Source of the DNA: Candidatus Kaiserbacteria bacterium
GTDB lineage: Bacteria > Patescibacteriota > Minisyncoccia > Phycocordibacterales > UBA2100
Direction: 5' to 3'
Assembly: GCA_016432285.1 (NCBI GenBank)
Contig: CP066682.1
Location: 602,274 to 666,273, forward strand
DNA: 64,000 bases
Shown here: piece after piece, positions 1 through 64,000 of the stretch
How positions within the stretch are numbered: position 1 is the stretch's first letter
How the letters are laid out: each line of letters opens with the position of its first letter
Made by a program: the position numbers and the translations under genes
The notes under the pieces: model-generated
Database searches by the model: none
Seen by the model: only the letters and a program-made list of their open reading frames with translations
Told to the model about the DNA's origin: nothing

Positions 1-15
1 CGAGCAACACTTCGG

Positions 16-525
16 TCATACGGCCTTTGCTTCACACGAGCGGCATTGTCCAAAAAATTCGAGCGAATGGGCTTTGATACGCGTGAAGTTGTGAGAGCGT
101 CGTAGCACATCTTTCTCCGCGCGCTCGCCGACGCAAAAATCAACGTCCTCGCTCGTGCCGCAATCGTCGCATGTGAGGTGGTGATGGTGCGTGTCGGCAA
201 GCTCGAAGCAGACGCCGCGCTGCCGGAGGTCGCTGCGGACAATCACCGTTTTTTGCGCCAACGCTTCGAGCGCCCGGTATACGTTGGCCTCGTCGAGAAA
301 ATCCCGCGCTGCGACGGCGATCTCGGAAATCGCGAGCGGCCGCGCAGCCGCCTTGAGGATCGAGAGGAGTTTCAGTCGGCCTTCCGTGGAACGAAAACCT
401 GCATCGCGAAGAATCGCCTGCAAGGCCTTGCGGTCGGTGCCCGCATAGTGCTTCAGCCGCGACAGCCGCGACGCATGGCTCGCTGCATTCTTTTTTCGGT
501 CGCGCGTACGGCGACTGGTGATCAT
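16..525 (-). CDS. Fur-family metal-responsive transcriptional regulator
   Basis: 169-aa ORF; C-terminal HHHHLTCxxCG...C metal-site signature and overall Fur/Zur/PerR architecture. Confidence 0.8.
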   Translation of the reverse strand: MITSRRTRDRKKNAASHASRLSRLKHYAGTDRKALQAILRDAGFRSTEGRLKLLSILKAAARPLAISEIAVAARDFLDEANVYRALEALAQKTVIVRSDLRQRGVCFELADTHHHHLTCDDCGTSEDVDFCVGERAEKDVLRRSHNFTRIKAHSLEFFGQCRSCEAKAV

Positions 526-635
526 CGCACGACTCTATCACTAACGCGAATTTCTTGCAATAGTGTCCGTGGGAAGGCCCCAGAATCTACTACCCTGCGG
601 CTGCCCCTTCCCTCCGCTCTTTCTTTTCCTACCGC

Positions 636-641
636 GTATAA
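636..641 (+). promoter_or_regulatory. -10 box TATAAT 7 nt upstream of dgkA ATG (leaderless-type promoter)
   Basis: TATAAT at 636-641, ATG at 649; no Shine-Dalgarno in between. Confidence 0.4.
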
Positions 642-648
642 TGGCTCC

Positions 649-1008
649 ATGCTGCATCAGAAACTCCGGAGCTTCCGCTATTCCATGAGAGGGCTCGCAA
701 TCGCGTGGCGTGAGGAGTTTAATTTCCGAGTCCACGCCGCAGCGACCGCGCTTGTACTCTTCCTCTCGTGGTTCCTCGGCATATCGGCAATCGAATTTCT
801 CTTCGTGCTTGGAGCGGTTACCCTCGTGCTCGCAGCCGAGCTCTTCAACACCGCGCTTGAGGAGCTCTGCGATAAGTTTGGCACCGATCCTGATCCGCAC
901 ATTGCAAAAATCAAAGACCTCGCCGCAGCGGCAGTTTCGGTGGCCGCACTCGGAGCGTTCGTGATCGGCAGCATAATCTTCATCCCCTACGTGCTCGCGC
1001 TCCTATGA
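649..1008 (+). CDS. dgkA: diacylglycerol kinase (prokaryotic DgkA family membrane protein)
   Basis: 120-aa internal start of the 178..1008 ORF; three TM helices; conserved AAEL(F/L)NTA(L/I)E motif; the longer ORF would overlap the divergent fur gene. Confidence 0.8.
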   Translation: MLHQKLRSFRYSMRGLAIAWREEFNFRVHAAATALVLFLSWFLGISAIEFLFVLGAVTLVLAAELFNTALEELCDKFGTDPDPHIAKIKDLAAAAVSVAALGAFVIGSIIFIPYVLALL

Positions 1009-1544
1009 GCGGCTTCGACACGTACGTACTCGAGGCACTCTATCGCCTCCGCGATCCGGAGTGGGTGCAAGCGCTCATCTGGATCAGCGAGCTCGGGAGC
1101 GCGTGGACCGTGTACGGACTTGCGGTCGCAGGAGCGCTCGCCTTCCTTTTCTACCGGAAGTACTCCACGGCCGCGGGACTCGCGCTTTGCATGGGTGCGG
1201 TCGGTGTGTTGATTCTTCTTCTCAAAGGCGTAACGGCACGCCCGAGGCCTCCGATCGAGTACCAGGCCTACCTCGAGATCTGGTATGCCTTCCCGAGCGC
1301 GCACGCGGCGCTCGCGGCGGCCTTTTATGGATTCCTGTTGCTACTTTCGTGGCGAGAAATACGTACTCCGCTGCTTCGGTTTGCGAGTATCTTCGCGCTC
1401 GCGCTCGTCATCGTCTTGGTCGGATTCAGCCGCGTCTATCTCGGCGTCCATTACGTAAGCGATGTGCTCGCGGGCTACCTCCTCGGCTTTTCATCAGCGT
1501 ACCTTGCGATGCGGTACGCGCGATTTGTTAAGATGCCGCGATGA
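1005..1544 (+). CDS. PAP2-family lipid phosphatase (undecaprenyl-diphosphate/phosphatidylglycerophosphate phosphatase-like)
   Basis: PSAH and SRVYLGVHYxSDV acid-phosphatase motifs; polytopic membrane protein; 4-nt overlap with dgkA. Confidence 0.7.
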   Translation: MSGFDTYVLEALYRLRDPEWVQALIWISELGSAWTVYGLAVAGALAFLFYRKYSTAAGLALCMGAVGVLILLLKGVTARPRPPIEYQAYLEIWYAFPSAHAALAAAFYGFLLLLSWREIRTPLLRFASIFALALVIVLVGFSRVYLGVHYVSDVLAGYLLGFSSAYLAMRYARFVKMPR

Positions 1545-2308
1545 CCATCTTTGATTCCATCGTCCTCGGGGTCGTCGAGGGCATCACCGAATTTTTGCCG
1601 ATCTCCTCGACCGGGCACCTCATCCTCGCGAGCGAGCTTCTGCGCATCCCCGATTCCGAATACCTCAAAACGTTCGAGATCGCGATCCAACTCGGCGCGA
1701 TCGGCAGTGTCGTCGCCCTCTACTGGAAATCATTTTTCGACGTCGAGATTCTGAAGCGCCTCGCAATCGGCTTCATCCCGACGGGCGTGATCGGACTCGC
1801 ATTCTACGGAATCGTGAAAACGTACCTCCTCGAGAGTACGGCTCTTGTGCTGTGGATGCTGCTTCTTGGCGGCGTCGCACTCATTGTCTTTGAGCTGCTG
1901 CACCGCGAACCGGGAGACGCCCCGGGCTCGGCGCACGATATTTCGTACCTGCAAGCAGCGCTCATCGGACTCTTCCAGTCGATCGCTATCGTGCCAGGAG
2001 TCTCGCGAAGCGCCGCGACCATCGTCGGCGGGCTTTTGCTCGGGATCCGGCGCGTTGCGATCGTTGAGTTTTCATTTCTCCTTGCTGTCCCGACGATGCT
2101 TGCAGCGACCGGGCTCGATCTTGTGAAAAACGCCAGCCTTTTCACTCCCGACCAGTTCCTCACGCTCGCGATCGGCTTTGCGACGGCCTTCCTCGTGGCA
2201 CTACTCGCCATCACATGGCTGCTCGCTTTCGTCCGCACCCGCTCGTTTATCTCGTTCGGCGTGTACCGTATCGTCATCGCGCTGTTTTTTATCGCCATTC
2301 TCCTGTAG
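1541..2308 (+). CDS. uppP: undecaprenyl-diphosphatase UppP/BacA
   Basis: EFLPISSTGHL signature near N-terminus; 255 aa polytopic; 4-nt overlap with preceding gene. Confidence 0.9.
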   Translation: MTIFDSIVLGVVEGITEFLPISSTGHLILASELLRIPDSEYLKTFEIAIQLGAIGSVVALYWKSFFDVEILKRLAIGFIPTGVIGLAFYGIVKTYLLESTALVLWMLLLGGVALIVFELLHREPGDAPGSAHDISYLQAALIGLFQSIAIVPGVSRSAATIVGGLLLGIRRVAIVEFSFLLAVPTMLAATGLDLVKNASLFTPDQFLTLAIGFATAFLVALLAITWLLAFVRTRSFISFGVYRIVIALFFIAILL

Positions 2309-2402
2309 CCCCTGCTTTTGACTCGCGGAGACTGGTATGACACCATCGCGAAGACCGACCTGAGCAAGAGTGAATCAGGTGAGGTAACGAAGGGAGCTGG
2401 AA

Positions 2403-2729
2403 ATGAAAACGCTTCTTTTTGCTTTTCTGTGGCCGTCTCAAGCGACGTGGCAACTCGGCGCCGGGATGTATCGCTTCGACACGCTCTGGATCCGGAACGC
2501 GGTCAGGATCTGCGTCGTCCTCGACGTACTGGTCCTCATCGCGATCGGTGCGATGATCGAAACGCGCGCGTTCGGCTGGTGGTTGGTGATCGCCGTGATC
2601 GCTCACGTCGTCATCGGATTCGTCTACCACATGACGTATCTCAACAGCCGCCTGAAAGAGGCGGAGGACAACAGCCGCCCCGGGAGCGAGCAGATCGTAA
2701 CCGGACCGACGACCCGCATTCGCGGATAG
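2403..2729 (+). CDS. small membrane protein, unknown function
   Basis: 108 aa, 3 hydrophobic helices; AAGGGAG SD 8 nt upstream; followed by a strong terminator. Confidence 0.5.
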   Translation: MKTLLFAFLWPSQATWQLGAGMYRFDTLWIRNAVRICVVLDVLVLIAIGAMIETRAFGWWLVIAVIAHVVIGFVYHMTYLNSRLKEAEDNSRPGSEQIVTGPTTRIRG

Positions 2730-2741
2730 CGCGCAGAGCTC

Positions 2742-2776
2742 GGCCCGGGCGGCAATCGCCCGGGCCATCGTTTTTT
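2742..2776 (+). terminator. rho-independent terminator
   Basis: GGCCCGGGCG-gcaat-CGCCCGGGCC perfect 10-bp stem followed by TTTTTT. Confidence 0.7.
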
Positions 2777-3293
2777 ACGATCGCCGGATACCCAACGTCG
2801 ATACATCGAACGCTTCGTTTTGGATCACCCAACGGTAGAGCGCAGGGGCAAGCAACACAGAGAAAGTGATCGTCCCAGTGAGGTGCATGAGCGTAAACGG
2901 GATTTGGCCCACGACTGCGACTGCGAACGACTGGTTGTTGAAAAGAGGGCCGATGAGCATGGTGACCGCGTCGTAGATGATCGTCGCCGGCACGCCGAAC
3001 ACAAGAAAATTCTTCACCGACGCGGCGCGATTTTTGAAAAAGTAGTGCGCGCCGAGCCCCAGGAGGCCGTACGAAAGCGCCGTGACAGCTGTCCAGCTGC
3101 CCCATCCACTCGTTACCGCGTCGTAGAGGACGATGCCGAGGAAGCCGAACAAAAAGCTGCCTGCCGGGCCGTACCGCTTCGAGAAAGGCATCACCGTCGC
3201 GAGCATCGGCTCAAAATTCGGCGGCCGGAAGGGGATCAGCCGGAAGAGAAAAACGGCCACCCAACCGATCACGAATTTGAGTGATGAATCCAT
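2775..3293 (-). CDS. polytopic membrane protein (possible ECF-transporter S-component-like), unknown function
   Basis: 172 aa, 5-6 predicted TM helices; no confident family assignment. Confidence 0.55.
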   Translation of the reverse strand: MDSSLKFVIGWVAVFLFRLIPFRPPNFEPMLATVMPFSKRYGPAGSFLFGFLGIVLYDAVTSGWGSWTAVTALSYGLLGLGAHYFFKNRAASVKNFLVFGVPATIIYDAVTMLIGPLFNNQSFAVAVVGQIPFTLMHLTGTITFSVLLAPALYRWVIQNEAFDVSTLGIRRS

Positions 3294-3346
3294 GGGATTA
3301 CGACTATACCACGAGCTGCTTGCGGTAAACGTGTCGAACTGTGCAC

Positions 3347-3372
3347 AAAACCCCGCCGAAGGCGGGGTTTTG
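3347..3372. terminator. bidirectional rho-independent terminator
   Basis: AAAACCCCGCC-gaag-GGCGGGGTTTT; A-run one side, T-run the other. Confidence 0.7.
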
Positions 3373-3384
3373 TGCTAAGTGGGA

Positions 3385-3890
3385 TTAGTCGTTCTTTTCG
3401 TGGCCGATCTTGAGGCCGTTGTTGAATCCGAAGAACCATCCCTTGTGCTTGCCGTGCTTCTCCTTCCACTCCTTCATGTTCTCCTTGAAGGCCTTCGTGG
3501 AGGTGGCCATTCTTTCCTTGATCGCTTTGGCCTCAACCGTGAGGTTGGCGCCCGATCCGGAGAGCTTGCCGAAGAAGCTCACGGTATCACCGACGGCGAT
3601 CTCGAGAAGCCCCGTGAATCCCTTGCCAAACTTCCCAAAGAGGGTCGTCGACGAGGCGATTACGTTCCAGTTGATGGTGTTGCCACCGAGATTGGTCGTG
3701 GCGGTGAGGCCCGTGGTCGAGGTGGCTGTAACGGTAGCACCGCGTACGAAGGCGTTGCCATCGCGCTGATAAAGACGCCGGTGCCGCCCTTGGTGTCGGC
3801 GCTGACCGCAGCGATGCCGAAGGCAAAGAACATGATCATGCCGATCACAAGCGGCACGGAGTACTTAGCTACGAATTTTCTGGTTGTCAT
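3385..3890 (-). pseudogene. signal/TM-anchored Thr/Gly-rich secreted protein interrupted by a +/-1 frameshift (or sequencing error)
   Basis: N-terminal part (MTTRKF...TKGGTGVFISA) and C-terminal part (...GNAFVRGATVTATSTTGLTATTNLGG...KEWKEKHGKHKGWFFGF) lie in adjacent frames and join near 3780-3795. Confidence 0.45.
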
Positions 3891-4006
3891 GAGATGTTGG
3901 CGCGCAGGCTCTTTAAGTAAATACCTGCCGCCTGTATGAAGACGGGCCGACCGCCGTCGTCTTTCTTGACAACATTCATCTTTTATTGTTTCGTCTGTTG
4001 AGGCCG

Positions 4007-4033
4007 AAATATGGACATTCGATGTCCATATTT
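4007..4033. promoter_or_regulatory. perfect 12-bp inverted repeat with 3-bp spacer (AAATATGGACAT-tcg-ATGTCCATATTT), operator-like
   Basis: AT-rich perfect palindrome in an intergenic region about 120 nt upstream of the 3890 start codon. Confidence 0.35.
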
Positions 4034-4065
4034 TCTTCATTTTGCACGCACCGCTACCCTATCGA

Positions 4066-4713
4066 TCAACCCAGATGCGCGTGGTCGTTCCACACTTCGA
4101 GCACCCATTCCGACCGGGCCGTCTTATTCACTTCCCCACCGCGCGTCGCTACGGAGAGCGCCGTATTTTCGAGCTGTCCGAATCCGTTGATGACATGCCG
4201 ACACTCGTGCGAGGTCATTTCCTTGCCGAATAGAATGGCGGCCGCCACTACGTACATAAAGAAACCGTGGCTCACGACCAGAATGTTGCTCTCCGTTCGC
4301 TCTGCCAGAAAGTCGAGCGCTGCCAGTGCACGCATTTTCAAGTCTTCAAAATTTTCGCCGCCCGGGAATCTCCAACCGGGTTCGTCGAAACGATCCCACG
4401 ATTCCATGACGATTTTCCGCACCTCGGGATCATCATGATCTCTTCCGAGAATGACGGTCGCGGTTATTCGCTCCCGAAACAGCGCTGAAAACTCAGTCTT
4501 GAGATTTGTTCCTGCGACGATGTGGCCCGCGGTTTGTCGCGCACGCTCCATATCGCTCGCAACCACAACATCGATCGGAAGCTGCTGGCATCGCTTTGCA
4601 ATCTCGAGTGCCTGCGCCTCTCCCGCCTTCGAAAGCGGAGTGTCGATGTCGTTGTACTTGTGTGTGGCGTTATTGACACTCTCGCCGTGCCGCACGAAGT
4701 AAACGGTTTTCAT
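4066..4713 (-). CDS. histidine phosphatase superfamily protein (phosphoglycerate mutase-like)
   Basis: N-terminal VRHGES (RHG catalytic motif); 215 aa. Confidence 0.75.
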   Translation of the reverse strand: MKTVYFVRHGESVNNATHKYNDIDTPLSKAGEAQALEIAKRCQQLPIDVVVASDMERARQTAGHIVAGTNLKTEFSALFRERITATVILGRDHDDPEVRKIVMESWDRFDEPGWRFPGGENFEDLKMRALAALDFLAERTESNILVVSHGFFMYVVAAAILFGKEMTSHECRHVINGFGQLENTALSVATRGGEVNKTARSEWVLEVWNDHAHLG

Positions 4714-4715
4714 CG

Positions 4716-5954
4716 TTAGAGTACGAACTTCCCGTCTTTGTAGATCACTTTCATGGATCCGTCTTTAAGATGCGCAGTTACGGTCCGGCGCGTCGTCGAG
4801 ATCATGTCGGTGTGCACAGAGGAGTCGTTGAAGCCGAGCTTTTTAGCCTGCGCCTTTGTGAGCTTCGATACATCTCCAGAAAAGGTGTCTTTGTACGACA
4901 TGCCGACCGCGATGTGCGTGTTGCCAAAAGGTCCGCCCATGTTTTCGTCGAAGAGCGTCTCGGCCATGAACTTCGTGATCCGTGAGTGGCGACGATCAGT
5001 GAGCGAGTATTCGCCGATCTGATCCGCGCCGGGCGTCGCGACCATTTGTTTGAGGAGCTTCTCGTTGGTCTTGGCTGTGGCCTTCACCACTTTCCCCTTT
5101 TTGAACCACAGTTGAATGCCGGTAACCTTGCTGCCGTAGCGGTATAGCGGCTGGTTGAAGCGAATCCACCCTTCGGTGCCGCGCCAATCGGGCGAGGTGA
5201 AGATCTCGAAGCTTGGCATGTTGAAGCCGCGTCCCGCGAGCCATTGACGCTTTTCCCCGAGTGCGATCCACAAATCCATGTCGGGCCCTACGGCGTGCAG
5301 CCTGTCGATCTTCGGCGAGAGCTTGTTGAGCGCGAGCTTGTAGCGCTCGATCTCGCGATACACCTCCTTCCATTTTTTGATCGGATCTTTCTGATCCAAA
5401 AAACACGCCTTGATGATCTGGTTCCAGTATTCCTTTTCGGAAAGCCCCGCCTCTTTGGCCATGGCGGGCGTGCCGTACATGCCGAGCGTCCATGTGAACT
5501 TCCCTTTGTGCTGCTTTTCGTTGCGCCAGTCCATAAAAGGCTTCAGGGCAACGCCGCGGCGCATGATTTTTTTGGGGTCAATGCCATCGAGCGCGTGCAT
5601 ATCGGCGTCGGAGAGAATGAAGAGCGAGTGGTCTATCTGATCGATGAGGCCCTTGAGGTACTTCGCGGGGAAAAAGTCGAGCTGCTCGTCGCTCGCGTGT
5701 TCGTAGAAGTAGCGGGTGAAGCTCTCGTTGCGGCGCTTGTCGCCCTGTTCGTCGTCCGGCGAATAATGGCCGACCACGTGGCCGCCGGATTTGACGATGG
5801 CGTTGCAGATTGCGACGTAGAGCGGCTTACATGATTCGTTGCCCGAAACGCGCACGACGTCGCCCTTCCTGATCCCCTTGCCCATGTTGAGGGCGAAGTT
5901 TACGAGCACGTCGGCGTATCTTTCTAAAATTTTCCTGCTGGGTTTGTATGCCAT
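4716..5954 (-). CDS. M29-family aminopeptidase (AmpS/PepS, aminopeptidase T-like)
   Basis: 412 aa; N-terminal ERYADVLVNFALNMGKGxxKGDVVRV typical of the M29 family. Confidence 0.8.
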   Translation of the reverse strand: MAYKPSRKILERYADVLVNFALNMGKGIRKGDVVRVSGNESCKPLYVAICNAIVKSGGHVVGHYSPDDEQGDKRRNESFTRYFYEHASDEQLDFFPAKYLKGLIDQIDHSLFILSDADMHALDGIDPKKIMRRGVALKPFMDWRNEKQHKGKFTWTLGMYGTPAMAKEAGLSEKEYWNQIIKACFLDQKDPIKKWKEVYREIERYKLALNKLSPKIDRLHAVGPDMDLWIALGEKRQWLAGRGFNMPSFEIFTSPDWRGTEGWIRFNQPLYRYGSKVTGIQLWFKKGKVVKATAKTNEKLLKQMVATPGADQIGEYSLTDRRHSRITKFMAETLFDENMGGPFGNTHIAVGMSYKDTFSGDVSKLTKAQAKKLGFNDSSVHTDMISTTRRTVTAHLKDGSMKVIYKDGKFVL

Positions 5955-5986
5955 TGCGATACAGTAACAAACTTTTCTTCCATCAC

Positions 5987-6011
5987 AAAAGCCCCGCGGT
6001 GCGGGGCTTTT
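5987..6011. terminator. rho-independent terminator (bidirectional shape)
   Basis: AAAAGCCCCGC-ggt-GCGGGGCTTTT just downstream of the 6028..6984 gene. Confidence 0.7.
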
Positions 6012-6027
6012 GGAAAAAGCCTGCGAG

Positions 6028-6984
6028 TTAGTTGGCGCTCACCGATCCGGAAGCATCGGCCGCTGCCGTGGCAGAGGCAGATGCGTCGGCCGCAAGCTCG
6101 CTTTCCATCACCGCTTTCATTTCGGCGACGAGCTTCGCCTGGGCTTCCGCCGCAAGCTTCGCAGCCGCGTCAGCGTTGGCACCGGCCTCGGCTGCGGCAT
6201 TCGCGCCCGCGCTGCCGCTCACCGATGTGCCGTTGATTTCCGCGCCGCCTTCCGCCGCAAGCGTCGCATCTACCGTGCTCTGGAGTTTCGCTTCGAGCGC
6301 CGCCTCATTGGTGCTCGCCAGGAAGGCATACCACGGGAAGCGCACGTCCACATCACCCTTTGCGTCGACGTTCGCGGTCGCGTTCAAGGTGATCGGGATG
6401 AAGCCGAAGAGCTTCGCGTGCTGCTTGTAGGTGACAGCCACGTTGTCTGTCGACACCTCGATGCGGGAGACGTTCTTGTCGCCCTTGACCTGCGCTTTCA
6501 CGAACGCGCCGAGATCGGCCTGCGACCTCACGCTCGTCGCTCCCAGGGAGACAATAGCTTTATCGTCCGCGTCAACGTCGCCGCGCGTAATGACGAGCAC
6601 TTCAATACCGGAGTTGGCAGAGGTGCTGGCCCCCGCACTCGCGCTGCCACTGCCGGAGCTATCGGCACTGGTGCCCGCGTTTGTGTCGTTGGTGTTGGCG
6701 GAGTCGCCCGAGCCCGCATCACTGCCTCCGGCACTGCCGACGATCGCGTTGAAGACGCCTTTGACCCCGGCCCCAAGACCGGCATCGAAGAAGCCGCCCA
6801 CAGATGCATCACTTGAAGCGCTACCGCTCCCGGAGACACTCGTCGAGCCGACGTTGGCTGCAACACTGGCATCGAGAGAGGCATTGCCGCTTACTGAGTA
6901 TTCTGCCGCCGCCGCAGGAAGCGCAAGACCGAGCGTCATCGCAGTAGCGACCGCGGTAGAAAGAATTTTCTTACTGATGTTCAT
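6028..6984 (-). CDS. secreted Ala/Ser/Gly-rich protein, unknown function
   Basis: 318 aa; N-terminal signal peptide (MNISKKILSTAVATAMTLGLALPAAAA); low-complexity S/G/A/D-rich regions flank a central globular segment. Confidence 0.6.
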   Translation of the reverse strand: MNISKKILSTAVATAMTLGLALPAAAAEYSVSGNASLDASVAANVGSTSVSGSGSASSDASVGGFFDAGLGAGVKGVFNAIVGSAGGSDAGSGDSANTNDTNAGTSADSSGSGSASAGASTSANSGIEVLVITRGDVDADDKAIVSLGATSVRSQADLGAFVKAQVKGDKNVSRIEVSTDNVAVTYKQHAKLFGFIPITLNATANVDAKGDVDVRFPWYAFLASTNEAALEAKLQSTVDATLAAEGGAEINGTSVSGSAGANAAAEAGANADAAAKLAAEAQAKLVAEMKAVMESELAADASASATAAADASGSVSAN

Positions 6985-7138
6985 AGTGAATTCTTTTAAT
7001 TGCTAATTTCGTTGTAAGCCCTTTAAGGGCGTAGACCTCAGAATACCTCCAAGATCTCAGCTCATGAAGACGGTTCATGCTGAGGCGCATTACCTTCTCG
7101 GCAGATGTCGTAGAATGGCTCAACAGAGCCATTAAATA

Positions 7139-8632
7139 TCACTTGCCTGAGATTTCTCGTGCACGTTCGCGAATATCGATCGGGTATACCCCATTGAAAC
7201 AAGATGTCGAAAAATTCGATTCAGGGAGAGCTGTCGCGGCGATCATCCCTTCGTATGAAAGATACGTGAGCGACGTGGCGTCGAGATATGCTCTGATTTC
7301 TTCGATCGACTTTGTTGCAGCGATGAGATCGGTCTGTTTCGGCGTATCGATTCCGTAGAAATCCGGGAATCTTACCGGTGGCGACGAGACAAGAAAATGC
7401 ACTTCCTTCGCGCCTGCCTCGAAAAGCATCTCGACGATCTGGCGCGACGTGGTACCGCGCACGATCGAATCATCCATGACGGCGACACGCTTGCCGCGGA
7501 TCACGGAAGGAATCGGCGTGAGCTTGGCCTTTACCCCCTGCTCGCGCACATGCTGCTCGGGCGTGATGAATGTGCGATGGATGTATCTGTTTTTAGTGAG
7601 ACCCACTTCCATGGGGATTCCGGTCGCCTGCGAATAGCCAATGCTCGCGGGGATAGCGGTTTCAGGCACCGGAATTACCACATCAACGTCTGCTTTGTAT
7701 TCCTTGGCGAGCTGTCGACCGCTTTCCTTGCGCATGTCGTAGACCGACTTCCCCAAAAGCTCGCTGTCCGGGCGGGCGAAGTAGACGAACTCGAAGATGT
7801 CGAGCTTGAGGTTTGCGGGCACCACCTGCTCGCTCCGCAATCCTTGACTATCGATCACGACCATTTCCCCCGGATTGATCTCCCGCTCAAGCGTCGCGCC
7901 GATCGGCGGGAAGGCACAGGTCTCCGAGGCGATCACGTAGCCCCCATTGAGGCGCGCGAGCGCAAGCGGACGGATGCCGCACTGATCGCGCGCCGCCACG
8001 AGTGTGTCGTTGGACATGACGAGAATCGAAAACGCGCCGGTAAAGAGCGGGTACGAATCCTTCACCGCGCTCGGCAGATCCACTCCCTCGCGCATCCGCG
8101 CCGCGATTGCTTCCACCATCATGCGCGAATCGGAAAATTCCGACGGATCGATCCCCTTTCCGCGTAGGTACGCTTCGAGCTCCTTCGTGCTCGGGAGGTT
8201 GCCGTTGTGCGCGAGCGCGATCGCGCCGTCGTCCGGTCCGGAGGCGAGCGAGATCGAGTCGTTGAGGCTCGGATTCGGATCCTCGTAGAGCACCTTCTGA
8301 ATCGTGGTGGAGCCTGCCGCGAGCATGGGCTGCGCGTGCTTCACCTTGGAGCCACCGGTCGTCGAATAACGATTATGCGAGACCGCGAGGTGGCCCGGAA
8401 GACCTTTCAAAATGTCATCATTGAAAACCTGCGAGACGAGACCCATGCCCTTGTAGAGCGTGAGCGTATCGCCGTTGCTGGTGGCAATACCCGAGCTCTC
8501 CTGTCCGCGATGTTGGAGCGCGAAGAGTCCGAAGAAGGAGAGTCGCGCGACGTCGAGGCCCTTACCGTAGACCCCGAAGACCGCGCACTTTTCTCCGAGT
8601 TGCTCCATAGAGAAAGAGGGATTGTACCACAC
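7139..8632 (-). CDS. purF: amidophosphoribosyltransferase
   Basis: 497 aa; class-II glutamine amidotransferase N-terminal segment (CAVFGV) and PRTase domain. Confidence 0.9.
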   Translation of the reverse strand: MWYNPSFSMEQLGEKCAVFGVYGKGLDVARLSFFGLFALQHRGQESSGIATSNGDTLTLYKGMGLVSQVFNDDILKGLPGHLAVSHNRYSTTGGSKVKHAQPMLAAGSTTIQKVLYEDPNPSLNDSISLASGPDDGAIALAHNGNLPSTKELEAYLRGKGIDPSEFSDSRMMVEAIAARMREGVDLPSAVKDSYPLFTGAFSILVMSNDTLVAARDQCGIRPLALARLNGGYVIASETCAFPPIGATLEREINPGEMVVIDSQGLRSEQVVPANLKLDIFEFVYFARPDSELLGKSVYDMRKESGRQLAKEYKADVDVVIPVPETAIPASIGYSQATGIPMEVGLTKNRYIHRTFITPEQHVREQGVKAKLTPIPSVIRGKRVAVMDDSIVRGTTSRQIVEMLFEAGAKEVHFLVSSPPVRFPDFYGIDTPKQTDLIAATKSIEEIRAYLDATSLTYLSYEGMIAATALPESNFSTSCFNGVYPIDIRERAREISGK

Positions 8633-8656
8633 AAGCCCGCCCCGGCTAAGACGCGG

Positions 8657-10048
8657 CTATGTACCTTTCTGGAGCGCCGCGATGCGGGCGCGGTACGTTG
8701 CGAGCGAGAGATTGCCGGGAGCCCCGAGCGATTGTTTGGTTGCTATGTTTTGCAAAAGGTCCACGCTTCCCGGATCCATGTCGGCCGCCTTCTTGTACGC
8801 ATCACGAAAAGGCATCCCCTCTTTTTGCACGAGGTCGTTGGCGATATCGGCGGTAAAAATACCGGAATTGATCTTGGCGCGGATGCTCTCGGGCTTCGGC
8901 GAGATGCCGGCCACAACGACCGTGGCCACCGCGAGACTGTCCTCGGCTATCTTCGTGCTCTCAAAGAGCGGCTTTTTTATGAGCTGTCCGTCTCTGTTGT
9001 AGCCGGAGAGGAGATTCTTCGCGATGTCTTTGACGATCAGCTGATTGCCGATTACGACAGACACGTTGCCGCGCATGATTTCAAGCGGATCGAGATTACG
9101 CTTATGCGGCATGATGCTAGAGCCAGTCGTGAGCGACGGATCGATCGCGAAAAAGTCGAACTCCTGCGAGGTGAAAAGCAGTAGATCGCCCGCAAACTTC
9201 CCGAGCGTGAGCATGACCTGCGCGAGAGCTTCCATGTACATGCTCTCAAATTTGCCGCGACCATTTTGGGCATACAGCGAATTGATCTGCACGGCGGAAA
9301 AGCCGAGCTCCCGCGTCGTGAATTCCCTATCGATCGGAATCGACGTGCCGAAGCCCGCGGCCGTGCCGAGCGGATTTTTATCGATGTGTGCGCGGACTCC
9401 CGCAAGGAAGCTGGCATCGTCGATGAGGCTTTCTGCGTACGCCGCGAAGTAGTGGCCCACGCTTGAGAGCATCGCTTGCTGCGTGTGCGAGTAGCCGGGC
9501 ATGGGCGCGTCTTTGTACTTCTCGGCCGCGTCGACGAATTTCGTGGCGAGCTCAAGCGCCAGCGTTTGTACACGTGCCAGGTGCGCCTTCATGTAGAGCC
9601 GCGTGGCTACGGCAACTTGGTCGTTCCTGCTTCTTCCGGTGTGGATCTTCTTGCCCGCCTCGCCGATTTTCTCGACGAGGTAATTTTCGATCACCGTGTG
9701 GCAATCTTCGTCCTCGGGTGTGATCGAGATAGCGCCTTTCTCTGCATCTTTTTCCAAATCAGAAAGAGCGCTCTCGATTGAAGCAAGCTCATCCTCCGAG
9801 AGTATGCCGATTTTCTGAAGGCCCTTCGCGTGAGCTAGCGACCCCTCTATATCGAAGGGCAAAAGCTCCACATCAAAAATGTAGTCGGTGCCCGCCGTGT
9901 ATTGCTCCACGACAGGATCGATCCGTGTATCTGTTTTTTTCCAAAGCTTAGCATAGTGCGGATAAGTATAACTCTTTATTGCTCCGTTTTTTCGGCAATA
10001 CGCGCTCTTGCCCCAGCCACAATCTCCGGAATGACGGTGGCATCCCAC
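8657..10048 (-). CDS. argH: argininosuccinate lyase (start codon uncertain)
   Basis: HTGRSRNDQVA and GSSIMPHKRN fumarate-lyase signatures; the conserved KLW N-terminus begins near 9955 where no in-frame ATG/GTG/TTG exists, so the ORF-derived start at 10048 is provisional. Confidence 0.85.
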   Translation of the reverse strand: MGCHRHSGDCGWGKSAYCRKNGAIKSYTYPHYAKLWKKTDTRIDPVVEQYTAGTDYIFDVELLPFDIEGSLAHAKGLQKIGILSEDELASIESALSDLEKDAEKGAISITPEDEDCHTVIENYLVEKIGEAGKKIHTGRSRNDQVAVATRLYMKAHLARVQTLALELATKFVDAAEKYKDAPMPGYSHTQQAMLSSVGHYFAAYAESLIDDASFLAGVRAHIDKNPLGTAAGFGTSIPIDREFTTRELGFSAVQINSLYAQNGRGKFESMYMEALAQVMLTLGKFAGDLLLFTSQEFDFFAIDPSLTTGSSIMPHKRNLDPLEIMRGNVSVVIGNQLIVKDIAKNLLSGYNRDGQLIKKPLFESTKIAEDSLAVATVVVAGISPKPESIRAKINSGIFTADIANDLVQKEGMPFRDAYKKAADMDPGSVDLLQNIATKQSLGAPGNLSLATYRARIAALQKGT

Positions 10049-10269
10049 GAGCCCTGGGCGAGCTTCTCCTCGTGGGCCTTGAGTTCTTCTTTCGTATACG
10101 CCCGCTGCACCATATGGAAATCATCCTCTGAACCGCTGAGGGCTTTTTTGAGGACTGGATATTCTATTTTTTTCTTTTCTTGAGTTTCAAAATTCATATG
10201 CGAGAGAAGTTGCAGGGACGGGTAATGAGTACGAATTACTCGTCCCTGCGTTTTTCGATTTTCCGCCAT
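9976..10269 (-). CDS. hypothetical small protein (uncertain)
   Basis: 97-aa ORF between the 67-aa ORF and argH; overlaps the provisional argH 5' end; no clear SD. Confidence 0.3.
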   Translation of the reverse strand: MAENRKTQGRVIRTHYPSLQLLSHMNFETQEKKKIEYPVLKKALSGSEDDFHMVQRAYTKEELKAHEEKLAQGSWDATVIPEIVAGARARIAEKTEQ

Positions 10270-10439
10270 GCTCCCATGAGCTCAAGCTCGAGCATGTCGG
10301 GATTGTGATCTGCGACGCCGTCCAGCCGTTGAAGCTCTTCGATCGTGCAGTGCGAGAGGAGGGTTTCAAGTTTCTCCTGCCGCTCCTTCAGTGCCCTCCG
10401 AAGCGACGGATAACCGTCGATCGGAAACTGAACCGACAT
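10236..10439 (-). CDS. hypothetical small protein (67 aa)
   Basis: Internal Met of the 10236..10487 ORF preceded by AAGGAG 9 nt upstream. Confidence 0.4.
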   Translation of the reverse strand: MSVQFPIDGYPSLRRALKERQEKLETLLSHCTIEELQRLDGVADHNPDMLELELMGAWRKIEKRRDE

Positions 10440-10518
10440 CGTCCATCTCCTTGTCGTTGTCGAGCAGTGCACGGGAGGGGTACGCAATACCTCACCCCTC
10501 CCGCTGCCAATGCCCGAA

Positions 10519-11550
10519 TTAGTTCCAGCAGATCTGTTTCTCAGGATAGCTGTCGATCTCCTGCTTGATCTGCTTCCTCACATTCCAGTAGAGATACTGC
10601 TCAGGCGGCCTCCAGCCGGAAGCCACCGCGCCGCTGAGGTCGTTGGTGAGACACGCTGCCGCACCGCCGCCGTCCCAGAACAAACGTGGGAGATTCAGCG
10701 GATGCACCTTGTAGCCATACTCCTTCAGGACCTTGGAGTAGTAGATCGACAGACCGTTCGGTGCGTACACGTGACCGTCGGGATCTTCCCGAATGTTGGT
10801 CGCGTAGCCGTAGCCATCTTTACTGGACACGCAGTGCAGTTGAGTCTGGCCCCTGTCACTCGTCGTCTCGGCGGAGACGAATTCCAGAAGTTGCTCGTAC
10901 GCGACGTCAGGATCCCAACCGCTGCCGTCTGCTTCCGCGAATGCGGAGCGGCAGACCACAACCAGCGGATCTCGAGTGGATAGCGACGCGAGAAGCGTAT
11001 CGAGATGAATGTGAGGCTCTTTCATCTTGATACGAACGACTGCGTGAGGATCGAGACCGAAGAGGTCGATGATCTCGTCGCAGGACGCTTCTTCGGCACG
11101 AACGCCATAGCCGAGAATGGCGAACGTCTTCTGCGGCGAGTGCCGCATGCACGACGATCCTTCCCACTTGCTCTTCGTTGAACCGGCGACCTTCAGACGA
11201 AGCTTCTTCTGAAGGAAGTGGCCGACGTATTCCGATTCATCGTGCCGGTGCGGGGCGCTATGGTTGGACAGCACGAAAGCTTTGAGCTTATCCGACCACG
11301 CGCCAGCATCCGCGGTATAGAGCTTGTCGAATGTCGTTTGCGGCTTTCTGCCGCAGGGCATGATGGCAAGATTTGCCTTGGAGGAGAGCTGATCGGCTGC
11401 GCCGAGCCACTCGTATCCTGCCTCACGAGGATTTGTGCCTCCGCGAAAGTTGTTGGCAACTACGCCGTATTCGGTGCCGTCCGCACGCCAACAATGTGGC
11501 GTGGGCGACATCAGGTAGGTAGGTCGCCTTGGATCGAATTTCTGTTTCAT
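10519..11550 (-). CDS. guanidino-group modifying enzyme superfamily hydrolase (agmatine deiminase / N-succinylarginine dihydrolase-like)
   Basis: 344 aa from Met with GAGG SD; HLDT motif and C-terminal FWDGGGAAACLTND resembling the GGGxxC catalytic-cysteine motif of AguA/PAD and especially GGGPACL of AstB. Confidence 0.6.
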   Translation of the reverse strand: MKQKFDPRRPTYLMSPTPHCWRADGTEYGVVANNFRGGTNPREAGYEWLGAADQLSSKANLAIMPCGRKPQTTFDKLYTADAGAWSDKLKAFVLSNHSAPHRHDESEYVGHFLQKKLRLKVAGSTKSKWEGSSCMRHSPQKTFAILGYGVRAEEASCDEIIDLFGLDPHAVVRIKMKEPHIHLDTLLASLSTRDPLVVVCRSAFAEADGSGWDPDVAYEQLLEFVSAETTSDRGQTQLHCVSSKDGYGYATNIREDPDGHVYAPNGLSIYYSKVLKEYGYKVHPLNLPRLFWDGGGAAACLTNDLSGAVASGWRPPEQYLYWNVRKQIKQEIDSYPEKQICWN

Positions 11551-11783
11551 TGCTGGCCTCTGCTTCTTGCGATGGTTGTTGGTGAATCCCGTCTGCCGTC
11601 CCGGCAAGGCGAGACAGTGGATCACGGTCCGTTGATTTCGGGCACTGTTTTGGTTGTACTCAAAGATCTTTTCACGGTCTCCTTCGTTGAGGCCGCTTTT
11701 GGAATGTTTGCGAACAAACGCTCTAAAGCAGTCTCAACAGAACTGCTTGTCGTCGAACCGAAAGACGTGCGAGAGTCGTCATA

Positions 11784-13049
11784 CTATTTTTTGCGCCTAT
11801 TTTTGCGTGCTATCTCATTTGCGATTTTCATCTGGAGCGTCGCCACTTCGATGAAGCCAGCCGACGCATTGACGTTGTACTTGTAGCCCTCCTTCACATT
11901 GAACGAAGCGTGGCCGAGCGCGTACGGCGAGTCGATCGCGACGACATTCGTGCTGCCCTTGAAAAGCTCCACTGTCACCTCCCCCTCCACCTTGGAGTTG
12001 ACCTCGTCGTTGAAGGCATTGATCGCATCCATGGCCGGGTCGTACCACTTGGCGCCGTAACAGAAGTAGCCCCACTTCACGTCGAGCTGCGATTTCACTT
12101 CGTTGAGATCGCGCGTGGATACGGCGCGCTCCAGCGCGCGGTGCGCCTCGATGATGATATGCGCGCCCGGCTGCTCGTACACGCCGCGGTCCTTGAGTCC
12201 AATCATGCGATCCTCGATCATGTAGACCACGCCGACGCCGTGCGCGCCGCCCGCGATATTGAGCTTCCTGATGATCTCGTGCAGCTCCATTTTTTTGCCG
12301 CCGAGCGAGACCGGCACGCCGCCTTTGAACTGGATTTTGACCAACGTCGATTTCGAAGGCGCGTTTTCTGGGCGCGTGTAGGTCGTGAGAAATTTCTTGA
12401 CCTGCGGGATCGACTTCGGGTTCTCCACCTCGCCGCCCTCCCACGTCATGCCCCACATATTGTCGTCCACCGAGTACGGGAAATCCTTTTTGACCGGCAC
12501 CGGGATCTTGTGCTTCAGGGCGTACGCGATCTCCTCCTTGCGGTCCATGTTCCACTCGCGCACGGGCGCAATGATTTTCATCGAGCTGTCGAGTGCGAGC
12601 ACGTAGCCGTCGAAGCGCACCTGGTCGTTGCCCTTCCCGGTACAGCCGTGAGCGATCACCTTGATGCCCTTCTGCTGCGCCACGCGCACACCTACCTTTG
12701 CGGTGAGCGCGCGCCCCAAGGGCGTGGAGAGGTGGTACTCGCCCTGATACGAGGCGTTGGCCTTGATGCCCTTGGCGATAAATTCGTCGGCAAATTCTTT
12801 CTTGGCGTCGTAGACGATCGCGTCCGCCGCGCCGAGTTTCAGCGCCTTCTTCCGGATGAAATCGAGGTCGTCCTGCTGCTGGCCGATGTCGAGCGTGAGG
12901 GCCGTCACCTTGGCACCGTAGCGATCTTGGAGCCACTTCAGCATCACCGAAGTGTCGAGACCGCCCGAATACAAAAGCAGCACCTTGTCGACATGGTCTT
13001 CCTTGACCTCGTACGAGGTTACTTTTTGATATGTCTGTGTTTTGTCCAT
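11784..13049 (-). CDS. argG: argininosuccinate synthase
   Basis: 421 aa from MDKTQ; LYSGGLDTSV PP-loop and type-1 ArgG body; ORF track extends upstream but the conserved N-terminus starts at 13049. Confidence 0.9.
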   Translation of the reverse strand: MDKTQTYQKVTSYEVKEDHVDKVLLLYSGGLDTSVMLKWLQDRYGAKVTALTLDIGQQQDDLDFIRKKALKLGAADAIVYDAKKEFADEFIAKGIKANASYQGEYHLSTPLGRALTAKVGVRVAQQKGIKVIAHGCTGKGNDQVRFDGYVLALDSSMKIIAPVREWNMDRKEEIAYALKHKIPVPVKKDFPYSVDDNMWGMTWEGGEVENPKSIPQVKKFLTTYTRPENAPSKSTLVKIQFKGGVPVSLGGKKMELHEIIRKLNIAGGAHGVGVVYMIEDRMIGLKDRGVYEQPGAHIIIEAHRALERAVSTRDLNEVKSQLDVKWGYFCYGAKWYDPAMDAINAFNDEVNSKVEGEVTVELFKGSTNVVAIDSPYALGHASFNVKEGYKYNVNASAGFIEVATLQMKIANEIARKNRRKK

Positions 13050-13095
13050 AATGATTTCTCGATTCGCACTACTGTACACAAATTTAGGAGGGTGA

Positions 13096-13140
13096 GAAGG
13101 GGGCGATGGGGATCGAACCGCTATGGTTGTCGCCCCCTTC
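13096..13140 (-). other. tRNA-like minihelix (acceptor-like 8-bp stem plus GGTTCGATCCCC T-arm-like loop) in the argG 5' region
   Basis: minus strand GAAGGGGGCGA-caaccatagcGGTTCGATCCCCa-TCGCCCCCTTC; no D or anticodon arms. Confidence 0.3.
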
Positions 13141-13160
13141 TCCGCGAGCTTCAGGCTTTC

Positions 13161-13329
13161 GCCTTCAGCCCGCATTCTCGACGAGTTTCTGGCCGAACTT
13201 GGCCTTCTCGACTTCCGAGGGCTTGAGCTTCGCGAACACATCGCGAACCGCATCCCCGAGATTCTTGTTGTCCGGATCAACGCGGACGCGTTGATCATGG
13301 ACAGTGAAGTCGTTCTTTGCTTCCGCCAT
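13161..13329 (-). CDS. hypothetical 55-aa protein (below ORF-track cutoff)
   Basis: ATG preceded by AGAGGAG SD at optimal spacing; sequence MAEAKNDFTVHDQRVRVDPDNKNLGDAVRDVFAKLKPSEVEKAKFGQKLVENAG. Confidence 0.4.
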
Positions 13330-13411
13330 TGCCTGCTCCTCTCTCGTTTAGACGTGGCTCACAGCGAACGAGTATTCGCTCCGAGCCGCGCCCAAACCTT
13401 TGTGTGCAAAG

Positions 13412-13447
13412 AACAACCGGCCTTGAGGCCGGTTGTTTGAGTTTATG
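13412..13447. terminator. strong hairpin (AACAACCGGCC-ttga-GGCCGGTTGTT) with U-rich tail on + strand
   Basis: perfect 11-bp stem; function unclear (5' UTR structure of the 55-aa ORF or + strand terminator). Confidence 0.35.
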
Positions 13448-13590
13448 GAGAGATAAACGCAAGCAAGCAGCCTCAAAGGGAGCCGGCTCGTCGTCGGAGT
13501 TGAATCGCCGATATAAGGTTGGCAATCCGAGTCATGCGGACACTTTACACTTCGCCACAATTTCGTCAAGGGATATGTCCGCCTGGGGTG

Positions 13591-13627
13591 CACAAACAGT
13601 CCGACCCAACGCGCAGCGTAGGGTCGG
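13591..13627 (-). terminator. probable terminator of the 277-aa gene
   Basis: CCGACCC-13nt-GGGTCGG followed on minus strand by ACTGTTTGTG. Confidence 0.4.
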
Positions 13628-13655
13628 TAAGTATTTTCACGTCATAGGTGAACTA

Positions 13656-14489
13656 TTATGGAACTTTTTTCAGAACGATGAACCACTCCCAAACGCGCGA
13701 CCCACCCCCTGGCACGGGACGGATAAAAACGTGGCACTCGCCGTAGCGAGGGATGAAGTAGACCACGCTCGGGAAGAATCCCTGCGTGTTCAGTTGTCCT
13801 GCAAGTACGCACGGGCCCAGATTGTCCACGATCGGACTCTTGAGGACCATGAGCACATCAAGACCTTCTTTCGGTGTCGCAACTTCGGCGCTTCTTTCCG
13901 AGCACCATTTCAGGAGTTCGTCTCGGGATAATCGCCGCCGAAAACGTACTGCCGTAGCCGTGAAGCGTTGTGTGCCTTTCCGATGATCTGGGAACTCGAT
14001 ATCAAAAGCCGACTCGGGGTCTCCCAGAATGAGTCGCAAGCGCTCTATCCGCTTAAGTTTCGAGGAGATCGATTCATCGTAGTCGATCACGTACTCCCCG
14101 AGTGCGATCTCAATGGGCGGACCGGGCTCGTTCAGCAGATCCATATATTCAGACTGAAGTAGGTTGCCGTCGTCGTCGTATGAGAGATCGAACCTCTTGC
14201 GGCATGATTTGCACACTGCATGCACCTCAGTGCTGACCGAGTCCGCATGAAAACGGAACTCGAACGGATGCGTGAACAAGAGCGCACGATCATTAGCCCG
14301 TCGACATGTCTTGAAGTGCTCTTTTGCAAGTTTTTCGAGCACAGTCATTTGTATCGCGTCGACGTGGAAGGTTTGCGGTTGCTTCCAGCCATGATTCGCC
14401 TCGGAGCCAAGTTGCTGAAAGGCGCGGTCCAGAGGGTCATGTTGGCCTTTTAGCGTGTATACATTGTCTTCAGTGCCATTCTCGGTCAT
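13656..14489 (-). CDS. hypothetical protein (277 aa) with Cys/His cluster
   Basis: HxxCKSCRKRF and KTCRR motifs suggest a possible metal site; no family recognised. Confidence 0.55.
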   Translation of the reverse strand: MTENGTEDNVYTLKGQHDPLDRAFQQLGSEANHGWKQPQTFHVDAIQMTVLEKLAKEHFKTCRRANDRALLFTHPFEFRFHADSVSTEVHAVCKSCRKRFDLSYDDDGNLLQSEYMDLLNEPGPPIEIALGEYVIDYDESISSKLKRIERLRLILGDPESAFDIEFPDHRKGTQRFTATAVRFRRRLSRDELLKWCSERSAEVATPKEGLDVLMVLKSPIVDNLGPCVLAGQLNTQGFFPSVVYFIPRYGECHVFIRPVPGGGSRVWEWFIVLKKVP

Positions 14490-14722
14490 CTTCGTTCTCC
14501 ATATTGTCGCTTAGCTCAGCGACCCTTCGAAAGTCTAGTACAGAAAGACCGGCATCGAAAGGACCGAGCAGACGTGCTTCAAGAGACCAGCCCTCCCATT
14601 GGCAAAAAAATGTGCTGGACGGGGGCTTCATTAACGCGGTATGCTCATTCTTGGCCGTGCTGTTCTTTGTCATCAAGGAAGAGCGCAGCCACACCCAAAC
14701 TCACACGAAAGGAGTACAGACC

Positions 14723-15823
14723 ATGAAGGTCTGGAACGCTACCGAAAAGAGCGCCTCCCGGCAAGCGATTGCTGCCCTGGAGGGCGGAATTGGAATCTCG
14801 ACCGTCATGCAGGTTGATGGTGACGGGGGCTTTCGCATGTCACAGAATGGCCCCGGTATCTTCGAAATCACCTGCGAATCCACGTTGCCTCCGCTCGTTC
14901 TGACCGGCGGCATCCATGGCGACGAGAAGGCGGGGATCTCGATTCTCGACAGCCTGATCGACGACATCGTCAGCGGCAATCAGCGCGTCAAGCGCAGCGT
15001 GCTGCTGATGTTCGGAAATCTCCGTGCGATGCAGACCAACGGCTTCAAGGGTTGTCGCTGCATCGAAGACGAGGTCGGCGAGACCTCCAACCTCAATCGC
15101 TGCTTCGGCAGGGGCTACTTCGAAACCCCGCGCTGCTACGGCGAGCATCGGGCCAACGAAATGATGCGTGCTGTTGAAGACTTTGCGGACACCCATGGGT
15201 GCCCCGAAGTCATCGACATCCACCAGAGCTTCGCGGTGCCCACGCTTCGTGATGTGCGCGGCGGCGTCGCCGACCGGAGCGATTACACGTACGCAATGCT
15301 CTACCCGGTCGAGGACGATCTCGCGTCTGCTCTTGGCTGGATCCATGAGCAGTACAGCGACATCGTCGCAGGCGCCGTGGTCAACGACATGCAGCTCCGG
15401 CACCATACGTTTGCCGGCTACATGGCGTCGACATTCGGCTCTCGGGCGGCGACCTTCGAGCAGGGCAACATCGGGTACGTTGATCACTCGACGTTTACCC
15501 CCCAGCTCGAAGACAACCTCTCTCGCAAGATTGCGGGCGAGACGAAGCTCGACAAGATGGAAGGCTTCGACGTGTGGAGGTATCTTCGTCAAATCCGCAA
15601 GGAGACGAAGGACTTCACCTTCATCGACGACGAGGGCAACCGCACCAACGCCCCCCTCGACTTCCTTCCGTTGCCGGCCGGTCGCATCGCGCGGGACGGC
15701 CACCGGGAGCACGAGCTTCGGATGGGCGAGAGACTGCTCTTCGCCAACTCGACGGTCCCGATCGGGGACCGCGCGGCGGCAGTCATCGAACGGCTGCACA
15801 CGGACCTCGTGCCCGCTCCTTGA
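14723..15823 (+). CDS. succinylglutamate desuccinylase/aspartoacylase (AstE/AspA) family zinc hydrolase
   Basis: LTGGIHGDExAG signature (GxHGNE zinc-ligand motif variant); AAGGAG SD 9 nt upstream of MKVWN. Confidence 0.7.
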   Translation: MKVWNATEKSASRQAIAALEGGIGISTVMQVDGDGGFRMSQNGPGIFEITCESTLPPLVLTGGIHGDEKAGISILDSLIDDIVSGNQRVKRSVLLMFGNLRAMQTNGFKGCRCIEDEVGETSNLNRCFGRGYFETPRCYGEHRANEMMRAVEDFADTHGCPEVIDIHQSFAVPTLRDVRGGVADRSDYTYAMLYPVEDDLASALGWIHEQYSDIVAGAVVNDMQLRHHTFAGYMASTFGSRAATFEQGNIGYVDHSTFTPQLEDNLSRKIAGETKLDKMEGFDVWRYLRQIRKETKDFTFIDDEGNRTNAPLDFLPLPAGRIARDGHREHELRMGERLLFANSTVPIGDRAAAVIERLHTDLVPAP

Positions 15824-15936
15824 TAACAGCACGAGACAAAGACTTCGCAGCGCGGAGGGTGAAATATCTCTCCGCCTGTTTTTTTGAGTTGAATATCCAA
15901 AAAAGGAAAGGCCCGCGCGTACGCGGGCCCCGTGCC

Positions 15937-16707
15937 TCACTTTTTCTTTCGCGAGGCTTTTTCTTTAATGCCGGATTTCCCCTGCCGCTTTAAGAGTTCC
16001 GTCTCGACCATCGAGAGCGAGAGGCCGCTCGCGATGAGAAGAACCAGCAGGTGGTAGAGGAGATCAGCCGATTCGGCAATCAGCCGATCGGAAGTCTCGT
16101 GCGAAGCGGCCGCCATCACCTCCATGCCTTCCTCGCCTACCTTCTTCGCACAGTGCCTCACGCCCTTCGCGAGCAGTTGGCACGTGTACGATTCTTTAGA
16201 CGAGGTCTTCGCGCGCTTGCGGAGACGATGCTCGAGTTGCGAGAGATCCCACGTGACGTAGCCCCCGTTCTGCGGCGGCCCCAGTCGCGCGAGTCTCATA
16301 AACTTCTCGTTCACCTCCGCATTCACCGTCTGAAGCGCTTCCGCCTCGCCGGCTTTCGGCGCAGGAATGCCAAGATCGCGCCGGAGTGCCGAGCGATAGA
16401 AGCATGTCCGAGCGCCAGTGTGGCAGGCCACCCCTTCGCCTTTTTGCACGACGATATACACGACAGCGTCGCCATCGCAATCGATTTTGACGTCGATCAC
16501 CTCCATGACGTTGCCGCTTTCTTCCCCCTTCATCCAGATCTTCTTTCTCGAAGTAGAGAAGAAGTGGGCCTTGCCGGTCGCGAGCGTGAGGAGATATGCG
16601 ACCCGATCGACGTAAGCGATCATGAGGATTTCCTTCGTGATGCCATCCTGCACCGCCGCGGGTATGATTCCTCCTCGTTTCTCGAACTTTGGCATGTAGA
16701 TTTTCAT
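15937..16707 (-). CDS. hisIE: bifunctional phosphoribosyl-AMP cyclohydrolase / phosphoribosyl-ATP pyrophosphatase
   Basis: 256 aa; HisI body (DCDGDAVVY, GxACHTG) fused to HisE C-terminal region. Confidence 0.85.
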   Translation of the reverse strand: MKIYMPKFEKRGGIIPAAVQDGITKEILMIAYVDRVAYLLTLATGKAHFFSTSRKKIWMKGEESGNVMEVIDVKIDCDGDAVVYIVVQKGEGVACHTGARTCFYRSALRRDLGIPAPKAGEAEALQTVNAEVNEKFMRLARLGPPQNGGYVTWDLSQLEHRLRKRAKTSSKESYTCQLLAKGVRHCAKKVGEEGMEVMAAASHETSDRLIAESADLLYHLLVLLIASGLSLSMVETELLKRQGKSGIKEKASRKKK

Positions 16708-16788
16708 GGGATTCCTCCGTGTGGCTTCCGAGACGACGTCTCGGCAGCTCGGTGAGTGGTGTCCAGCGGGGAGAGTCCCCGCCGGATA

Positions 16789-17696
16789 TCAGATGATGGA
16801 ATGCGCATCCAGCTCGACGATGCCCGTTGCTCCAGCCTTCAAAAGCCGGAGCTTCAGAGCGGCGAGCCCTTCGAGCGGAACCACCGACGAGACGGCGTAA
16901 TCGCCGTTCGCCAAGCTCTGCATGGTGGGGCTCTCGATCGAGGGCAGGATCCGCACAATCTCGTCCAGCTTCTCACTCGGGACGTTCATCGTGAGGTAGC
17001 GCTTGTCGCGCGCCTCGATGGCCCCGAGCAGCAGCTTCGCGAGAAAGTCGACCGCCTCTTTCGCCTCCGGATTCGCGTACATCGCCCTATTGGCGATGAG
17101 AACGGTTTCAGACCGGAAGACAGTCGCAAGCTCCACGAGTCCGTTGACCTTGAGACTCGTCCCAGTTTCCACGAGCACGAGGCAGTAGTCGTACACGCCC
17201 GCAGCGACGAGCGATTCTGCACCGCCCGCGCACTTCAGGATCTTCGCCTTGATGCCCTGCTTCCGGCACCAGCGGCGCGCCGCTTTCGGATATTCGGCGA
17301 GAATGGTTTTCCCGCCGCGCCGCAAATCCTTGAGCGAAGGGCCGTTTCGTCTTCCGACGATCACGCCGCGGGTTCCGCCGTTGCTTGCCTTGCTGTATGC
17401 GAGGTTCGCAACGATCTTGAGGGACTTCCGTAATCCAGACTCGATGACTTGATCGAGCCCGGTGATCGCGGCGAGGATCACGCCGCTCTGCACATGCTCC
17501 GGTATCTCCGATGCCTTGAGCCGGAGGCACTGATCGAAGCCCGGCAGATCCTTGAACGTGCCGATGCAGGAGCGTGGATGAGAAAACTTCGGCCGGATGT
17601 TTGCTTTGCCGAAGATGTCCGTCGTCGGCTCCTCGATATTCTTGCCGCTCGGCCACCCGAATGTGCGCTTGGGATTGAGACGATTTCGCTTGGCCA
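16789..17696 (-). CDS. hisG: ATP phosphoribosyltransferase, long form
   Basis: LVETGTSLKVNGL catalytic motif plus C-terminal regulatory domain; AGAGGAGG SD before internal Met at 17696. Confidence 0.85.
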
Positions 17697-17774
17697 TGGG
17701 TATGACCTCCTCTTTTGTGTCGCGTGCGTGCGCGATCGATGTGAATGTGCACTCTCGCAAGCCTCGGGTTTACG

Positions 17775-17798
17775 CAAAAACCCCCTCGCGAGAGGGGG
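17775..17798 (-). terminator. rho-independent terminator of the TrpR-like gene
   Basis: CCCCCTCTCGCGAGGGGG followed by TTTTT on minus strand. Confidence 0.7.
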
Positions 17799-17830
17799 CT
17801 GGTTTGAAAAATGATGCAGACACTATCAAC

Positions 17831-18139
17831 TCAACCCCCTCGTGCGATGGGAATCGAGCGCCCGTGCAAACGGTTGATGACCGCACGGTAGCCGCCCTGC
17901 CGGCCCTTCAGCCACTTTGAGACACGTGCGACGGTGGTGGAAGAGAGGCCCGTCGTTTCCTCGATGCGGGAATACGGCTCGCCTACAGCGAGCATTTCGG
18001 CCGCCCGGAAGCGCTTTGCGAACTCCTCGATCTCACCCTCCGTCATCAGATCCCGGAGAAAACGGCGCCCCTCAGACGGGTTTTTGAGCACCAAAAGGGC
18101 TCGGACAAGGCGGACTATTTCGGGCTTATTCCAGTTCAT
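17831..18139 (-). CDS. TrpR-related YerC/YecD-family DNA-binding protein
   Basis: 102 aa; LSSTTVARVSKWL HTH typical of the family. Confidence 0.7.
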   Translation of the reverse strand: MNWNKPEIVRLVRALLVLKNPSEGRRFLRDLMTEGEIEEFAKRFRAAEMLAVGEPYSRIEETTGLSSTTVARVSKWLKGRQGGYRAVINRLHGRSIPIARGG

Positions 18140-18235
18140 AGCACCACTTTATTCTATTACAGTGCTTTAGTCAAGTAAAGCTTGTGGACAAGCGGGAAGT
18201 GCGGTAGCATCGCCTTCTGTTCATTGGAGGAAAAG

Positions 18236-18406
18236 ATGATGCACGGAAACGACGACGCTCCCCCGCCCCACCGCACTACAGCGAAGGGACGACCGAGCGG
18301 CGAGAGCAAAGACGGCGCGAAATCTGCACCAGAGCAGCAACAGCAGGCCGCCGCCGCGGAGCAACGGCAGCTCGACGAGCTACGCCCGAAAAAACCACGC
18401 TTCTAG
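18236..18406 (+). CDS. hypothetical small basic/Gln-rich protein (56 aa)
   Basis: GGAGGA SD 6 nt upstream of ATGATG; immediately followed by a strong terminator. Confidence 0.4.
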   Translation: MMHGNDDAPPPHRTTAKGRPSGESKDGAKSAPEQQQQAAAAEQRQLDELRPKKPRF

Positions 18407-18413
18407 GCGCACG

Positions 18414-18452
18414 CAGTCCGCGAGGATGATCCTCGCGGACTGCATTATTTTT
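18414..18452 (+). terminator. rho-independent terminator
   Basis: GCAGTCCGCGAGG-atgat-CCTCGCGGACTGC then ATTATTTTTG. Confidence 0.7.
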
Positions 18453-18457
18453 GTCGA

Positions 18458-18838
18458 TCACTTTTCGGCGAGGATTTTGACAATGCGATCGAGCTTGTCG
18501 TTTTCGATGCGGACGAGGCGCTGCTGCAAATCCTCGATCTCAACCTTCGCGGCGAGATTGGTCTCGTAGTCGGCCTTGGCCTGGCGCCGATCGCGTTCGG
18601 CCTGCCTGTTCTGGCTCATCATGATAAAGGTCGAAAGCAGGATCGCTTCGAGCGAGACCACGGCCGTAAGGAGGCCAAACGGGAAGGGCTCGACGGGAAG
18701 CAACAGCCACACGCCGAACCACACGATGTGGAGGTAGATAAAAGGCCACGAGCCGACGAAGTTGGTGATCCGATCCGCGATCCGCTCCCCCGCGCTACGC
18801 TCCTCGACGTACCAATCGTGCCACGATTTTCCGTTCAT
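18458..18838 (-). CDS. DUF1003-family membrane protein
   Basis: 126 aa; two TM helices followed by coiled-coil, matching the DUF1003 layout. Confidence 0.65.
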   Translation of the reverse strand: MNGKSWHDWYVEERSAGERIADRITNFVGSWPFIYLHIVWFGVWLLLPVEPFPFGLLTAVVSLEAILLSTFIMMSQNRQAERDRRQAKADYETNLAAKVEIEDLQQRLVRIENDKLDRIVKILAEK

Positions 18839-18845
18839 ATCCTCA

Positions 18846-19613
18846 TCAAACGCCCTTGGTGAGTTTCAAGAGCTCCTTATGCAGCGACGGATTTGCGGCC
18901 ACAATTTCCAGCGCCTGCGGTTTCCACGTCCTGCCTTTCGTATCGGTTACCTTACAGCCGGCTTCCGAGAGAATGAGCCCGACCGGCGCGAAATCGTGGA
19001 GCGCACCCGTAAGCGCGATCATCCAGTCGCGCCTGCCGCATGCGGCATAACACGCATTCATCGCCATACTGGCCATCGAGGCGAACTGAATATCCTCCTT
19101 CTTCGCCGCTTTGATAAGTGCCAGGAGGAGTTTTGCGGTGCGTGTCCTGATGCTAGAGGACCCGGTACCAAAACTGTTGTGGACTCTCCTGCGTCGCGAA
19201 CAATGGATGCGTTTTCCATTGAGAAATGCTCCCCATCCTTTTTTTGCAAAAAACAGCTCTTTTGAAGCAGGCAGGTCGATAGCCGAAAGTACCACTTCTC
19301 CCTTTCGCATAAGACATACCATGACGCCGAATTGGGGAGCACCATTGGCAAAATTGAAGGTGCCGTCGATCGGGTCAATCACCCATACATACTCGGCTTC
19401 GCTCTGGTAGCGACCGCTCTCTTCTGAAATGATGCCGTGCGTCGGATAGTTCTTCTTGATCGCCTTTACGATCATCGAGTCCGCCAAAAGGTCTGCTTCC
19501 GTGACGCAATCCCACAACGCCTCCGATTTCATGTACTTCACTCCCACTTTACCGAATTTCTTCATGACGGCAGTACCTGCCGCGCGAGTTATGGTGCGGA
19601 TGAAGCGATCCAT
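18846..19613 (-). CDS. inositol monophosphatase family protein (possible HisN-type histidinol-phosphatase)
   Basis: WVIDPIDGT metal-binding motif; adjacent to his genes. Confidence 0.75.
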   Translation of the reverse strand: MDRFIRTITRAAGTAVMKKFGKVGVKYMKSEALWDCVTEADLLADSMIVKAIKKNYPTHGIISEESGRYQSEAEYVWVIDPIDGTFNFANGAPQFGVMVCLMRKGEVVLSAIDLPASKELFFAKKGWGAFLNGKRIHCSRRRRVHNSFGTGSSSIRTRTAKLLLALIKAAKKEDIQFASMASMAMNACYAACGRRDWMIALTGALHDFAPVGLILSEAGCKVTDTKGRTWKPQALEIVAANPSLHKELLKLTKGV

Positions 19614-19622
19614 TGCTGGACC

Positions 19623-20009
19623 TTATCCCCTATTCCACTTCCTGTCGAGCGAAAATTGATCCGCGCCAAACAGTGCGATGGAGATCGTCGCGATGGCGAG
19701 CGTGAAATCGCGCACGCCCACATCGTTGTAGCCGACCTCGTACGCGATAAAGAGAAGATGCAGCGAAAGCAGCACCGCCACAACTCGTGTAAAGAGTCCG
19801 AGCGCCAAAAGGGCCCCGAACACGACTTCGAAGCTCCCGTTCAAAAACACGATCGTCTCGGCAGAAAGGCCCGTCAAATCCGTGGGCCACTGCGGCACCC
19901 AGGCGCTCCACGCAGCCGGATCGAGCACCTGCGAGATCCCGAACCACAAAAAGAGCGCGACGAGGCCGAACCGAAGAAGCGGAAGTGCGAATCGAGAAAG
20001 ATCGCTCAT
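19623..20009 (-). CDS. DoxX-family membrane protein
   Basis: 128 aa, four TM helices, DoxX-like N-terminal motif. Confidence 0.7.
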   Translation of the reverse strand: MSDLSRFALPLLRFGLVALFLWFGISQVLDPAAWSAWVPQWPTDLTGLSAETIVFLNGSFEVVFGALLALGLFTRVVAVLLSLHLLFIAYEVGYNDVGVRDFTLAIATISIALFGADQFSLDRKWNRG

Positions 20010-20022
20010 ACGAAAAAGGGTA

Positions 20023-21300
20023 TCACGTGCTCGAGCCGAGACGCTGAAGCGCCACTATGTAGGCGGCTTCACGGAGCGACACCTTGTACTGCATGGCCGC
20101 GCCTTGCGTGGCCTCGGCGGCAAGCTCCATTTTCTCGCGCAGCTTTTCGAAGACATCCATTTTCGACCATCGCTCGTTGTGCTGATTTTGGTACCACTCG
20201 AAATATGAGACGGCTACGCCGCCCGCGTTGGCGAGAATGTCCGGTATGACGGTAATCCCCTTCTTCTTCAAAATCTGATCGGCCTCCATGGTCGTCGGGC
20301 CATTGGCGAGCTCCAGTACGATCGACGCTTGGATCTTTCTGGCGTTCTTATCGGTGATGGCGTTTTCAAGCGCGGCGGGCACGATCACGTCGACCGGGAG
20401 CGTGAGCACTTCCTCGGGAGAGAGATCGCGGCCGCCCATCGCCTCCATGTTGGAAAGATCGCAGACGGAGCCGACGCAGTAGCAGCCCGCGATCCGGCCG
20501 CTGCGCTCCTTGCACTCTTCGACCGCCTTCAGGTCGGTAATCCCGCGCGGCACGTACATGCCGCCCTTCGAGTCGGAGAGCGCGACGATGACAAATCCGA
20601 GCTCCTGAAGATAGCGCGCGAGATAGCTTCCGACGTTCCCGTAGCCTTGGATGGCGACTGTCATGCCGCGCGGATTGCGCTCAAGGAGCCGCAGAAATGC
20701 GGCGAGCACGTAGCTGCCTCCGAGGCCCGTCGCTTCGGGCCGCCCTTCGGAGCCGCCCGCGTCGAGTGGCTTTCCCGTTACCACGGCCGCAGCCTCGTGC
20801 CCCGTAACCGCCTCGTACTCCTCGCGAATCCACTGCATCACCTTCGCGCTGGTGTTCACGTCCGGCGCCGGAACGTCGAGCGCGGGGCCGATCGCGGGTG
20901 CGAGCTTTCGCGTAAACTCTCTCGTGAGCCGCTCGAGCTCCCCCGCCGAGAGTTTTTTCGGATCGACAGTGATGCCGCCCTTGCCGCCACCAAAGGGGAC
21001 GTCCACGAGGGCGTTTTTCATCGTCATCCAAAAAGCGAGCGCCTCCACTTCGCTCATGTCGACTTTGGGGTGGTACCGCAAGCCCCCTTTGTATGGGCCG
21101 CGAATGTTGTTGTGCTGTACGCGAAACCCATCAAAGACGCGTATGCTGCCGTCGTCCATGCGAAGCGGCATCGACACCTCAATCACGCGGTCGGGATGTT
21201 CGAGCCGCGCGAGCATCAGGGGGTCGAGCTCGAGATGGGAAGCGGCGGCGTGCAGTTGCGCGAGCGCCCGCTTCCACGGATTGTTGTCCATGGGCAACAT
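20023..21300 (-). CDS. gdhA: glutamate dehydrogenase (Glu/Leu/Phe/Val DH family)
   Basis: 425 aa; KGGLRYHP and DVPFGGGKGG signatures. Confidence 0.9.
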   Translation of the reverse strand: MLPMDNNPWKRALAQLHAAASHLELDPLMLARLEHPDRVIEVSMPLRMDDGSIRVFDGFRVQHNNIRGPYKGGLRYHPKVDMSEVEALAFWMTMKNALVDVPFGGGKGGITVDPKKLSAGELERLTREFTRKLAPAIGPALDVPAPDVNTSAKVMQWIREEYEAVTGHEAAAVVTGKPLDAGGSEGRPEATGLGGSYVLAAFLRLLERNPRGMTVAIQGYGNVGSYLARYLQELGFVIVALSDSKGGMYVPRGITDLKAVEECKERSGRIAGCYCVGSVCDLSNMEAMGGRDLSPEEVLTLPVDVIVPAALENAITDKNARKIQASIVLELANGPTTMEADQILKKKGITVIPDILANAGGVAVSYFEWYQNQHNERWSKMDVFEKLREKMELAAEATQGAAMQYKVSLREAAYIVALQRLGSST

Positions 21301-21329
21301 TCTAACAGACCGCGCCCGCGCGCTGTGAA

Positions 21330-22043
21330 CTACAGGGAAAGATCGGCGATTTTCTCGCCCTCATCAAACGTAACGACGCGCAGGCCTTCTGCACGCACAG
21401 AGGCGAGCACCCGCTTCAAAAGATCGAGGGAAACATTCTTCCCATCGTGAGTGCTTGATTCGTCCACCCGATAGATCTGGATCACGATCCACTCCTTCGA
21501 CTCCACGGCCGCGTCGATAGAGCTCTTCACTTCCTCCCAGGGAATTTCAGAAGAGAGCTTGATCGTCCGGAGCACCATCCCGTCGGTGGATGAGACCTCG
21601 TGACCGCGCTTTTGCACCGATGCGAGCTGCGCTTCGTTGATGTATCCGAGATAACCGATGTACTCGGGAATGACGGTATAGCTCGCCTTTAATCGCGCAT
21701 CATCAAAAAGCGGGAGGGCTTTGAGGTAAGCCGATTGAAAACCCTCGCGAATATCGAAAGTAATCATCGCGGCGGGCAGATCGAGCGAACCGGTGGGGGC
21801 GGAAGAAGCGCCGGTATTCGGTATGTCGGGTACGCCCACAAAACTGTTGTTGCCGCCGGCGACCGACAGGCGCTTCGCTGCCGCCGGTGCGATCACCGAG
21901 GAGAAAACGATCGCGCCCGAAAGCGCGAGCAAAAGCCACGCCCCGATGAGCGCGTGGCGCTGATCGATTCTTGGCAGCCGCTGTACGAGTTGCATACCGG
22001 TAAGACGCGCGCGTAAGGCGCCGCTTACCGTTTGTACCAGCAA
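21330..22043 (-). CDS. membrane-anchored protein, possible divergent polysaccharide deacetylase (NodB-like)
   Basis: TM anchor then ITFDxxEGF and GHEVSS resembling NodB motifs 1 and 2; start may be the Met 16 codons downstream. Confidence 0.4.
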   Translation of the reverse strand: MLVQTVSGALRARLTGMQLVQRLPRIDQRHALIGAWLLLALSGAIVFSSVIAPAAAKRLSVAGGNNSFVGVPDIPNTGASSAPTGSLDLPAAMITFDIREGFQSAYLKALPLFDDARLKASYTVIPEYIGYLGYINEAQLASVQKRGHEVSSTDGMVLRTIKLSSEIPWEEVKSSIDAAVESKEWIVIQIYRVDESSTHDGKNVSLDLLKRVLASVRAEGLRVVTFDEGEKIADLSL

Positions 22044-22067
22044 AGAAGTGAACGCGGGATGAAATGC

Positions 22068-23618
22068 TTACCGCATCTCATCTGCTTTCTCACGCAGATA
22101 CGCCAAAAATTGGTTGGAGAAGTTGAGGAGGCGCTTGAAGGGCGTCTCGATGATGAAATCCATGATGAGCACGAAGACATTGATCGAGGAGAATGTCTGC
22201 GAGAGCCACCTGCCTGCCCGCACGATCGGCACGGCGAGCACTCCCGCCAAGACGGCGAGGGCGCCCTGGTCGTGCACCACCTTCCAGCGGCGTGCCTGGT
22301 ACCGGATGCGAAAGGCAAAGTACGAAACGAGCGCGAGGAAGAAGAGGAAGAGGATGATCGAAACCGGGTTGAACTTGAGAAGCTGCAAGGCGCCGATGAG
22401 TCCGCCGAAGACGATAAAAAAGAGGAGCACGTATGCAAAGCCGAACGCGAGCGAAAGGCGCGTGTACCCACCGCCTACGCGGCGCGACCTGACGGCCCCT
22501 TCGTAGATCACGCGGTGAATCCCCTCGATGATCGCCTCCGTATTTTTTTCATCGAGTGCGCCGACGCGCCGCGTGAGTCCGAAAAGCAGGAGGGGGTGGA
22601 AGAGCACATTGACCGCGAGCGGAAAGTAGTGGACGCCGCCGAGCACAAAGAGCTCGTATGGCAGCTCGACGATGAGCGCAACCGTCATTTTCGTGATGAA
22701 AAGATACACGACCGCCCGCACGCCGCTTTGGCGGATGCGGTCGTTCTCTTTTTCGTATTTCTTTTCGAGAAAGCCGCGCGCGAAAGCGTCGAGATCCCGG
22801 GCACTCTCGAGTACGCGCCCTGCACTCTGAGGCGTCTCAAGGATGGCTTCACGGATGATGCGGAAATAGATGCTCTCGTTCTTGATCTTCGGCGCGAGCT
22901 GCCACTGGAGAGAGTCTTCGATCACGCTTTTGATCTTCGCGATGATCGCGGGGAGCTTGCCGGCCACTTCTTCGAGCCGCGCGTTGCCGTGCTTCCACTC
23001 GGGCACGTACAGAAGCCAGAGCGCGTACGCGAGGCGATCGTTGTCGGCCGAGAGGAGCGAGCGCCACGCAGCGCAGTAGAGCTGCGAGTTGGTGTGCTCT
23101 TCGCTAAAGCCGTACGCCGATACATGGCCATGCATCGTGCGATAAAAGGCCTCGGCTGTTTCGTGGTCGATCGCGTACTGGAGAGGGCTGATGCGGGAGT
23201 CGATCTCGGTGGCGGCAAACGAGACGAGCCGTCTCGCCACCTGCCCATTCTGGTGGCCGCTCTGGCGCAGCAGCTCAAGGAACTTCGTGATGATGGCGTC
23301 GATCTCCTTTCCGAGCGCCTCGGAGGTCTCCTCTTTTTGTATGTACTTGCCGTCGACCAGTTCCTGCAACAGTATTTCGCCGCTTTCTCGTTTGCCCTCA
23401 ATGAAGACCCGGCGCTTCAGGATGCGCTCGAGCGCGGCCCGGCGGATCGTGTGCTCCTCGCGGTAATCGATGAGGTAGCGCACCTTCTCGTAGAAAGAGG
23501 CCGCCTTCGAAATGATCTTGTTCATTTCGAAAATCCCCTCACTCTGGGGCCGCACGCGCTCCGCCTCTTCCGCCGCCTGTACTCGCTCCACGAGCTCCCG
23601 AATGGGCTCTGATAGCAT
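22068..23618 (-). CDS. large membrane protein of unknown function (516 aa)
   Basis: soluble helical N-terminal half, four or more TM helices in C-terminal half; no family recognised. Confidence 0.55.
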   Translation of the reverse strand: MLSEPIRELVERVQAAEEAERVRPQSEGIFEMNKIISKAASFYEKVRYLIDYREEHTIRRAALERILKRRVFIEGKRESGEILLQELVDGKYIQKEETSEALGKEIDAIITKFLELLRQSGHQNGQVARRLVSFAATEIDSRISPLQYAIDHETAEAFYRTMHGHVSAYGFSEEHTNSQLYCAAWRSLLSADNDRLAYALWLLYVPEWKHGNARLEEVAGKLPAIIAKIKSVIEDSLQWQLAPKIKNESIYFRIIREAILETPQSAGRVLESARDLDAFARGFLEKKYEKENDRIRQSGVRAVVYLFITKMTVALIVELPYELFVLGGVHYFPLAVNVLFHPLLLFGLTRRVGALDEKNTEAIIEGIHRVIYEGAVRSRRVGGGYTRLSLAFGFAYVLLFFIVFGGLIGALQLLKFNPVSIILFLFFLALVSYFAFRIRYQARRWKVVHDQGALAVLAGVLAVPIVRAGRWLSQTFSSINVFVLIMDFIIETPFKRLLNFSNQFLAYLREKADEMR

Positions 23619-23633
23619 AGGCGGTATTGTAGC

Positions 23634-24545
23634 CTATTTTTTTACCGAGTGCCCTCCGAACTGCTCCCGGAGTGCGGAGAGAATTTTGCCTACAAACGAA
23701 GGCTTTTTTGCGGATTGTACTCGGAAGGCGAACGACTCTTCGATGACTTTCGCCTCGATCCCCATTTCCTTGGCAGTCTTCGCCGTCCACTCGCCCTCCC
23801 CGGTATGTCCCACCGATCCCGACACCTCGGCAAGATCTTGTCCGTGCTGCGCGAAGCCACTTTTGAGCCAGCCCATGAGGCGCGACTCGATCACGCTCCC
23901 GTGATTGTAGATGTCGGCAACCTCTGCAAGCTTGAGCCGGTAGTCCGACTTTTCAAGAATGCCAAAGCCCTCGGCGATCGATTGCATCATGCCGTATTCG
24001 ATTCCGTTGTGGACCATTTTCACGAAATGCCCTGCGCCGGCGCCGGGGAAAAATTTGTAGCCGCCGGGGAGCGAAAGGTCGCTGAAAAGGGGCTCCAGCG
24101 TACGGAACGTGTCTTCATCACCGCCGATCATAAGGCACGCGCCGTTGCGGGCGCCCGCGGGGCCTCCGGAAAAGCCGACATCGATATACTTGAGCCCGAG
24201 CTTCTCGATTTTTTTTGCGCGCGCGATCGAGTCTTTGTAAAAGGAGTTGCCGCCATCAATGATCACGTCGCCCTTCGAGAGCTTTTTTGCGATACCGTCC
24301 TCGCCAAAAAGGAGCGTCTCCACCGGCTCCCCCGCGGGCACCATGAGCCACAAAAGACGCGGAAACTCGAGTGATCCGATGAGCTCCTCTGATGATGCTG
24401 CGCCGTGGATCCCCTCCCGTTCGAGCTCCTGCACGGCGGATACAGATGAGTCGTATCCATGCACCGTCCATCCCTTCTCCCGGAGGCGCCGCGCCATGTT
24501 GCTCCCCATTTTCCCGAGACCGATGATGCCGATTTCTTTGCTCAT
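23634..24545 (-). CDS. gnd: 6-phosphogluconate dehydrogenase, short (YqeC/Gnd-like) form
   Basis: MSKEIGIIGLGKMGSNMARRL Rossmann N-terminus; 4-nt overlap with zwf. Confidence 0.8.
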   Translation of the reverse strand: MSKEIGIIGLGKMGSNMARRLREKGWTVHGYDSSVSAVQELEREGIHGAASSEELIGSLEFPRLLWLMVPAGEPVETLLFGEDGIAKKLSKGDVIIDGGNSFYKDSIARAKKIEKLGLKYIDVGFSGGPAGARNGACLMIGGDEDTFRTLEPLFSDLSLPGGYKFFPGAGAGHFVKMVHNGIEYGMMQSIAEGFGILEKSDYRLKLAEVADIYNHGSVIESRLMGWLKSGFAQHGQDLAEVSGSVGHTGEGEWTAKTAKEMGIEAKVIEESFAFRVQSAKKPSFVGKILSALREQFGGHSVKK

Positions 24546-25972
24546 ACACGTGCGATTTCTGTTATCTCTTTTGAATCCGGCGCGTACGTCGCAAGCGTCG
24601 GAGTGCCCTTCGCCCAGGCTTCGAGTATCGGATCGGTGAAGCGCCACATCGCCCTGATCTCCTCGGTGGAGATAAAGAGCGATTGGTCGCCCCGCACGCA
24701 GTCCAGGAGCAGCTTCGCGTACTCCTCCACGTACGGCACATGCTCGGAGACCGGCCGGTGCAGGTAGCGGAACATCCGCTGCTCTGTCGCGAAAGAAAAG
24801 CCAGGCCGTTTGACCCAAAACTCGACGAGAATTTCTTCCTGCGGCTCCATGCGGATGACGATTTCGTTTTTGTGATGCGGCTGCCCGGGCGGGCACAGGC
24901 ACGGCGTCGGATGCTTGAAGGTTACCACAACCTCCTTTTGCGACGCCCCGAGGCGCTTGCCGCTTTCGAGAAAGATCGGCACATCGCGCCACTTCGCGTG
25001 GTCGAGGTACGCGCGCACCTTGAAGTACGTCTCCGTGCTGGAGCCTGGCGTCACGCCGGGTATCTCACGGTAGCCATCGTATTGCGCACGAAAGGTGTGT
25101 GCCTCAATCTCTTCCGGTTTCAGTACTTTCAGGGCATGCAGAATATCCGCACGCTTCCTTTGGATCTCACCCGCATCGAAGCTCTCCGGCACATCCATGG
25201 CGATGAGCGCGAGCATCTGGAGAAGATGGTTTTGCCCGACGTCGCGGAACGCGCCCACGCCATCGTAGAAGGAGCCGCGCTTTTCCACGCCGATTTTTTC
25301 CAAAAGCCGGATCGTGATCGATTCGATCAGGCGCCCGCCCCACTGAAGCTCGAAGAGATTGTTGGAAAAACGGAAGGTGAGAATGTTTTGGAGCATTTCT
25401 TTGGCGAGGTAGTGGTCGATGCGGTAGATCTGGTCTTCTTCGAAAAGCTGACCGAGCAGCTTGTCGATGGCCTTTGCGGTATTCGAATCCATGCCAAAGG
25501 GCTTCTCGACGATCACGTGCGTCCAGCCTTCCCCCGGCGCACACGGCTCCGTAAGGCCGTGCTTTGAAATATCGCGCAGTATCCCTTCGTAGAATTCGGG
25601 TGCCACCGAAAAGTAGAAGAGCTTGTTGGAGCAGACGCCCCATTCCCTGTCGCATGCGTCGAACGCGGCCTTTAGCTCCTCGTAGCTCCGGGGCTCCTCG
25701 AAGTAGCCGCGCTGGAAACGAAAGACCTCTAAAAATGGTTCGAGTCCCGCGACGGGACCCTTTTGATGCTCTTCGATCACCTCTTTGATAAACCCCTGGA
25801 ACTGCTCATCGCTCCACTCCCTTCGCGAAAAGCCGATGACGCGGAAGCGGCTCGGCAGCTCGCCCTTCGTATACAAGTGAAAAATCGCGGGAATCACCTT
25901 GCGGCGCATCAAATCCCCCGTGGCGCCAAAGGCCGCAAAGACGGTCGGGATATTCTGCTGCGGCGCAACCAT
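24542..25972 (-). CDS. zwf: glucose-6-phosphate 1-dehydrogenase
   Basis: GATGDLxxRK and RIDHYLAKE signatures; 477 aa from MVAPQQN. Confidence 0.9.
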   Translation of the reverse strand: MVAPQQNIPTVFAAFGATGDLMRRKVIPAIFHLYTKGELPSRFRVIGFSRREWSDEQFQGFIKEVIEEHQKGPVAGLEPFLEVFRFQRGYFEEPRSYEELKAAFDACDREWGVCSNKLFYFSVAPEFYEGILRDISKHGLTEPCAPGEGWTHVIVEKPFGMDSNTAKAIDKLLGQLFEEDQIYRIDHYLAKEMLQNILTFRFSNNLFELQWGGRLIESITIRLLEKIGVEKRGSFYDGVGAFRDVGQNHLLQMLALIAMDVPESFDAGEIQRKRADILHALKVLKPEEIEAHTFRAQYDGYREIPGVTPGSSTETYFKVRAYLDHAKWRDVPIFLESGKRLGASQKEVVVTFKHPTPCLCPPGQPHHKNEIVIRMEPQEEILVEFWVKRPGFSFATEQRMFRYLHRPVSEHVPYVEEYAKLLLDCVRGDQSLFISTEEIRAMWRFTDPILEAWAKGTPTLATYAPDSKEITEIARV

Positions 25973-26019
25973 AGCGCCGTCATTATATACTCCCGGCGCG
26001 CTGCGGCACGGGGACAACT

Positions 26020-27111
26020 CTAGTGCGCGATGTAGCCTTTTTTGTACGCGAGCTCCGCGGCGAGAATGCCGCCTCCGGCAGCGCCGCGCACGGTGTTGTG
26101 CGAGAGCGACGCGAATTTGAAGTCGAAGACCGAATCCTCCCGGAGCCGCCCCACGCTCACCGCCATCGCCTTGTCCGCATCGCGGTCCTTCCGCGGCTGC
26201 GGCCGATTCGGCTCGTCGCGGTAGATGATCGGCTGCTTCGGGGCGAACGGCAGATCGAGCGTCTGCGGATCCGCGCGAAATGTCTGCCAGATGGAAAGTA
26301 TCTCTTCTCGCGACGGCTTCTTCTTTCCGAATGCCACGTTGACGCACGCGAGGTGGCCGTCGGTGACCGGCACGCGGTTGCAGTGCGCGGAAATTGCGAG
26401 CCCCCGGTGGGGTACGAATGTGCCGCCTTTCGCTTCTCCCAAAATCTTCAGCGGCTCGTTCTCGGTTTTCTCTTCTTCTCCATCGATGTAGGGCACCACG
26501 TTGTCTACCACGTCGAGCGAGGCGACGCCGGGATAGCCCGCGCCCGAGATTGCCTGGAGCGTCGTAATGATGAGTTTCTCCACCTCATACCCTTCTTTCA
26601 TCAGCGCAAAAATCGGCGTGAGGTAGCTCTGGAGCGAGCAGTTGGGCTTCACGACGATGAATCCCTTTTTCCAACCATTTTGCTTTTGCTGCTCCGGAAT
26701 GATGTCGAGATGGTGCGGGTTGATTTCGGCGATGATCATCGGCACGTTGTCGGTGCCGCGGTGCGCCGAGGCGTTGGAAAAGACCGGCATGTCGGCGGCA
26801 GCGTACTCGTTTTCGTATTGCCGTATCAAATCTTTCTCCGGCATCTCGAATGCGGAAAAGACAAACGCGCACTTTTTGGCGGCTGCCGCCACATCGCTCA
26901 CGTCTCCGACGACAAGCTCCCCGACTCGGGCAGGCAATTCTCCTCCGACAAGCCAGCCATTCTTGAGTGCCTCTTTGTACTGCTTGCCAGCCGATTGCGG
27001 CGAGGCGGCCACGTACGCCACCTCAAACCACGGGTGATTCTCCAAAAGGCGGATGTACTGCTGCCCCACCATGCCAGTGGCGCCGAGGACTCCGACGGCA
27101 ATTTTCTGCAT
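26020..27111 (-). CDS. asd: aspartate-semialdehyde dehydrogenase
   Basis: VGVLGATGMVGQ N-terminus, active-site Cys region; 364 aa. Confidence 0.9.
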   Translation of the reverse strand: MQKIAVGVLGATGMVGQQYIRLLENHPWFEVAYVAASPQSAGKQYKEALKNGWLVGGELPARVGELVVGDVSDVAAAAKKCAFVFSAFEMPEKDLIRQYENEYAAADMPVFSNASAHRGTDNVPMIIAEINPHHLDIIPEQQKQNGWKKGFIVVKPNCSLQSYLTPIFALMKEGYEVEKLIITTLQAISGAGYPGVASLDVVDNVVPYIDGEEEKTENEPLKILGEAKGGTFVPHRGLAISAHCNRVPVTDGHLACVNVAFGKKKPSREEILSIWQTFRADPQTLDLPFAPKQPIIYRDEPNRPQPRKDRDADKAMAVSVGRLREDSVFDFKFASLSHNTVRGAAGGGILAAELAYKKGYIAH

Positions 27112-27162
27112 GTCTTCTTTATACAGTATTTTTTCTCCCAAGCGAGGGAGGCGGCGCTCGCG

Positions 27163-28527
27163 TTACCGTATGTATTCCTTGTGGAGAAGCTGCAACGCTT
27201 TCTCGGCGTCGCGTTCGTGGACGATAAAGGTGATGCTCACGGCGGACGAGGCCTGCGAGATCATCTCCACGTTGATGTCGCTCTTGCCGAGCGCGGTAAA
27301 CATCTTCCCAGCCACGCCCGCCGCGTTGATGCCTCCACCGACAGCGCACACGATCGCCTTGTGCTGCTCGATGTGCACGCGGCCGAGCGTCGCCAGCTCC
27401 GCGATGATCTGCGGGAGATGTTGCTGACTATCAATCGTGAGCGAGACCGAAGTGACGGAGGTGGCGACCACGTCGACGCTCGTGCGATATTTCTCGAAGA
27501 TGCGGAAAATGGCGGCCATGAGACCGTTGGCGTCGAAGAGCTCTGGCGAATGTATGTGCACGATCGTGATCGGACGCTTGAAGGTAAGAGCGTCGACCGT
27601 GTGGCTCTTCACTTTGCGCTTTGCGAAATCCGCCACGATCGTCGTGCCGCGATCCTTCGGCCTGAACGTGTTCAGCACCTTCACCGGAATCCCCTCCCGC
27701 ATCGCCGGGAGAATCGTCTTGGGGTGCAGCACCTTGGCGCCGAAGTACGCAAGCTCGCCCGCCTCCTCAAACGCCAGCTCGGGCACCACCTTCGCATTCT
27801 TCACGAGCCGCGGGTCGGCGGTCATGACACCGGAGACGTCGGTCCAGATCTCGATCGCTTTTGCCTTGAGAGCCGCTCCGAAGATCGCGCCGCTGTAATC
27901 GCTCCCGCCGCGGCCGATCGTCGTCGTTTTTTTATCCTCCGTGGCGCCGATGAAGCCTGTTACCACCTGCAACTTTTTGTGTTTTTTGAAATAGGCGGCG
28001 ATTTGCCTGTTGGTCGTTTTAAAATCCACCGCCGCAGAGCCGAAGTTCGCATCCGTGCGCACTACGTGCCGCGCGTTGAGGTACTCGGCGGGCACGCCCT
28101 TGTCGTTGAGGGCTTCGGTCAGGATGTGTGCCGAGAGCCGTTCGCCGTAGCTCATCACATAATCGAGTGCCTGCGGTGAGACGTCGCGCACCAGTTCCAC
28201 CCCCTTGAGGGCATCCGCAAGGTAGCGGAACATCTTCTCCACCTCCTTGTGCGCTTTCACGCGATTTTTCGCGCTCACGAGATCGTCGACGGCCTTGAGG
28301 TGCCGCACGCGCACTTCCTCCAAGAGAGCCTTGTAGGCTTTGTGCTCCGCCGCCTCATGCGCGATTTTGATGAGCGTGTTCGTAACGCCGTTCATGGCCG
28401 AAACGACGACGGCGCGGACAGCCGCGTCTTTTTGGGGCTTTCGCACGATCTCGATCACCTGCCGCATCGCCTCCGCGGTTCCCATGGAGGTACCGCCAAA
28501 TTTGAGGACCTTCACGCTTGTGCCCAT
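27163..28527 (-). CDS. lysC: aspartate kinase
   Basis: VLKFGGTSMG N-terminus, kinase body and C-terminal ACT domains; 454 aa. Confidence 0.9.
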   Translation of the reverse strand: MGTSVKVLKFGGTSMGTAEAMRQVIEIVRKPQKDAAVRAVVVSAMNGVTNTLIKIAHEAAEHKAYKALLEEVRVRHLKAVDDLVSAKNRVKAHKEVEKMFRYLADALKGVELVRDVSPQALDYVMSYGERLSAHILTEALNDKGVPAEYLNARHVVRTDANFGSAAVDFKTTNRQIAAYFKKHKKLQVVTGFIGATEDKKTTTIGRGGSDYSGAIFGAALKAKAIEIWTDVSGVMTADPRLVKNAKVVPELAFEEAGELAYFGAKVLHPKTILPAMREGIPVKVLNTFRPKDRGTTIVADFAKRKVKSHTVDALTFKRPITIVHIHSPELFDANGLMAAIFRIFEKYRTSVDVVATSVTSVSLTIDSQQHLPQIIAELATLGRVHIEQHKAIVCAVGGGINAAGVAGKMFTALGKSDINVEMISQASSAVSITFIVHERDAEKALQLLHKEYIR

Positions 28528-28567
28528 AGTTCACGCACGCTAACAGGGGGCCCCGCAGCTGTCAAAA

Positions 28568-29470
28568 CTAGAAATTGAGGTCGCGGATGATCTCCGCGTC
28601 GATCTCGCTGAAATTCGTCGGCCTGATTGCGCCCCAGAAGCGCACCATATCTCCCTCCGCAAAGCGTTTGAGGCTTGTGGCAGCCTTCGACTTGCTTAGG
28701 ACGAACGCTTTCGCGTTGAGGTACACGGTGTAGTCGGTGCCGTCGACGGCGACTACGACGGTGATTGGCAGCGTTGTGCCCGAAATGCTCTTCAACGTCC
28801 CCTGAAAGTTCTTCGGTTTGAAGCGCGACGTGTCCTGGTAGATCTCCACCTCCTGTGCTTGAAGCTTTTGCGATTCGTAGTCGTACACGCCCGCAATCGA
28901 AACCACCCGATCGCCCACCGCGATCTCGCCAAACTCAATCTGCCGCGCACCCTTCTTGATCGACACCGAGGCGGAAATCACCACCGACGTTTCTCCGAAC
29001 ACGGAGTTGGGTACCACAATGCTGCGCTCAGTGGCGTTGACGCTCTTTACCGTGCCCGAGATTTTCTTGGACTCCTTGATGAGGGCGATGTCGCGAATCT
29101 TCGTCGCGTTCACCATGATGCTGTCCGCGCCCGAGGCGAGCTTGCCCTCGACATCGATCACGTGCTTCTCGAGTATGTCGGCCGTCGTCGCGCGCTCGCC
29201 GTAGTTTTTGGTAATCATCGTCGAGGTGCCGACGAGCACCGTCACGCGGATGAAGGCGTTGCCCCAGATCGCACGCGTAAAAAGATTACCCCCCGATTTC
29301 TGGAGGATCGTGAGATTCTTTCCCAAAAATTCTCCGCTCGGAGTGATGGTGATTTGCGAATCAGCGCTCGCGAGGAGTGGGAGCACGAGGGCCGTGAGCA
29401 GCGCGGCTGCGGCCGATCCGTAGGCTTTTTTCATGCGGCTGAATATAGCAGCTTCGTGGCGAGCCGACAA
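28568..29470 (-). CDS. secreted protein of unknown function
   Basis: 300 aa; signal peptide then beta-rich repeats. Confidence 0.55.
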   Translation of the reverse strand: MSARHEAAIFSRMKKAYGSAAAALLTALVLPLLASADSQITITPSGEFLGKNLTILQKSGGNLFTRAIWGNAFIRVTVLVGTSTMITKNYGERATTADILEKHVIDVEGKLASGADSIMVNATKIRDIALIKESKKISGTVKSVNATERSIVVPNSVFGETSVVISASVSIKKGARQIEFGEIAVGDRVVSIAGVYDYESQKLQAQEVEIYQDTSRFKPKNFQGTLKSISGTTLPITVVVAVDGTDYTVYLNAKAFVLSKSKAATSLKRFAEGDMVRFWGAIRPTNFSEIDAEIIRDLNF

Positions 29471-29905
29471 TTAGCCCTGCGGCGGTGGCGAGAGTCTGAA
29501 TATTTCTTTGAAATTGCCGCGAAAGCCTTGCACCTCCGCGCTACCCTCCTCCACGTCGCCCGATTTCGCGACCGGGTACTCGCCGCCCTCGTCGAACACT
29601 CCGATCTCCGTGCCCCCGCCGGCCCACCAGCAGATCACACCGGAGAGCTCCTTTTCAAGGAGCTGCCAGTCGGAGTTTTCGATCACGAAGCAGTTTCCCT
29701 CGTACTCGCCCGCAGAAAAGATGGAGCCGCGGTACGTAAGCGCGATCGCCGTCCGCGGTACCTCGCCCGTCTCGGGAAGCTCGGTGAGCTTCCACTCGAA
29801 CTTTCCTGCTCCCGTTTGCTGCGGAGCAACGCTAAAAAAGTACAAGAAACCGGCGACCGCCGCGAGAGCGGCGACCGCCATGACCCATCGCGCGGTGTTG
29901 TTCAT
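29471..29905 (-). CDS. membrane-anchored protein of unknown function
   Basis: 144 aa; N-terminal TM anchor; abuts the preceding gene. Confidence 0.5.
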   Translation of the reverse strand: MNNTARWVMAVAALAAVAGFLYFFSVAPQQTGAGKFEWKLTELPETGEVPRTAIALTYRGSIFSAGEYEGNCFVIENSDWQLLEKELSGVICWWAGGGTEIGVFDEGGEYPVAKSGDVEEGSAEVQGFRGNFKEIFRLSPPPQG

Positions 29906-29973
29906 GGCGAAAGTATAGCACCGCGCCCATCAGTGGCCGCCAACGAGCGGCGCACACGAGCGGTGCAATTCTC

Positions 29974-30165
29974 TTAAGCTCGGCGGCCCGATGCCTGTCC
30001 GCCTTTTCTGCCGGCTGCGGCCGCGCGCTGGGGGTTGTTGGCGAAGTTGCCGGGATTATTCTCCCTCCCCTGACTCTGTCCGCCCTTGCTTGCGATCTGA
30101 CGCTGCTTATCCGGGTCCATCGCCGCAAAACCGCGATTGCTTTTTCCTTGTGAATCCATGGCCAT
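29974..30165 (-). CDS. KGG-repeat general stress protein (YciG-like)
   Basis: 63 aa with SKGGQS / GRKGGQA repeats. Confidence 0.6.
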   Translation of the reverse strand: MAMDSQGKSNRGFAAMDPDKQRQIASKGGQSQGRENNPGNFANNPQRAAAAGRKGGQASGRRA

Positions 30166-30333
30166 ACGTAAGAAGTGAATCGTTAGCTGCTAAAACCGTA
30201 ACGAACCTTCTCTTTTTTACTGATACGCCGTGAATGATCGGTTAAACGCCGCTTTGTGGCACGCAAAAAAAGAATGGGGAATTTATGAAGTTTGGACTCT
30301 AAAAACGGCTCCGCATACAATCGGATCTACTTC

Positions 30334-30975
30334 ATGGGAGCATCATTGTTTTCGTTGTATACCTTTGCGATCGCTGCGGCGATCGCCGTCTCCACGCCCG
30401 GCATGGCACCGCAGCTTCTGATTGCCGCCCCCACTCCTGCCGAGGCCTTCGTGAGCCCTCCGCAGCCCTCCTTTGAGCAGCTCTCGCGCGATCTAAGCGC
30501 CGCGATCGTCGAGGCGATGCCGGAGATTGCGGGCCCGCAGGACATGCCGGTGCGCGTGCGGATCCCCTCGATCAAGCTCGACTCCCCCATCGAGAATATG
30601 GGGATCAACGCAAAAGGCGAGATGGACGTGCCGGACGGCGCCACCAACAACGTCGGCTGGTACAAGGACGGTACCGTCCCCGGCTTTACGGGAAGCTCGG
30701 TCTTCGACGCGCACGTGTACGCCGCATTCGCGAAGCTGCGCTACGTCAAAGTCGGCGACGAAATCTTCGTCACCACGGCGGGCGGCAAAACGCTTCGCTT
30801 CGTCGTCTCGGATTCCCGTGTATACAAACTGAACGAGCTCACCTCCGACATGCTCTTCGCGCAGAAAGACGCGAAGCGCCTCAATCTCATCACCTGCGCA
30901 GGGAAATTCGTCAAAGCGATCGACACGTACGACAAACGCCTCGTCGTGTACGCGATCTTCACTGGAGAGATCTGA
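30334..30975 (+). CDS. sortase-family transpeptidase
   Basis: TM anchor and LNLITCAG catalytic Cys motif (TLxTC); start taken at Met 15 of the ORF. Confidence 0.7.
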   Translation: MGASLFSLYTFAIAAAIAVSTPGMAPQLLIAAPTPAEAFVSPPQPSFEQLSRDLSAAIVEAMPEIAGPQDMPVRVRIPSIKLDSPIENMGINAKGEMDVPDGATNNVGWYKDGTVPGFTGSSVFDAHVYAAFAKLRYVKVGDEIFVTTAGGKTLRFVVSDSRVYKLNELTSDMLFAQKDAKRLNLITCAGKFVKAIDTYDKRLVVYAIFTGEI

Positions 30976-30984
30976 TCCCCCGCC

Positions 30985-31353
30985 TCAGGCCTCTACCTCG
31001 ACCGTGAACCCTCCGTACGCCATGCGCTTCATGTCGAAGGGCATGTCTTTCATCATGTCCTCTCCATATTTTTCCTCGAAGTGCGCCATCACCTTTTTAT
31101 TGACCGCGTCGCGGTGCGCCCGCGACTTGAAGACGATGAACGAAAACCACACGTTTTCCGTTGGCTTCGCTTTTGCCATGATCGGGAACGTAAAAGAAAC
31201 CCACTGCGGTTTCTGGTCGTTGATCAGACATTCCTTGTAATCGAGCGCGCCGAATTTCTTCCACACCCTTGCCGCGTCTTTTGCCATCTTCCGATATTTT
31301 GCGGTATTTTTTTTCGGAACCGTCAGCACGAACCCATCAACGTATTTGGCCAT
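30985..31353 (-). CDS. DUF1428-family protein
   Basis: 122 aa; MAKYVDGFVL N-terminus characteristic of the family. Confidence 0.65.
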   Translation of the reverse strand: MAKYVDGFVLTVPKKNTAKYRKMAKDAARVWKKFGALDYKECLINDQKPQWVSFTFPIMAKAKPTENVWFSFIVFKSRAHRDAVNKKVMAHFEEKYGEDMMKDMPFDMKRMAYGGFTVEVEA

Positions 31354-31468
31354 AGCATTTATTTACTCGCGAGTAAAAGCGCATGTTCGCCCGAAAACAT
31401 TAATTTGTCATGAGGTTTAATCGCCGCAAAAGTTTGTTAGTATCCAAGGGACCGCGCGAGCGGACTTT

Positions 31469-31539
31469 TGCCGGATCGTCTAACGGTAGGACACCGCCCT
31501 TTGGAGGCGGGTATCTTGGTTCGAATCCAAGTCCGGCAA
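31469..31539 (+). tRNA. tRNA-Gln (anticodon TTG)
   Basis: cloverleaf: acceptor TGCCGGA/TCCGGCA, anticodon stem CCGCC/GGCGG loop CTTTGGA, T-arm CTTGG-TTCGAAT-CCAAG. Confidence 0.7.
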
Positions 31540-31576
31540 CAAAAAATTAGGAACTTTTGACAATCAGATCAGACGG

Positions 31577-32062
31577 GTGTTTGCTGGCGCGCGGGAGGCA
31601 TTTCGCCTCGGAGGATTAACCATGACGCATGCTCTGACGGCTCAGGCTGCACAAGCAACTCTCGGCCCATTCCAGCAGGCGGCGAACAGGCTGAAACAGT
31701 TCGCAGTCGACTGCAAGGTTCCGAACGCCGCTAAGATCAAATTCGATGGGCAACTTGACCTCGAATGGAAGAAGGCGTTGGAGATGATTTTCATTGACAA
31801 CGTTCTTCGACGAAGATTCGACTATGGGGTTTTGCGCGAGGTTCGCGATTCTCTCGTTCCGATCATGGGGCGCTGGAGTTTTGTCGGCGATATCGGGCAG
31901 AACGCGGGGCATTACCAGTTTCTGGGACTTGTCCGGCGAATGGCGCAAACAGAAGCACGACTCAATATCGTGCGCTGGAACGCCCAACGCGACAAACTAA
32001 GAGCAGAACTCCATCGTTTGACCGACTGGCGTGCCATCAACAATCTATTATCCTGGGATTGA
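31577..32062 (+). CDS. hypothetical protein
   Basis: 161-aa ORF directly downstream of tRNA-Gln; no family recognised; followed by a terminator. Confidence 0.45.
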   Translation: MFAGAREAFRLGGLTMTHALTAQAAQATLGPFQQAANRLKQFAVDCKVPNAAKIKFDGQLDLEWKKALEMIFIDNVLRRRFDYGVLREVRDSLVPIMGRWSFVGDIGQNAGHYQFLGLVRRMAQTEARLNIVRWNAQRDKLRAELHRLTDWRAINNLLSWD

Positions 32063-32078
32063 CGAGTGGGCGCGAACG

Positions 32079-32116
32079 CAGCGAGGCTCCGCAAGGGTCC
32101 TCGCTGCAATTTTTAA
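32079..32116 (+). terminator. rho-independent terminator
   Basis: CAGCGAGG-12nt-CCTCGCTG then CAATTTTTAATTT. Confidence 0.5.
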
Positions 32117-32183
32117 TTTGCATTCTCCTCCATTCGTGCCAAAGAGGTCGACGTCAAACCAAACACGCAACACGAATAACCAA

Positions 32184-32945
32184 TTACTCGACGCGGGTGT
32201 AGGTGAGCACGCCGCCGCGGTCCATATAGATCAGCTCAAGCTGATCGGGCGTCATTTTCGTCACTTTGAAGTTCAGATTGTCGGCCTGCGTGCCGCTCAT
32301 CGTAAGCTGGAGGTATGCGGTGTCTGGCTCGATCGGAAAGGCGACCGTAACGGGCTTTTCTTTCGTAAAGACCTTCCACGTGCCCGTAGAGACTGATTTA
32401 TTCTCGTACCAGTCTGTCACCGTGCCGTTTTCCATGAATATCCGCGCGGATTTCGGATCGTCCGTCGCTTGCCACTTGCCAAGAATGCTCTCGCTCACGA
32501 TAACCACGAGATCCTGCTGCAAGCCTCCACCTTCGCCCGGATCACCCCAGTTCCACGGCGCCATGTCGGTGCTCGGCTTCGGATTGCAGACGGCCATCTT
32601 CTCCCCCACCGTCAGTTGCACTTCTTCACCTGCCCCGGAGAAAACGACGAGCGGGCCCGTTGTGGTCTCAAAGTGCGCGGCGTCGCCCATCTTGGCGAGT
32701 TTGATCGTGCCTGTGAACAGAGCCTGCGCCCCGGCCTCAAGCGTGATCTCGCTCACATCGGCCGAAGGACTCATGGAGAACTCCGAGCCGTTGTCGCAGA
32801 CGTAGGCGTATGTCCCCATGTCAGAGTTCATCGCAGCGTCCTGCGTCTTGGTGCTCTGGAGATACCACAGCACACCACCGATAATCACGATCGCGCCCAA
32901 AACCCATGTGAAGATTTTCATACCCGCAGGATAGCGCCCCTTCAC
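32184..32945 (-). CDS. membrane-anchored secreted protein of unknown function
   Basis: 253 aa; N-terminal TM/signal; overlaps dnaX stop by 4 nt. Confidence 0.55.
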   Translation of the reverse strand: MKGRYPAGMKIFTWVLGAIVIIGGVLWYLQSTKTQDAAMNSDMGTYAYVCDNGSEFSMSPSADVSEITLEAGAQALFTGTIKLAKMGDAAHFETTTGPLVVFSGAGEEVQLTVGEKMAVCNPKPSTDMAPWNWGDPGEGGGLQQDLVVIVSESILGKWQATDDPKSARIFMENGTVTDWYENKSVSTGTWKVFTKEKPVTVAFPIEPDTAYLQLTMSGTQADNLNFKVTKMTPDQLELIYMDRGGVLTYTRVE

Positions 32946-33988
32946 GCGGCGTCAATGCCCTTTTTGGTGATGTCGAGTATCGCGAGCTCGAGCGGCAGGT
33001 GTGGCACGGCTGCGTACGCCATGGTGGCGTATGCGTCGAGGAGCGCACGCAGCGTGTCGGAAGTGATCCCCGGATCCTTCGAGAGCTCCGTGCTAAGCGC
33101 GAGATCGGCTTCCGAGAGCTCGCGCGAGAAGGAGGCGGCGAGCTCGGGTGCGTACCGCAGAAGCAGCACCGCCCGCGTGCGGTGGATGAGGAGCTTCGCG
33201 AGCATGCGTGCATCGAGGTTTTCCGCAATTGCCCCTTCCAGCGTGCCGAGCGCCGCCGCTGTATCTTTTTTCACGATTGCCGAAAGTATCTGTCGCACGA
33301 TTTCGCCCCGTGGTGCGCCAGAGACCATCTCGACTTCGCTCACGTCGATCTTCTTGTCTTTCGACACCGCAAGCACCTTCTGGAGGATCGAGAGGGCGTC
33401 GCGGAAGGAGCCTTCCGCAAGAAGCGCCACGAGCTCGGCGGCTGATTTCTCGAGCGCGTATCCCTCCTTCTTGGCGATGTCGCTCACGATCTCCGAAAGA
33501 ATCTCGCGCGACGGCTGCTTGAAGGAATAGATCTCGCAGCGCGACTGGATGGTTTCCGGCACTTTATCGCGCTCGGTCGTCGCGAGCACGAAAATCGCGT
33601 GCGCGGGCGGCTCCTCGAGCGTTTTTAGGAAGGCGTTCCACGCGTCTTTCGTGAGCATGTGCGCCTCGTCGATGATGTAAAACTTGTACGGCGATTCAAA
33701 GGGCATGGCGAAGACACCCTCCCGCAGCTCGCGGATGTCGTCGATGCCGCGATTCGACGCCGCGTCGATTTCGTAGAGATCCTTTGCCGAGACGCCGAGC
33801 TCGCTCGCGAGGATGCGCGCCACCGAGGTCTTCCCTGTTCCCCTGCTTCCCGCAAAGAGGTAGGCATGCGCGAGGCGCTTGTTCTTGATCGCCTTTTTCA
33901 AGACGTCGGTCACGTGCGCTTGTCCGCGGACCTGCTCGAAACTGTCGGGGCGGTAGGTGCGGTACAAAACCCCGCGGCTCTCTTTCAT
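32942..33988 (-). CDS. dnaX: DNA polymerase III subunit gamma/tau, short form
   Basis: AYLFAGSRGTGKTS Walker A, DEAHML Walker B, SRC motif; only 348 aa. Confidence 0.85.
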   Translation of the reverse strand: MKESRGVLYRTYRPDSFEQVRGQAHVTDVLKKAIKNKRLAHAYLFAGSRGTGKTSVARILASELGVSAKDLYEIDAASNRGIDDIRELREGVFAMPFESPYKFYIIDEAHMLTKDAWNAFLKTLEEPPAHAIFVLATTERDKVPETIQSRCEIYSFKQPSREILSEIVSDIAKKEGYALEKSAAELVALLAEGSFRDALSILQKVLAVSKDKKIDVSEVEMVSGAPRGEIVRQILSAIVKKDTAAALGTLEGAIAENLDARMLAKLLIHRTRAVLLLRYAPELAASFSRELSEADLALSTELSKDPGITSDTLRALLDAYATMAYAAVPHLPLELAILDITKKGIDAA

Positions 33989-34424
33989 GCGCAGCAGTAT
34001 AACAAAACCCCGGCCGGAAAGCCGAGGGGTGAGAACGACACAGAGTCGTCTCTTGGAGGTGGGCCCGAGGGCCGAACAACGAAGAGCTCTTGTAGGCGCT
34101 CTTATTTTACAGTGTCCGCGCAGATGGCGCGTGACTCGGCGTCGAGGCGGACGCGGACGCTTGACTGGCCTCGCCAGTGCGCGACGCGCGCGGCGCGATC
34201 CAGCACGTGCAGGTGCGACTGCACGACGGACGAATGCCTCAGAAAAAAGGCGATATCGGGAATCATGATCTCCTCACCCGATGATTGGATGCCGTTTAGC
34301 GCAAGGTTCAAGGTATCCTCCCGTTTCCTGTGATTGTTGACTCACGCACGCGGTACGCCAGAAATAGGAACAACTTCACTTCGATCTTCTGTGTAGCACC
34401 TTTCAGATGTCTATTTGGTGAAGC

Positions 34425-34460
34425 GGCAAACAGAAAACCGGCGGCACTTCGTGCCGCCGG
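34425..34460 (-). terminator. rho-independent terminator
   Basis: CCGGCGGCAC-gaag-GTGCCGCCGG perfect stem then TTTTCTGTTT on minus strand. Confidence 0.7.
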
Positions 34461-34484
34461 CCAATGCTCTGTCATGTGGCTCAG

Positions 34485-34724
34485 TCATCCGACGAGCCAG
34501 CTCGCGAACTCAGGACTCTGGGAGCGGTGTTTTTCAACTTCCGCCAACGGAATGCTCATCAACTTCGCAACGTTGTCGACGGTAAGCCGAGCGCCCCGAA
34601 AATCGAGCACGATGAGCGCCGCGTTAAAGGGCGAAATCGTGTAGACCCTCTTGGGGTTCGATCTCATGGAGCGGCCAAAGAGCGGCGCTCGTGTCTCAGG
34701 TGTGAGCGGTTGGAAGCCAAGCAT
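34485..34724 (-). CDS. small HTH-like protein (79 aa)
   Basis: GAGGAGG SD 6 nt upstream of ATG; C-terminal RLTVDNVAKLMSIPLAEV helix-turn-helix-like segment. Confidence 0.55.
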   Translation of the reverse strand: MLGFQPLTPETRAPLFGRSMRSNPKRVYTISPFNAALIVLDFRGARLTVDNVAKLMSIPLAEVEKHRSQSPEFASWLVG

Positions 34725-34811
34725 ATGATCCTCCTCTTTCAGATCGATACTAGGTGATGCGGAGACGACCTACTCTCTAGCATCCCAAAAGCCCTGTGTC
34801 TATCTCGTGAG

Positions 34812-34844
34812 CAACAAAATCGGCCGGTGCAAGGACCGGCCGAT
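34812..34844 (-). terminator. rho-independent terminator
   Basis: ATCGGCCGG-8nt-CCGGCCGAT then TTTTGTTG on minus strand. Confidence 0.65.
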
Positions 34845-34853
34845 ATGCCGCAG

Positions 34854-35396
34854 CTACTTCTTGAGGGTCAGTGTAACGGGTGGCGGAGCGTCCAAGAGTT
34901 GCGAGGCGAAGAGCGGATTGCTCGTCGCATACGTCTTGATCACGAATGGCGTCACGCCGGCGGCTGCGGCGACGTTGCTGACGGTACGCTCGGGAAGTGG
35001 GAGCTTCGCGAGCGCTTCCGCATAACGACGCGCAATAATTTCCCTTAGTTCCGCGTCGCTTCGGATCTGGATCTGTTCCCTTTTTTTGGGCTCATCGATC
35101 CTGCGCGATTGGACAGGGGAGCGCTTCGCCCTTCGGTACGCCGCCTCCGCCTCCTCGCCGATGCAGATCGTCCGAATCCTCCCCAAATCCGCCGGCTCGA
35201 GGCTCGTGAGAAAGTTGTAAACGATGTAGCCGGACGCGAGGCCGCAGCGCTTGTACACGCGGCGCGCAAACTTTGTCCGCCAGTCCCAAGGCTCCATAAA
35301 GCCCTCGGAGCGGCACTCCTGCGCGACGATCGTGAGGGTTTTCACGCGGTCTGCGTAGCGTTCGCCAAAAACAAGTCGGGAAGCATGCGTGTTCAT
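34854..35396 (-). CDS. hypothetical protein with C-terminal HTH-like segment (180 aa)
   Basis: GGAGGAG SD before MNTHAS; C-terminal ERTVSNVAAAAGVTPFVIKTY resembles the HTH segment of the neighbouring 79-aa protein. Confidence 0.55.
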   Translation of the reverse strand: MNTHASRLVFGERYADRVKTLTIVAQECRSEGFMEPWDWRTKFARRVYKRCGLASGYIVYNFLTSLEPADLGRIRTICIGEEAEAAYRRAKRSPVQSRRIDEPKKREQIQIRSDAELREIIARRYAEALAKLPLPERTVSNVAAAAGVTPFVIKTYATSNPLFASQLLDAPPPVTLTLKK

Positions 35397-35420
35397 TGGT
35401 GTCTCCTCCAACAACGCGAC

Positions 35421-36437
35421 TCACGCGTTGATTTCCGATGACACTATAGCTTCCAGTTCTGCCACCGCAAGTTCCGTGAGGAGCAACTCCTTTGCGGCGG
35501 CCGCCGATTCAGTCTCCATCAAAAGCGTTCGAAGATCCTTGGCACCAGCCCATCCGGAAATGTACGCCTTGAAATGCTTTTTCATCACCGCGTAGTTGGT
35601 CGTATCGCCAAGCAGCTCCTCAAAGAGATTGAGATGCTCGATCAGTGCCCTGATGTTCCGCTGCGGAACATTCTCACATTCTTGAGAATGTGAGAATAAC
35701 CACGGCGTACCGAAGATGGCGCGGCCAAGCATCACGCCGTCGCAGCCGCTTTCGGCGGCTTTCTTTTGCGCGTCCTCCATATTCTCCACGTCGCCGTTGC
35801 CGATGATCAGCGTCCTCGTCGAGGCCTCGCCTTGACGATTGTTGCGAATGGCGACAGCCCGCTTGATGTGATCCCACCGCGCGGGCACGTCCGACATTTC
35901 CTTGCGAGTGCGGGCGTGAATGGCGATCGCGGCAGGCGCTTCTGCGAGCAGCTCCGGCAGCCAGGATTCGAGCTCGTCTTTGTTGTAGCCGATCCGCGTC
36001 TTCAGCGAGACGGGCAGACCCGGAGCGCCGCGCTTTGCGGCCCGTAAGAGCTCCCTCGCAAGCGCCGGATGCTTGATGAGCGCCGCGCCGCAGCCACTTT
36101 TTTCTACCGCCCTGTCCGGACAGCCCATGTTGATGTCTACGCCGTCGAAGCCAAGCTCCCCGATAATCGCCGCCACGCGCTCCAGGGTATCGGGCACTGA
36201 GGTAAACACTTGCGCGACGATCGGCCGTTCCGATTCGGAGTAGAGCAGCTTCTTCAGGAGTTTCTGCTTCCCCTTTTCGTCAGCGAGCAAAAGGCCGTCG
36301 GCCGAAGTGAACTCGGTGTACATCACATCGGGCTTTCCGCACGATGCGATCAAGCGCCTGAAGGCGGCGTCCGTTACGTCTTCAAGCGGAGCCAGCGCGA
36401 AAAAAGGCCGCGGGAGTCGCTGCCAAAAAGATTTCAT
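35421..36437 (-). CDS. dus: tRNA-dihydrouridine synthase
   Basis: 338 aa TIM-barrel flavoenzyme; LAPLEDVTD N-terminal motif, catalytic Cys region. Confidence 0.85.
   Translation of the reverse strand: MKSFWQRLPRPFFALAPLEDVTDAAFRRLIASCGKPDVMYTEFTSADGLLLADEKGKQKLLKKLLYSESERPIVAQVFTSVPDTLERVAAIIGELGFDGVDINMGCPDRAVEKSGCGAALIKHPALARELLRAAKRGAPGLPVSLKTRIGYNKDELESWLPELLAEAPAAIAIHARTRKEMSDVPARWDHIKRAVAIRNNRQGEASTRTLIIGNGDVENMEDAQKKAAESGCDGVMLGRAIFGTPWLFSHSQECENVPQRNIRALIEHLNLFEELLGDTTNYAVMKKHFKAYISGWAGAKDLRTLLMETESAAAAKELLLTELAVAELEAIVSSEINA
35670..35697. repeat. perfect 12-bp inverted repeat with 4-bp spacer inside dus (ATTCTCACATTC-ttga-GAATGTGAGAAT)
   Basis: seen directly in the sequence; lies within the coding region. 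Confidence 0.3.
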
Positions 36438-36466
36438 CGAAAGAATATAGCAGGTGCGTTCATTTT

Positions 36467-36495
36467 TTGACAGAAATTATGAAGAAACGCATAAT
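36467..36495 (+). promoter_or_regulatory. near-consensus sigma70-type promoter (TTGACA-17nt-CATAAT)
   Basis: AT-rich divergent region between dus and the small + strand gene. Confidence 0.45.
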
Positions 36496-36558
36496 CAGTC
36501 AGGACCGGGACATGTAGTGCGTTCCTTGTCCTCTTTGAAATCCAACGAGGAATGTGAA

Positions 36559-36798
36559 ATGGCGGATGATGACTCGAATCTCTGTTCGCTCCTGATCAGC
36601 TTTGGCTCTATCGCCAACCCGACGCCGCAACAGCTCGAATACCTGAAGGTGTTGCGGACGATGAGCCACGAGGCGCTGGGTCAGATCGTTCACACAAAGC
36701 TCCGGAAGTACCTGGAGCTCCACGGCGTGAAATGCTTCGAGGAAGCAAACATGGTGCTCCGACGGGCCGACTTCGCTGACGTCAGCGGGAAGCACTAA
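36559..36798 (+). CDS. hypothetical small acidic protein (79 aa)
   Basis: Internal Met of the 36454 ORF with GAGGAA SD; the opposite-strand ORF here is Arg-rich antisense-type. Confidence 0.4.
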   Translation: MADDDSNLCSLLISFGSIANPTPQQLEYLKVLRTMSHEALGQIVHTKLRKYLELHGVKCFEEANMVLRRADFADVSGKH

Positions 36799-36844
36799 GA
36801 TCACCGGCAGAGAGAAGGGGCGGTCCTGCGCGACCGCCCTTTTC

Positions 36845-37738
36845 CTATTCCTCGCTCTCCTGCTCCTCCCCCCCTTTCAATTTGTAGTACACGCGATTCC
36901 CGAAGCGAAGATCCACGTATTCGAGCTCGTTCTCCTTGCCGCGAAGTGTGGGCGAGGAGAGCACAAGCTCGAGATTGCCGACAAGTCCCGGGGAGTCGCT
37001 GCCGTAGGAGACTTTGAGCGCGTACCCTTTTGCGAGCGTGAGCAAAAAATCCTTGTCGGATTCTGCCGACACCTCCCGCACTTCAAATCCCGCCTGTCCG
37101 AGACGCTGCACCAGGGCCTCCACTCCGGCAAACCTCCCCGAGAGAAATGTTTTGCCGATGGGGGGCACTCCCGCCTCAAGATCGCCGCGATAAATCTGCG
37201 CGGTCGCAGGCTGTGTGCTCGTCGCAGAGGCGAAGATAAATCCCTCATCGTCGAGGAGGTAGCACGTTTGCCCCTCGCACCAGCGCGCGTACGGCTCGCG
37301 CTCGGCCACCATCACGGTGATCGCGGTCGCGAGGAGCGATTCGCGCGTTATCGCCGCAGTGCGGATACGAGGGAAGAAGTCGGCGAGCTCCTCTTCGATT
37401 GCGCGTCGCGGATAGAGAAAAATGTTGCTGCGGGAGAGTGCCGTGAAGGCCCCGCTGTAGAGCTTGGTCTCGACGAAGCGGACGATGAGGTTTGTCGGCA
37501 CGGCCTTCGCTCCCGTCACCGCGATCGACTGGATCGTGAATTGCGGGCTGTACGAAAGCCACGAGAGGCCGAAGCCCGCGGCGGCAAGCACGGTGAGCGC
37601 GACGAGGGCGATCAGAGCGCGCGTGCGCCGCCGCCGCCAGCGTAGCGGCGATCTGCGCTTGCCGGAAAACGGAACGAGCGGGAGCGGCACATGAGAGCCC
37701 GCTTTCTTTCTCCGGAGGTCAACGATTTTTGATCTCAT
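36845..37738 (-). CDS. cell-division protein FtsQ/DivIB-like
   Basis: Arg-rich cytoplasmic N-terminus, single TM, POTRA-like then beta domain. Confidence 0.6.
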   Translation of the reverse strand: MRSKIVDLRRKKAGSHVPLPLVPFSGKRRSPLRWRRRRTRALIALVALTVLAAAGFGLSWLSYSPQFTIQSIAVTGAKAVPTNLIVRFVETKLYSGAFTALSRSNIFLYPRRAIEEELADFFPRIRTAAITRESLLATAITVMVAEREPYARWCEGQTCYLLDDEGFIFASATSTQPATAQIYRGDLEAGVPPIGKTFLSGRFAGVEALVQRLGQAGFEVREVSAESDKDFLLTLAKGYALKVSYGSDSPGLVGNLELVLSSPTLRGKENELEYVDLRFGNRVYYKLKGGEEQESEE

Positions 37739-38987
37739 CTTTGCCCATGGCGGCCCGGAGCGCCTCCGGGATCGAGATCGAACCATCGGCCCGCTGATTG
37801 TTCTCGACGATTTGGCAGAGGATGCGCGGTGTCGCGAGCGCGGTGTTGTTCAGGGAGTGGACGTAGCGCACCACCCCCTCGTCGTCGCGGTAGCGGATGT
37901 TGAGACGGCGCGTCTGAAAATCGTGGAAGTACGAAGAGGAGTGCGTCTCGCGATATTTCTTTTCGCTCGGCATCCATGCCTCGATGTCGTACTTCTTCAC
38001 CTGCCCCAAGCCGAGATCTCCCCCGCAGTTGATCACGACGCGGTACGGCAGCTCCAAGGCTTGGAGCAGCTCCTCGGCGTTTTTGGTAATCTCCTCGTGC
38101 CACCGGACAGACTCTTCGTGATTGGCTTCGCAGAGGATCACCTGCTCGTATTTTTGAAACTCGTGGATGCGGAAGATGCCCTTGGTGTCTTTGCCATGAC
38201 TTCCCGCTTCGCGTCGGAAGCACGGAGAGAATGAGAGGAACTTTTTCGGCAGATCTTTTTTGTCGAGAATTTCGTCCATGTAGTAGCCCATGCTCGCCAC
38301 CTCGGCGGTGCCAGCGAGATATTCGCCGTCTTGGGTACGGTAGAGATCCTCCTCGCTCTGCGGCAGGTAGCCAGTGCCGACGAAACTCTCGCGCCGCACG
38401 AGCGATGGGACGATCATGGGCGTAAAGTCCTTCGAGGCAAATTGATCCTGCGCGAAGCGCTCGAGCGCCCAGACGAGCCGCGCGCCATCGTTTTTAAGAA
38501 AGTAGCCGCGAAAGCCGGCGACCTTGGCACCGCGCTCGTAATCGGCCATGTCATGCATCAAAAGAAGCTCACTGTGGCTTTTCGGCTCAAAGTCGAATGC
38601 GGGCTTCGTGCCCCACGCACGCACCTCTTTGTTGTCAGCGTCGGATTCCCCGTCGGGCACCGACATGTCGGGAACGTTCGGCACGAGCACCATGAGCGCG
38701 CGCCACTCCTTCATCGCCTCCTGGAGCGATTCCTCTTCGAGCTTCAGGGTCTCCTTCAGCGATTGCATGCGCGCGATGATCTCGCCGCGCTCCGCATCGC
38801 TTTTGGAGGAAGTGATTTTTTCGGAAGCTGCGTTTTGCTCGGCGCGCTTCTGATCCACGGAGGCCTGAAGCTCGCGGCGCTTGTCGTCAACGGCGATGAG
38901 CCTGTCGAGATCAACGTCGATGCGCTTTTTTTTGGCGCCCGCGGCGACGATCTCTTTGTTTTCCCGAATGAATTTGATGTCGAGCAT
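37719..38987 (-). CDS. serS: seryl-tRNA synthetase
   Basis: 423 aa from MLDIKFIREN; coiled-coil N-arm and class II catalytic core. Confidence 0.9.
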   Translation of the reverse strand: MLDIKFIRENKEIVAAGAKKKRIDVDLDRLIAVDDKRRELQASVDQKRAEQNAASEKITSSKSDAERGEIIARMQSLKETLKLEEESLQEAMKEWRALMVLVPNVPDMSVPDGESDADNKEVRAWGTKPAFDFEPKSHSELLLMHDMADYERGAKVAGFRGYFLKNDGARLVWALERFAQDQFASKDFTPMIVPSLVRRESFVGTGYLPQSEEDLYRTQDGEYLAGTAEVASMGYYMDEILDKKDLPKKFLSFSPCFRREAGSHGKDTKGIFRIHEFQKYEQVILCEANHEESVRWHEEITKNAEELLQALELPYRVVINCGGDLGLGQVKKYDIEAWMPSEKKYRETHSSSYFHDFQTRRLNIRYRDDEGVVRYVHSLNNTALATPRILCQIVENNQRADGSISIPEALRAAMGKDEIKNR

Positions 38988-39023
38988 AGCGGGCGGGTGA
39001 TCGAATGTACAATATATAGTACT

Positions 39024-39887
39024 GTGGCCGACGATTTGCGACAACTCACGCGTAGCGACTTCCCGCCGCTTCTGCGGGAGATACCAGATGCGCCCAAAAA
39101 ACTCTACGTGCGCGGTACCCTGCCGGATGCAGACCGACGCTGGCTCGCGGTCGTTGGCTCGCGCGCGCTCACGCCGTACGGCAGCGCGGTCTGCAAACAC
39201 CTGATCGAAGGCCTCCGGGGCTATCCCATCGTGATCGTGTCGGGGCTCGCATACGGCGCGGATGCGGCGGCGCACCGCGCGGCGCTCGAGTGCGACATCC
39301 CGACGGTGGCCGTGCCCGGGTCTGGCCTCAGCTGGAGCGCGCTTTATCCCCGCGCGCATGTCAACCTCGCGAGACAGATCGTGGAGGCAGGCGGCGCACT
39401 CATGTCGGAAGAAGAGCCGGAAACGAAGGCTGCCGACTGGACCTTCCCCAAGCGCAATCGCGTGATGGCGGGGCTTTGCCGCGCGACGCTCATCATCGAG
39501 GCCAAGGAGCAATCGGGCTCCCTCATCACGGCGAGGCTCACCACCGAATACAACCGTGAGCTCCTCGTCGTGCCCGGCTCGATCTTCAGCAGCGAAAGCA
39601 AGGGCACGCATCAATTCCTCCGGCTCGGCGCCACGCCGATCACCTCGCCAGAAGACATTCTCGTGGCACTCGGCATAGAAAAGCGGGAGGGCGAAAACCT
39701 CGCTTCGCTCCGCGAGGATCTTTCTGAAGAAGAGAGGCGCGTTATTGCACTCATCGGTAATCCGCTTTCCCGCGAGGATCTCATCGAAGCGCTCGCGCTG
39801 CCGATTACGGAGGCCAACGTGCTTCTCTCCACGATGGAAATCAAGGGACTCATCGCGGAGGAGCTGGGAGTCGTGCGCGTACGGTAA
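39024..39887 (+). CDS. dprA: DNA-processing protein DprA/Smf (start uncertain, GTG assumed)
   Basis: Rossmann-like DprA core (LYVRGxL, GLAxGxDxxAH, AxxxxRNRVMAGL) plus C-terminal winged helix. Confidence 0.8.
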   Translation: MADDLRQLTRSDFPPLLREIPDAPKKLYVRGTLPDADRRWLAVVGSRALTPYGSAVCKHLIEGLRGYPIVIVSGLAYGADAAAHRAALECDIPTVAVPGSGLSWSALYPRAHVNLARQIVEAGGALMSEEEPETKAADWTFPKRNRVMAGLCRATLIIEAKEQSGSLITARLTTEYNRELLVVPGSIFSSESKGTHQFLRLGATPITSPEDILVALGIEKREGENLASLREDLSEEERRVIALIGNPLSREDLIEALALPITEANVLLSTMEIKGLIAEELGVVRVR

Positions 39888-39960
39888 GCGAAGGCGACGC
39901 TTGACGTGTGATAGGCTTTTGAAGTATCACTACGCCTCGAACGTCTCACGTTCACAGACT

Positions 39961-42126
39961 ATGAAATTGGTTATCGTAGAATCGCCGTCGAAAGCGAAAA
40001 CCATCGAGAAGTATCTCGGGGGCGATTTTACCGTGCGCGCCTCCGTCGGACACATCCGCGACCTCCCCAAGAGCAACAAAGACGCCGTGGACGTGGAGGC
40101 GGGATTCGTGCCGCGCTACCAGATCGTGAAGGAAAAGCAGAAGGTCATAGACGAGCTGCACCGCGAGGCAGAAAAGGCCGACGAGGTGATCCTCGCCACC
40201 GACCCCGACCGCGAAGGTGAAGCGATCGCGTGGCACCTTTCGGAGACCATCGGCCTCAAATCGCCGAAGCGCATCGTTTTTAATGAGATCACCGAGAGCG
40301 CCGTGCAGCACGCGCTTCAGAATCCGCGCGCCATCGACGACGAGCTCGTAAAAGCGCAGGAGGCGCGGCGCGTGCTGGATCGCCTCTTCGGGTACGACCT
40401 CTCCGGACTCATTTGGAAAAAAGTGCGCTACGGCCTTTCGGCGGGTCGCGTGCAGTCCCCCGCGCTTCGCATTCTCATGGAACGCGAGCGCGAAATTCGC
40501 GCGTTCGTGCCGGAAAAATTTTGGGTCCTCTCCGCCGACGTGAAAACGAAGAAGGGCGAACAGTTCACGGTCATCTGTGCGGAAGAGCCGAAGACAGCGG
40601 AGGAAGCAGAGCGCGTCCTGAAAGCCGCCGAGGGCGGAAAGTGGAGCGTGATCGATGTCGAGGAATCCGAAGCCTCGCGTACGCCGCGTGCGCCCTTTAC
40701 CACCTCCACGCTCCAGCAGGCCGCCTCGACACGGCTCGGCTATTCGCCCTCGCGCACCATGCGAATCGCGCAGAAGCTCTACGAAGCCGGCTTCATTACC
40801 TACATGCGCACCGACAGCCCAAATCTCGCCAAAGAGGCGCAGGCCGCGCTCATCGCAACGGCCCGCAAGGAATTCGGCGAACAGTACGTGGCACCGCGCG
40901 TCTTCAAGACGAAATCCAAGAGCGCGCAGGAAGCGCATGAGGCCGTGCGCCCCACGAATCCCGGCAAACGCTCCGCAGGCGCCAACGACGAACAGAAGAA
41001 ACTGTACGAGCTGATTCGCGCCCGCGCGCTCGCTTCCCAGATGGCCGACGCCAAGATGCTCCGGACGAAGATCATCGCAAACGTCGAGGGAAGCCCCATT
41101 CCTGATTTCGCTGCCAACGGCTCTCGAGTCATCTTCGACGGCTGGCTCGCGGCCGACCCGGCGGCGCGCGGCGAAGACGTGGAGCTGCCAAAGGTTGCCG
41201 CCAAGGATCCGCTCACGCTCATGGCGGCGCATTCGGAGGAAAAGGAAACACAGCCGCCGGCACGGTATTCGGAAGCAGGGCTCGTGAAAGAACTTGAAAA
41301 GCGCGGCATCGGTCGCCCCTCCACCTACGCGAGCATCATCAAGACGCTCGAGGATCGCGGCTACGTGGAAAAACAGGGCCGCACCCTGATCCCGACGCAC
41401 ACCGGCGACGTGGTCTCCTCCTTCCTCGAAGATCACTTCAAGGAGTACATCAGCGACACCTTCACCGCGGAGATGGAAGATGAGCTCGACCAGATCGCGG
41501 AAGGCAAGCGGGAGTACGAAAAAACGCTACGTGATTTCTATGCGCCCTTCACGAAAGCAGTGAAGAGCAAGAACAAAATCGAGAAGCTCACCAACATGGG
41601 CGATGCGCCGCCGGAATTCCCCTGCCCCATCTGCAAAGGCCCCATGGTTTACAAGCTCTCGCGCACTGGCCGTTTCATGAGCTGCGCGCGTTTCCCCGAA
41701 TGCCTCGGTGCGCGCAAGGAAGACGGTAGCGAAATTGCGCCTCCAAAAGAGATCGGAGAAAACTGCCCGCAGTGCAAGGACGGCAAGCTCATCGAGCGCG
41801 AGGGCCGCTTCGGGCGATTTATCGCCTGCTCCAACTACCCGAAATGCAAATTCGTGAAGCAGGACCCGGCCGAAGCCGAGCGCGCTAAGACCGGCGTGCC
41901 GTGCCCCGTCTGCAAAAAAGGTGAAATGGTGGAGCGTCGCGGGCGCTTCGGCCCGTTCTTTTCCTGCTCCAACTACCCCGAGTGCAGAAACGCCATCAAG
42001 GCACGCCCTACAGGAAAAATCTGCGAGATGTGCGGATCCCTCATGATGGCGGGGACCAAAACGATTCCCGAGAGATGCAGCAATAAAACCTGTCCGATGC
42101 ACAATCCGCATAAGCTCACGAAGTAA
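39961..42126 (+). CDS. topA: DNA topoisomerase I
   Basis: MKLVIVESPSKAKTIEKYLG Toprim start, catalytic Tyr region, four C-terminal Cys4 zinc ribbons. Confidence 0.9.
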   Translation: MKLVIVESPSKAKTIEKYLGGDFTVRASVGHIRDLPKSNKDAVDVEAGFVPRYQIVKEKQKVIDELHREAEKADEVILATDPDREGEAIAWHLSETIGLKSPKRIVFNEITESAVQHALQNPRAIDDELVKAQEARRVLDRLFGYDLSGLIWKKVRYGLSAGRVQSPALRILMEREREIRAFVPEKFWVLSADVKTKKGEQFTVICAEEPKTAEEAERVLKAAEGGKWSVIDVEESEASRTPRAPFTTSTLQQAASTRLGYSPSRTMRIAQKLYEAGFITYMRTDSPNLAKEAQAALIATARKEFGEQYVAPRVFKTKSKSAQEAHEAVRPTNPGKRSAGANDEQKKLYELIRARALASQMADAKMLRTKIIANVEGSPIPDFAANGSRVIFDGWLAADPAARGEDVELPKVAAKDPLTLMAAHSEEKETQPPARYSEAGLVKELEKRGIGRPSTYASIIKTLEDRGYVEKQGRTLIPTHTGDVVSSFLEDHFKEYISDTFTAEMEDELDQIAEGKREYEKTLRDFYAPFTKAVKSKNKIEKLTNMGDAPPEFPCPICKGPMVYKLSRTGRFMSCARFPECLGARKEDGSEIAPPKEIGENCPQCKDGKLIEREGRFGRFIACSNYPKCKFVKQDPAEAERAKTGVPCPVCKKGEMVERRGRFGPFFSCSNYPECRNAIKARPTGKICEMCGSLMMAGTKTIPERCSNKTCPMHNPHKLTK

Positions 42127-42179
42127 CGCTGCTCTCGCCCGATTTGCGAAGCTGCCGCGCGGCAGTATGATCAATTTCT

Positions 42180-43724
42180 ATGGCTCCCGCTGCTGCGCGC
42201 CCCCTCCCAGACATCCTCGCGGCGATGGCGAGCAAAACAGATGCCGATACTGCGCTCGTAAAGAAAGCGTACGAGTTTTCGAAGGAAGCGCACAAAGATC
42301 AAAGGCGCTTCTCGGGCGAGCCCTATTTCTTCCATCCGGCGGAGGTCGGCTTTTTTCTTGCGGAAGCGGGCATGGACGCGGAAGCGATCGCCGCGGGGCT
42401 CCTCCACGACACGATTGAGGACGCGGGCGTGAAGCCGCAAAGCATCTCAGACGAATTCGGCGCCAGCGTCTTGCGGCTCGTGGAGGGCGTGACGAAGCTC
42501 GGCACGCTTCGATACCGCGGACTCGAGCGGCACACGGAGAGTCTCCGCAAGCTCTTTGCGGCGACCGCGAAGGACATCCGTGTCTTGATCATCAAGCTCA
42601 TGGATCGCCTCCACAACGCACGCACCCTGGAGCATGTGCCGCGTCCCGAAAAGAGAATCCGCATCGCGCTTGAGACGCTTGAGATCTACGCCCCGATCGC
42701 GGACCGGCTCGGTATGAGCGTGACGAAACAGGAGCTGGAGGACGCGGCTTTCCCCCACGCCTATCCCGAGGATTACAAAAAGATGCTCTCGCTTCTCAAA
42801 GAGCGCGGCGGCGAGCGCGAGAAGCGCATGGAGAAAGTCGAGCGCGACCTGAAGCGCGAGCTCGGGCAGGCGGGCGTCCGCAACTTCCGCACCGAGGCGC
42901 GCATCAAGGGCACCTACAGCCTCTTCCGCAAACTACAGCGGAAGAATTGGGACATCGACAAGATCTACGACGTGCTCGCGCTTCGCGTGATCTTCCCTGC
43001 GGTCGCTGATTGCTACACCGCGCTCGGCATCATCCACGCGCAGTGGCGGCCGGTCCCGGGCAAGATCAAAGACTACATCGCCTTCCCGAAACCCAACGGC
43101 TACCAGTCGATTCACACGACCGTGTACACGGGAGATGGGAGCGCGCTCGAGATTCAGCTCCGTACCGAGGCGCAGCACCGCGAGGCGCAATACGGCATCG
43201 CCTCACACCTCACCTACAAAGAGGCGCAGAGCGGATCCGGCGGCGGGCGCGGAGGACTCGACTGGGTGCGGCAGTTTTTCCCTGCATGGCGCAAGAGCGC
43301 CAAGGACCCGGGCGCAGCGCCGGTGCGCGGCACGGTGCCCGATTGGGTGAAGGAGCTCGCCCACGCCGATCAGGTAGAGGCTTCGGAGGAGTATCTCGAT
43401 ACCCTTAAGACCGACTTTTTCAGCCACCGCGTCTTCGTCTTTACCCCGAAGGGCGACGTGATCGATTTGCCGATCCACGCGACGCCGATCGATTTCGCGT
43501 ACGCCGTGCACTCAGATCTCGGCAACAAGATGTCGGGAGCGCGCGTCAACGGAAAGATGGTCTCGCTCGACACCGAGCTCCGCAATGGCGACGTGGTGCA
43601 GGTGGTTACAAAGCCCTCCGCGAAGCCATCGCGCAAGTGGATCGACAACGCCAAAACCAACATGGCAAAAAAGCACATCCGCGCCGCGCTCTCCGCGCTC
43701 CAGAAAAACGAACCTAAACGGTGA
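42180..43724 (+). CDS. rel: bifunctional (p)ppGpp synthetase/hydrolase, short form
   Basis: HD domain (HDTIED), RelA/SpoT synthetase domain, TGS domain; no C-terminal ACT/RRM region; start may be Met 16 (42225). Confidence 0.85.
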   Translation: MAPAAARPLPDILAAMASKTDADTALVKKAYEFSKEAHKDQRRFSGEPYFFHPAEVGFFLAEAGMDAEAIAAGLLHDTIEDAGVKPQSISDEFGASVLRLVEGVTKLGTLRYRGLERHTESLRKLFAATAKDIRVLIIKLMDRLHNARTLEHVPRPEKRIRIALETLEIYAPIADRLGMSVTKQELEDAAFPHAYPEDYKKMLSLLKERGGEREKRMEKVERDLKRELGQAGVRNFRTEARIKGTYSLFRKLQRKNWDIDKIYDVLALRVIFPAVADCYTALGIIHAQWRPVPGKIKDYIAFPKPNGYQSIHTTVYTGDGSALEIQLRTEAQHREAQYGIASHLTYKEAQSGSGGGRGGLDWVRQFFPAWRKSAKDPGAAPVRGTVPDWVKELAHADQVEASEEYLDTLKTDFFSHRVFVFTPKGDVIDLPIHATPIDFAYAVHSDLGNKMSGARVNGKMVSLDTELRNGDVVQVVTKPSAKPSRKWIDNAKTNMAKKHIRAALSALQKNEPKR

Positions 43725-44688
43725 AGTTGCGGATCGAGTAGAGGTCGTCCTGCGCTTTTTCCTCCTGCTGCTCTTTCGCTTGCGGCTCCTCCGCTTGCGA
43801 AATCTCCTCCTGGATTTCTGGGATTTCGCCCGTGGCAGCGGCAACAGCAGACGGCGAGGCAGCCGCCTCTTTCAGCGTCAGCATGGAGCGGATGTGCGCG
43901 AGGTCGTCCACAGAGAAAAAGTCGATGAGTACCTTGCCACCCTGGTCCTTCTTCTCGATCCTGACGCGCGTGCCGAGCTTTTCGGTGAGCTCACGCTCCA
44001 GAAGCAGGAGCTCGGGCGTAAGGTCGCCCTTGCGGATCCGCTCGGTGGCGACTCGTCGCGCAAGCTGCTCCGCGTCGCGGACGTTGAGCTTGCGGGTGAT
44101 GATGTCGGTGTACAGCGTTTTTTGCTCGGCGGGCCTGTCGGAGAGCATGAGGAGGGGGCGTGTGTGGCCCTCGTTGATCGAGCCTCCTGAGAGCGCCTGC
44201 TGCATCTCCTCGGGGAGCATGAGAATGCGGAGCGTGTTGGATACGTACTCGCGGCTCTTGCCGACGCGCTTGCCGATGTCGACGTGCTTGAGGCCAAACT
44301 CGTTGGCGAGCCGCTGGAAGGCTTTCGCACGGTCGAGCGCGTTGAGATCCTCGCGCTGGAGATTTTCGATGATCGCGAGTTCGAGCTTCATGCGGTCGGT
44401 ATCTTCGGCGCTCCGGATCACGATCGGGACATTCAGGATCCCCGCGAGCTTCGCGGCTCGGAGGCGGCGCTCACCCGCGATCAGTTCGTACTCGACGAAG
44501 ATCCCCTCGCCCGGGCGCTCGATCTCTTTGCGGGTAACCGTAAGCGGCTGCAAGACTCCGTAGCTGCGGATCGATTCGGCGAGCGAGGTAAGCGCCGCGT
44601 CGTCGAAGACTTTGCGTGGCTGGAAGGGGTTGGGCTTGATCCGATCCACCTCCACCCAGAATATCGAGTCGTTGTAGTAGGACGACAT
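43714..44688 (-). CDS. parB: ParB/Spo0J-family protein
   Basis: ParB box GERRxRA, HTH, C-terminal dimerisation region; no adjacent parA. Confidence 0.85.
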   Translation of the reverse strand: MSSYYNDSIFWVEVDRIKPNPFQPRKVFDDAALTSLAESIRSYGVLQPLTVTRKEIERPGEGIFVEYELIAGERRLRAAKLAGILNVPIVIRSAEDTDRMKLELAIIENLQREDLNALDRAKAFQRLANEFGLKHVDIGKRVGKSREYVSNTLRILMLPEEMQQALSGGSINEGHTRPLLMLSDRPAEQKTLYTDIITRKLNVRDAEQLARRVATERIRKGDLTPELLLLERELTEKLGTRVRIEKKDQGGKVLIDFFSVDDLAHIRSMLTLKEAAASPSAVAAATGEIPEIQEEISQAEEPQAKEQQEEKAQDDLYSIRNFTV

Positions 44689-44725
44689 GCCGCGATTATA
44701 CCATCAGCGAGATTGAAAAAATTTG

Positions 44726-44807
44726 TGCCGGAGGAGGGACTCGAACCCTCACACCTTGCGATACACGATTTTGAGTCGTGCGCGTCTACCAATTCCGCCA
44801 CTCCGGC
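44726..44807 (-). tRNA. tRNA-Leu (anticodon CAA)
   Basis: GCCGGAG...CTCCGGC acceptor, anticodon loop CTCAAAA, long variable arm, GGTTCGAGTCC T-arm. Confidence 0.8.
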
Positions 44808-44837
44808 TTCGCGGCAAATAATACGCTACCAAGCGCA

Positions 44838-45176
44838 TTAGTTGAAGCGATGGCGATTGGCGGCGACGATGCGATAGCCGAGACGGACGAAGAAGTGGAT
44901 CCCCGGCAGGTGGCCGAGCTTCGCGGCCCACCGCCAGCCCGGGTATTGTGCGAGCACGGCGAGGATGCCGTCGGCCCCGCTGTGAATCCTCCCTTTTTCG
45001 TCGACGACATGCACCTCGTGCATCGCCTCTTCCTTGCTGATCCCCGCCCCGAGGTGGCCTTCCGAGGCGTCGACGCTCTCAAAGCGCGATTCCTGCGAGC
45101 CCTTTTGGATTTTGTCGACGAAGCCGCTACACATCGTGCAGGTGCCGTCGTAGTAGATCGTTACTTTCCCGTCCAT
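44838..45176 (-). CDS. DCC1-like thiol-disulfide oxidoreductase (DUF393)
   Basis: IYYDGTCTMC N-terminal CxxC motif; 112 aa. Confidence 0.7.
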   Translation of the reverse strand: MDGKVTIYYDGTCTMCSGFVDKIQKGSQESRFESVDASEGHLGAGISKEEAMHEVHVVDEKGRIHSGADGILAVLAQYPGWRWAAKLGHLPGIHFFVRLGYRIVAANRHRFN

Positions 45177-45199
45177 GCTCCGTATTGTACTGTGCTCTG

Positions 45200-46087
45200 A
45201 TGTTGCAGAAAGTGATCGCTATCGTGGGGCCTACGTCGTCGGGAAAAAGTGCGCTCGCCGTACGACTGGCGAAGCGGTTCAAAGGAGAAGTGATCTCGGC
45301 CGACTCGCGGCAGGTCTACAAAGGTCTCAACATCGGCACCGGCAAGATTAAAAAGCGCGAGATGCGCGGGATCCGGCACCATCTCTTGGACGTGGCTTCG
45401 CCAAAACGGACCTTCACCGCCCACGATTTTATGCGCGAAGCGCAAGAAGCGATCACTATGATATATCAGAGTAAAAAACTTCCGATCGTCGCGGGCGGGA
45501 CGGGCTTTTATATCGATGCGCTTCTTGGGCGAATCTCACTTCCGGACGTGCCTGCGGATCCAAAACTGCGCGCTCGGCTCGAAAGAAAACCACTTGCTGC
45601 ACTCCTCCGGATGCTGAAGGGGCTTGATCCGAAGCGAGCAAAGACCGTCGAGCCCCACAATAAGCGCCGCATCGTGCGGGCAATCGAGATCGCGCTGTCA
45701 GCCCAAAAAACCCCAGAGACCAGGTCTCTGTATAAAACTCTCTGGATCGGGATCGCGCCACCATTTGCCGATCTCGAGCGAGCGATACGGAGCCGCCTCC
45801 GGGAGCGCATTCGCAAGGGGCTCATTCCAGAAGGTGCTCGGCTGCGGAAGCAGGGGCTCTCGTACAAGCGGATGCGGCAGCTCGGGCTTGAGTACGGCGC
45901 TCTCGCCGACTTGCTGGAAGAGATGATTGACAGGAAAGAATTCGAGGAGCGACTCTACCGGCACATCCGTCGGTACGCCAAAAAGCAACTCGCATATTGG
46001 AAACGAAATCGGTCGATCATGTGGTTCGACCCGTCGGATTACGCCCGCATCAAAAAAACAGTCACGAAATTTCTCGCGACGAAATAG
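45200..46087 (+). CDS. miaA: tRNA dimethylallyltransferase
   Basis: IAIVGPTSSGKS P-loop, ISADSRQVYKG motif. Confidence 0.85.
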   Translation: MLQKVIAIVGPTSSGKSALAVRLAKRFKGEVISADSRQVYKGLNIGTGKIKKREMRGIRHHLLDVASPKRTFTAHDFMREAQEAITMIYQSKKLPIVAGGTGFYIDALLGRISLPDVPADPKLRARLERKPLAALLRMLKGLDPKRAKTVEPHNKRRIVRAIEIALSAQKTPETRSLYKTLWIGIAPPFADLERAIRSRLRERIRKGLIPEGARLRKQGLSYKRMRQLGLEYGALADLLEEMIDRKEFEERLYRHIRRYAKKQLAYWKRNRSIMWFDPSDYARIKKTVTKFLATK

Positions 46088-46088
46088 T

Positions 46089-46721
46089 TCAGACCCTGCC
46101 CTTGCTCTCGTTGGCCGCGCGAATCTCTTTGCCGGTGATTTCACCTTCCGGACTCACGTCGTAGATATACACCTCCCCCGTCCCGATTTCGAGCTCCGAT
46201 ATTTTATCGTCAGGGATATCCTCGAGGTGCTTCACGAGCGCGCGCAGCGAGTTGCCGTGCGCCACGACCAGGATGTTCTTGCCCGATTTCAGCTCTGGCA
46301 GAATGTACTGCTCGTAGTATGGGACGACGCGCGCATGGACGTCCTTCAACGTCTCGCCTTCCGGGATCTTTACGTCCCATCCGCGACGTAGCTTCTGAAA
46401 CGCCTCCTCACCAATCTCTTCTTTCACTTCCCACTTGTTCTTGCCGGTGTATACGCCATAGTTCCGTTCCTTGATCGCAGGATGGACAATGCTCTTCATA
46501 GTGGGCTGGTCAATGACACGACAAATCTCCGTAAATGTCTCTTGCGCGCGCTTGAGGTCCGAAATAAAAGCGCAGTCGATGGATATGTCTTGTATCGCCT
46601 TGCCAGCGCGTTGGGCCTCCTTCACTCCCTCTTCGACGAGGCCGATGTCGGTAAAACCCGTCCACTTACCGAGCAAATTCCATTCCGATTTGCCGTGTCG
46701 TATGAGAATAAGTTTCGCCAC
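46089..46721 (-). CDS. gpmA: 2,3-bisphosphoglycerate-dependent phosphoglycerate mutase
   Basis: LIRHGKSEWN signature; GTG start 9 nt downstream of a TATAAT box. Confidence 0.85.
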   Translation of the reverse strand: MAKLILIRHGKSEWNLLGKWTGFTDIGLVEEGVKEAQRAGKAIQDISIDCAFISDLKRAQETFTEICRVIDQPTMKSIVHPAIKERNYGVYTGKNKWEVKEEIGEEAFQKLRRGWDVKIPEGETLKDVHARVVPYYEQYILPELKSGKNILVVAHGNSLRALVKHLEDIPDDKISELEIGTGEVYIYDVSPEGEITGKEIRAANESKGRV

Positions 46722-46730
46722 AGTGCGATT

Positions 46731-46736
46731 ATTATA
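46731..46736 (-). promoter_or_regulatory. -10 box TATAAT 9 nt upstream of gpmA GTG (leaderless-type)
   Basis: no SD between box and start. Confidence 0.35.
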
Positions 46737-47268
46737 CGTCGAACTCCTCGACGGACGCATTTCCAATGTGTTGAACAGCAGTTTCTTTAAACAACAGATG
46801 AGCGAGCCTCAATATGCCGGCGTGAGCGACGATAAGAACCGTCTGCCTTTCGTAGCCTTGCTTGATTTCATCCACTACTTTGAGAAACCGCTTCTTAAAA
46901 CCGAGAGCAGATTCGCCGCCAAGCGGACGGTAGTCGTAGTTTTGAGCCTTGTCGAGAGCTTTCAGCTCATCCGCATTCTCAACCTGATCCCACGTCTTCC
47001 CAGAAAGTGAGCCGAAATCGCGCTCCATCAGTTCCTTGCGCAACTCTATGGGGATATTCTTGTCCCTTGAAACGATTTCTGCCGTTTCTCGCGCCCGCTT
47101 GAGTGGTGAAGAAAAAATCACGTCGATTTTCGTCGACGCGAGCACGGCCGCAAGGGCTTCGACTTGACGACGACCTTCGGCGTTCAATGGCTGATCAATA
47201 CGCTGGCCTTGTATGACGCCGGTTGCGTTGGAATCCGTCTGCCCGTGCCTTGCCATCAGTACTTTCAT
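46732..47268 (-). CDS. histidine phosphatase family protein (CobC/PGM-like)
   Basis: [17 protein letters not shown] motif; 178 aa. Confidence 0.7.
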
Positions 47269-48554
47269 GCACTGAAGATATTGCCTGCAAAAACGGCCTT
47301 GGAGCCGAGCTGCTCCTCGATTCGCAGCAGTTCGTTGTACTTGGCGGTGCGGTCGGTACGACTGAGGGAGCCCGTTTTGATCTGTCCGGTGCCGAGCCCC
47401 ACCGCGATGTGCGAGATCGTCGTATCTTCGGTTTCTCCCGAGCGGTGCGAGATCACCGCCTTCCACCCGGCTTTGTGCGCCATGTCCACGGCAGCGATCG
47501 TTTCGGTGAGCGTACCGATCTGGTTGACCTTGATGAGAATCGCATTGGCGGATTTTTCATTGATCGCGCGCTCGAGAAACTTGACGTTGGTCACGAGGAG
47601 GTCGTCGGCCACGAGCTGCAACTTTGCCCCGAGCCGCTCCGTCAGCTTCTTCCAACCGTCCCAATCGTCCTCTGAGAGCCCGTCCTCGATCGACTTGATC
47701 GGATACTTCGCCGAGATCCGCTCATACCACGCAATCATCTCTTCGGGAGAGAATTTCACGTTTTCCATCCGCGAGAGATAGCCTTGTGCTTCCCGCAGCT
47801 CCGACGCCGCCACATCGAGCGCGATGACGACATCTTCGCCGGGCCGGTACCCCGCCTTCTCGATCGCTTCGACAATGAGAGCGAGTGCCTCCTCGTTGCC
47901 GCCCTTTACCGCAGGCGCAAAACCGCCTTCGTCGCCTACCGTGGTGCCGTATCCTTTTTCGTGGAGCACTTTTTTGAGCGAGTGGAATACTTCCGTACTC
48001 GCGCGAATCCCCTCCCGAAAGGTGGGGGAGCCGACAGGCTGGACCATGAATTCCTGCACGTCGGTCGACTGCCAGCTCGTATGCGCGCCGCCGTTGAGGA
48101 TGTTGCACATCGGGAGCGGCAGCAGCGGCTCGCGCGGCGCACCTGAGAGCGCACCGATGTATTCGTACAGTGGAATCTTTTTGGAGCGTGCGGCGGCGTG
48201 GGCGGCGGCGAGCGAGACGGCGATGATCGCATTGGCACCGATGCGCGACTTATTTTCCGTGCCATCGAGTGCGATCATCGCCTCGTCGACACCCTTTTGA
48301 TTGAATACGTCTTTACCCGCCAGCGTCTTTTGGATTTCTGTATTCGTGTTTTCAACAGCGTGCAAAACACCTTTGCCCCCGTAGCGTTTCTTGTCGCCGT
48401 CACGTAGCTCGTGCGCTTCATGGGAGCCGGTCGAGGCCCCGGAAGGCGCTATCGCGCGCCCGAGCGTGCCATCTTCGAGCAGCACGTCGGCTTCAACGGT
48501 CGGATTCCCTCGCGAATCCAACACCTCGCGCGCGTGAACCGATTTGATTTTCAT
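47265..48554 (-). CDS. eno: enolase
   Basis: 429 aa; [22 protein letters not shown]-terminus and full enolase body. Confidence 0.9.
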
Positions 48555-48618
48555 ACCACAGTATACCCGAGCGCGGAGAATCCACCTGCCGCGATATTGC
48601 GCAAAAAGCCCCGCTCGC

Positions 48619-48624
48619 GTATAG
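48619..48624 (+). promoter_or_regulatory. -10-like TATAGT 12 nt upstream of rpmG ATG (short or absent leader)
   Basis: no SD. Confidence 0.35.
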
Positions 48625-48636
48625 TACGGCCCACAT

Positions 48637-48795
48637 ATGTCGCAAGATCAACTGATAAAACTCGCCTGCACGAAGTGTTCGCGCACCAACTATTGGTCGC
48701 GCAAGAACAAGAAGCTCGTGGAGCGCAAAATTGAGCTCAAGAAATTCTGCAAATGGTGCAGAGCGCAGACTCCGCACAAAGAAACGAAGAAGTAG
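48637..48795 (+). CDS. rpmG: 50S ribosomal protein L33
   Basis: 52 aa; CxxC...CxxC zinc ribbon; KNKxxNxERxELKKFC motif. Confidence 0.85.
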
Positions 48796-48831
48796 ATGGG
48801 CCTACACCCGTGCGCTATACTCAGCGGCACT

Positions 48832-48902
48832 GGGCGATTAGTTTAGTGGTAAAACTGCCGTCTCCAAAACGGCTGTCGGGGGTTCGATTCCCTCATCGCC
48901 CG
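48832..48902 (+). tRNA. tRNA-Trp (anticodon CCA)
   Basis: GGGCGAT/ATCGCCC acceptor, anticodon loop CTCCAAA, GGGGG-TTCGATT-CCCTC T-arm. Confidence 0.8.
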
Positions 48903-49298
48903 CTAGCAGATCTTGTTCCAGGGGCCGAGCTCGGCGCCGGTAAATACGCGCATGATCGTGTCGACAATCAGCCACGCCGCGAGAAGCAGCGCGAGGCCGA
49001 TGAAGACGTTCATGAATATCTCCTTGCCTTTGGTCTTGCCGCCCTCGCCGCCCGCCGTCATGTACGTCCAGCCCGCGTACGCGAAGAGCACTGCCGAAAT
49101 GAAGATCGCGATGTAGATGCCTGCGTTGAGGATATTTTGCGCCGACTTCGCGAGATCGCAGATGCCGCACGGCGGCTGCCCCGTGTTGCCGCATTCGACC
49201 AGCGTCGGGATTACGTTTTGCGCGGAGGCAGCGTAGGGGAAAACGACGAACGAAGCGAGCAGGAGCGTGAGGAGCGCAACGCGGACGCTTTGTACCAT
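48903..49298 (-). CDS. pilin-like small membrane protein (signal peptide plus two TM helices), paralog of the 59.3-61.3 kb array
   Basis: 131 aa from MVQSV; same layout as the array (TM1, charged GGEGGKTKGKE loop, TM2 with AAWLIV); stop codon abuts tRNA-Trp 3' end. Confidence 0.5.
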   Translation of the reverse strand: MVQSVRVALLTLLLASFVVFPYAASAQNVIPTLVECGNTGQPPCGICDLAKSAQNILNAGIYIAIFISAVLFAYAGWTYMTAGGEGGKTKGKEIFMNVFIGLALLLAAWLIVDTIMRVFTGAELGPWNKIC

Positions 49299-49344
49299 GC
49301 GAAATATTGTAGCACGCTGCGAAATACGGCATACTGGGCCAGTC

Positions 49345-49427
49345 GCACCGGTGGTAGAGCGGTCAATTACAACGCGCTGTAGACGCGTCGCCTTCGGGCT
49401 ACGGGGGTTCGAATCCCTCCCGGTGCA
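49345..49427 (+). tRNA. tRNA-Tyr (anticodon GTA), long variable arm
   Basis: GCACCGG/CCGGTGC acceptor, anticodon loop CTGTAGA, variable arm CGCCTTCGGGCTAC, GGGGG-TTCGAAT-CCCTC T-arm. Confidence 0.8.
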
Positions 49428-49429
49428 CA

Positions 49430-49906
49430 ATGAGAATCCGATTCCAGATGCGGTACTGGTGGAATCGAATGTTTTGGTTTGCCGCCCGCCCCATCCGCAG
49501 CGTGTATGCGTTCGTATTTAGGCCGCGGCGAAGAACCGCAAAGATTTTGATAAGAAGCGACAATAATATACTTCTCGTACGACCAAACTATGGGCACCGC
49601 AAGTGGACACTCCCCGGTGGCAAAGTGGAGGGCCGAGAATCATACGAGGATGCCGCTCACCGCGAGGTGCTCGAGGAAACGGGACTTCAGCTACGGTTCG
49701 TGAGGGCAATAGGACGGCATGAAAATATCTGGGAGAATTATCGCAACACTGTTGAATATTTTCTCGCAGCGCCCGCCAGTATCGATCCGGTCGTCGATGG
49801 GATAGAAATCAAAGAAGCCGGGTGGTTTCCGATGGATGTGCTGCCATCCGACCGATCAGCAGGCGTCGATCGCTGTTTGCAAATGTATAAACAAACGCCG
49901 CCTTAA
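49430..49906 (+). CDS. NUDIX hydrolase
   Basis: [24 protein letters not shown] Nudix box; ORF begins 2 nt after tRNA-Tyr so the true start is probably an internal Met (49451 or 49469). Confidence 0.75.
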
Positions 49907-52587
49907 ACACGCGCGGCGGCGCGAGCGCGAGCGCCGCGAGCGCGCTCGGGGCCCTTGCGGACATCAAACGTAAATTCGTCGCCTTTGAAATCCACGGATA
50001 CGGATCCGCCCTCCATCACGCCACGGGCGACCATCATGTTGGCGATCGGCGTCATGATCTTCGTTTGTATGAGGCGCTTCAGCGGGCGGGCGCCGTACTG
50101 CGGGTTGTAGCCTTCTTTTGCGAGATGTTCGAGCGCCAGCTGCGAAAGCGAGAGCGTGATGCGCTTGTCCTCGAGGCGCTTTGCGACGATGTCCACCTGC
50201 ATGCGCACGATCTCCTCGATCGCCTGCTGCGCGAGAATGTTGAAGAGAATAATCTCGTCGAGGCGGTTGAGGAACTCGGGGCGGAAGAACTCCTTCAGCG
50301 AATCCATCACCTTCCCCTTCACCTGTTCGTAGCGCTCGTCGTTGGTGACCGAGTGCCCGCTCGTAAATCCGAGGCCCGACATCTTGTCGATGTGCTCGGC
50401 GCCGATGTTCGAGGTCATGATGATGACGCTGTTTTTAAAATTGACTGTCCTCCCCTTCGCGTCGGTAAGGCGTCCGTTGTCGAGGACTTGGAGCAGGATG
50501 TTGAAGACCTCCGGATGCGCCTTTTCGATCTCGTCGAAGAGGATCACGGAATACGGGCGGTGCCGCACGAGCTCGGTCAGCCCGCCGCCTTCGTCGTAGC
50601 CGACGTATCCGGGCGGAGAGCCGATCATCTTGGAGACGGAGTGTTTCTCCATGTACTCCGACATATCGACGCGGATCAGCGCCTTTTCGCTGTTGAAAAG
50701 AAATTCGGCGAGGGCGCGCGTGAGCTCCGTCTTCCCCACGCCAGTCGGGCCAAGGAAAAGAAATGAGCCGACGGGGCGGTTCGGGTCCGCAATGCCGGCG
50801 CGCGATCTCTTGATCGCATCCGCCACCTTCTGCACTGCTTCGTCCTGACCGACGATGCGCTTTTTAAGCTCTTCGTCCATGCGGGAGAGCTTTTCGGCCT
50901 CCTCCTCGAGCATGCGGGAGACAGGCACGCCGGTCCAGCGTGAGACGACGGCGGCAATGTCTTCTTCGGTGATCTCCTCCCTCAAGACGCGGCGCGTCTG
51001 CTGGAGCTTTTTGAGGCGCTTCGTGGAGGCATCGATCGCGCGCTCGAGCGCGGGCATCCGGCCGTACCGGATTTCTGCGGTCTTCGTGAGATCGGCCGCG
51101 TTCTCCGCTGCATCCGCTTCGACACGAGCGCGCTCAAGCTCGCTCTTGGCGTTTTTGATCTCCGTGAGCGTCTCTTTTTCGTTTTTCCACTTCAGTTCGA
51201 GCTCATGCGTGGAGTCTTTGAGATCGGCGATCTCCTTCTCGATCGATTTTACACGCGAGCGGGCCTTGCCCTCCCCCGCTTCCGCCTCTTTTTTGAGGGC
51301 CTCGCGCTCAATCTCAAGCCGCGTGATCTTGCGGTGGGCCTCTTCGAGCTGCGGTGGTTTGTTCTCGAGTGAAAGACGAAGCGCGGATGCGGCTTCGTCG
51401 ATGAGGTCGATCGCCTTGTCGGGAAGGAAGCGCTCCGTGATGTAACGAGAAGAAAGCTGCACCGCCGACACGATCGCGTCGTCGGTGATCTGGACTCCGT
51501 GATAGAGCTCGTACCGCTCCTTGAGACCGCGCAAGATCGCCACCGCATCGTCAACCGAGGGTTCGTTGACATAGACCGGCTGGAAGCGACGCGTCAGCGC
51601 GGGATCATGCTCGATGTGCTTCTGGTACTCCTTCAGCGTGGTGGCGCCGATGACGCGGATTTCTCCGCGCGCGAGCGCCGGTTTTAGCATGTTGGAAGCG
51701 TCCATGGAGCCTTCGGCCGCACCCGCACCCACGAGCGTGTGCATTTCATCGATAAAAAGAATGATCTTGCCTTCGCTGCGCTCGACTTCTTTCATGACAG
51801 CCTTCAAGCGCTCTTCAAACTCGCCGCGGTACTTCGTGCCAGCGATTAAAAGCCCGAGGTCGAGCTGCACGACTTCCTTGCCGCGAAGCGACTCCGGCAC
51901 GTCGCCCGAGGCGACGCGCTGCGCGAGACCCTCGGCGACGGCTGTTTTGCCGACGCCCGCCTCTCCGATCAGGACCGGATTGTTTTTGGTGCGGCGGCTG
52001 AGGATTTGAATGACACGCGTGATCTCTGTGTCGCGGCCGATCACCGGATCGAGCTTGTTTTCGCGGGCGCGATCGGTGAGGCTCCGGGCGAAGCGCGTGA
52101 GTGCGCGCGGCTTTTTGGGCTCGTCCGCATCGCGAATCTTCCCTTCTTTGATATCCGAGAGCACGCGCGCGAGAGCAGCACGGTCGATGCGGAAGCGCGC
52201 GATCACATCGGACGCGGGGCCCGGATGCTCGGTTACGCCAAGGAGGAGGTGCTCCGGAGAGACGAACTGATCGTTGAAGGATGCGGCGATGCGCGGCGCG
52301 GCTTCAAAGACGCGCACTAGCTCCGGCGTGAGGTAGAGCTGGAACGACGGCGAGACGGCGGTGTTGCCCGAAGTGCCCTCGATGAGCTCCAAAACGGAGT
52401 CCGTGAGGTGCGCGGCGTCGATTTCCACCTGCTCCAGCATGGGGATGACCATCGATTCTTCCTGCGTGAGGAGCGCCGCAAGGAGGTGCAGCGTCGAGAC
52501 CTGATTGTGGCCGCGCTCCACCGCGAGCTGGTGCGCGCGATGGATCGCTTCCTTTGCCTTTGTCGTGTAATTGTTGAATGGTGTCAT
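49903..52587 (-). CDS. clpB: ATP-dependent chaperone ClpB
   Basis: 894 aa; two AAA+ modules (GEAGVGKT and GPTGVGKT Walker A) and middle coiled-coil. Confidence 0.9.
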
Positions 52588-52713
52588 GTTGTTTTGAGCC
52601 CGGTCGAGACCGAACTGGTATCCCGTCTACACAATCGGGATTGCTGCTATCAGCTTACAGCATGGAAAACCGAATTTCAAATTGCGATGAACTGCGCCCT
52701 GCTTTTTTCTCTG

Positions 52714-53541
52714 CTACCGCTCCGAAGCGGCTTCGCTCGTATCGGGAAAGAGGGCGGCTACCGACAGAAAGCCCGTAGGTGAAGACGCGCGGGAGATCTC
52801 TGTGCTTACACCAACCACGTTGCCGTCGATGTTGATAAGCGGGCTTCCGCGCATCACCGCATCATCATTCACGTTGGTGTCGAGCACATCAGCGGTGCCC
52901 TGACGGGCGGCGATGAGCGCCGTTACGATACCGTCTTCGATGCGGGCGACTGTTTTGCCGGAAAGGACGATGACGGTGGCGCCAAGCACGGGCCGCGCAG
53001 CCGCGAGTGACGCCGGCTTCCACGAAATGGGCTTCTGCACATCGCCCACCGTGGTACTCGTCGCGGCCTGCAAAAACGCGAGACCGTTGCCGTTGTCGCG
53101 CGCGGTTACGATAGCGCGCACGCGCGTGCCGTCCGGCAAGGCAACGTTGGCGTCGCCGGAATCCCCCAGCGCGAGCGTGTCGGCGACGAGCGTGCCCGAG
53201 GCGTTCAAGACCACCGCAAGCCCCAAAAAGACGGGGCTCTCCGGATCACGCGTGTAGAGGCGCGCTATGCTCGGCGAGACCTTCTCGACAGCCGCCGCCA
53301 CGAGGTCGGACTCTTTCACGACAACCGTTTTTTCCTGCGTAACGACAGTCGAGGCGGCTTGCCCCTGCGGCACAACCTTTTCGACGGTGCGTTCGATGAT
53401 GCGATTGACCGTCTGCGCGATGGCGGGCGGCGCCTGGTCCATGAGCGAGACGGTTACGATGCCGGTCGCAATCGAGGTGACGAAACTGACGAGGAGCGTG
53501 AGGAGCACGATCTGACCTTTCGAGAGATGCTCAAGATCCAT
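52714..53541 (-). CDS. membrane-anchored protein with degenerate trypsin/HtrA-like domain
   Basis: TM anchor; GSPLINIDGNVVGV resembles the HtrA GNSGGPLxNxxGxVIGI Ser-site region but lacks the GG. Confidence 0.4.
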   Translation of the reverse strand: MDLEHLSKGQIVLLTLLVSFVTSIATGIVTVSLMDQAPPAIAQTVNRIIERTVEKVVPQGQAASTVVTQEKTVVVKESDLVAAAVEKVSPSIARLYTRDPESPVFLGLAVVLNASGTLVADTLALGDSGDANVALPDGTRVRAIVTARDNGNGLAFLQAATSTTVGDVQKPISWKPASLAAARPVLGATVIVLSGKTVARIEDGIVTALIAARQGTADVLDTNVNDDAVMRGSPLINIDGNVVGVSTEISRASSPTGFLSVAALFPDTSEAASER

Positions 53542-53557
53542 ACGTAGCGCTACTGTA

Positions 53558-54739
53558 TCACTTTTTGGAAATGGCGGCGACAGCGGAAAAAGCGCTGATA
53601 ATTCGGGGCAGATCTGATGCGCTCACCCCGGCTCCGAGCGAGATGCGCAAAGTATTCGAGGCCCGCCACGTGGGCCCGCCAAGCGCTTCCACCACGTGCG
53701 AGCGATCCTGCCCCTCCTTGCACGCGCTCTTGGTGGAAACCGCGATTCCCTGCCGATCAAGCGCGAGCGCGAAATACTCGCTGGAAACTTCGGGAATCGA
53801 GAGATTCAATATATGCGGCAGCCCGGCCGCAAGATCGCCATTCACCAGCGTACCGGGCAGGCTCTCCAAGATTCCCTTCGCGAGGTCCGATCGGATTTTT
53901 AAAAGACGACGCGACTCCTCTTCGCGCACCCGCACCATATCTTCGAAGGCGGCGGCAAAACCGGCGGCGAGGGCCACGCCCTCCGTGCCCGGACGCATTC
54001 CGCGCTCTTGGGAGCCGCCGAAGATCGCAGGAGAGAGATCGACGCGCGAGCGATTTACGAGCGCACCGATGCCGTGCGGACCCCGGAGCTTGTTGGAGCC
54101 GAGCGTGAGGAGGTCGACGCCGAGGCTTGAAACAAGCGTCGGCAGGTAGAGAGGTGCCTGCCCGGCGTCGGAGTGAAAAACTATTTTCGAAGTACGATCG
54201 TGATCGAAATCGCGAATCGCACGCGCGATGTCCGCAAGCGGCTGCACGACTCCGATTTCGCCGTTGGCCCATCCCACGGATACGAACACGGTCTCCGGCC
54301 GCAAAGCCGCGGCGACACGCGCTGGTGCTACGATCCCGCGATCGTCCGGCGCAAGATGGGTCACGCGTCCGCCCATGCGCTCGATCTCGGAAAAGCTCTC
54401 GAGCACCGAGGAATGTTCGATGATGGTGCTGATCCAGTGCGTGCCCTCAAGCCCTCTCCTCGTCCGCTCGAATGCGCGGGCGAAGCCGACAATCGCGAGC
54501 GCGTTGCCTTCTGAAAGGCCGGAGGTGAAGACGACTTCGCGCGACTTGCATCCGATCAGCAGCGCGATTCTCTCCCGCGAAGCCTCAAGACTCGCTTTTG
54601 CGGCGACGGCTTCCGCGTGGAGCCCTCCGGGGTTTCCCTCAAGCATCTCTGCTGCACGCATCGCGCGAATTGCCGCCTCGCTGACGGGCGGCGCGCTCGC
54701 GTAATCGAGATAGATCCGTTTCTTGAACCATCGCATGCC
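53558..54739 (-). CDS. cysteine desulfurase (class V aminotransferase, IscS/NifS-like)
   Basis: LDYASAPP N-terminus, SxHKxxGPxGIGAL PLP-Lys region, C-terminal active-site Cys loop. Confidence 0.85.
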   Translation of the reverse strand, partial: GMRWFKKRIYLDYASAPPVSEAAIRAMRAAEMLEGNPGGLHAEAVAAKASLEASRERIALLIGCKSREVVFTSGLSEGNALAIVGFARAFERTRRGLEGTHWISTIIEHSSVLESFSEIERMGGRVTHLAPDDRGIVAPARVAAALRPETVFVSVGWANGEIGVVQPLADIARAIRDFDHDRTSKIVFHSDAGQAPLYLPTLVSSLGVDLLTLGSNKLRGPHGIGALVNRSRVDLSPAIFGGSQERGMRPGTEGVALAAGFAAAFEDMVRVREEESRRLLKIRSDLAKGILESLPGTLVNGDLAAGLPHILNLSIPEVSSEYFALALDRQGIAVSTKSACKEGQDRSHVVEALGGPTWRASNTLRISLGAGVSASDLPRIISAFSAVAAISKK

Positions 54740-54827
54740 GCCTAGTCTATGCTGCAAAATGCTTTTGCAAAAGCATTTTTTGGCGAGTATACTCACGCCA
54801 TTCTTACCGCTATGCCGCACCCCGCGT

Positions 54828-56330
54828 ATGAACGCCACCAAGCACACAGAGGAACGTCCACCGATCGTGGTCGTCATGGGGCACGTGGATCACGGTAAAT
54901 CCACGCTCCTCGATTTCATCCGCAAATCAAATACAGTCGCCAAGGAAGCCGGCGGCATCACGCAGCACGTTGCCGCCTACGAGGTGGAACGCGAGAAGGA
55001 AGGGCAGAAGCGGCGCATCACCTTCATCGACACTCCCGGGCACGCAGCGTTTGCGGCGATCAGGGCGCGCGGCGCCAACGTGGCCGATATCGCGATTCTC
55101 GTAGTGGCCGCCGACGACGGCGTGAAGGCGCAGACGCTTGAAGCCCTCCAGCAGATCCGCGATGCCAAGATCCCCTTCGTGGTGGCCATCAACAAAATCG
55201 ACAAACCGAACGCCGACCTCAACCGCACGCAAGCCTCTCTCATGGAAAAGGAGGTCTACCTCGAGAAGCTGGGCGGCGACGTGCCGTGGGCGGCGATCTC
55301 GGCGAAGACCGGGGCGGGCGTCGAGGGGCTGCTTGACCTCATTCTGATCGTGGCCGAGCTCCATGAATTGAAGGGCAGCCCCAGCGCTGACGCAGAGGGC
55401 TACGTGATCGAAGCGCACCGCGACCAAAAGCGCGGCCTCGCAGCCACGCTCGTGATCCGCAACGGGCACCTCCGAGGCGGCATGGCGGTGCTCGCCGGAA
55501 GGGCGATAGCGCCGGTGCGCATCCTCGAAGCGACGACCGGCAAGACGCTTCGCGATGCGACATTCTCCACGCCAGTGCAGCTCGTCGGCTTTGACGAGCT
55601 GCCGCGGGTAGGCGAAGCCTTCAAGGCGTACAAGAACAAAAAAGAGGCGGAGGCGGCCCGTCCGAAGCCGGAGGCCCCGGTCAATCGCGCGCCGCAGGCC
55701 GCTCCCGAAGACGAGGAAGGGCACTTTGCCATGCCGGTCATCGTGCGCGCTGACACCACCGGCTCGCTCGAGGCGATCACGCACGAAGTAGTTACCATCG
55801 GCGATGAGAAGGATTACGTTTCGATCGTCCAGTCGGGCATCGGCACGATCTCCGAAAGCGACGTGAAAGCTGCGCTCGCCGGCCGCAACCCGGCGGTCGT
55901 GATCGGCTTCAACGTCGGCGTTGACGAGGTGGCCAAGGAGTTTGCGCGACAGCACGGCCTTCGGATCGAGCTTTTCGACATCATCTACAAACTCACCGAG
56001 CGTCTCGCCGAGCTCCTGAAAGAAACCCGGCCACGCCGAGAAGTGGAACAGGTATTCGGCCGTGCGAAAGTCTTGAAGCAATTCAGCAGCCGCAAGGACC
56101 TCCACGTGATTGGCGGCAAGGTGGCCGAAGGCTATTTGCAACGCGGCACCTCGGTGCGCGCCCTGCGGCGCGGCGTCGTGGTAGGCGTCGGCAAAATCCA
56201 AAACATGCAGGCCAACAAGCAGGACGTGAACCGAGTCGAAACGGGCGGCGAGTTCGGCGCGCAGGTGGAGAGCGCCTTCGAGATCATGGAGGGCGATTCG
56301 CTCGAATGTTTTTCGGTCACGATGGCGTAG
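54828..56330 (+). CDS. infB: translation initiation factor IF-2, short form
   Basis: [17 protein letters not shown]1, DTPGH G3, NKID G4; no long N-terminal domain. Confidence 0.9.
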
Positions 56331-56332
56331 GT

Positions 56333-56656
56333 ATGTCTTCCCGACGGGAAATACAAGTGGCGGAGACGCTCCAGCATCTTGCGGGAGAGTATTTCGTGCG
56401 GGAGTCCAATCGCGAATCGCTCATGACGATCACGCGCGCCGAGATCGCGCCGAACTTGAAGAGCATAACGATTTTTTTCTCGGTGTTGCCGGAGAACTTT
56501 GAGGAGAAGGTGCTCGATTTCGCCAAACGATCACGCAGCGACTTTCGCGAATACGTCAAAAAGCACAGCTTTCTGCATCCGGTGCCGATGATCGACTTCG
56601 AGATCGACTACGGTGAGAAGAACCGTCAGCGCATCGACGACCTTACGCGCTCCTAA
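56333..56656 (+). CDS. rbfA: ribosome-binding factor A
   Basis: 108 aa directly after infB; KH-like RbfA fold motifs (LMTITRAEIAPNLKSITIFFSVL). Confidence 0.8.
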   Translation: MSSRREIQVAETLQHLAGEYFVRESNRESLMTITRAEIAPNLKSITIFFSVLPENFEEKVLDFAKRSRSDFREYVKKHSFLHPVPMIDFEIDYGEKNRQRIDDLTRS

Positions 56657-56699
56657 AGCCCGCCCGAATATCGGAGAGGGATGATATATTGAGCGCGTC

Positions 56700-56772
56700 G
56701 GCCACATGGCGAAGTAGCAACGCGGCGGTCTGCAAAACCGCTACTGGGTGGGTGCAACTCCCACTGTGGCCT
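56700..56772 (+). tRNA. tRNA-Cys-like cloverleaf (anticodon GCA, U73 discriminator) with atypical D and T loops
   Basis: GGCCACA/TGTGGCC acceptor, GCGGT-CTGCAAA-ACCGC anticodon arm, GTGGG-TGCAACT-CCCAC T-arm (TGC not TTC), D-loop lacks GG; ends 1 nt before the methyltransferase ATG. Confidence 0.45.
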
Positions 56773-56773
56773 C

Positions 56774-57577
56774 ATGAAAAAAAGGATCAATGATCTTGAT
56801 CTTTCAAAGTGGAAAAAGTACGAGGATCTCTGGACCGACAGTCTCTGGATGATCGACGCGCGCGACCGAAGCGGCGCGCACACCAACACTTACCACGGCA
56901 ATTTCGTGCCCCAGATCCCCCACCAGCTGATGCGCCGCTTCACCAAAAGGGGCGACGTGGTGCTCGACGGCTTCCTCGGCAGCGGTACGACGCTGATCGA
57001 AGCGAAACGCCTCGGGAGGTGCGGCATCGGCGTGGAGCTTCTGCCGCAGGTCGCGAATCGCGCCAAGAAGAATGTGCAGGCACAGGAAGGCGCGGGAAAG
57101 AGTGAAATTGTCGTCGCCGATAGCACGACGAAAAAAGCACACGCAGGAGTGGCGACGGCACTCAAGAGTATGAGGAAAAAATCTGCGCAGCTCCTGCTAC
57201 TGCACCCGCCGTATCACGACATCATCAAGTTCAGCAGCAAAAGGGGGGATTTGAGCAACGCAACGACCGTCGAGGAATTCACGCGGCGCTTCGGCGATGT
57301 GGTCGCCAATCTCTGCCCCTTCCTCGCAAAAGGCGGACATGTGGCGGTGGTGATCGGCGACAAGTACTCAAACAGCGAGTGGGTGCCGCTCGGCTTCTAT
57401 CTCTTGCAGGAGACGCTGAAGCGCGATCCATCGCTCAGGCTGAAGAGCGTGATCATCAAAAATATGGCGGGCAATCGCGCGAAGCAGAATCAGGGGCGCC
57501 TGTGGCGCTACCGCGCCCTCAAGGGCGGGTACTATATTTTTAAGCACGAGTACGTACTCCTTTTCAAAAAAAGCTGA
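56774..57577 (+). CDS. SAM-dependent N6/N4 DNA methyltransferase-like protein (FxGxGTT then HPPY motifs)
   Basis: LDGFLGSGTT (motif I) then LLLHPPYHDI ((D/N/S)PPY-type motif IV); no restriction partner nearby. Confidence 0.65.
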   Translation: MKKRINDLDLSKWKKYEDLWTDSLWMIDARDRSGAHTNTYHGNFVPQIPHQLMRRFTKRGDVVLDGFLGSGTTLIEAKRLGRCGIGVELLPQVANRAKKNVQAQEGAGKSEIVVADSTTKKAHAGVATALKSMRKKSAQLLLLHPPYHDIIKFSSKRGDLSNATTVEEFTRRFGDVVANLCPFLAKGGHVAVVIGDKYSNSEWVPLGFYLLQETLKRDPSLRLKSVIIKNMAGNRAKQNQGRLWRYRALKGGYYIFKHEYVLLFKKS

Positions 57578-57591
57578 TAGAGTATCCGCAC

Positions 57592-57674
57592 GCCGGGGTG
57601 GCGAAATTGGTCATACGCGCGCGACTTAAGATCGCGTTCCGCAAGGAGTGTGGGTTCGAGTCCCACCCCCGGCA
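57592..57674 (+). tRNA. tRNA-Leu (anticodon TAA)
   Basis: GCCGGGG/CCCCGGC acceptor, anticodon loop CTTAAGA, long variable arm, GTGGG-TTCGAGT-CCCAC. Confidence 0.8.
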
Positions 57675-57890
57675 CAACAACAGTTGAAGCGGGAGCGAAG
57701 CTCTCGCTGATCACTGTTGTCTGCCGGAGTGGGACGAGAAGGCGAGCGGCGGAGGCTCCGCCAACAGGCGGAGCGCCGTGAGCAGGGCCGAGAGGAGTGA
57801 GGAGCGACGGCGACGAAAGAGCTCTTGGCCGAGCAAACTCACCGGCACAACCCTACAAAACGAATCTTTTTCGTGTAGAATCTCACAGAT

Positions 57891-57963
57891 CCGCCCATAG
57901 CTCAGTTGGTAGAGCAGTCGCCTCTTAAGCGAACGGTCGTAGGTTCGAATCCTACTGGGCGGA
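57891..57963 (+). tRNA. tRNA-Lys (anticodon CTT)
   Basis: CCGCCCA/TGGGCGG acceptor, GCTC-AGTTGGTA-GAGC D-arm, anticodon loop CTCTTAA, TAGG-TTCGAAT-CCTA T-arm; 5' C1 is unusual. Confidence 0.7.
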
Positions 57964-57970
57964 CAATGAT

Positions 57971-58354
57971 ATGAACATGGGAGAAGAGCGTTACGTGGTC
58001 GATATGCGTATCAAGGAGCACGCCCTCGATCTGGAGGTTCGCTTTTTTACACATTGGTCAGTGCTATCCGGCGGCACATTCTCACTCTTGGTTCCGCTAG
58101 TACAGAGCTTAAAAAAGCCGATGTCCGCCGTTGTGTTTTTTCAAATGGGAGAGGTCTTTTTGATAATTTCGCTCTTAGTTGCTGCATTGGGATTATTTGC
58201 CTCAAAGAACTATGCGAGGGAACGGTCATTCCACGGAGACCCCGCATCATCGTTGAGTAAGACGACGAAGGATTTGTGTGGGAAGACGGCGCTGGTTTCA
58301 TATGCACTGGGAATAATTGCGATAGCTATTTTCATAGACAGCAATCTGCTATAA
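57971..58354 (+). CDS. low-GC membrane protein of unknown function
   Basis: 127 aa, three TM helices; composition visibly AT-richer than surroundings; flanked by tRNA-Lys and tRNA-Leu. Confidence 0.5.
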   Translation: MNMGEERYVVDMRIKEHALDLEVRFFTHWSVLSGGTFSLLVPLVQSLKKPMSAVVFFQMGEVFLIISLLVAALGLFASKNYARERSFHGDPASSLSKTTKDLCGKTALVSYALGIIAIAIFIDSNLL

Positions 58355-58364
58355 CTAGCGAATC

Positions 58365-58446
58365 GGGCGAGTGGCGGAACTGGTACACGCGCACGGCTTA
58401 GGACCGTGTCCCGAAAGGGATGAGAGTTCGAGTCTCTCCTCGCCCA
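58365..58446 (+). tRNA. tRNA-Leu (anticodon TAG)
   Basis: GGGCGAG/CTCGCCC acceptor, anticodon loop CTTAGGA, long variable arm, GAGAG-TTCGAGT-CTCTC. Confidence 0.8.
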
Positions 58447-58472
58447 CACTTCGACAAGCTCAGTGTAAACAC

Positions 58473-59291
58473 ATGGATTTCAAATACTTTTCCAAGAATG
58501 GCGTGGCCCTTCCTTTGGCCGAAGCGGTCGTGCCGCTTTCGAATATCGAATACCAATACGGCTTCGGGGTGTACGAAAACGTGCGGGTCGTGCGCGGCCG
58601 GCCGCTCTTTCTCGACGATCACGTTGAGCGGCTCGAAGAATCGGCGCGGATCATCGGTCTCGAGCATCCGTTCGAAAGTACTGCGATACATCATAGTGTC
58701 GACGAATTGATCGCGAAGAATGAGATCGACACTGCAAATCTGAAGCTGCTTCTCCTCGGCGGCCGCAGCGAGGCAGAAGCGAGCCTTTTTATACTCCCCC
58801 TCAATCCCCTTTTCCCCGACAAAAAAATCTATCGCGACGGCGTGCTCTTGGTGAGCCACCAGTACGAACGGCTCTTTCCGCACGCGAAGACTCTCAACAT
58901 GCTCGGGAGCTTCCTCGCCTACCGCAAGGCGAAAGCGGCAGACGCGTACGATGCGCTCTTGATCGACCGCCAAGGCTTCGTCACCGAAGGCACCCGCACC
59001 AACTTCTTCGCGCTCAAAGGGAAAACGATTTATTCGCCTCCGGAATCCGAGATTCTCCTCGGTGTTACCCGGAAGTACGTGCTTGAGGCCGCGCATAGGA
59101 GCGGATTCGCGCTAGAGGAAAGAAAGATCACTCTTGCGGACCTGAAGGAATACGACGCCGCGTTCATCACGAGTACCTCTTCAAAAATCCTTCCGGTGCG
59201 GCAAATCGACGACGCCTCGGTCGACGTGAGCGCGCCCGCGCTGCGGGAGCTGATGACTGCGTTCGACGACTTTTTACAAAAGACTACTTGA
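58473..59291 (+). CDS. class IV aminotransferase (BCAT / D-amino-acid AT / PabC-like)
   Basis: 272 aa from MDFKYF; fold-type IV PLP enzyme motifs (E..R..G, LLGVTR); the longer ORF would overlap tRNA-Leu. Confidence 0.75.
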   Translation: MDFKYFSKNGVALPLAEAVVPLSNIEYQYGFGVYENVRVVRGRPLFLDDHVERLEESARIIGLEHPFESTAIHHSVDELIAKNEIDTANLKLLLLGGRSEAEASLFILPLNPLFPDKKIYRDGVLLVSHQYERLFPHAKTLNMLGSFLAYRKAKAADAYDALLIDRQGFVTEGTRTNFFALKGKTIYSPPESEILLGVTRKYVLEAAHRSGFALEERKITLADLKEYDAAFITSTSSKILPVRQIDDASVDVSAPALRELMTAFDDFLQKTT

Positions 59292-59601
59292 AGCCGCCGC
59301 CGGGCGCGGAGAGATTGTTGAGGCCCGAGGTGTCGAAGCCCTGCCCGCTCAAGGCGCCGAGATTGAAGGTGTTGTCGAGGAGCGCCAGGATGCCGTAGAC
59401 CGACACCATGATCACCATGCCGATGATGCCCCAAAGCATGTGCCGTACGCCGTCCTCGCGCTTACCGCCCTCGTCGAGCCCGAGCACGAACTGCACGAGC
59501 CCCCACATAAACATAAAAAAACCGGCGGCGAATACGACGAGTATCGCCGGATTGATGATGTAGGTGACGAATCGTCCGAGGATCGTTGCGGCTTCTTGCA
59601 T
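59284..59601 (-). CDS. pilin-like small membrane protein, paralog 1
   Basis: 105 aa; TM1, charged loop DEGGKRED, TM2 MLWGIIGMVIMVSVYGI. Confidence 0.55.
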   Translation of the reverse strand: MQEAATILGRFVTYIINPAILVVFAAGFFMFMWGLVQFVLGLDEGGKREDGVRHMLWGIIGMVIMVSVYGILALLDNTFNLGALSGQGFDTSGLNNLSAPGGGFK

Positions 59602-59633
59602 GCGCCGGAAGTGGCCCTTACGGGCTCACCGCG

Positions 59634-60002
59634 TTAGTTGGAGTAGTAACCCGGATTCACCTGGATGCCCTTGGGGATGATCGGATCGGTGGAGGTAACC
59701 TTGAGGGTGCTCTGGAGGAGGCGGATGATGCCCCAGATACTCACCATCACGAAGATAGCGATGAGGCCCCAGAACATGATTTTGAGGCTCTCGTGCGCGT
59801 TCTCCGTGTCCATGCTCCAGAGGTACTTGATGAGCCCCCAAAAGAAGACAACGATCGCGAGCGTGATGAAAAGGCCGATGATGCCGTTGAGGAAGGTGCT
59901 CACGAAGACGAGCGTGTCCTGAAGCGTGGCGGCCGCGGCGAGAGCAGGGAGCGCGAGCGACAGGGCGGCAATCGACGAAACGGCTGCAAAACGTGAACGC
60001 AT
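59634..60002 (-). CDS. pilin-like small membrane protein, paralog 2
   Basis: 122 aa; signal peptide, TM1, loop SMDTENAHESLK, TM2 MFWGLIAIFVMVSIWGI. Confidence 0.55.
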   Translation of the reverse strand: MRSRFAAVSSIAALSLALPALAAAATLQDTLVFVSTFLNGIIGLFITLAIVVFFWGLIKYLWSMDTENAHESLKIMFWGLIAIFVMVSIWGIIRLLQSTLKVTSTDPIIPKGIQVNPGYYSN

Positions 60003-60113
60003 AAATAGTGCTGATTAGGTTAGAGTAGTAGCTTCATGGTAGCCGTCCATGGCCAAAATACAATCAGCTTCCCACGCCGCTGTGGATAAAGCCGGCAGCG
60101 GGAAATAGCTGCG

Positions 60114-60521
60114 CTAGTGCTCGTCGTCTCTTCCTCCCTCCTTCTTTTTCTTCGGGGCCGCGGCGGTGCGGAGTATCACCACGGCCATCGCGCCGATGAG
60201 CAGCACGCCGAGCACGAAGAGCGCCTGCTGCGTGTACCAATGGAAGAGCCGCACGAGCCCCAAGAGCACGATGAGCACGAAGGCCATCGTAACGGCCCAC
60301 TCAAGCACGCGGATAGCCGTCTCCCGGTGCGTGGGCCAGGTGCCGAGGCGCGCGAGATAAACGAAGAATCCGGCGGCAAAAGTGAGGAGTATCGCCACCA
60401 GAAAGAGGCCGACGAAAAGATAGAAGAGTCCCAAAAGCTGCGGCACGGTCATCGCCTCGGCTGGCTGCGGAAACAAGGTGGCGAGAAAGAGGAGTGGGGC
60501 GCTGCGAACGATGAACCTCAT
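60114..60521 (-). CDS. pilin-like small membrane protein, paralog 3
   Basis: 135 aa; signal peptide plus hydrophobic helices, Lys-rich tail; 4-nt overlap with paralog 4. Confidence 0.5.
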   Translation of the reverse strand: MRFIVRSAPLLFLATLFPQPAEAMTVPQLLGLFYLFVGLFLVAILLTFAAGFFVYLARLGTWPTHRETAIRVLEWAVTMAFVLIVLLGLVRLFHWYTQQALFVLGVLLIGAMAVVILRTAAAPKKKKEGGRDDEH

Positions 60522-60925
60522 ATTGCTTGTACACCGTACTGGTCGATGGTGCCGGGCCGCGTGGTGCCACCGCTGCCGCCGCTGCTACAGACGTTGATCG
60601 GCTGCCCTCCCTCGCCAACGCCGTTGTCGAAGAGCGTATTTTTCACGATCGCCACAATGCCCCAGATGCTGAACATGACAAAGAGAATGATGAGTCCCCA
60701 AAAGAAGTAGGCCTTCACCTTTTCGTGATCCTTCTCCTCCCCGAAATGCCCGATGTTGGTCGCGATGCCGTAAAAGTAGGCGACGAGGCCGAGGAGGATC
60801 ACGGTCATCGTGGCCGTATCGAGAATGCTCACCACCGTGCAGGCGAGTTCGGTGAATGTCTTCGGCGCCGCGAGCGCGACGCCGGGCAAAAAAAGCGTGA
60901 GTGCCGCGAGTACCGCCCGCTTCAT
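60518..60925 (-). CDS. pilin-like small membrane protein, paralog 4
   Basis: 135 aa; signal peptide, TM1, loop GEEKDHEKVKA, TM2 YFFWGLIILFVMFSIWGIV, Gly-rich tail. Confidence 0.55.
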   Translation of the reverse strand: MKRAVLAALTLFLPGVALAAPKTFTELACTVVSILDTATMTVILLGLVAYFYGIATNIGHFGEEKDHEKVKAYFFWGLIILFVMFSIWGIVAIVKNTLFDNGVGEGGQPINVCSSGGSGGTTRPGTIDQYGVQAI

Positions 60926-60929
60926 ACAA

Positions 60930-61283
60930 TCAGCCAGTGAGTTGCCGCACAGTGCCAGCGATTAGAGTGGCCAGCACCCACGCCCCCATGATGAGGAGCG
61001 CGCCGAGTATCACGTAGACGAAATTGCGCTTCGCGGTTTCAAGCTCCCCCGGATTCCCCTGTGCCGTGATGAACTTGAAGCCCGCGATCACCACGAAGAG
61101 CGTGATGATGGGAATCGCGATCATCACGAGCACTTTCATCGCGCCCGCCACAAAGGAAGCGATGTCGGAAAAGTTGAGCGGATTTTTGAGCGCAACTTCG
61201 GCGCTGCTTACAAGCGGGAGCAGCAAAAAGAGCGCCGAGCCAGCAGCGGCGGTCGCACGTGCTATGAATCGTGATCGTGTCAT
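60930..61283 (-). CDS. pilin-like small membrane protein, paralog 5
   Basis: 117 aa; signal peptide, TM1, loop AQGNPGELETAKRN, TM2; 4-nt overlap with upstream gene. Confidence 0.55.
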   Translation of the reverse strand: MTRSRFIARATAAAGSALFLLLPLVSSAEVALKNPLNFSDIASFVAGAMKVLVMIAIPIITLFVVIAGFKFITAQGNPGELETAKRNFVYVILGALLIMGAWVLATLIAGTVRQLTG

Positions 61284-62584
61284 TGTCCTAAAATCACGGC
61301 GAGCTCCTGATTCGCGCGCTGGATGGATTCGGTGATGCGCAAAGCCCCGCTCGTCACGCCCTCAATCATAGCGCGGAAAATCGAATCGGTTTTCTGCGGA
61401 TCGGGATCGGTCCAGGATTTCGCAACGATCGCCTGCTTGTTGAAAAGATCTTCGCTCCCTTCGAGCCGCGGCTGCGAAAGAAGGTCGCGCCGCGCCGAGG
61501 GTATCCCGAGCGCCGTCGAGAGCGCGGCGGAAACTTCGCGCGCCGCGAGGAGCGTGGCGACCGTGATCGCGCCCTGCGGATTCTTGCTCGTGCGCGTCGT
61601 GGCGAGGCCCCACACGTGCGCGGCGGTGATCGCGCGCTCCGCGCCCTGCACCTGCGGCACCGGAGCGACGCTGAAATTGAGGTTGGGGTTCATGCGGGAG
61701 ATGAGCGGGGCTTCGCTCGCGTAGCCAAAGTAGAGCGCGAGATCCCCCGCCGCGAAGGCGGCACGCGCCTCCGGAAGCGCCCTGCTCCATGAGTAGTCGG
61801 CCTTCGACGGATCCGCAAACTCGGTATAGAAGCGGATCGCGCTCTCTACGGCTTGGCTCGTGCCGACGCCGGTGCGCTGCGAGAGCGAAGGGACGAGACG
61901 GCCGGTGTTGTCTCTCGAAGTGATCGAGCCGCCGGCCTGTAGGATGAGTGTGGCGATGATGTCTTTGGCGTTGTTCACATTCTGGTATTCGCCGAAGGCA
62001 ACCGCCGCCTTCGTGATTGAGCCGGATTCGTTTTTCTTGACCACGGCCTTCGCGATGTCGTTGAGCTCGCTCCAGACTTTCGGCGCCTGCGCGAACCCGG
62101 CAGTCGCAAGCACATCTTTGTTCCAGTACATCACGAGAGGGTCCGCGAGGATCGGCGCAGCGAGCGCGCCACTCGGCGTGAAGTACGGGTCCGCCGCTTC
62201 CACAAAGACATTTTTGAATTGCGCCTCCGGCAGCAGGCTCGTGGGTATCGCCACCACCTTGCCGCTATCGCGCATCGCGTAGTCCTGTCGGAGGAGAAAG
62301 AGATCAGGGCCGGTGCCGCTCGCGAGCGCGTTCAAGAGCTCCTCCTCGTAGGTCTCGCTGTCCTTCTCCACGTACGTTACTTGCCCGAGGCGGCTGTCGT
62401 CTTCGGCGACCTGCCGGATTACCGCCGCGAAGGCGCTCGGATTGAGGGGGCCCCAAATCGTGATCGGCCCGATGCCGCTGCCGCCGCCTCCGCCCACAAA
62501 GAGAGCGAAGATAAGAATCCCGGCGACGCCAAAAGCGCCGAAGGCCGCTAGCAGAATCACCTGGAACGGGGAGAAATTTTTCAT
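61280..62584 (-). CDS. TM-anchored extracellular solute-binding-protein-like protein
   Basis: 434 aa; N-terminal TM then a periplasmic-binding-protein-like two-lobe domain; no permease or ATPase genes nearby. Confidence 0.5.
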   Translation of the reverse strand: MKNFSPFQVILLAAFGAFGVAGILIFALFVGGGGGSGIGPITIWGPLNPSAFAAVIRQVAEDDSRLGQVTYVEKDSETYEEELLNALASGTGPDLFLLRQDYAMRDSGKVVAIPTSLLPEAQFKNVFVEAADPYFTPSGALAAPILADPLVMYWNKDVLATAGFAQAPKVWSELNDIAKAVVKKNESGSITKAAVAFGEYQNVNNAKDIIATLILQAGGSITSRDNTGRLVPSLSQRTGVGTSQAVESAIRFYTEFADPSKADYSWSRALPEARAAFAAGDLALYFGYASEAPLISRMNPNLNFSVAPVPQVQGAERAITAAHVWGLATTRTSKNPQGAITVATLLAAREVSAALSTALGIPSARRDLLSQPRLEGSEDLFNKQAIVAKSWTDPDPQKTDSIFRAMIEGVTSGALRITESIQRANQELAVILGQ

Positions 62585-63165
62585 ACGGAGGCGACGTACG
62601 CGGGCCGCAGCAGAAGGCCGTAGTGATGCGCCCCCACCGAAAATTCCCGCAAGAGCGCGAGCCCCGCCCCACCAGCGAGGGCGAGCGCTGCTTCTTTTTT
62701 GACCACTTCCTCTTTCACGGGGCCGAGGCCGCCAAACGAATCGCTCCAGTCGATCACTGCCACGCTGCCGCCGGGCTTCACGATGCGGCGTGCTTCGCGG
62801 AGCGCCGGGATTTTGTCGGGGAGTTGAAACAAGAGATTGGAGATGAGCACGAGGTCGATGCTCTGGTCGGCGAGCTTCGAGGCGCGAGGCGCTTCAAGAT
62901 CGGTCCAGATCACCTCGACGTTTTTCAGGCCGCGATGCGCGGCTTCGTTGGCGGTGCGCCGCAAGAGATCCCGCTGCACGTCGATCGCGTACACGCGACC
63001 GCTTCCTTCGAGTCTCTCCGCGATCGCGAGCGTGTAGGCGCCGCTCCCCGAGCCGAAATCGGCAACTTGAAACCCGGCCTGAATGCCGAGCGAGGAAATA
63101 GCGCGCTTTGGCTGTGCGAAGCCCTCCGTGCGAAGCGGAGTCCGATGATGTGCAGTCTTCTGCAT
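62581..63165 (-). CDS. class I SAM-dependent methyltransferase
   Basis: VADFGSGSGAY motif I and VKPGGSVAVID post-I region; first gene of the coupled operon. Confidence 0.7.
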   Translation of the reverse strand: MQKTAHHRTPLRTEGFAQPKRAISSLGIQAGFQVADFGSGSGAYTLAIAERLEGSGRVYAIDVQRDLLRRTANEAAHRGLKNVEVIWTDLEAPRASKLADQSIDLVLISNLLFQLPDKIPALREARRIVKPGGSVAVIDWSDSFGGLGPVKEEVVKKEAALALAGGAGLALLREFSVGAHHYGLLLRPAYVASV

Positions 63166-63172
63166 CCTCTCT

Positions 63173-63178
63173 ATTATA
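63173..63178 (-). promoter_or_regulatory. -10 box TATAAT 7 nt upstream of the methyltransferase ATG (leaderless-type)
   Basis: minus strand GGATATAATAGAGAGGATG; the AGAGAGG sequence abuts the ATG so is unlikely to act as SD. Confidence 0.4.
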
Positions 63179-63245
63179 TCCGCGTATGAAGCGTATGGTG
63201 GCTTATGAGCGCGGAATCTGGGGAAATAGAATCACGCATCGGGAA

Positions 63246-63280
63246 CCAAAAAGAAACCGCGGCGCTTCGCGCCGCGGCAT
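63246..63280 (-). terminator. rho-independent terminator
   Basis: CCGCGGCGC-gaag-GCGCCGCGG then TTTCTTTTT on minus strand. Confidence 0.7.
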
Positions 63281-63301
63281 TTCAAAAAACGAATGGACAA
63301 T

Positions 63302-63751
63302 TTAGTCGTCCGGCTTCCAGCCGCGTACGACCCACTTGCGGATCTGCACCTCAAATACTTCCGTGCGACCTCCTTCCCTTTTCACGCGGTTGACGGCGAG
63401 AAAGAGATTCGGTAAGCGCTTGATGAGCTTCTGCGTTTGCCGCAGCACGGCGAGGCGGTTTTTATCGAACCGGATCGGTTGGTTGCCGCCCATGAGAAGC
63501 AGTCGAAGCACTCCCTTCCTGATACTGTCTGGTTCGAGCATCGCCATGACGCGCTCAATGCGGCTGGTGTCGAGCTCCGAGAGCACCGATGTATGCGCCT
63601 CGGAGAGCACTTCGAAGCGCACACGCACCTGCTGCTCGGGAAATGGCACGGCGTTGGCCCCGCCCCACTCCACAGCCAGCGCGAGAAGACGCGCTTCCAT
63701 TTGAGCGCGCCGCGCTTCAAACGTTGTCTTTTCGACCATCACGACCTCCAC
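63302..63751 (-). CDS. hypothetical protein (149 aa)
   Basis: downstream of the gyrA-like gene; no family recognised. Confidence 0.45.
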   Translation of the reverse strand: MEVVMVEKTTFEARRAQMEARLLALAVEWGGANAVPFPEQQVRVRFEVLSEAHTSVLSELDTSRIERVMAMLEPDSIRKGVLRLLLMGGNQPIRFDKNRLAVLRQTQKLIKRLPNLFLAVNRVKREGGRTEVFEVQIRKWVVRGWKPDD

Positions 63752-63808
63752 GATGGATGCGCGGAATTGCGCCCACGCGATTAGAGCACAAACAGTGTGA
63801 GGAGTACA

Positions 63809-64000
63809 TTACTCGCCCGCGTCGGCTTCGAAAACGACGAATGATGCAACACTGTCGCCTTCGCGCATTTTCATGACCCGCACTCCCTGCGTCGCGCGCG
63901 AGAGTGAGGGGATCTCGTCGAGCCCCGTGCGGATCGTCTGCGATTTCTTGGACATCGCGACGAGTTCTCCCCCTTTGGCGATCACTGCGCCGCCGACAAG
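63809..64000 (-). CDS. gyrA: C-terminal end of DNA gyrase subunit A (or ParC), partial at window edge
   Basis: terminal beta-pinwheel blade ...SRATQGVRVMKMREGDSV... then acidic tail; gene continues beyond the window. Confidence 0.5.
   Translation of the reverse strand, partial: LVGGAVIAKGGELVAMSKKSQTIRTGLDEIPSLSRATQGVRVMKMREGDSVASFVVFEADAGE

Follow-up and report, generated by a model that had tools for sequence, protein, structure and literature searches.

An Arg-codon leader with classical attenuator layout precedes a gene for a guanidino-group-modifying-fold enzyme in the arginine cluster of Candidatus Kaiserbacteria

The window analysed here is the whole 64-kb stretch of DNA from a MAG of Candidatus Kaiserbacteria, a groundwater CPR bacterium. 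Its minus strand carries argG, a gene for an enzyme with the fold of the guanidino-group-modifying (GME) superfamily, two small ORFs and argH. The genes lie where the initial annotation had placed them, with small corrections to their limits, and the features of the locus are as follows.

14723-15823, plus strand, opposite to the cluster: AstE/AspA-family metallo-deacylase, 366 aa
13542-13569, minus strand: promoter-like site TTGACG-16-TAAAGT, 9 of 12 matches
13473-13535, minus strand: leader ORF of attenuator 1, MTRIANLISAIQLRRRAGSL and stop, with three tandem Arg codons at 13488-13496
13408-13501, minus strand: attenuator 1 RNA, antiterminator hairpin and terminator (covariance model R1, fold)
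13165-13329, minus strand: putative coding ORF of 54 aa with a GGAG Shine-Dalgarno, between attenuator 1 and argG
11784-13049, minus strand: argG, argininosuccinate synthase
11723-11782, minus strand: leader ORF of attenuator 2, MTTLARLSVRRQAVLLRLL and stop, with Arg codons CGACGA at 11750-11755
11673-11748, minus strand: switch region of attenuator 2, with S0 (11742-11748), S1 (11726-11737), a conserved inner hairpin (11702-11723), S2 (11687-11698) and S3 (11673-11682)
11557-11642, minus strand: conserved 3' part of the leader, with H5 (CCCG..CGG, 11629-11642), H6 (11582-11625) and an SD-like AAGAAG (11557-11568)
10519-11550, minus strand: GME-superfamily Cys-His-Glu enzyme, 343 aa (profile, fold, alignment)
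10473-10502, minus strand: 9-bp GC-rich hairpin, GGGAGGGGT..ACCCCTCCC, between the GME stop codon and small ORF A
10236-10439, minus strand: small ORF A, helical protein, 67 aa
10211-10250, minus strand: 16-bp hairpin across the stop codon of small ORF A, with a T-run on the opposite strand
9976-10197, minus strand: small ORF B, four-helix protein, 73 aa, probable paralogue of A
8657 to about 9952/9954, minus strand: argH, argininosuccinate lyase

The argG product scored above the curated cut-offs of NCBIfam NF001770 (457.7 bits, cut-off 334) and TIGR00032 (426 bits, cut-off 268), and the argH product above that of TIGR00838 (330 bits, cut-off 279.5). The start of argH is anomalous, with the ATG at 9952-9954 one base out of frame relative to that of relatives. 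At the position of the 54-aa ORF, relatives hold unrelated or weakly related ORFs of 107-151 aa. OTC was not found in the 64-kb window by tblastn.

The embedding of the GME gene in the arginine cluster, which had been pointed out before, recurs in the contigs of relatives (loci with L numbers). The order argG-GME-small ORF A-small ORF B-(argF)-argH is kept across about 35-70% protein identity, including a clade that is ~35% identical (L019, L021), and the GME gene adjoins argG and/or argH in every contig long enough to show its neighbours; in L009 and L008 it adjoins an argF that precedes argH. The order in L005 and L007, GME-argG-argH, is that of the pathway proposed below. This arrangement is not due to chance, and the GME gene is a fixed member of a late arginine-pathway cluster. 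OTC is missing from the cluster in the window and in L005, L007, L019 and L021, and is present in about half of the lineages. Two forms that are not orthologous to each other (31% identity) occupy two distinct positions there, suggesting that OTC was recruited repeatedly. The L001-type OTC passes the TIGR00658 cut-off and is, among the named matches, 64-70% identical to Chloroflexi-named OTCs.

Downstream of the GME gene, GC-rich hairpins are also found in L021 and L005. Small ORF A, initially described as a 67-aa ORF with a good SD, holds up as coding; it has an AAGGAG Shine-Dalgarno, and relatives carry a small ORF at the same position. Small ORF B is real and conserved (tblastn to relatives, E 7e-22 to 4e-5), and is also found beside the divergent GME homologue in L019; the length of 97 aa first assigned to it was not upheld, since the start is most likely the ATG at 10197, giving 73 aa. 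The two small ORFs are probably paralogues, judging from their hhalign comparison (90%, E 1.7e-6), and their proteins may be partners or modulators of the GME enzyme.

Between argG and the GME gene lies attenuator 2. The ATG of its leader ORF is 1 nt past the argG stop codon (TAGTATG), and the leader stop codon, TAG, sits within an invariant GCTTTAGAGC. All 10 distinct leaders before the GME gene carry RR, RGR, RVR, RTRER, RRTR or RRR, with the Arg codons located 3-14 codons before the stop (most 6-11), and the leader of L021 keeps its Arg codons (CGC CGT..CGC) despite nucleotides differing from the CGACGA found elsewhere. The S0:S1, S1:S2 and S2:S3 pairings are mutually exclusive, and their duplex energies are favourable in 10 of 10 versions. 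RNAalifold predicted 19 pairs, with 98.4% of the alignment cells paired and compensatory changes in three pairs, and none of 500 shuffles reached the observed score. The S1:S2 helix shows covariation, and the minimum-free-energy fold alternates between two conformers among the homologues. The covariance model matched attenuator 2 at 94.6 bits, a score obtained by construction, because this sequence is among the nine that built the model; no Rfam family matched it. The terminator of attenuator 2 in the window is weak (-9.5 kcal/mol, with a poor, degenerate U-tract); L007 and L015 have a canonical one with a U-tract in attenuator 2, as does attenuator 1 of the window.

Attenuator 1, before argG, matched the covariance model R1 at 33.6 bits (E 1.4e-6). 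Its terminator consists of AACCGGCCTCAAGGCCGGTT followed by GTTCTTT (13408-13434), and was matched by the terminator scan at 13431-13414. Homologous leaders end in SLRRRAASL (L001 and L013), QIRRRTASL (L021) and EIRRGSSL (L019). The promoter-like site ends 6 nt before this first leader ORF, which implies a leaderless transcript. By reading of the sequences, L001, L013 and L019 also have a TAnAnT-type -10 located 6-8 nt before the leader start, accompanied by a TTGACA-like -35 in L001 and L013; L019 has only a TATAAT -10. This promoter geometry is also found before the second leader in L023, L006, L008 and L007.

In total there are 15 distinct Arg-run leaders, 10 before the GME gene and five before argG, each a short translatable ORF with tandem cognate codons. 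Helices 1:2, 2:3 and 3:4 exclude one another, and the leader ORF stops within or close to segment 2. The GME gene thus comes first behind a conserved leader that has two or three Arg codons and classical attenuator layout, and such an Arg-codon leader attenuator of the arginine cluster is previously undescribed. Short ORFs with tandem codons of the regulated amino acid are shared with trpL, hisL and pheL-like attenuators and with orf34/SpeFL. The classical attenuators also have mutually exclusive 1:2, 2:3 and 3:4 helices with the stop codon within segment 2, a U-tract terminator (as in attenuator 1, L007 and L015) and a position upstream of genes for synthesis of the same amino acid. They differ from the Kaiserbacteria element, which uses Arg codons, is hosted by CPR bacteria and contains a highly conserved hairpin with an internal loop, located between its segments 2 and 3. 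In addition, the Kaiserbacteria cluster has two paralogous copies, one of them within the operon, where it is coupled translationally to the stop codon of argG, and a leaderless mRNA is implied for the copy at the head of the operon.

In classical trp/his-type attenuators, stalling at the regulatory codons raises downstream expression, and the same is reportedly true of the Salmonella speF leader ORF (orf34/SpeFL), which has two Arg codons. In the Kaiserbacteria leader, scarcity of charged tRNA-Arg would stall the ribosome on the tandem Arg codons, where it would cover S0; S1 could then pair with S2 as an antiterminator, and transcription would read into the genes from GME to argH. When arginine is plentiful, the ribosome would reach the stop codon inside S1 and the S2:S3 terminator would form. 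As the GME gene sits behind the Arg-codon attenuator, it would be induced under arginine scarcity if the classical mode applies, and we infer that cells short of arginine would produce the GME enzyme along with ArgG, ArgF and ArgH.

The GME enzyme is 100% identical to the NCBI hypothetical protein HYS26_03575 (Candidatus Kaiserbacteria MAG). The initial annotation was right in assigning an intact gene to the GME superfamily, although the length is 343 rather than 344 aa, and the motifs that it described are present as HIHLDT (180-185) and DGGGAAACLTN (293-303). The AF2 model (pLDDT 79.8, pTM 0.81) has the alpha/beta-propeller (pentein) fold. A Foldseek search with it against the PDB gave 92 matches at E <= 0.001, and the best 50 of the 92 were all GME enzymes, led by ArgZ/AgrE (E 2e-14, TM 0.65/0.82, the latter on target) and followed by DDAH, NnhA, AstB and agmatine deiminase. 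A C-terminal nucleophilic Cys, a His and an acidic residue form the catalytic triad, as C300, H182 and E130 are invariant across the family. In the profile alignment, C300 corresponds to ArgZ C264 and H182 to the histidine of the ArgZ HLDT, and E130 matches the glutamate of the ArgZ FEG by position. The other key residues, D75, D81, R102 and R151, are conserved too, in places where ArgZ has D65, N71 and two Arg. We propose that the ORF encodes an active cysteine hydrolase of the GME superfamily.

The initial annotation had allowed for a pseudogene or a protein of an unrelated family, but the fold is that of GME enzymes, the ORF is intact and the small ORFs are coding. A decayed, non-functional remnant, with the small ORFs and leader as non-coding chance features, would fit the GME gene of L007, which is broken into two parts (75 and 242 aa), and the start-codon frame problem of argH in the window. 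This explanation is nonetheless extremely improbable and already contradicted by the sequence conservation: the ORF is full length, 61 columns are invariant across 43-70% identity, all catalytic residues included, small ORF B is conserved at E 7e-22, and 15 copies of the leader show conservation together with covariation.

The GME family is tiny, with 9 proteins in 5.8 billion clusters and members in 2 of 185,579 species genomes. It appears to be restricted to Kaiserbacteria, and is proposed to branch next to ArgZ/AgrE and DDAH. In the Pfam and NCBIfam profile searches no curated family model was passed: the scores were 13.2 bits for DDAH_eukar PF19420 (cut-off 23), 27 bits for DDAH-Mtb NF045659 (cut-off 300) and 19.7 bits for Arg_dihydro NF052232 (cut-off 450), and NF052231 (ArgZ/AgrE) gave no match. 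The family HMMs of agmatine deiminase/PAD_porph and arcA did not match at E <= 0.1, and agmatine deiminases rank 42nd or lower by fold among the best 50 Foldseek matches.

By both profile (E 2e-11) and fold, the closest enzymes are ArgZ (Sll1336) and AgrE (Alr4995), arginine dihydrolases that act in the ornithine-ammonia cycle of cyanobacteria. They align with the GME enzyme at the GGAAxCLT cysteine motif and the HLDT histidine and agree with it in the positions of the FEG glutamate and of Asp/Arg/Arg, and both groups occur in genomes that also have OTC, ArgG and ArgH. In contrast to ArgZ/AgrE, the GME enzyme is only ~19% identical and lacks the fused C-terminal cyclodeaminase domain; it has instead a 40-residue C-terminal extension (GW..PP..YLY..R..YP) that is unique to the family, and its gene is inside a biosynthetic operon behind a putative arginine-starvation attenuator. 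The ArgZ motif TANAG aligns to TADAG, where Asp81 replaces ArgZ Asn71 in 8 of 8 members covering the site. DDAH and ADI, which hydrolyse in one step, have Asp at this position. In distant relatives, the residue found here is not cleanly related to which NCBIfam model scores best. According to the title of PDB entry 6juz, the N71S mutant of ArgZ traps a covalent intermediate.

The main rival explanation, which we consider possible but unlikely, is suggested by these closest relatives: an ArgZ-like arginine dihydrolase would convert arginine to ornithine, CO2 and 2 NH3, and would close an ornithine-ammonia-type cycle with OTC, ArgG and ArgH or, in a simpler variant, supply ornithine for polyamines. 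The two forms of OTC that about half of the lineages carry in the cluster are in line with this, as is the pyruvoyl ornithine decarboxylase of Kaiserbacteria (Km 56 uM), which indicates that these organisms use ornithine (PMC10407285). However, Asp81, the absent cyclodeaminase domain and the NF052232 score (20 against 450 bits) argue against it. Co-induction with argG and argH at low arginine would also destroy the product being made, and in the OTC-less clusters (the window, L005, L007, L019 and L021) the cycle would stay unclosed.

Asp81 could also be read as the state of one-step deiminases. An arginine deiminase analogue, forming citrulline and NH3 from arginine, would feed a catabolic OTC, whose products would be ornithine and carbamoyl phosphate, the latter for making ATP or pyrimidines; several lineages have an adjacent OTC, and CPR genomes often lack carbamoyl-phosphate synthase. 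With ArgG and ArgH, however, such an enzyme would create a futile aspartate-deaminating cycle costing ATP, and it would be induced by arginine starvation. Many clusters have no OTC, the L001-type OTC has the TIGR00658 match and Chloroflexi-named relatives described above, and the scanned parts of the window showed no carbamate kinase, so that this activity seems quite improbable.

An amidinotransferase seems improbable as well; it would transfer an amidino group from arginine onto an acceptor amine or, in reverse, from a guanidino donor onto ornithine. The fold and the Cys-His-acid triad are the same, clustering with ornithine-to-arginine enzymes would fit a loop in which ArgF, ArgG and ArgH regenerate arginine as the donor, and the C-terminal extension could shape a second substrate site. 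Against this, amidinotransferases (AGAT/StrB1 type) are absent from the Pfam/NCBIfam HMM matches and from the best 50 Foldseek matches, the loop needs the OTC that many clusters lack, and no acceptor-related genes are conserved nearby.

The enzyme had been described as closest to AstB, and this had to be revised in favour of ArgZ/AgrE. AstB has the superfamily fold and the GGG..C motif in common with the GME enzyme, and an AstE-family gene is nearby, but an N2-acylated substrate is disfavoured by the residues that the GME enzyme retains and that should bind a free alpha-amino group. AstB identity was rejected, as hhalign of the family profile with E. coli AstB gave a probability of 1.7%, AstB ranked 28th by fold, and AstB PF04996 was not matched in the Pfam/NCBIfam searches.

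An ArgE or AstE-like deacylase is divergent beside the arginine cluster. The pairing with an AstE-family gene noted initially is supported by L023, where an orthologue with 63% identity is immediately divergent from the GME gene, but its reading as part of the AST pathway is not, since L006 has ArgE in the same position (TIGR01892, 316 bits, above the cut-off). In L008 this position holds a truncated M20 homologue (64.6% identical, 260 bits, below the 297.7 cut-off). Because ArgE/M20 proteins fill the same divergent slot, the AstE-like protein seems to stand in, as a positional analogue, for an N-acyl-ornithine deacylase. It reaches 87-100 bits, where the cut-offs are 170-306. No astA, astC or astD was present in the loci whose gene tables were read, or matched among the approximately half of the window's ORFs scanned by profile.

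DDAH (human DDAH-1, P. aeruginosa DDAH and the M. tuberculosis type NF045659) is the second-best fold group (E 1e-11), and the weak best Pfam and NCBIfam matches are both DDAH models. The Cys-His-acid triad matches. In DDAH, two Asp six residues apart bind the alpha-amino and guanidino groups and two Arg bind the carboxylate; the D-x5-D pair (D75 and D81) and R102 and R151 of the GME enzyme are their presumed equivalents. A one-step hydrolysis that yields citrulline would suit the ArgG/ArgH context. The GME enzyme differs from DDAH in its 12-14% identity, in passing none of the cut-offs of PF19420, NF045658, NF045659 and NF045660, and in its EGSS loop instead of EGGD.

Our preferred reading, to which we give a probability of roughly 40%, is that the GME enzyme is a citrulline-forming, DDAH-like salvage hydrolase feeding ArgG and ArgH. 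The substrate would be a free amino acid of the L-arginine type but not arginine, such as an N-omega-substituted arginine like those that DDAH uses. Cys300 would attack its guanidino carbon, an amine would leave, and water would resolve the thiouronium intermediate to give citrulline. ArgG and ArgH would then convert citrulline to arginine, providing a salvage entry into arginine synthesis. This is favoured because the attenuator would induce the enzyme when arginine is scarce, and in the OTC-less clusters a citrulline-forming step would give ArgG its substrate. Against it, ArgZ and AgrE, the closest relatives with solved structures, use arginine as their substrate, no curated model is passed, and the terminator of attenuator 2 is weak in the window. 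Of the substrate cycle or salvage route suggested in the initial annotation, salvage therefore gains from the induction at low arginine that the attenuator implies, and the cycle is disfavoured. If the attenuator is classical, a rare GME enzyme would feed arginine synthesis rather than degrade arginine.

The late-arginine gene series of the window spans 8.6-13.6 kb on the minus strand in the order argG-GME-A-B-argH-purF, where GME is the gene of a protein assigned to the guanidino-group-modifying superfamily and A and B are small ORFs. This is the order common among the homologous loci on other contigs (L001-L023), minus argF.

11784-13049, minus strand: argG (NF001770, 457.7 bits against a cut-off of 334)
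10519-11550, minus strand: GME ORF, 343 aa
10236-10439, minus strand: small ORF A, 67 aa
9976-10197, minus strand: small ORF B, 73 aa
8657-~9952, minus strand: argH (TIGR00838, 330 bits against a cut-off of 279.5)

The initial annotation had its coordinates right, and its GME ORF and second small ORF are both real, with sizes corrected here from 344 to 343 aa and from 97 to 73 aa, respectively. A Candidatus Kaiserbacteria MAG encodes the same GME protein with 100% identity, annotated as 'hypothetical protein HYS26_03575', which places the window in the Candidate Phyla Radiation (CPR; Parcubacteria). Pfam scans detected no arginine-related genes among 20 other ORFs of the window.

At the position homologous to the start of argH in relatives (window 9930-9960, minus strand) there is no in-frame start; relatives read ATGGCAAAGCTTTGGAAAAAAAC and the window ATGCTAAGCTTTGGAAAAAAAC, one base short, and the ATG frame is offset by -1 from the argH frame over an A7 run (A_AAA_AAA). 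Candidate explanations are an error of assembly, a genuine frameshift, slippage on the A7 run and the use of GTG 10048 as start, which would overlap small ORF B. The small ORF A stop is covered by a perfect 16-bp hairpin (10211-10250) with a T-run on the plus strand; no gene is apparent on that strand here. Directly 3' of the GME stop there is a GC-rich hairpin (window 10473-10502, L021 ~4040-4075 and L005 ~5560-5595), a possible intra-operonic partial terminator or mRNA-stability element.

The GME protein scored below the cut-offs of Pfam DDAH_eukar (E 0.05, 13 bits, cut-off 23), the NCBIfam M. tuberculosis-type dimethylargininase (27 bits, cut-off 300) and the NCBIfam arginine dihydrolase (20 bits, cut-off 450). 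Among all PDB sequences, the family profile matches only ArgZ (Sll1336, 2e-11) and AgrE (Alr4995, 6e-9), which were also the best Foldseek match (E 2e-14, TM 0.65/0.82) of the AlphaFold2 model (pLDDT 79.8, pTM 0.81), followed by DDAH-1, NnhA, AstB and the agmatine deiminases in that order. The profile and predicted-fold matches to ArgZ/AgrE indicate that the GME protein is a true member of the superfamily, as originally assigned. The accompanying proposal that it is closest to AstB did not hold, as the protein has a low fold rank for AstB, no HMM match and an hhalign probability of 1.7% against E. coli AstB.

The family alignment has 61 invariant columns. C300 (DGGGAAACLTN) aligns to ArgZ C264, H182 (HIHLDT) to the HLDT histidine and E130 (WEGSS) to the FEG glutamate, and D75, R102 and R151 align to DDAH/ArgZ residues which we take to bind a free amino acid through its alpha-amino and alpha-carboxylate groups. 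Where ArgZ has Asn71 (TANAG), however, every member of the GME family covering the site has Asp81 (TADAG), and DDAH and ADI, which hydrolyse in one step, likewise have Asp at this position. The ArgZ N71S mutant has been deposited in the PDB as 'covalently bound to a reaction intermediate'. Distant relatives, none of which attains a curated cut-off, carry at position 81 either Asn (YTANAG, with a GKGGGGPRC motif) or Glu (YTAEAG). In L007 (3092-4066) a frameshift or a read error breaks the GME gene into two ORFs, 75 and 242 aa long.

Because the residues for binding a free alpha-amino acid have been retained and Asp replaces the Asn characteristic of the ArgZ dihydrolase, the enzyme may be a DDAH-like hydrolase that converts an arginine-type amino acid other than arginine to citrulline, a reading to which we give a probability of roughly 40%. 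Its main rival, possible but unlikely, is an ArgZ-like dihydrolase closing an ornithine-ammonia-type cycle or supplying ornithine; this would suit the ornithine decarboxylase of Kaiserbacteria, with a Km of 56 uM (PMC10407285), but would have to operate with Asp81 in place of Asn71.

The family is very small. Among 5.8 billion clusters, a word-indexed search retrieved 9 GME-family proteins; among 1.84 billion representatives, an exhaustive profile search retrieved 13 at E <= 1e-30; and scans found 2 loci in 185,579 species genomes and 4 in JGI metagenomes. Members with a name come from Kaiserbacteria, apart from one MAG that bears the label Saccharibacteria. The GME gene accompanies late arginine genes in all contigs whose length reveals its neighbours, in the following arrangements.

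L001-L004, L014, L016: argG-GME-A-B-argF-argH-purF
L006: argE, divergent GME-A-B-argH-argF-purF
L008: truncated M20 ArgE homologue, divergent GME-A-B-argF
L009, L013: (argG)-GME-A-B-argF-(GIY-YIG)-argH
L023: argG, hypothetical gene, AstE-like gene, divergent GME-B-argF-argH
L019: argG-GME-B-argH
L021: argG-GME-argH
L005, L007: GME-argG-argH

The GME proteins of L019 and L021 are only ~35% identical to that of the window, and the core association over the whole divergence of the family is GME with argG and argH, the argF product (OTC) being optional. No OTC was detectable by tblastn in the 64-kb window, and the 859-kb contig bearing HYS26_03575 carries none of the 120 closest OTC relatives, which is suggestive of OTC being missing from this genome. 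Where OTC is present in GME clusters it has two forms, 31% identical and at two different positions, after argH in L006 (5405-6352) and before argH in L001 (9779-10723). Many OTCs share 64-70% identity with the L001/L009 type, and those among them that have a name are mostly from Chloroflexi. The low identity, the differing positions and the Chloroflexi-type match suggest that the two types were acquired independently, one of them probably by horizontal transfer.

The divergent neighbour of the GME operon also varies. In L006 it is ArgE (723-2006, TIGR01892 316 bits against 297.7) and in L008 a truncated M20 homologue (641-1666, TIGR01892 260 bits), and the same divergent place is taken in L023 by an AstE-like gene (1699-2811), whose product shares 63% identity with its AstE-like counterpart in the window (14723-15823, plus strand); the latter is 26% identical to E. 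coli AstE. As they share this place, the ArgE-type and AstE-like deacylases look like positional analogues, and the alternation of M20 ArgE and AstE/AspA deacylase beside the GME operon looks like non-orthologous displacement. Two further features lie on this side of the cluster. A 277-aa ORF (13656-14489, minus strand) between the AstE-like gene and the attenuator upstream of argG had no Pfam or NCBIfam match and no counterpart in related loci. The hisIE and hisG genes (15937-17760, minus strand) adjoin a TrpR/YerC-like gene and form an insertion relative to the syntenic L001/L014 region, which is without them.

The 233 nt from the argG stop to the GME start (11551-11783, minus strand) are conserved as DNA among loci with only 35-70% protein identity. 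This region, attenuator 2, contains a leader ORF which ends at an invariant TAG within GCTTTAGAGC and encodes the following peptides.

Window: MTTLARLSVRRQAVLLRLL, stop; ATG 1 nt past the argG stop
L001: ...TMRGRAAQLGLL, stop
L023: MTRISRISAPGSIRRAAHLGLL, stop
L010: ...VRVRAAHLGLL, stop
L013: MQTNSTHIVRRQVASLRLL, stop
L006: ...FRTRERAISLRLL, stop
L019: MSMEKIMIYHNSRRTAASLRLL, stop
L021: MNYFPLTNEALRRTRSLLRPL, stop
L008: MQIGASAQGFRGRAASR, stop
L007: MKLNPVQVSIRRRTASHLRLFVSA, stop

The Arg codons of L021 read CGC CGT ACT CGC, as against CGACGA elsewhere; their retention with different nucleotides suggests that it is the codons, not the nucleotides, that are under selection. Two copies of a palindrome, TTCCATATATGRAA, occur in L001 (~7730-7800) and L010 (~1320-1390), where they encode TSIYES and SSIYGT; being located inside the leader ORF, they were rejected as operators.

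Directly 3' of the Arg codons are four segments (S0-S3) with alternative pairings, all of them favourable in 10/10 versions: S0:S1 (-7 to -16 kcal/mol), S1:S2 (-15 to -20 kcal/mol) and S2:S3 (-7.5 to -17 kcal/mol). The minimum-free-energy fold of single sequences flips between two conformers among homologues. The S1:S2 hairpin is 98.4% paired, with compensatory changes in 3 pairs and a terminal loop of 4 to 25 nt, and its score was matched by none of 500 shuffles. L007 and L015 have a textbook terminator as their S2:S3, CGGCCUC..GAGGCCG then UUUUUCGUU; in the window this helix is weak and its U-tract poor, and two further conserved hairpins follow 3'. L005 retains only a 3' remnant of the terminator (GAGGTCGTTTTTCGTT). 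In L023, L006, L008 and L007, GME is first in an operon of its own, and only 6-7 nt separate the end of a TTGACA-16-TAnAnT promoter from the start codon of the leader, so the leader mRNA would be leaderless there. A T-box or riboswitch was set aside, as the conserved translatable Arg-codon ORF and three alternative helices explain the region.

A covariance model built from this element found a second, paralogous copy upstream of argG, attenuator 1 (window 13408-13501, E 1.4e-6), which is also present upstream of argG in L001, L013, L019 and L021.

13542-13569, minus strand: attenuator 1 promoter, TTGACG-16-TAAAGT
13473-13535, minus strand: attenuator 1 leader, MTRIANLISAIQLRRRAGSL, stop
13408-13434, minus strand: attenuator 1 canonical terminator, AACCGGCCTCAAGGCCGGTT then GTTCTTT

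Neither element matches any Rfam family, and at E <= 10 the leader of attenuator 2 gave chance matches only. Read from their sequences, both have the anatomy of a classical ribosome-mediated attenuator with arginine as the putative sensed amino acid. By stalling at the Arg codons, a ribosome would cover S0, allowing S1:S2 to form and blocking the terminator, while a ribosome reaching the stop codon in S1 would leave S2 free to pair with S3. From this geometry, the classical attenuators and the leader ORF with Arg codons reportedly described for Salmonella speF, taken as precedent for the sign of regulation, we infer induction at low arginine. The element is a new variant of the classical mechanism and, as far as could be found, no leader-peptide attenuator had been proposed before for genes of arginine biosynthesis or for the CPR. 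The GME enzyme represents a subfamily that is new and very rare within a known superfamily, and its biosynthetic, arginine-attenuated setting is unexpected.

The GME gene thereby appears to be induced along with argG, argF and argH when arginine is scarce, which would make an arginine-destroying deiminase or dihydrolase counter-productive. This weighs further against the ArgZ-like dihydrolase. It also makes an arginine deiminase improbable, as arginine would be destroyed just when scarce and the enzyme would form, with ArgG and ArgH, an ATP-wasting, aspartate-deaminating loop. An amidinotransferase is about as improbable as a deiminase. The initial annotation had envisaged a substrate cycle or a salvage route, and under arginine-scarcity induction it is salvage that is more likely, the cycle being disfavoured. 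The favoured DDAH-like hydrolase would act in one step on, for example, an N-omega-substituted arginine, and its citrulline could serve as the ArgG substrate in clusters without OTC.

Small protein B is conserved (tblastn E 7e-22 to 4e-5 against relatives), and is kept even beside the divergent GME homologue of L019. A is more variable, yet conserved in position, and the two are probable paralogues (hhalign 90%). B is predicted to be a four-helix protein (pLDDT 80.7) and has no relative in Pfam, NCBIfam, PDB sequences or PDB folds. Both are absent from L005, L007 and L021, therefore neither is indispensable. A LysW-like carrier role was rejected, as there is no conserved C-terminal Glu and there are no zinc-finger cysteines. 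It is conceivable, but very improbable, that the GME enzyme, possibly with A and B, provides a carbamoyl-phosphate-independent route to citrulline that replaces or bypasses OTC in the genome-reduced Kaiserbacteria; if true, the route would be previously unknown, and the arginine pathway would here have a new variant, controlled by an arginine-sensing attenuator of its own.

Two things here are testable: the GME family, which numbers about a dozen sequence clusters and has a clear candidate chemistry, and the compact Arg-codon attenuator, with two copies per cluster. To our knowledge, all characterised enzymes of the GME fold whose substrates are free arginine-type amino acids are hydrolases of catabolic or regulatory function. 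In this case, an enzyme of the fold is encoded by a conserved gene of an arginine biosynthetic operon and is apparently induced by arginine starvation. The amino-acid economy of CPR bacteria with their hosts is poorly understood, and the GME enzyme, if this is true, would represent an unrecognised salvage or bypass entry into CPR arginine synthesis.

Follow-up and report, generated by a model that had tools for sequence, protein, structure and literature searches.

A four-tRNA array in Candidatus Kaiserbacteria as a likely insertion hot spot holding a methyltransferase gene, a structured tRNA-trailing element and a small membrane protein gene

Islander-type islands carry a tyrosine integrase and reside in tRNA or tmRNA genes, where an intact tRNA gene is found together with a displaced copy of its 3' part at the far end of the island (PMC4383910). 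Free-standing homing endonuclease genes, such as that for the GIY-YIG enzyme SegB, are located in the tRNA gene cluster of phage T4 (PMC2330249). In CPR genomes generally, methylases far outnumber restriction enzymes (bioRxiv 10.64898/2026.07.13.738296). We describe here a tRNA array of a CPR bacterium that can be compared with each of these systems.

The window we analyzed is a stretch of 64,000 nucleotides from a Candidatus Kaiserbacteria MAG (assembly GCA_016432285.1, contig CP066682.1, positions 602,274–666,273 of the forward strand). Genomes of the CPR/Patescibacteria are tiny and gene-dense. All coordinates below are those of the window, and all features lie on its + strand. The array consists of tRNA-Cys(GCA) (56700–56773), tRNA-Leu(TAA) (57592–57675), tRNA-Lys(CTT) (57891–57964), and tRNA-Leu(TAG) (58365–58447), each found by ARAGORN and by the Rfam tRNA model (52.8, 58.2, 70.5, and 55.5 bits, respectively). 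A first-pass annotation had listed these tRNAs along with a methyltransferase ORF, a 215-nt purine-rich spacer, and a 127-aa ORF, and every one of these features is present. Because the four Rfam tRNA scores are 52.8–70.5 bits, what had been called a tRNA-Cys-like element is a normal tRNA-Cys. We consider it likely that this conserved housekeeping array is a recombination and insertion hot spot in Kaiserbacteria and that its three gaps have been filled in this genome by a methylase gene, a structured element, and ORF127.

The conserved left flank of the array is formed by infB, which encodes IF-2 (54828–56330, from the ORF list), and rbfA, which encodes ribosome-binding factor A (56306–56656; PF02033, E=2.6e-11) and whose true start is probably at 56333. 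The right flank, also conserved, is a class IV aminotransferase gene (58473–59291; PF01063, E=8e-54). The order infB-rbfA-[tRNA-Cys, tRNA-Leu(TAA), tRNA-Lys(CTT), tRNA-Leu(TAG)]-aminotransferase is kept in 18 relatives, and rbfA is immediately 5' of tRNA-Cys in all of them. IF-2 of the window is 66–76% identical to that of 13 relatives with the same downstream synteny, and the aminotransferase is 59–65% identical to its counterpart after tRNA-Leu(TAG) in relatives. In one relative (L093), all four tRNAs lie inside 400 nucleotides, with gaps of 19, 40, and 26 nucleotides and no cargo. Elsewhere among the 18 related loci, different and unrelated genes occupy every gap. Either tRNA-Cys or tRNA-Lys is inverted in several related loci, tRNA-Cys being the inverted gene in L090, L092, L094, L095, L097, and L107, and tRNA-Leu(TAA) occurs as two alleles that are spread patchily between sister lineages. 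The cargo of the relatives includes free-standing endonuclease genes of the GIY-YIG, LAGLIDADG, and HNH types. A GIY-YIG gene follows the methylase in L081 and L107, and others are present in L097 and L098 (GIY-YIG), L096 (LAGLIDADG), and L102 (HNH); no homing endonuclease gene of these three types is present in the window. What recurs across the 18 loci is homing-endonuclease genes, and no integrase, intact or decayed, was seen among their slot cargo. These comparisons support the view that, in the Kaiserbacteria clade, the array is a hot spot whose cargo varies and is partly foreign.

The spacer between tRNA-Leu(TAA) and tRNA-Lys (57676–57890) is 215 nucleotides long, with a purine content of 60% that ranks among the highest 1.4% of 215-nt windows. 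Its novel part is an ORF-less insertion of about 175 nucleotides that trails the tRNA (57676–57851). The remainder (57852–57890) is the native Leu-Lys spacer, which contains a hairpin and an extended –10-like box, TGTAGAAT, at 57874–57881, nine nucleotides before tRNA-Lys. This native spacer is homologous to the 37–40-nt spacers of the 'empty' sites in L093 and L095, where TGTACAAT is found at the same distance. Comparison of empty and filled sites places the native spacer, with its tRNA-Lys promoter box, after the distal repeat described below.

The predicted structure of the element begins with hairpin 1 (57677–57720), formed by ACAACAGT and ACTGTTGT and carrying an inner GCGAAGC-type hairpin. 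It is followed by a left arm, TGCCGGAGTGGG (57722–57733), which copies the 3' end of tRNA-Leu in inverted orientation, and by hairpins 2 and 3 (57742–57830), where the conserved core GAGCAGGGCCGAG and the loop GAGCGACGGCGAC are located. At the distal end of the element, CTCACCGGCACAAC (57838–57851) is a decayed direct repeat of the 3' end of tRNA-Leu(TAA), and its last ten nucleotides (57842–57851) repeat the sequence CCGGCACAAC found at 57669–57678. Together with the flank that follows it, this repeat can be aligned to the end and flank of tRNA-Leu in L094. In the minimum free energy structure the left arm pairs with 57838–57847. The first-pass annotation had proposed a search for direct repeats of tRNA 3' ends, and the search was positive at this end of the spacer and downstream of 10 of 77 tRNAs in relatives; no such repeat was found upstream of any of the 77, nor downstream of the 21 tRNAs in loci of other phyla. 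A two-mismatch repeat after the tRNA-Trp of the window sits within an ordinary coding region and was attributed to chance.

The element has a predicted folding energy of –94 kcal/mol (z = –5.0). An alignment of five members contains 53 base pairs, 25 of which show compensatory changes, and 91% of its cells are paired, as compared with 32–41% in slid controls; none of 500 shuffles was as good. Covariation is observed in the hairpin 1 stem (helices 1–2) and in helices 5–9, which are 90–100% paired. A covariance model gives the window element 156 bits, and this is its sole copy in the window. Among ten matches in relatives, eight are directly 3' of a tRNA on the same strand, one is about 1 kb 3' of tRNA-Lys, and one (in L093) has no adjoining tRNA. 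The preceding tRNAs are Tyr, Cys, Lys, Leu(TAA), Leu(TAG), and one unidentified tRNA. Members form a constant structured non-coding module of 140–190 nucleotides, and most of the ten in relatives end in a copy of the 3' end of the preceding tRNA, with perfect repeats of 14–19 nucleotides in several. In L096, the window, and the L098 member after tRNA-Cys, the left arm corresponds, in reverse complement, to the tRNA 3' part, T-loop bases included. Viewed as a tRNA-like helix, the element carries a conserved two-hairpin insert of roughly 100 nucleotides at the T-loop position.

The loop and core motifs are restricted to Kaiserbacteria-type loci. At E ≤ 1, Rfam 15 matched only tRNAs in the window, and in L093, L098, and L101 only tRNAs reached the gathering score, with matches at E ≤ 10 otherwise being noise. 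The core was not found in IMG/VR viral contigs (searched with two patterns) or in GenBank phages (blastn), and neither a recombinase nor an autonomous parent of the element turned up in related loci or viral contigs. The 985 nucleotides between tRNA-Lys and the element in L101 were considered as a source of an integrase and hold only an ORF for a 98-aa coiled-coil protein. Three further identities for parts of the element were rejected. The left arm complements a tRNA 3' end as a retroviral-type primer-binding site does, but the preceding TGG (the complement of CCA) is missing from every copy; nor, in the three members named above, is the arm a copy of a tRNA 5' part, as the 5' half of an interrupted resident tRNA would be. 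Hairpin 1 lacks the RYYYAAC/GTTRRRY boxes of an integron attC site.

Tentatively, the element could represent an undescribed, CPR-specific class of structured nucleic acid that joins tRNA genes at their 3' ends and rebuilds a tRNA-like acceptor/T helix, either as a miniature mobile element or as a tRNA-mimicking RNA. The two strands of this helix would be copies of the tRNA end, one inverted and one direct, around the conserved two-hairpin core. If mobile, the element would be protein-free or mobilized in trans, with tRNA ends serving as both target and termini. If it acts as RNA, it would compete with the upstream tRNA for its 3' strand and so control tRNA maturation. The hot-spot model does not by itself account for the source of the inverted and direct copies, which match a different tRNA end at each site.

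It is also possible, though we regard it as doubtful, that the element is not mobile DNA at all, but a resident gene for a small, tRNA-like RNA that is co-transcribed with the tRNAs, matured at the acceptor-like helix by RNase P and RNase Z, and possibly able to modulate maturation of the upstream tRNA. Several observations fit a functional RNA. The antisense strand folds less well (–84 kcal/mol) than the sense strand, and one G·U pair is invariant in all five aligned members. The core is 82–91% identical to the copies in L101, L093, and L098, although the proteins of those genomes are only about 70% identical. The L098 member after tRNA-Cys folds as a cloverleaf-like four-way junction, and the L093 copy that stands without a tRNA has a TGgTACAAT box upstream and a trailing A-run. 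In a joint fold with tRNA-Leu, moreover, the left arm is predicted to capture the 3' strand of the tRNA itself. However, the distribution is sporadic, with seven of the eight window tRNAs lacking the element and the orthologous sites empty in L093 and L095, and members of one subfamily trail different tRNAs from genome to genome. Decay of the distal repeat in the window, L103, and L081 speaks against selection acting on the helix; it also indicates that the insertion in the window is old.

The displaced repeats also bear on a reading we find unlikely, namely that the methylase gene and ORF127 are remnants of classical integrase islands whose integrase has since decayed. A regenerated tRNA with a displaced 3' fragment is the signature of tyrosine integrases (PMC4383910), and an intact tRNA with such a direct repeat is what we find at tRNA-Leu(TAA), as at the ten tRNAs of relatives. 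Duplicates of the tRNA-Lys 3' half, situated about 47 nucleotides away in L084 and L089, are typical of the scars of integration at the anticodon loop. However, the repeats at tRNA-Leu(TAA) enclose only the ORF-less 175-nt segment and no integrase, and the repeat-bounded unit across loci is a constant structured module rather than a random deletion remnant. No tRNA repeats bracketing the methylase gene or ORF127 were found, nor any bracketing tRNA-adjacent R-M cassettes of other phyla, and the methylase gene abuts its neighboring tRNAs with gaps of 0 and 14 nucleotides. The first-pass annotation was correct that no integrase is present, in that no integrase or recombinase domain occurs in the ORFs scanned from about 44 to 64 kb of the window. 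Its further proposal of a decayed integrase island found no direct support, as neither an integrase nor a fragment of one was seen in any of the relatives' 18 loci or, in the window, within about 10 kb.

The hot-spot reading accommodates the methylase gene as older cargo. This gene (56774–57577, 267 aa) has its ATG one nucleotide past the end of tRNA-Cys, and its stop codon is 14 nucleotides from tRNA-Leu. The product is classified as a solitary DNA amino-methyltransferase of the Type II R-M type by PF01555 (N6_N4_Mtase; E=7e-21, 75.6 bits against a cutoff of 26.7) and by PADLOC MTase_II (PDLC03351; E=1e-102, full length over residues 3–266). The PF01555 match is in two swapped pieces, and the motifs follow one another in a circularly permuted order compared with this beta-class model. 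Motif I, the SAM-binding FxGxG motif, is DGFLGSGTT starting from D65 and is invariant in an alignment of 19 sequences. Motif IV is HPPY (H144-P-P-Y) and is invariant in the family; compared with the canonical (D/N/S)PP(Y/F), PPY is kept and the first residue is a noncanonical His. A literature search on HPPY methyltransferases gave nothing relevant. The window protein retains all family-invariant residues.

More than 7000 homologues of the methylase exist, and its family is found at 52–65% identity in at least 587 loci, patchily distributed over dozens of bacterial and archaeal phyla; phage and plasmid records gave a single remote match. In 50 of 80 loci (33 + 17), a nuclease-like gene lies downstream as a conserved same-strand partner. 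In L084/L088 the methylase likewise has a partner gene, whose product is homologous to partner family 1 and shares with it a D-x9-DxK motif. Searches of the window by tblastn with all neighbor ORFs from the 80 loci revealed no partner nuclease or remnant, the spacer and ORF127 included, and we therefore regard the gene as a solitary methylase, not as a complete R-M system. The same slot contains the methylase in three relatives (L081, L084/L088, and L107) at 72–73% identity, which is the level of IF-2 and RbfA, and lacks it in most close relatives. All methylase-bearing lineages fall in one clade of the IF-2 tree, which has 49% support and includes L090, a lineage without the gene; one gain and one loss would be the most parsimonious history, on a tree too weak for proof.

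The composition of the gene is typical (GC 0.568; GC3 0.754, z = +0.5; codon z = +0.34), so the suggestion that it is compositionally odd does not hold. The first-pass annotation had named normal GC and codon statistics and a conserved syntenic position as findings that would count against its proposal of horizontal cargo, and for the methylase these are what we found, since its GC and codons are normal and it keeps the same slot in three relatives. Because of this normal composition and the IF-2/RbfA-level identity, the gene is an old, ameliorated acquisition and not recent cargo, and since one relative keeps the partner nuclease, the window copy can be taken as the solitary survivor.

It is quite improbable that this protein is instead a tRNA or rRNA guanine-N2 methyltransferase (Trm11/TrmN/RsmD-like) functionally placed among tRNAs, although its location inside a tRNA array and the missing nuclease partner would fit such a role. 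The nearest PDB structures to its model are Trm11-type m2G10 tRNA methylases (E=6e-11), at a TM of 0.50 that corresponds to a generic Rossmann fold. Fold matches at this level leave the substrate unsettled, and the circular permutation between canonical PF01555 enzymes and the window protein biases the Foldseek ranking; we infer a DNA substrate. Some homologues are named 'TRM11 family' or 'RsmD' in database entries, and there are weak Pfam matches to Cons_hypoth95 and to UPF0020, the latter, like TIGR01177, below threshold for the Trm11/TrmN profiles (17.4 bits against a cutoff of 22.3, and 21 against 316). No THUMP domain was matched. By sequence, DNA methylases rank first in PF01555, PADLOC, and the PDB, where the best matches are 2zie, M.MboIIA, CcrM, DpnA, and N4C methylases (E=1e-17 to 1e-5), as opposed to E=3e-3 for a tRNA methylase. 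The patchy spread across bacteria and archaea, the conserved nuclease-like neighbor, and the vacant slot in most close relatives also argue against a tRNA-directed function.

The third gap contains ORF127 (57971–58354, 127 aa), which encodes a small membrane protein with two strongly hydrophobic, putative transmembrane segments. The gene had been described as visibly low in GC, and indeed its GC content is 0.466, and the 400-nt bin that overlaps it (58001–58400; GC 0.482) is the minimum of 160 bins in the window. Its low GC1 and GC2 partly reflect hydrophobic residues, so the argument for foreign origin uses only GC3 (0.54, z = –3.4) and synonymous codons (z = –5.8 against 35 reference genes). 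One close homologue, P0122, was found at 54% identity; because dN is 0.37 and dS is saturated in this comparison, ORF127 is a real gene. The family is rare, with 34 representatives in a profile search of 1.84 billion proteins, and ORF127 has no match in Pfam or NCBIfam. The methylase is normal in composition and syntenic in three relatives and GC3 is noisy in short genes, but an ordinary, vertically inherited tRNA operon with a chance compositional dip in a short hydrophobic gene is very improbable given that gap contents vary in nearly every relative, that the equally short rbfA has a codon z of +0.05, and that the element shows covariation and tRNA-end repeats. The original proposal of horizontal cargo is partly right. 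It is supported by the variable gaps of the 18 loci, the patchy methylase family, the repeats of tRNA 3' ends, and the foreign codons of ORF127, the only compositionally atypical gene of the two, whereas a low-GC methylase and a decayed integrase island are unsupported.

The following history is likely given the anatomy, synteny, presence and absence in relatives, composition, and covarying fold, all of which were directly observed. Gap 1, between tRNA-Cys and tRNA-Leu, would have received a horizontally mobile Type II R-M cassette before the window lineage split from L081, L084, and L107, and now holds its methyltransferase half. One descendant keeps the nuclease and two would have swapped it for a small GIY-YIG gene. 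In the window lineage the nuclease was probably lost; the solitary DNA methylase that remains is intact, and its expression is probably by read-through of the tRNA/rbfA transcript. Gap 2, right after tRNA-Leu(TAA), would have been entered by the non-coding, highly structured 175-nt element, whose family may land at, or duplicate, the 3' ends of tRNA genes. The layout is an intact tRNA, the element, and a repeat of the tRNA's T-stem and acceptor 3' strand, which pairs with the inverted copy within the element; the element is presumably transcribed along with the tRNAs. Gap 3, between tRNA-Lys and tRNA-Leu(TAG), contains the most recent-looking acquisition, ORF127, with its foreign codons. Insertion may have proceeded by gene conversion driven by homing endonucleases, by site-specific recombination at tRNA ends, or by both.

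Such a locus would be a concrete gene-exchange platform in CPR, with gaps refilled lineage by lineage, no integrase in sight, by defense genes (the R-M cassette), selfish endonucleases, and orphan membrane proteins. The family of structured elements tied to tRNA 3' ends is new and well supported; it would offer a new way to target tRNA genes if mobile, and a new tRNA mimic if it is an RNA gene. Should the element indeed represent a CPR-specific class, it and the homing endonucleases would together make tRNA arrays the principal platform for gene exchange in these integrase-poor, ultra-small genomes. The circularly permuted, HPPY-containing methylase may represent a new specificity or chemistry in a very widespread, uncharacterized R-M family.

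Compared with known systems, the element resembles Islander islands in its position at the 3' part of a tRNA that remains intact, in the displaced 3' copy, and in having repeats downstream only. It differs in being about 175 nucleotides long, non-coding, highly structured, and without an integrase, in having an inverted tRNA-end copy, and in having closely related copies at five tRNA species. As with SegB of phage T4, GIY-YIG, LAGLIDADG, and HNH genes lie between tRNAs in the relatives, and tRNA alleles and adjoining cargo are spread in the mosaic manner that co-conversion predicts. In contrast to T4, the array is on a cellular CPR chromosome, the window's own array has no endonuclease gene, and cleavage of the array DNA is putative. 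The methylase is like orphan Type II R-M methylases in being intact and nuclease-less while a relative has the cognate two-gene cassette, and differs from them in its HPPY motif IV and in its motif order, permuted relative to PF01555. Like MITEs and REP-like elements, the element is small, ORF-less, and strongly folded, with several diverged copies per genome. However, its ends are copies of the upstream tRNA rather than family-constant inverted repeats; an assignment as a MITE was rejected, as the arms vary from copy to copy to match the adjacent tRNA and the duplication is 14–19 nucleotides of tRNA sequence. With tRNA mimics such as the tRNA-like domains of tmRNA or YrlA it shares a closing helix that imitates an acceptor and T-stem, whereas it matched no Rfam family and bears at the T-loop site its large two-hairpin insert.

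All of the features that a first-pass annotation had listed in this array, namely four tRNAs, a methyltransferase gene, a purine-rich spacer and a membrane-protein gene, are real. The tRNAs are all on the plus strand and score within 53-70 bits against Rfam: tRNA-Cys (56700-56773), tRNA-Leu(TAA) (57592-57675), tRNA-Lys(CTT) (57891-57964), and tRNA-Leu(TAG) (58365-58447). Among them are a 267-aa PF01555 methyltransferase ORF (56774-57577, hereafter the methylase) and a 127-aa ORF with two hydrophobic segments (ORF127, 57971-58354). The spacer between tRNA-Leu(TAA) and tRNA-Lys is 215 nt long and 60% purine, which places it in the top 1.4% among equal-sized windows. The neighbourhood carries arrays of T4SS-pilin-like genes, as is typical for CPR bacteria. 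As had been noted, no integrase is apparent: no recombinase domain was found in the ORFs that were scanned from about 44 to 64 kb of the window.

The reported low GC of ORF127 was likewise confirmed. The GC content of the window is 0.586, and the lowest of 160 bins (58001-58400, GC 0.482) covers most of this gene. Relative to a reference set of 35 genes (GC3 0.726 +/- 0.055), ORF127 is atypical in both GC3 (z = -3.4) and synonymous codon usage (z = -5.8), whereas the methylase lies within the normal range (GC3 z = +0.5, codon z = +0.34).

Eighteen related loci were collected from the closest methylase homologues and a metagenome scan with an RbfA profile; their IF-2 proteins are 45-76% identical to that of the window. 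In all 18, infB and rbfA are followed by tRNA-Cys and tRNA-Leu(TAA), and where the contig continues, tRNA-Lys(CTT), tRNA-Leu(TAG) and a class IV aminotransferase gene come next. The four tRNAs of one relative, L093, fall within 400 nt, separated by gaps of 19, 40, and 26 nt. The other related loci have differing contents in one or more gaps.

Within the purine-rich spacer we identified a new item in this region, a member of a family of structured elements that trail tRNAs (57676-57851). The layout consists of a complete tRNA followed by a hairpin, an inverted arm, two further hairpins, and a direct repeat of the tRNA 3' end. The arm is complementary, in inverted orientation, to the T-stem and the 3' strand of the acceptor of the adjoining tRNA. 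Conserved in the two hairpins are a core (GAGCAGGGCCGAG or GAGGCGGTGCCCAG) and a loop (GAGCGNCGGCGAG). A 55-nt core (57777-57831) is 82-91% identical to copies in the relatives L101, L093, and L098, where it is found at other positions.

Direct repeats of tRNA 3' ends, a feature to be sought under the horizontal-cargo reading of the first-pass annotation, are indeed present. Perfect repeats accompany tRNA-Tyr (16 nt) and tRNA-Cys (18 nt) in L098, tRNA-Leu(TAG) in L096 (17 nt) and tRNA-Tyr in L101 (19 nt), and one of 15 nt is found in L087. The distal repeat of the window has decayed, retaining CCGGCACAAC and lacking the T-stem part; its left arm (GTGGGAC) is still complementary to the intact tRNA. 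A blind scan for the last 14 nt of each tRNA found a downstream repeat at 10 of 77 tRNAs and an upstream one at none; at loci of other phyla, 0 of 21 tRNAs had a downstream repeat. Set against empty sites, what follows the distal repeat proves to be the native spacer between tRNA-Leu and tRNA-Lys, with its conserved extended -10 box (TGTAGAAT/TGTACAAT) 9 nt before tRNA-Lys. Because the native spacer resumes at this point, 57676-57851 is a unit that was inserted or duplicated at the end of the tRNA.

The fold of the element is well defined. In the sense orientation the window copy has a predicted energy of -94 kcal/mol (z = -5.0), and in antisense -84 kcal/mol (z = -3.8). A consensus of five members contains 53 pairs, 25 of them with compensatory changes and one an invariant G.U; 91% of cells are paired, versus 32-41% with partners slid, and none of 500 shuffles was as good. 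With a covariance model, ten members, founding or additional, were recovered in relatives. Eight sit immediately 3' of a tRNA and on the same strand, and one is about 1 kb 3' of tRNA-Lys; the tenth, in L093, has no adjoining tRNA. The model finds one copy in the window and none in other Patescibacteria loci. There is no matching Rfam family, and no copy was found in viral contigs and phage records.

When folded jointly with tRNA-Leu, the left arm of the element is predicted to capture the 3' strand of that tRNA, whose 5' strand pairs with the distal repeat instead. This exchangeable pairing could be relevant at the RNA or DNA level. A serious rival explanation is that the element is a resident RNA gene that mimics tRNA, which is compatible with its being an insertion element. 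We read the family as a miniature structured insertion element targeting tRNA 3' ends, with the source of the tRNA-specific inverted arm of each copy unexplained. A second, unrelated family with the same logic trails tRNA-Lys in two relatives (L095 3157-3330, L096 9498-9615): an inverted tRNA-end copy 16 nt after the tRNA is followed by a structured domain and an imperfect direct repeat.

The methylase matches PF01555 as two swapped pieces, with motif I (DGFLGSGTT) preceding motif IV, which is HPPY and invariant in the family. Residues 144-154 (HPPYHDIIKFS) are invariant across the family, in place of (D/N/S)PPY, and the N-terminal 45 residues (TDSLW, YHGNFxPQIP) are strongly conserved and poorly modelled. 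A literature search for an HPPY methyltransferase variant returned nothing relevant. The PADLOC Type II methylase model matches over the full length (E=1e-102), and DNA methylases head the sequence matches in the PDB (2zie, M.MboIIA, CcrM, DpnA, and N4C enzymes). That the enzyme acts on RNA rather than DNA seems improbable: Trm11-type tRNA methylases came first in a fold search with its AlphaFold model (pLDDT 75.7), but with a TM of only 0.50, and this ranking is weak evidence, given that the methylase and the canonical PF01555 enzymes are permuted with respect to each other.

There are more than 7000 homologues of this methylase. In species-representative genomes the family is patchy, at 52-65% identity, in Patescibacteria, Verrucomicrobia, Acidobacteria, Bacteroidetes/Ignavibacteria, Chloroflexi, Elusimicrobia, Thermotogae, and several archaeal phyla, the kind of distribution that would be expected from horizontal transfer. 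A same-strand downstream gene of roughly 275-300 aa is present in 33 of 80 methylase loci; another 17, distinct from these, carry a downstream gene of roughly 390 aa with weak PDDEXK/NucS similarity. A D-x9-DxK motif is common to the shorter partners (GLDFFIDGVSYDQKV in L001, a homologue-carrying locus, and GVDIFFCDQPFDVKI in L084). The two families are best read as putative alternative cognate nucleases. In the window no nuclease remnant is detectable and all family-invariant residues are intact, so the methylase is a solitary enzyme that looks functional, which fits the finding that methylases generally exceed restriction enzymes in CPR bacteria (bioRxiv 10.64898/2026.07.13.738296).

The slot directly after tRNA-Cys is common to the window and its closest relatives. 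It holds methylase and nuclease in L084, where the partner has 274 aa, and in L088, methylase and an 81-aa GIY-YIG gene in L081 and L107, and in the window the methylase alone, ending 14 nt before tRNA-Leu. The L081 and L107 methylases are 73% identical to the window copy, and that of L084 72%, a range similar to that of IF-2 (72-76%) and RbfA (73-75%) in L081 and L084. Together with native codon usage, this similarity suggests that acquisition predates the split of the window, L081, L084, and L107 lineages. An IF-2 tree groups the methylase-bearing lineages with L090, which has no methylase, with support of only 49%. With typical codon usage and synteny in relatives, the methylase is not low-GC cargo; it appears to be an old, ameliorated, syntenic remnant of a restriction-modification cassette. 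In other small-genome lineages a tRNA on the same strand often precedes this methylase or cassette by 63-389 nt (L003, L012, L018, L020, and L026; five of about 75 loci, versus fewer than one expected by a rough estimate). Grouped with these five are L005 and L108; in L005, whose IF-2 is only 39% identical, the cassette is 1.3 kb from the same infB-rbfA-tRNA-Cys-tRNA-Leu(TAA) cluster.

ORF127 has one close homologue (54% identity), and a dN of 0.37 with saturated dS indicates that it is a real gene. This homologue, on L087, is also downstream of a tRNA and a member of the element family. A profile search of 1.84 billion representatives found only 34 relatives of ORF127 (120-220 aa), one of them on L110 between two tRNA-Met genes. 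There (2810-5750), the distant family member P0123, a 327-aa partner, and a Cdd1-domain gene lie together in a 2.7-kb stretch with a tRNA-Met(CAT) gene on either side; L111 has these three genes in the same order. Since its synonymous codon usage is foreign and its Lys-Leu(TAG) slot holds unrelated genes in L081 and L084, ORF127 is the region's best candidate for a comparatively recent acquisition.

In the window, tRNA 3' ends adjoin protein starts. The ATG of the methylase is 1 nt after tRNA-Cys (56772-56776), that of ORF127 6 nt after tRNA-Lys (57964-57973), and that of the aminotransferase 25 nt after tRNA-Leu(TAG) (58447-58475). With such short gaps, tRNA 3' processing would yield leaderless or near-leaderless mRNAs, in a layout resembling 'tRNA punctuation'. 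Elsewhere in the window, a NUDIX gene (49430-49906) starts 2 nt after tRNA-Tyr, and two unknown ORFs follow tRNA-Gln (31577-32396); their atypical codon usage (z = -3.5, and -3.3 and -4.2, respectively) suggests that the 3' flanks of tRNAs serve as insertion sites throughout the genome. An extended -10-like box, TGTGTA(C/G)AAT, is conserved in nearly all relatives at a distance of 8-10 nt before tRNA-Lys (57874-57881 in the window, not flagged by a generic promoter scan), and similar boxes follow several elements. Given these boxes, individual tRNAs of the array may each have their own promoter.

The gaps of related arrays contain genes for membrane proteins, a CAP-domain protein, spermidine-synthase-like proteins, a DUF155 protein, and a GNAT acetyltransferase, as well as free-standing endonuclease genes of the GIY-YIG (L081, L097, L098, L107), LAGLIDADG (L096), and HNH (L102) types. 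tRNA-Cys is inverted in L090, L092, L094, L095, L097, and L107, and tRNA-Lys in L084 and L101. The 3' end of tRNA-Leu(TAA) (T-stem/acceptor) occurs as two alleles, ending in CCCACCCCCGGCA and GCCCACCTGACCCA, that are patchy between sister lineages (L093, L095, L098, and L100 versus the window, L081, L084, L096, and others). Conserved tRNAs with differing gap contents, inversions, and patchy alleles therefore make the four-tRNA locus a hot spot of recombination and insertion.

Several sites record such rearrangements individually. In L096 (9321-9423) the functional tRNA-Leu(TAA) is allele 1, and just downstream an element remnant is followed by the 3' end of allele 2 and then by the native flank, as though the entire tRNA gene had been replaced. 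Inverted Cys tRNAs come with partial duplicates of tRNA 5' ends (L090 1880-2046, L107 1-105), and inverted Lys tRNAs with 3'-half duplicates, from the anticodon arm onward, about 47 nt off (L084 7740-7825, L089 3386-3476); these look like scars of repeated recombination at tRNAs. Between the tRNA-Lys promoter box and tRNA-Lys, three relatives have a two-hairpin leader of about 75 nt (L091 about 1480-1554, L094 about 745-820, L100 about 825-899). At its start the leader repeats the 5' end of tRNA-Lys (CCGCCCATA), so tRNA 5' ends are duplicated too.

The proposal of horizontal cargo at tRNA integration sites thus holds in part. Horizontally moving DNA does land in the array, and repeats of tRNA ends are present, but the methylase, syntenic in L081, L084/L088, and L107, does not fit the picture of low-GC cargo. 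Nothing points to the decayed integrase that had been invoked, and no integrase was seen in the 18 related loci. The recurrent selfish genes in the arrays of relatives are instead homing endonucleases. For endonuclease genes within a tRNA cluster, as in these arrays, the closest documented analogue is SegB of phage T4 (PMC2330249).

What the first reader, a model, noticed from the sequence alone, without database searches (positions are those of the whole stretch)
59284..63165. Translationally coupled operon: SAM methyltransferase, TM-anchored binding protein, five tandem pilin-like paralogs
Seven minus-strand genes are packed with 4-nt overlaps (ATGA-type) or gaps of 110 nt or less. They run from a leaderless-type promoter at 63173 to a convergent gene end at 59284. 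The five distal genes are clear paralogs of 105-135 aa with the same layout. Each has a signal peptide, a first hydrophobic helix, a short Lys/Glu-rich loop (DEGGKRED, SMDTENAHESLK, GEEKDHEKVKA, AQGNPGELETAKRN), a second helix with a recurring (F/L)WG(I/L)I...S(I/V)(W/Y)GI pattern and a variable tail. This is the architecture of VirB2/TrbC-type conjugative pilins and of the abundant small 'pilin' proteins in reduced monoderm lineages. No secretion ATPase, VirB4/VirD4 or prepilin peptidase is in the window. The co-transcribed class I SAM methyltransferase and the orphan solute-binding-like protein suggest a modification or assembly module that has not been described. Tandem paralogy also suggests antigenic or functional variation.
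Basis: partly seen in the sequence, partly recalled or inferred. Interest (0 to 1): 0.75.

Follow-up and report, generated by a model that had tools for sequence, protein, structure and literature searches.

The report
Conserved pilin-array operon in Kaiserbacteria
An ultra-small, probably host-dependent groundwater bacterium (Candidatus Kaiserbacteria) carries an operon that joins five different conjugation-pilin-like membrane proteins to a sugar-binding protein and a methyltransferase; the pilin-like gene arrays are already known in these bacteria, but this fixed seven-gene combination, kept in the related species examined, appears undescribed and may hint at what the pilins are for.

Summary
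The seven minus-strand genes are real and lie at the stated coordinates. The organism is a Candidatus Kaiserbacteria MAG (Patescibacteria/CPR). P1 passes Pfam's curated thresholds for T4SS_pilin and TrbC/VirB2. P2-P5 are mutual homologues by profile comparison, and their orthologues hit T4SS_pilin (42/42 for P4, 37/42 for P5, 10/42 for P3).

Some details of the finding are wrong. P5 has no signal peptide. P3 has a third helix and a basic cytoplasmic tail. P1 is only distantly related to the others.

MT-SBP-P1-P2-P3-P4-P5 is collinear in 44 of 86 related loci. MT-SBP plus 4-8 pilin-like genes persists down to 40% SBP identity. gyrA is usually upstream, and no VirB4-like gene lies within 6 kb.

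Each slot is orthologous and is conserved about as well as the SBP. This argues for a fixed heteromeric assembly and against antigenic variation.

The leaderless promoter is conserved. A second promoter precedes P4. Both carry a DnaA-box-like element 39-41 nt upstream of the -10.

CPR pilin arrays are published; I found no paper describing the SBP/methyltransferase linkage. Function remains inferred. Verdict: new variant of a known kind, moderate interest.

The parts
63256..63278 (-). Intrinsic-terminator-like hairpin (10-bp stem, 9 G-C pairs, T-run). It closes the upstream gyrA-side transcription unit just before the operon promoter.
63219..63226 (-). Upstream box TTTCCCCA of the MT promoter, ending 40 nt before the -10.
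   Evidence: a box of this type ends 39-41 nt upstream of the -10 in 24 of 38 related loci (25 of 38 within 30-60 nt), against a background of 0.016 per 30 nt.
63173..63178 (-). -10 hexamer TATAAT, 7 nt before the MT start codon (leaderless-type promoter).
   Evidence: sequence. TATAAT/TATACT lies 6-8 nt from the start codon in 35 of 38 related loci.
62581..63165 (-). Cytoplasmic class I SAM-dependent methyltransferase, 194 aa. Motif I is VADFGSGSG; a conserved N-terminal GFAHPxRN motif is present.
   Evidence: (Methyltransf_31, 69 bits), (best solved relative 3dh0, then phosphoethanolamine N-methyltransferases). Present in 82 of 86 related loci.
61280..62584 (-). Membrane-tethered MalE-like solute-binding protein, 434 aa. 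It has an N-terminal TM helix (residues 6-30) with a conserved S-x-F-Q motif, a Gly-rich linker and a two-lobed SBP fold.
   Evidence: SBP_bac_1, 82.8 bits; AF2 pLDDT 87.4; Foldseek hits to oligosaccharide-binding proteins, E about 1e-20.
60930..61283 (-). P1: TrbC/VirB2-type pilin-like protein, 117 aa. It has a signal peptide (VSSA|EV) and two hydrophobic helices, and is translationally coupled to the SBP.
   Evidence: PF18895 35.1 bits against 26.6; PF04956 28.7 against 27.9; weak tblastn hits, of which the 15 listed all lie under 'TrbC/VirB2 family protein' genes of Firmicutes plasmids, mostly conjugative.
60518..60925 (-). P2: pilin-like paralogue, 135 aa. It has a signal peptide (ALA|AP), two helices and a Gly/Ser-rich C-terminal tail.
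   Evidence: (hhalign 99.7% to the P4 slot).
60114..60521 (-). P3: divergent paralogue, 135 aa. It has a signal peptide (AEA|M), three hydrophobic helices and a Lys-rich tail predicted to be cytoplasmic.
   Evidence: 98.2% to P4, 95.6% to P2; 10 of 42 orthologues hit PF18895.
60081..60089 (-). TTATCCACA box, identical to the DnaA-box consensus, 39 nt upstream of the P4 -10-like hexamer. It is the only exact copy in the 64-kb window.
   Evidence: TTATCC[AC]CA lies within 200 nt upstream of P4 in 27 of 41 related loci, against a background of 0.0011 per 200 nt.
60036..60063 (-). Putative internal promoter for P4-P5: TTGTAT (60063-60058), a 16-nt spacer, then TACCAT (60041-60036).
   Evidence: conserved ATTGTGT ... 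TATACCATTGAGGTACTT block in related loci. The median P3-P4 gap is 111 nt. No transcription start has been measured.
59634..60002 (-). P4: the most conserved pilin-like subunit, 122 aa. It has a signal peptide (AAA|A), a helical hairpin (27-62 and 66-102), the WG..FVMVSIWGI motif and a conserved tail.
   Evidence: median 64% identity to orthologues; 42 of 42 hit PF18895.
59284..59601 (-). P5: pilin-like subunit without a signal peptide, 105 aa, last gene of the array. Its end overlaps the convergent aminotransferase gene by 8 nt.
   Evidence: 37 of 42 orthologues hit PF18895.

Best explanation
This is a chromosomal, lineage-wide cell-envelope operon of Paceibacteria-type CPR bacteria. The window is from a Candidatus Kaiserbacteria MAG. 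It encodes five non-interchangeable members of the VirB2/TrbC 'T4SS_pilin' family (P1-P5). It also encodes a MalE-like oligosaccharide-binding protein held in the membrane by one conserved TM helix, and a cytoplasmic class I SAM methyltransferase.

Shown: the gene content and homologies; orthology of each slot; collinearity across related species; ATGA start/stop overlaps (taken as translational coupling) of MT to SBP and of SBP to P1; a conserved leaderless promoter; and a conserved promoter-like block in front of P4-P5 that shares an upstream box with the first promoter.

Inferred: the five small proteins and the SBP's TM helix assemble in fixed roles into one heteromeric membrane or pilus-like structure. 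P4 would be the major subunit, because it is the best conserved and has its own promoter. P3 would be the membrane-retained base, because of its third helix and basic cytoplasmic tail. P1 would be the SBP-proximal subunit. The structure would work together with the VirB4-type T4SS that most of these genomes encode elsewhere. The SBP would supply glycan recognition, either for adhesion to the host or for capture of host-derived oligosaccharide. The methyltransferase would modify a component or a small-molecule partner of the structure. The array is a fixed multi-subunit set and is not a variation cassette.
For: Family membership: P1 is above the curated thresholds for PF18895 and PF04956. P4 and P5 are just below threshold in the window, but 42/42 and 37/42 of their orthologues hit PF18895 at E of 0.01 or better, and 10/42 for P3. 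Profile comparisons link P2, P3, P4 and P5 at 95.6-99.7% for five of the six pairs; P3-P5 is 61%. P1's only non-CPR hits lie, in all 15 listed records, under 'TrbC/VirB2 family protein' genes of Firmicutes plasmids, 32 of 39 predicted conjugative. One of these was checked and sits in a VirB11/VirD4 cluster.

Conservation: 577 species-level genomes encode an SBP relative. In the 80 best loci plus 6 others, MT is found in 82, P1 in 82 and P2/P4/P5 in 81. The order is exactly MT-SBP-P1-P2-P3-P4-P5 in 44 loci. At 40% SBP identity, MT-SBP is still followed by 4-8 pilin-like genes, with a P1-type first and a P5-type last.

Coupling: 4-nt overlaps at MT/SBP and at SBP/P1 in 30 of 41 loci each.

Slot orthology and purifying selection.

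Promoters.

T4SS elsewhere: 9 of 12 cluster-bearing draft genomes are listed as VirB4-positive in Table S1 of PMC12102498.

Precedent: a series of pilin genes is essential in the Saccharibacteria T4SS cluster (PMC10633639).
Against: No T4SS ATPase or channel gene lies within 6 kb of the cluster in any of 84 loci or in the parts of the 64-kb window that were scanned. Three of 12 genomes are listed as VirB4-negative, though they are drafts. Four of the five window proteins are individually below Pfam's gathering score.

P5 lacks a signal peptide and P3 has a third TM helix, which are not features of canonical extruded pilins. The inter-helix loops are mixed or acidic; the lumen-facing loops of solved conjugative pili, from my own knowledge, are basic.

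The fold search of the P4 model and the profile searches against the PDB gave nothing significant. No physical evidence exists for a pilus, for SBP-pilin contact or for methylation. gyrA is also syntenic in 72 of 84 loci, so part of the conservation could be plain synteny.
Confidence: 0.55

Rival explanations
1. A T4SS-independent membrane complex. The five small two- to three-helix proteins, about 11 TM helices plus one from the SBP, stay in the membrane. They form a docking platform, channel or 'bindosome-like' scaffold for the MalE-like binding protein. This would be an uptake or sensing device for host-derived oligosaccharides. Pilin homology would then reflect ancestry only.
For: The SBP is always directly upstream of P1 and is usually joined to it by a 4-nt overlap. 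There is no VirB4 within 6 kb in 84 loci, and 3 of 12 genomes are scored VirB4-negative. P3 has a third helix and a cytoplasmic basic tail, and P5 has no signal peptide. The SBP's TM helix carries an S-x-F-Q motif kept in 90% or more of 81 sequences. The authors of PMC9905601 argue that conjugative pilins descend from bona fide membrane proteins. The Sulfolobus bindosome shows that binding proteins can be organised by pilin-like partners (PMC3047682).
Against: The cluster has no energising component such as an ABC ATPase or an ion-coupled permease. The small proteins give no significant match to transporter families. P1 reaches the TrbC/VirB2 threshold, and its non-CPR relatives sit in conjugation gene clusters. 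The bindosome uses type IV pilin-like proteins and a dedicated ATPase, and neither is present here.
Confidence: 0.22
2. Conserved neighbourhood without a shared function. The pilin array is a T4SS accessory. The methyltransferase and/or the binding protein are unrelated housekeeping genes that happen to share a compact, rarely rearranged stretch next to gyrA.
For: gyrA is upstream on the same strand in 72 of 84 loci, so this region is generally syntenic. The methyltransferase resembles small-molecule methyltransferases and not known protein or pilin modifiers. The SBP has an ordinary sugar-binding fold.
Against: A terminator and a dedicated promoter separate the operon from the gyrA side. MT/SBP and SBP/P1 overlap by 4 nt in 30 of 41 loci each. 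The block stays intact down to 40% SBP identity while the downstream flank changes. Both promoters carry the same box at the same distance from the -10.
Confidence: 0.13
3. A variation cassette. Tandem VirB2-like paralogues provide antigenic or host-range variation, as proposed for Bartonella and Anaplasma and suggested for CPR arrays in PMC12102498 and by the first reader.
For: Paralogues within the array are only 16-26% identical to P1. The C-terminal tails, predicted to face outward, differ between paralogues.
Against: Each slot has its own orthologues with conserved order, topology and length. Own-slot HMM scores are 148-188 bits against 82 or less for other slots. Median identities of 37-64% are comparable to the SBP and MT. 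Slot-specific features are conserved: P5 without a signal peptide and P3 with a third helix. No sign of recent duplication or gene conversion was seen.
Confidence: 0.05

Closest known systems
VirB2-like pilin arrays of Patescibacteria/CPR (Quinonero-Coronel et al. 2025, PMC12102498; essential pilin series in the T4SS cluster of Ca. Southlakia epibionticum, PMC10633639; 'array of 4-6 small Sec-signal proteins' in TM7x, PMC7427843)
   Same: Tandem sets of small, highly divergent PF18895/PF04956-type proteins on the chromosome of a CPR bacterium. Most have Sec-type signal peptides. No relaxase context is present.
   Different: This array is not in or next to the virB4 cluster. It is hard-wired to a MalE-like binding protein and a SAM methyltransferase. 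It has five orthologous slots with slot-specific topology. [quoted passage not shown]
TrbC/VirB2 family proteins of Gram-positive conjugative plasmids (for example Enterococcus faecium pZB18, pLS20-type systems)
   Same: These are P1's only detectable non-CPR relatives (about 26-35% identity over 67-82% of P1). They have the same size and the same two-helix layout.
   Different: On plasmids the gene is single and sits among VirB11, VirD4-like and pLS20_p028-family conjugation genes. Here it heads a five-gene array without those genes. The E-values are weak, 5e-3 to 0.7.
Conjugative pilins VirB2, TraA and TrbC, and the archaeal import pilins CedA1 and TedC (PMC9905601)
   Same: The hydrophobic helical hairpin behind a signal peptide is the same. 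Ced and Ted show that VirB2-like pili can serve import and not only export, which fits a nutrient-scavenging organism.
   Different: Those pili are homopolymers of one pilin plus lipid and are encoded next to VirB4- and VirB6-like genes. Here there are five distinct subunits and no adjacent ATPase. No filament has been observed.
Sulfolobus bindosome (Bas system; PMC3047682)
   Same: Sugar-binding proteins whose surface deployment depends on small pilin-like proteins encoded with them. This is a functional analogy for 'binding protein plus pilin-like partners'.
   Different: Bas uses class III (type IV pilin-like) signal peptides, the PibD peptidase and a dedicated ATPase and membrane protein. 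Here the SBP N-terminus lacks a G/A(-1) class III site, the partners are VirB2-type, and the cluster has no ATPase.
Carbohydrate ABC importers (MalEFGK2 type)
   Same: The binding protein has the SBP_bac_1 sequence family and the MalE-like fold.
   Different: No MalF/G-type permease or ABC ATPase gene lies within 6 kb in any of 84 loci. In their place is the pilin-like array.

Membership tests
Pfam PF18895 T4SS_pilin / PF04956 TrbC-VirB2 pilin | Profile-HMM score at or above the curated gathering threshold | tested here: met
   Met for P1: PF18895 35.1 bits against 26.6, and PF04956 28.7 against 27.9. The solo gene at 48903-49298 also passes, with 29.0 bits.
Pfam PF18895 T4SS_pilin / PF04956 TrbC-VirB2 pilin | The same threshold applied to P2, P3, P4 and P5 of the window | tested here: inconclusive
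   The window proteins score 13.6 bits (P2), no hit (P3), 22.9 (P4) and 24.3 (P5), all below 26.6. Their orthologues hit PF18895 at E of 0.01 or better in 42/42 (P4), 37/42 (P5) and 10/42 (P3). hhalign links P2-P5 to each other at 95.6-99.7% for five of six pairs (P3-P5 61%), but links P1 to them at 28% or less.
Conjugative (VirB2-type) pilins | Cleavable signal peptide followed by two hydrophobic helices joined by a short loop | tested here: inconclusive
   Met by hydropathy and AxA motifs for P1, P2 and P4, and by the AF2 hairpin for P4. Not met for P5, which has no signal peptide. P3 has an extra third helix. No dedicated signal-peptide predictor was available.
Conjugative (VirB2-type) pilins | Encoded with the T4SS core (VirB3, VirB4, VirB6) | tested here: not met
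   None among the window ORFs scanned. No VirB4-size conserved ORF within 6 kb in 84 related loci. VirB4 is reported elsewhere in 9 of 12 of these genomes.
Conjugative (VirB2-type) pilins | Polymerises with lipid into an extracellular filament | not testable with these tools
   This needs cryo-EM or cryo-ET, or analysis of the shearing fraction. The fold search of the P4 model was not informative.
CPR VirB2 arrays as defined in PMC12102498 | Two to eleven pilin genes in tandem or separated by one gene, with low mutual identity | tested here: met
   Five adjacent genes. Identity to P1 is 16-26%. The paper reports a mean of 25% within arrays.
ABC-transporter solute-binding protein, family 1 | SBP_bac_1 profile match and a two-lobed MalE-like fold | tested here: met
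   PF01547 82.8 bits against 26. AF2 pLDDT 87.4. Foldseek E about 1e-20 and TM 0.62-0.74 to oligosaccharide-binding proteins.
ABC-transporter solute-binding protein, family 1 | Cognate permease and ATPase genes in the same operon | tested here: not met
   No such genes in L002, L004 or L006 (Pfam-annotated). No recurrent large ORF other than gyrA, infB and neighbours in 84 loci. A partner elsewhere in the genome cannot be excluded.
Archaeal bindosome (Bas) | [quoted passage not shown] | tested here: not met
   The SBP N-terminus is (M/K)xxS-x-F-Q with no Gly/Ala at -1 and no Glu at +5. The partners are PF18895 proteins. The cluster has no ATPase.
Class I SAM-dependent methyltransferase | Rossmann-type methyltransferase domain with motif I (D/E-x-G-x-G-x-G) | tested here: met
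   Methyltransf_31 69.1 bits, Methyltransf_25 59.6 and Methyltransf_11 56.6. The sequence reads VADFGSGSG. No equivalog-level NCBIfam assignment was obtained, so the substrate is unknown.
   No PHROGs hit at E of 0.01 or better. No such Pfam or NCBIfam hit for the window proteins. Only 1 of 42 P3 orthologues touches a holin family.

The most novel reading that the evidence does not exclude
The operon encodes a pilin-derived nutrient-capture apparatus. A heteropolymer of five VirB2-like subunits would carry or dock a MalE-like glycan-binding protein. Together with the distal VirB4 machine, it would run a T4SS-type conduit in the import direction, as the archaeal Ced and Ted systems do for DNA. 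It would draw oligosaccharide-type material from the host. The methyltransferase would tune a lipid or subunit component. Both promoters would be tied to the cell cycle through DnaA-type boxes.
Probability: 0.1. Interest if true: 0.85.

Novelty: new variant of a known kind. Interest (0 to 1): 0.5.

Why it matters
The role of the T4SS and of its unusual pilin series in Patescibacteria is called 'completely unknown' in a 2024 perspective (PMC11665869). Yet these genes are essential in the one genetically tractable species (PMC10633639).

I found three things here that I did not see described in the papers I searched. First, across the related Paceibacteria-type loci examined, five distinct pilin-like proteins are kept as fixed orthologous slots. 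Second, they are translationally coupled to a sugar-binding protein and a methyltransferase. Third, they appear to be driven by two promoters that share one upstream box.

This turns a vague 'pilin array' into a defined seven-part module with testable subunit roles. It also points to a candidate ligand class (glycans), which fits the idea that these systems serve host attachment or nutrient acquisition. It argues against the published reading of such arrays as variation cassettes, at least for this lineage.

Tried and rejected
- Fold search of the AF2 model of P4 against the PDB found no match with E of 0.001 or better and no pilins among the top 50. A helical hairpin is too simple for this test.
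- Profile searches of the P1 and P4 slot alignments against PDB sequences gave nothing, or only chance-level cytochrome oxidase hits.
- PHROGs gave no hits.
- tblastn of P4 against plasmids gave no match.
- A strict regular expression joining the box and the -10 found nothing in the window, because the two promoters differ in their hexamers. Anchored alignments were used instead.
- The generic sigma-70 scan found no promoter in the region. The promoters proposed here rest on cross-species conservation and not on that scan.
- Rfam gave nothing at gathering score for the window or for six related loci. An E-value scan of the operon region gave nothing credible.
- RNA folding of the P3-P4 spacer gave a modest z of -2.1 in the window and -0.3 in L004, so I make no claim of a structured RNA.
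- Considered and dropped: the SBP N-terminus as a class III or prepilin signal (no Gly at -1); P3 as VirB3 (no profile support); an origin of replication at the TTATCCACA box (single box, no cluster).

Full report
**What is there**

They are MT 62581-63165 (194 aa), SBP 61280-62584 (434 aa), P1 60930-61283 (117 aa), P2 60518-60925 (135 aa), P3 60114-60521 (135 aa), P4 59634-60002 (122 aa) and P5 59284-59601 (105 aa). All have the third-position GC excess of real genes in this 58-61% GC window (GC3 0.71-0.84). An independent public contig carries the same seven called genes.

The junctions read from the sequence are as follows.
- ATGA overlaps at MT/SBP, SBP/P1 and P2/P3.
- A 4-nt gap between P1 and P2.
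- A 111-nt gap between P3 and P4.
- A 32-nt gap between P4 and P5.
- An 8-nt overlap of P5 with the convergent class IV aminotransferase gene.

A strong terminator-like hairpin at 63278-63256 precedes the operon. It is followed by TATAAT at 63178-63173, 7 nt before the MT start codon.

**Organism**

The SBP is 100% identical to a protein of a 'MAG: Candidatus Kaiserbacteria bacterium' on an 859-kb contig. This is a Patescibacteria/CPR organism of the class Paceibacteria. The rest of the window is housekeeping. It encodes ClpB, RelA/SpoT, ParB, topoisomerase I, SerRS, IF-2, DnaX, G6PD and others. It also encodes a sortase and eight tRNAs.

**Identities of the proteins**

MT is a class I SAM methyltransferase (Methyltransf_31, 69 bits; motif I VADFGSGSG). 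It has no equivalog-level assignment. Its closest solved relatives are an uncharacterised Aquifex methyltransferase (3dh0) and phosphoethanolamine N-methyltransferases.

The SBP matches SBP_bac_1/8. Its AF2 model is confident (pLDDT 87.4). It shows an N-terminal TM helix, a Gly-rich linker and a MalE-like two-lobed fold. Its nearest structures are oligosaccharide-binding proteins (Foldseek E about 1e-20, TM 0.62-0.74, 14-20% identity).

P1 passes the curated thresholds of both PF18895 (T4SS_pilin) and PF04956 (TrbC/VirB2). P4 and P5 fall just short (22.9 and 24.3 bits against 26.6). P2 is weak and P3 has no hit. NCBIfam gives sub-threshold hits to the Mycoplasma ICE 'pilin-like conjugal transfer protein' for P1, P2, P4 and P5.

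Within the window, P2, P4 and P5 are clear paralogues (27-52 bits). P3 is weakly related to P4 and P5. P1 is barely related to any of them.

Topology by hydropathy:
- P1, P2 and P4 have a signal peptide with an AxA site followed by two helices.
- P3 has a signal peptide, three helices and a KKKK-containing tail.
- P5 has no signal peptide.

**Comparative evidence**

Three distant Kaiserbacteria contigs show the same order: gyrA, MT, SBP, a PF18895 gene and four more small genes.

A scan of one genome per species with an SBP alignment found relatives in 577 genomes. The best 80 loci, at 39-66% identity, come from MAGs labelled Kaiser-, Adler-, Campbell-, Zambryski- and Nomurabacteria and from other Paceibacteria-type MAGs.

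Over 86 loci, local searches find MT in 82, P1 in 82, and P2, P4 and P5 in 81 each. The exact order MT-SBP-P1-P2-P3-P4-P5 occurs in 44. Loci at about 40% SBP identity keep MT-SBP followed by 4-8 pilin-like genes, with a P1-type first and a P5-type last.

In 41 canonical loci, MT/SBP and SBP/P1 overlap by 4 nt in 30 each. The P3-P4 gap has a median of 111 nt.

Median identity of each window protein to its slot orthologues:

| Slot | Median identity |
|---|---|
| MT | 59% |
| SBP | 58% |
| P1 | 54% |
| P2 | 43% |
| P3 | 37% |
| P4 | 64% |
| P5 | 52% |

Each window protein scores 148-188 bits on its own slot's HMM and 82 bits or less on any other.

Profile-profile comparison links P2 to P4 (99.7%), P4 to P5 (99.3%), P2 to P5 (98.3%), P3 to P4 (98.2%) and P2 to P3 (95.6%). 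P3 to P5 is 61%, and P1 is at 28% or less to all.

Scanning every slot member against Pfam gives PF18895 for 42/42 P4, 37/42 P5 and 10/42 P3.

The five genes are therefore ancient, specialised paralogues held under purifying selection. They are not a recent or variable tandem family.

**Relation to the T4SS**

No VirB4, VirD4 or VirB11 gene is among the ORFs scanned in the window, which cover every ORF over 425 aa. No recurrent large ORF other than gyrA, infB and neighbours lies within 6 kb in 84 loci.

Table S1 of PMC12102498 lists 9 of 12 cluster-bearing draft genomes as VirB4-positive. That paper states that in Paceibacteria virB4 tends to lie near dnaA and dnaN.

P1's only matches outside CPR are weak tblastn hits (E 5e-3 to 0.7). 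In all 15 listed records they lie under genes annotated 'TrbC/VirB2 family protein'. The plasmids are from Firmicutes, and 32 of the 39 are predicted conjugative. In pZB18 that gene sits among VirB11, VirD4-like and pLS20-type conjugation genes.

**Regulation**

Anchored alignments show TATAAT or TATACT 6-8 nt before the MT start codon in 35 of 38 related loci, and exactly 7 nt before it in 24. This supports a leaderless transcript.

A box of the form TTTCCCCA or TTGCCCACA ends 39-41 nt upstream of that -10 in 24 of 38 loci. The background is 0.016 per 30 nt.

The P3-P4 spacer contains a conserved block. It reads TTATCC(A/C)CA, about 12 nt, ATTGTGT, about 16 nt, then TA(TA)CCAT followed by TGAGGTACTT. 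TTATCC[AC]CA is present within 200 nt upstream of P4 in 27 of 41 loci, against a background of 0.0011 per 200 nt.

In the window the box is TTATCCACA at 60089-60081. This is the DnaA-box consensus and the only exact copy in 64 kb. It lies 39 nt upstream of TACCAT at 60041-60036.

Of four box-type matches in the window, the only two intergenic ones are these two promoters.

I infer an internal promoter for P4-P5 and a shared regulator for both promoters. Neither has been measured.

**What is already known**

Arrays of 2-11 VirB2-like pilin genes in CPR genomes are described. In that study they have about 25% mutual identity and are interpreted as possible variation (PMC12102498). A series of predicted pilins inside the Saccharibacteria T4SS cluster is essential (PMC10633639). 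An 'array of 4-6 small Sec-signal proteins' was noted in TM7x (PMC7427843). Two full-text searches for a link between such arrays and solute-binding proteins or methyltransferases returned nothing.

**Interpretation**

The best-supported reading is a fixed, heteromeric envelope module. Five VirB2-family subunits would have distinct roles:
- P4 as the probable major subunit.
- P3 as a membrane-retained base.
- P5 inserted without a signal peptide.
- P1 coupled to the SBP.

A membrane-tethered glycan-binding protein and a methyltransferase are co-produced with them. The module probably works with the VirB4 machine encoded elsewhere. The assembly itself, the role of the SBP and the target of the methyltransferase are inferences.

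The main rival is a T4SS-independent membrane platform for the binding protein. That would be analogous, not homologous, to the Sulfolobus bindosome (PMC3047682). The archaeal Ced and Ted pili show that VirB2-like filaments can serve import (PMC9905601).

Weaker rivals are conserved synteny without shared function and a variation cassette. The data here speak against the second.

**Verdict**

The pilin-family interpretation is supported. The variation idea is not supported. The array as such is a known kind. The conserved MT-SBP-five-slot architecture, with its two box-bearing promoters, appears undescribed and is a useful lead. It is not a new category of system.

Noticed in passing
window 48903-49298 (-): A sixth, solo pilin-like gene of 131 aa, with a signal peptide and a Cys-rich N-terminal part. 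It passes the PF18895 threshold (29.0 bits) and is hit by the P1 and P4 slot HMMs. It lies between tRNA-Trp and tRNA-Tyr. The mechanical ORF runs antisense into tRNA-Tyr, so the real start is the internal Met at 49298.
   Followed up: partly
window 60081-60089 (-) and 63219-63226 (-); L002-L061: Both proposed promoters of the operon carry a conserved box 39-41 nt upstream of the -10. At P4 the box is TTATCCACA, the DnaA-box consensus. At MT it is TTTCCCCA or TTGCCCACA. These are the only intergenic copies of the box in the window. The factor that binds it is unknown. PMC12102498 reports that virB4 of Paceibacteria usually lies near dnaA.
   Followed up: partly
L004:9594-9760, and the same spacer in L007, L008, L011, L014, L016: In several related loci the P3-P4 spacer is 100-150 nt longer. 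The extra part is a conserved GC-rich stretch with short hairpins (GCCCACACGTGCTCGTGTGTGC ... GAGCCCTTCGGGCGCCTCGCGGCGGGG) that is absent from the window. It gave no Rfam match, and the folding z-score for L004 was only -0.3.
   Followed up: partly
window 61280-62584 (-), residues 1-32 of the SBP: The single TM helix of the binding protein is as conserved as its globular part (0.62 against 0.60 mean column conservation over 81 sequences). It starts with an S/T-x-F-Q motif kept in 90% or more of sequences down to 40% identity. That is unusual for a mere anchor. It is not a class III or prepilin site.
   Followed up: partly
window 56700-58447 (+): A tRNA cluster (Cys, Leu-TAA, Lys, Leu-TAG) is interleaved with an N6/N4 DNA methylase gene (56774-57577) and a small membrane ORF without family (57971-58354). 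The mechanical GTG start of the aminotransferase ORF (58371) overlaps tRNA-Leu 58365-58447. Public gene calls use a later start, giving 272 aa. ARAGORN finds this tRNA-Leu but Rfam at gathering score does not.
   Followed up: no
window 43714-44688 (-) and about 46000-48000: A ParB gene lies near the minimum of the cumulative GC skew of the window (about 46-48 kb). This could mark a replication origin or terminus some 12-15 kb from the operon. No cluster of DnaA boxes was seen: 5 matches with one mismatch or fewer in 64 kb, as expected by chance.
   Followed up: no
window 22068-23618 (-): A 516-aa ORF with coding-type GC3 (0.79) has no Pfam match at E of 1e-5 or better and a hydrophobic C-terminal third. 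It is an uncharacterised membrane protein.
   Followed up: no
window 30292-30975 (+), 6028-6984 (-), 28568-29905 (-): A sortase gene and several secreted or anchored proteins without family were seen. They include a 318-aa Ser/Ala/Gly-rich protein with a signal peptide. These are monoderm-type surface features typical of CPR genomes.
   Followed up: no
window 63302-63751 (-): A 149-aa ORF lies between gyrA and the operon's terminator and has no Pfam or PHROGs match. This position is not conserved: it is absent in L004 and holds a 241-aa ORF in L006.
   Followed up: no
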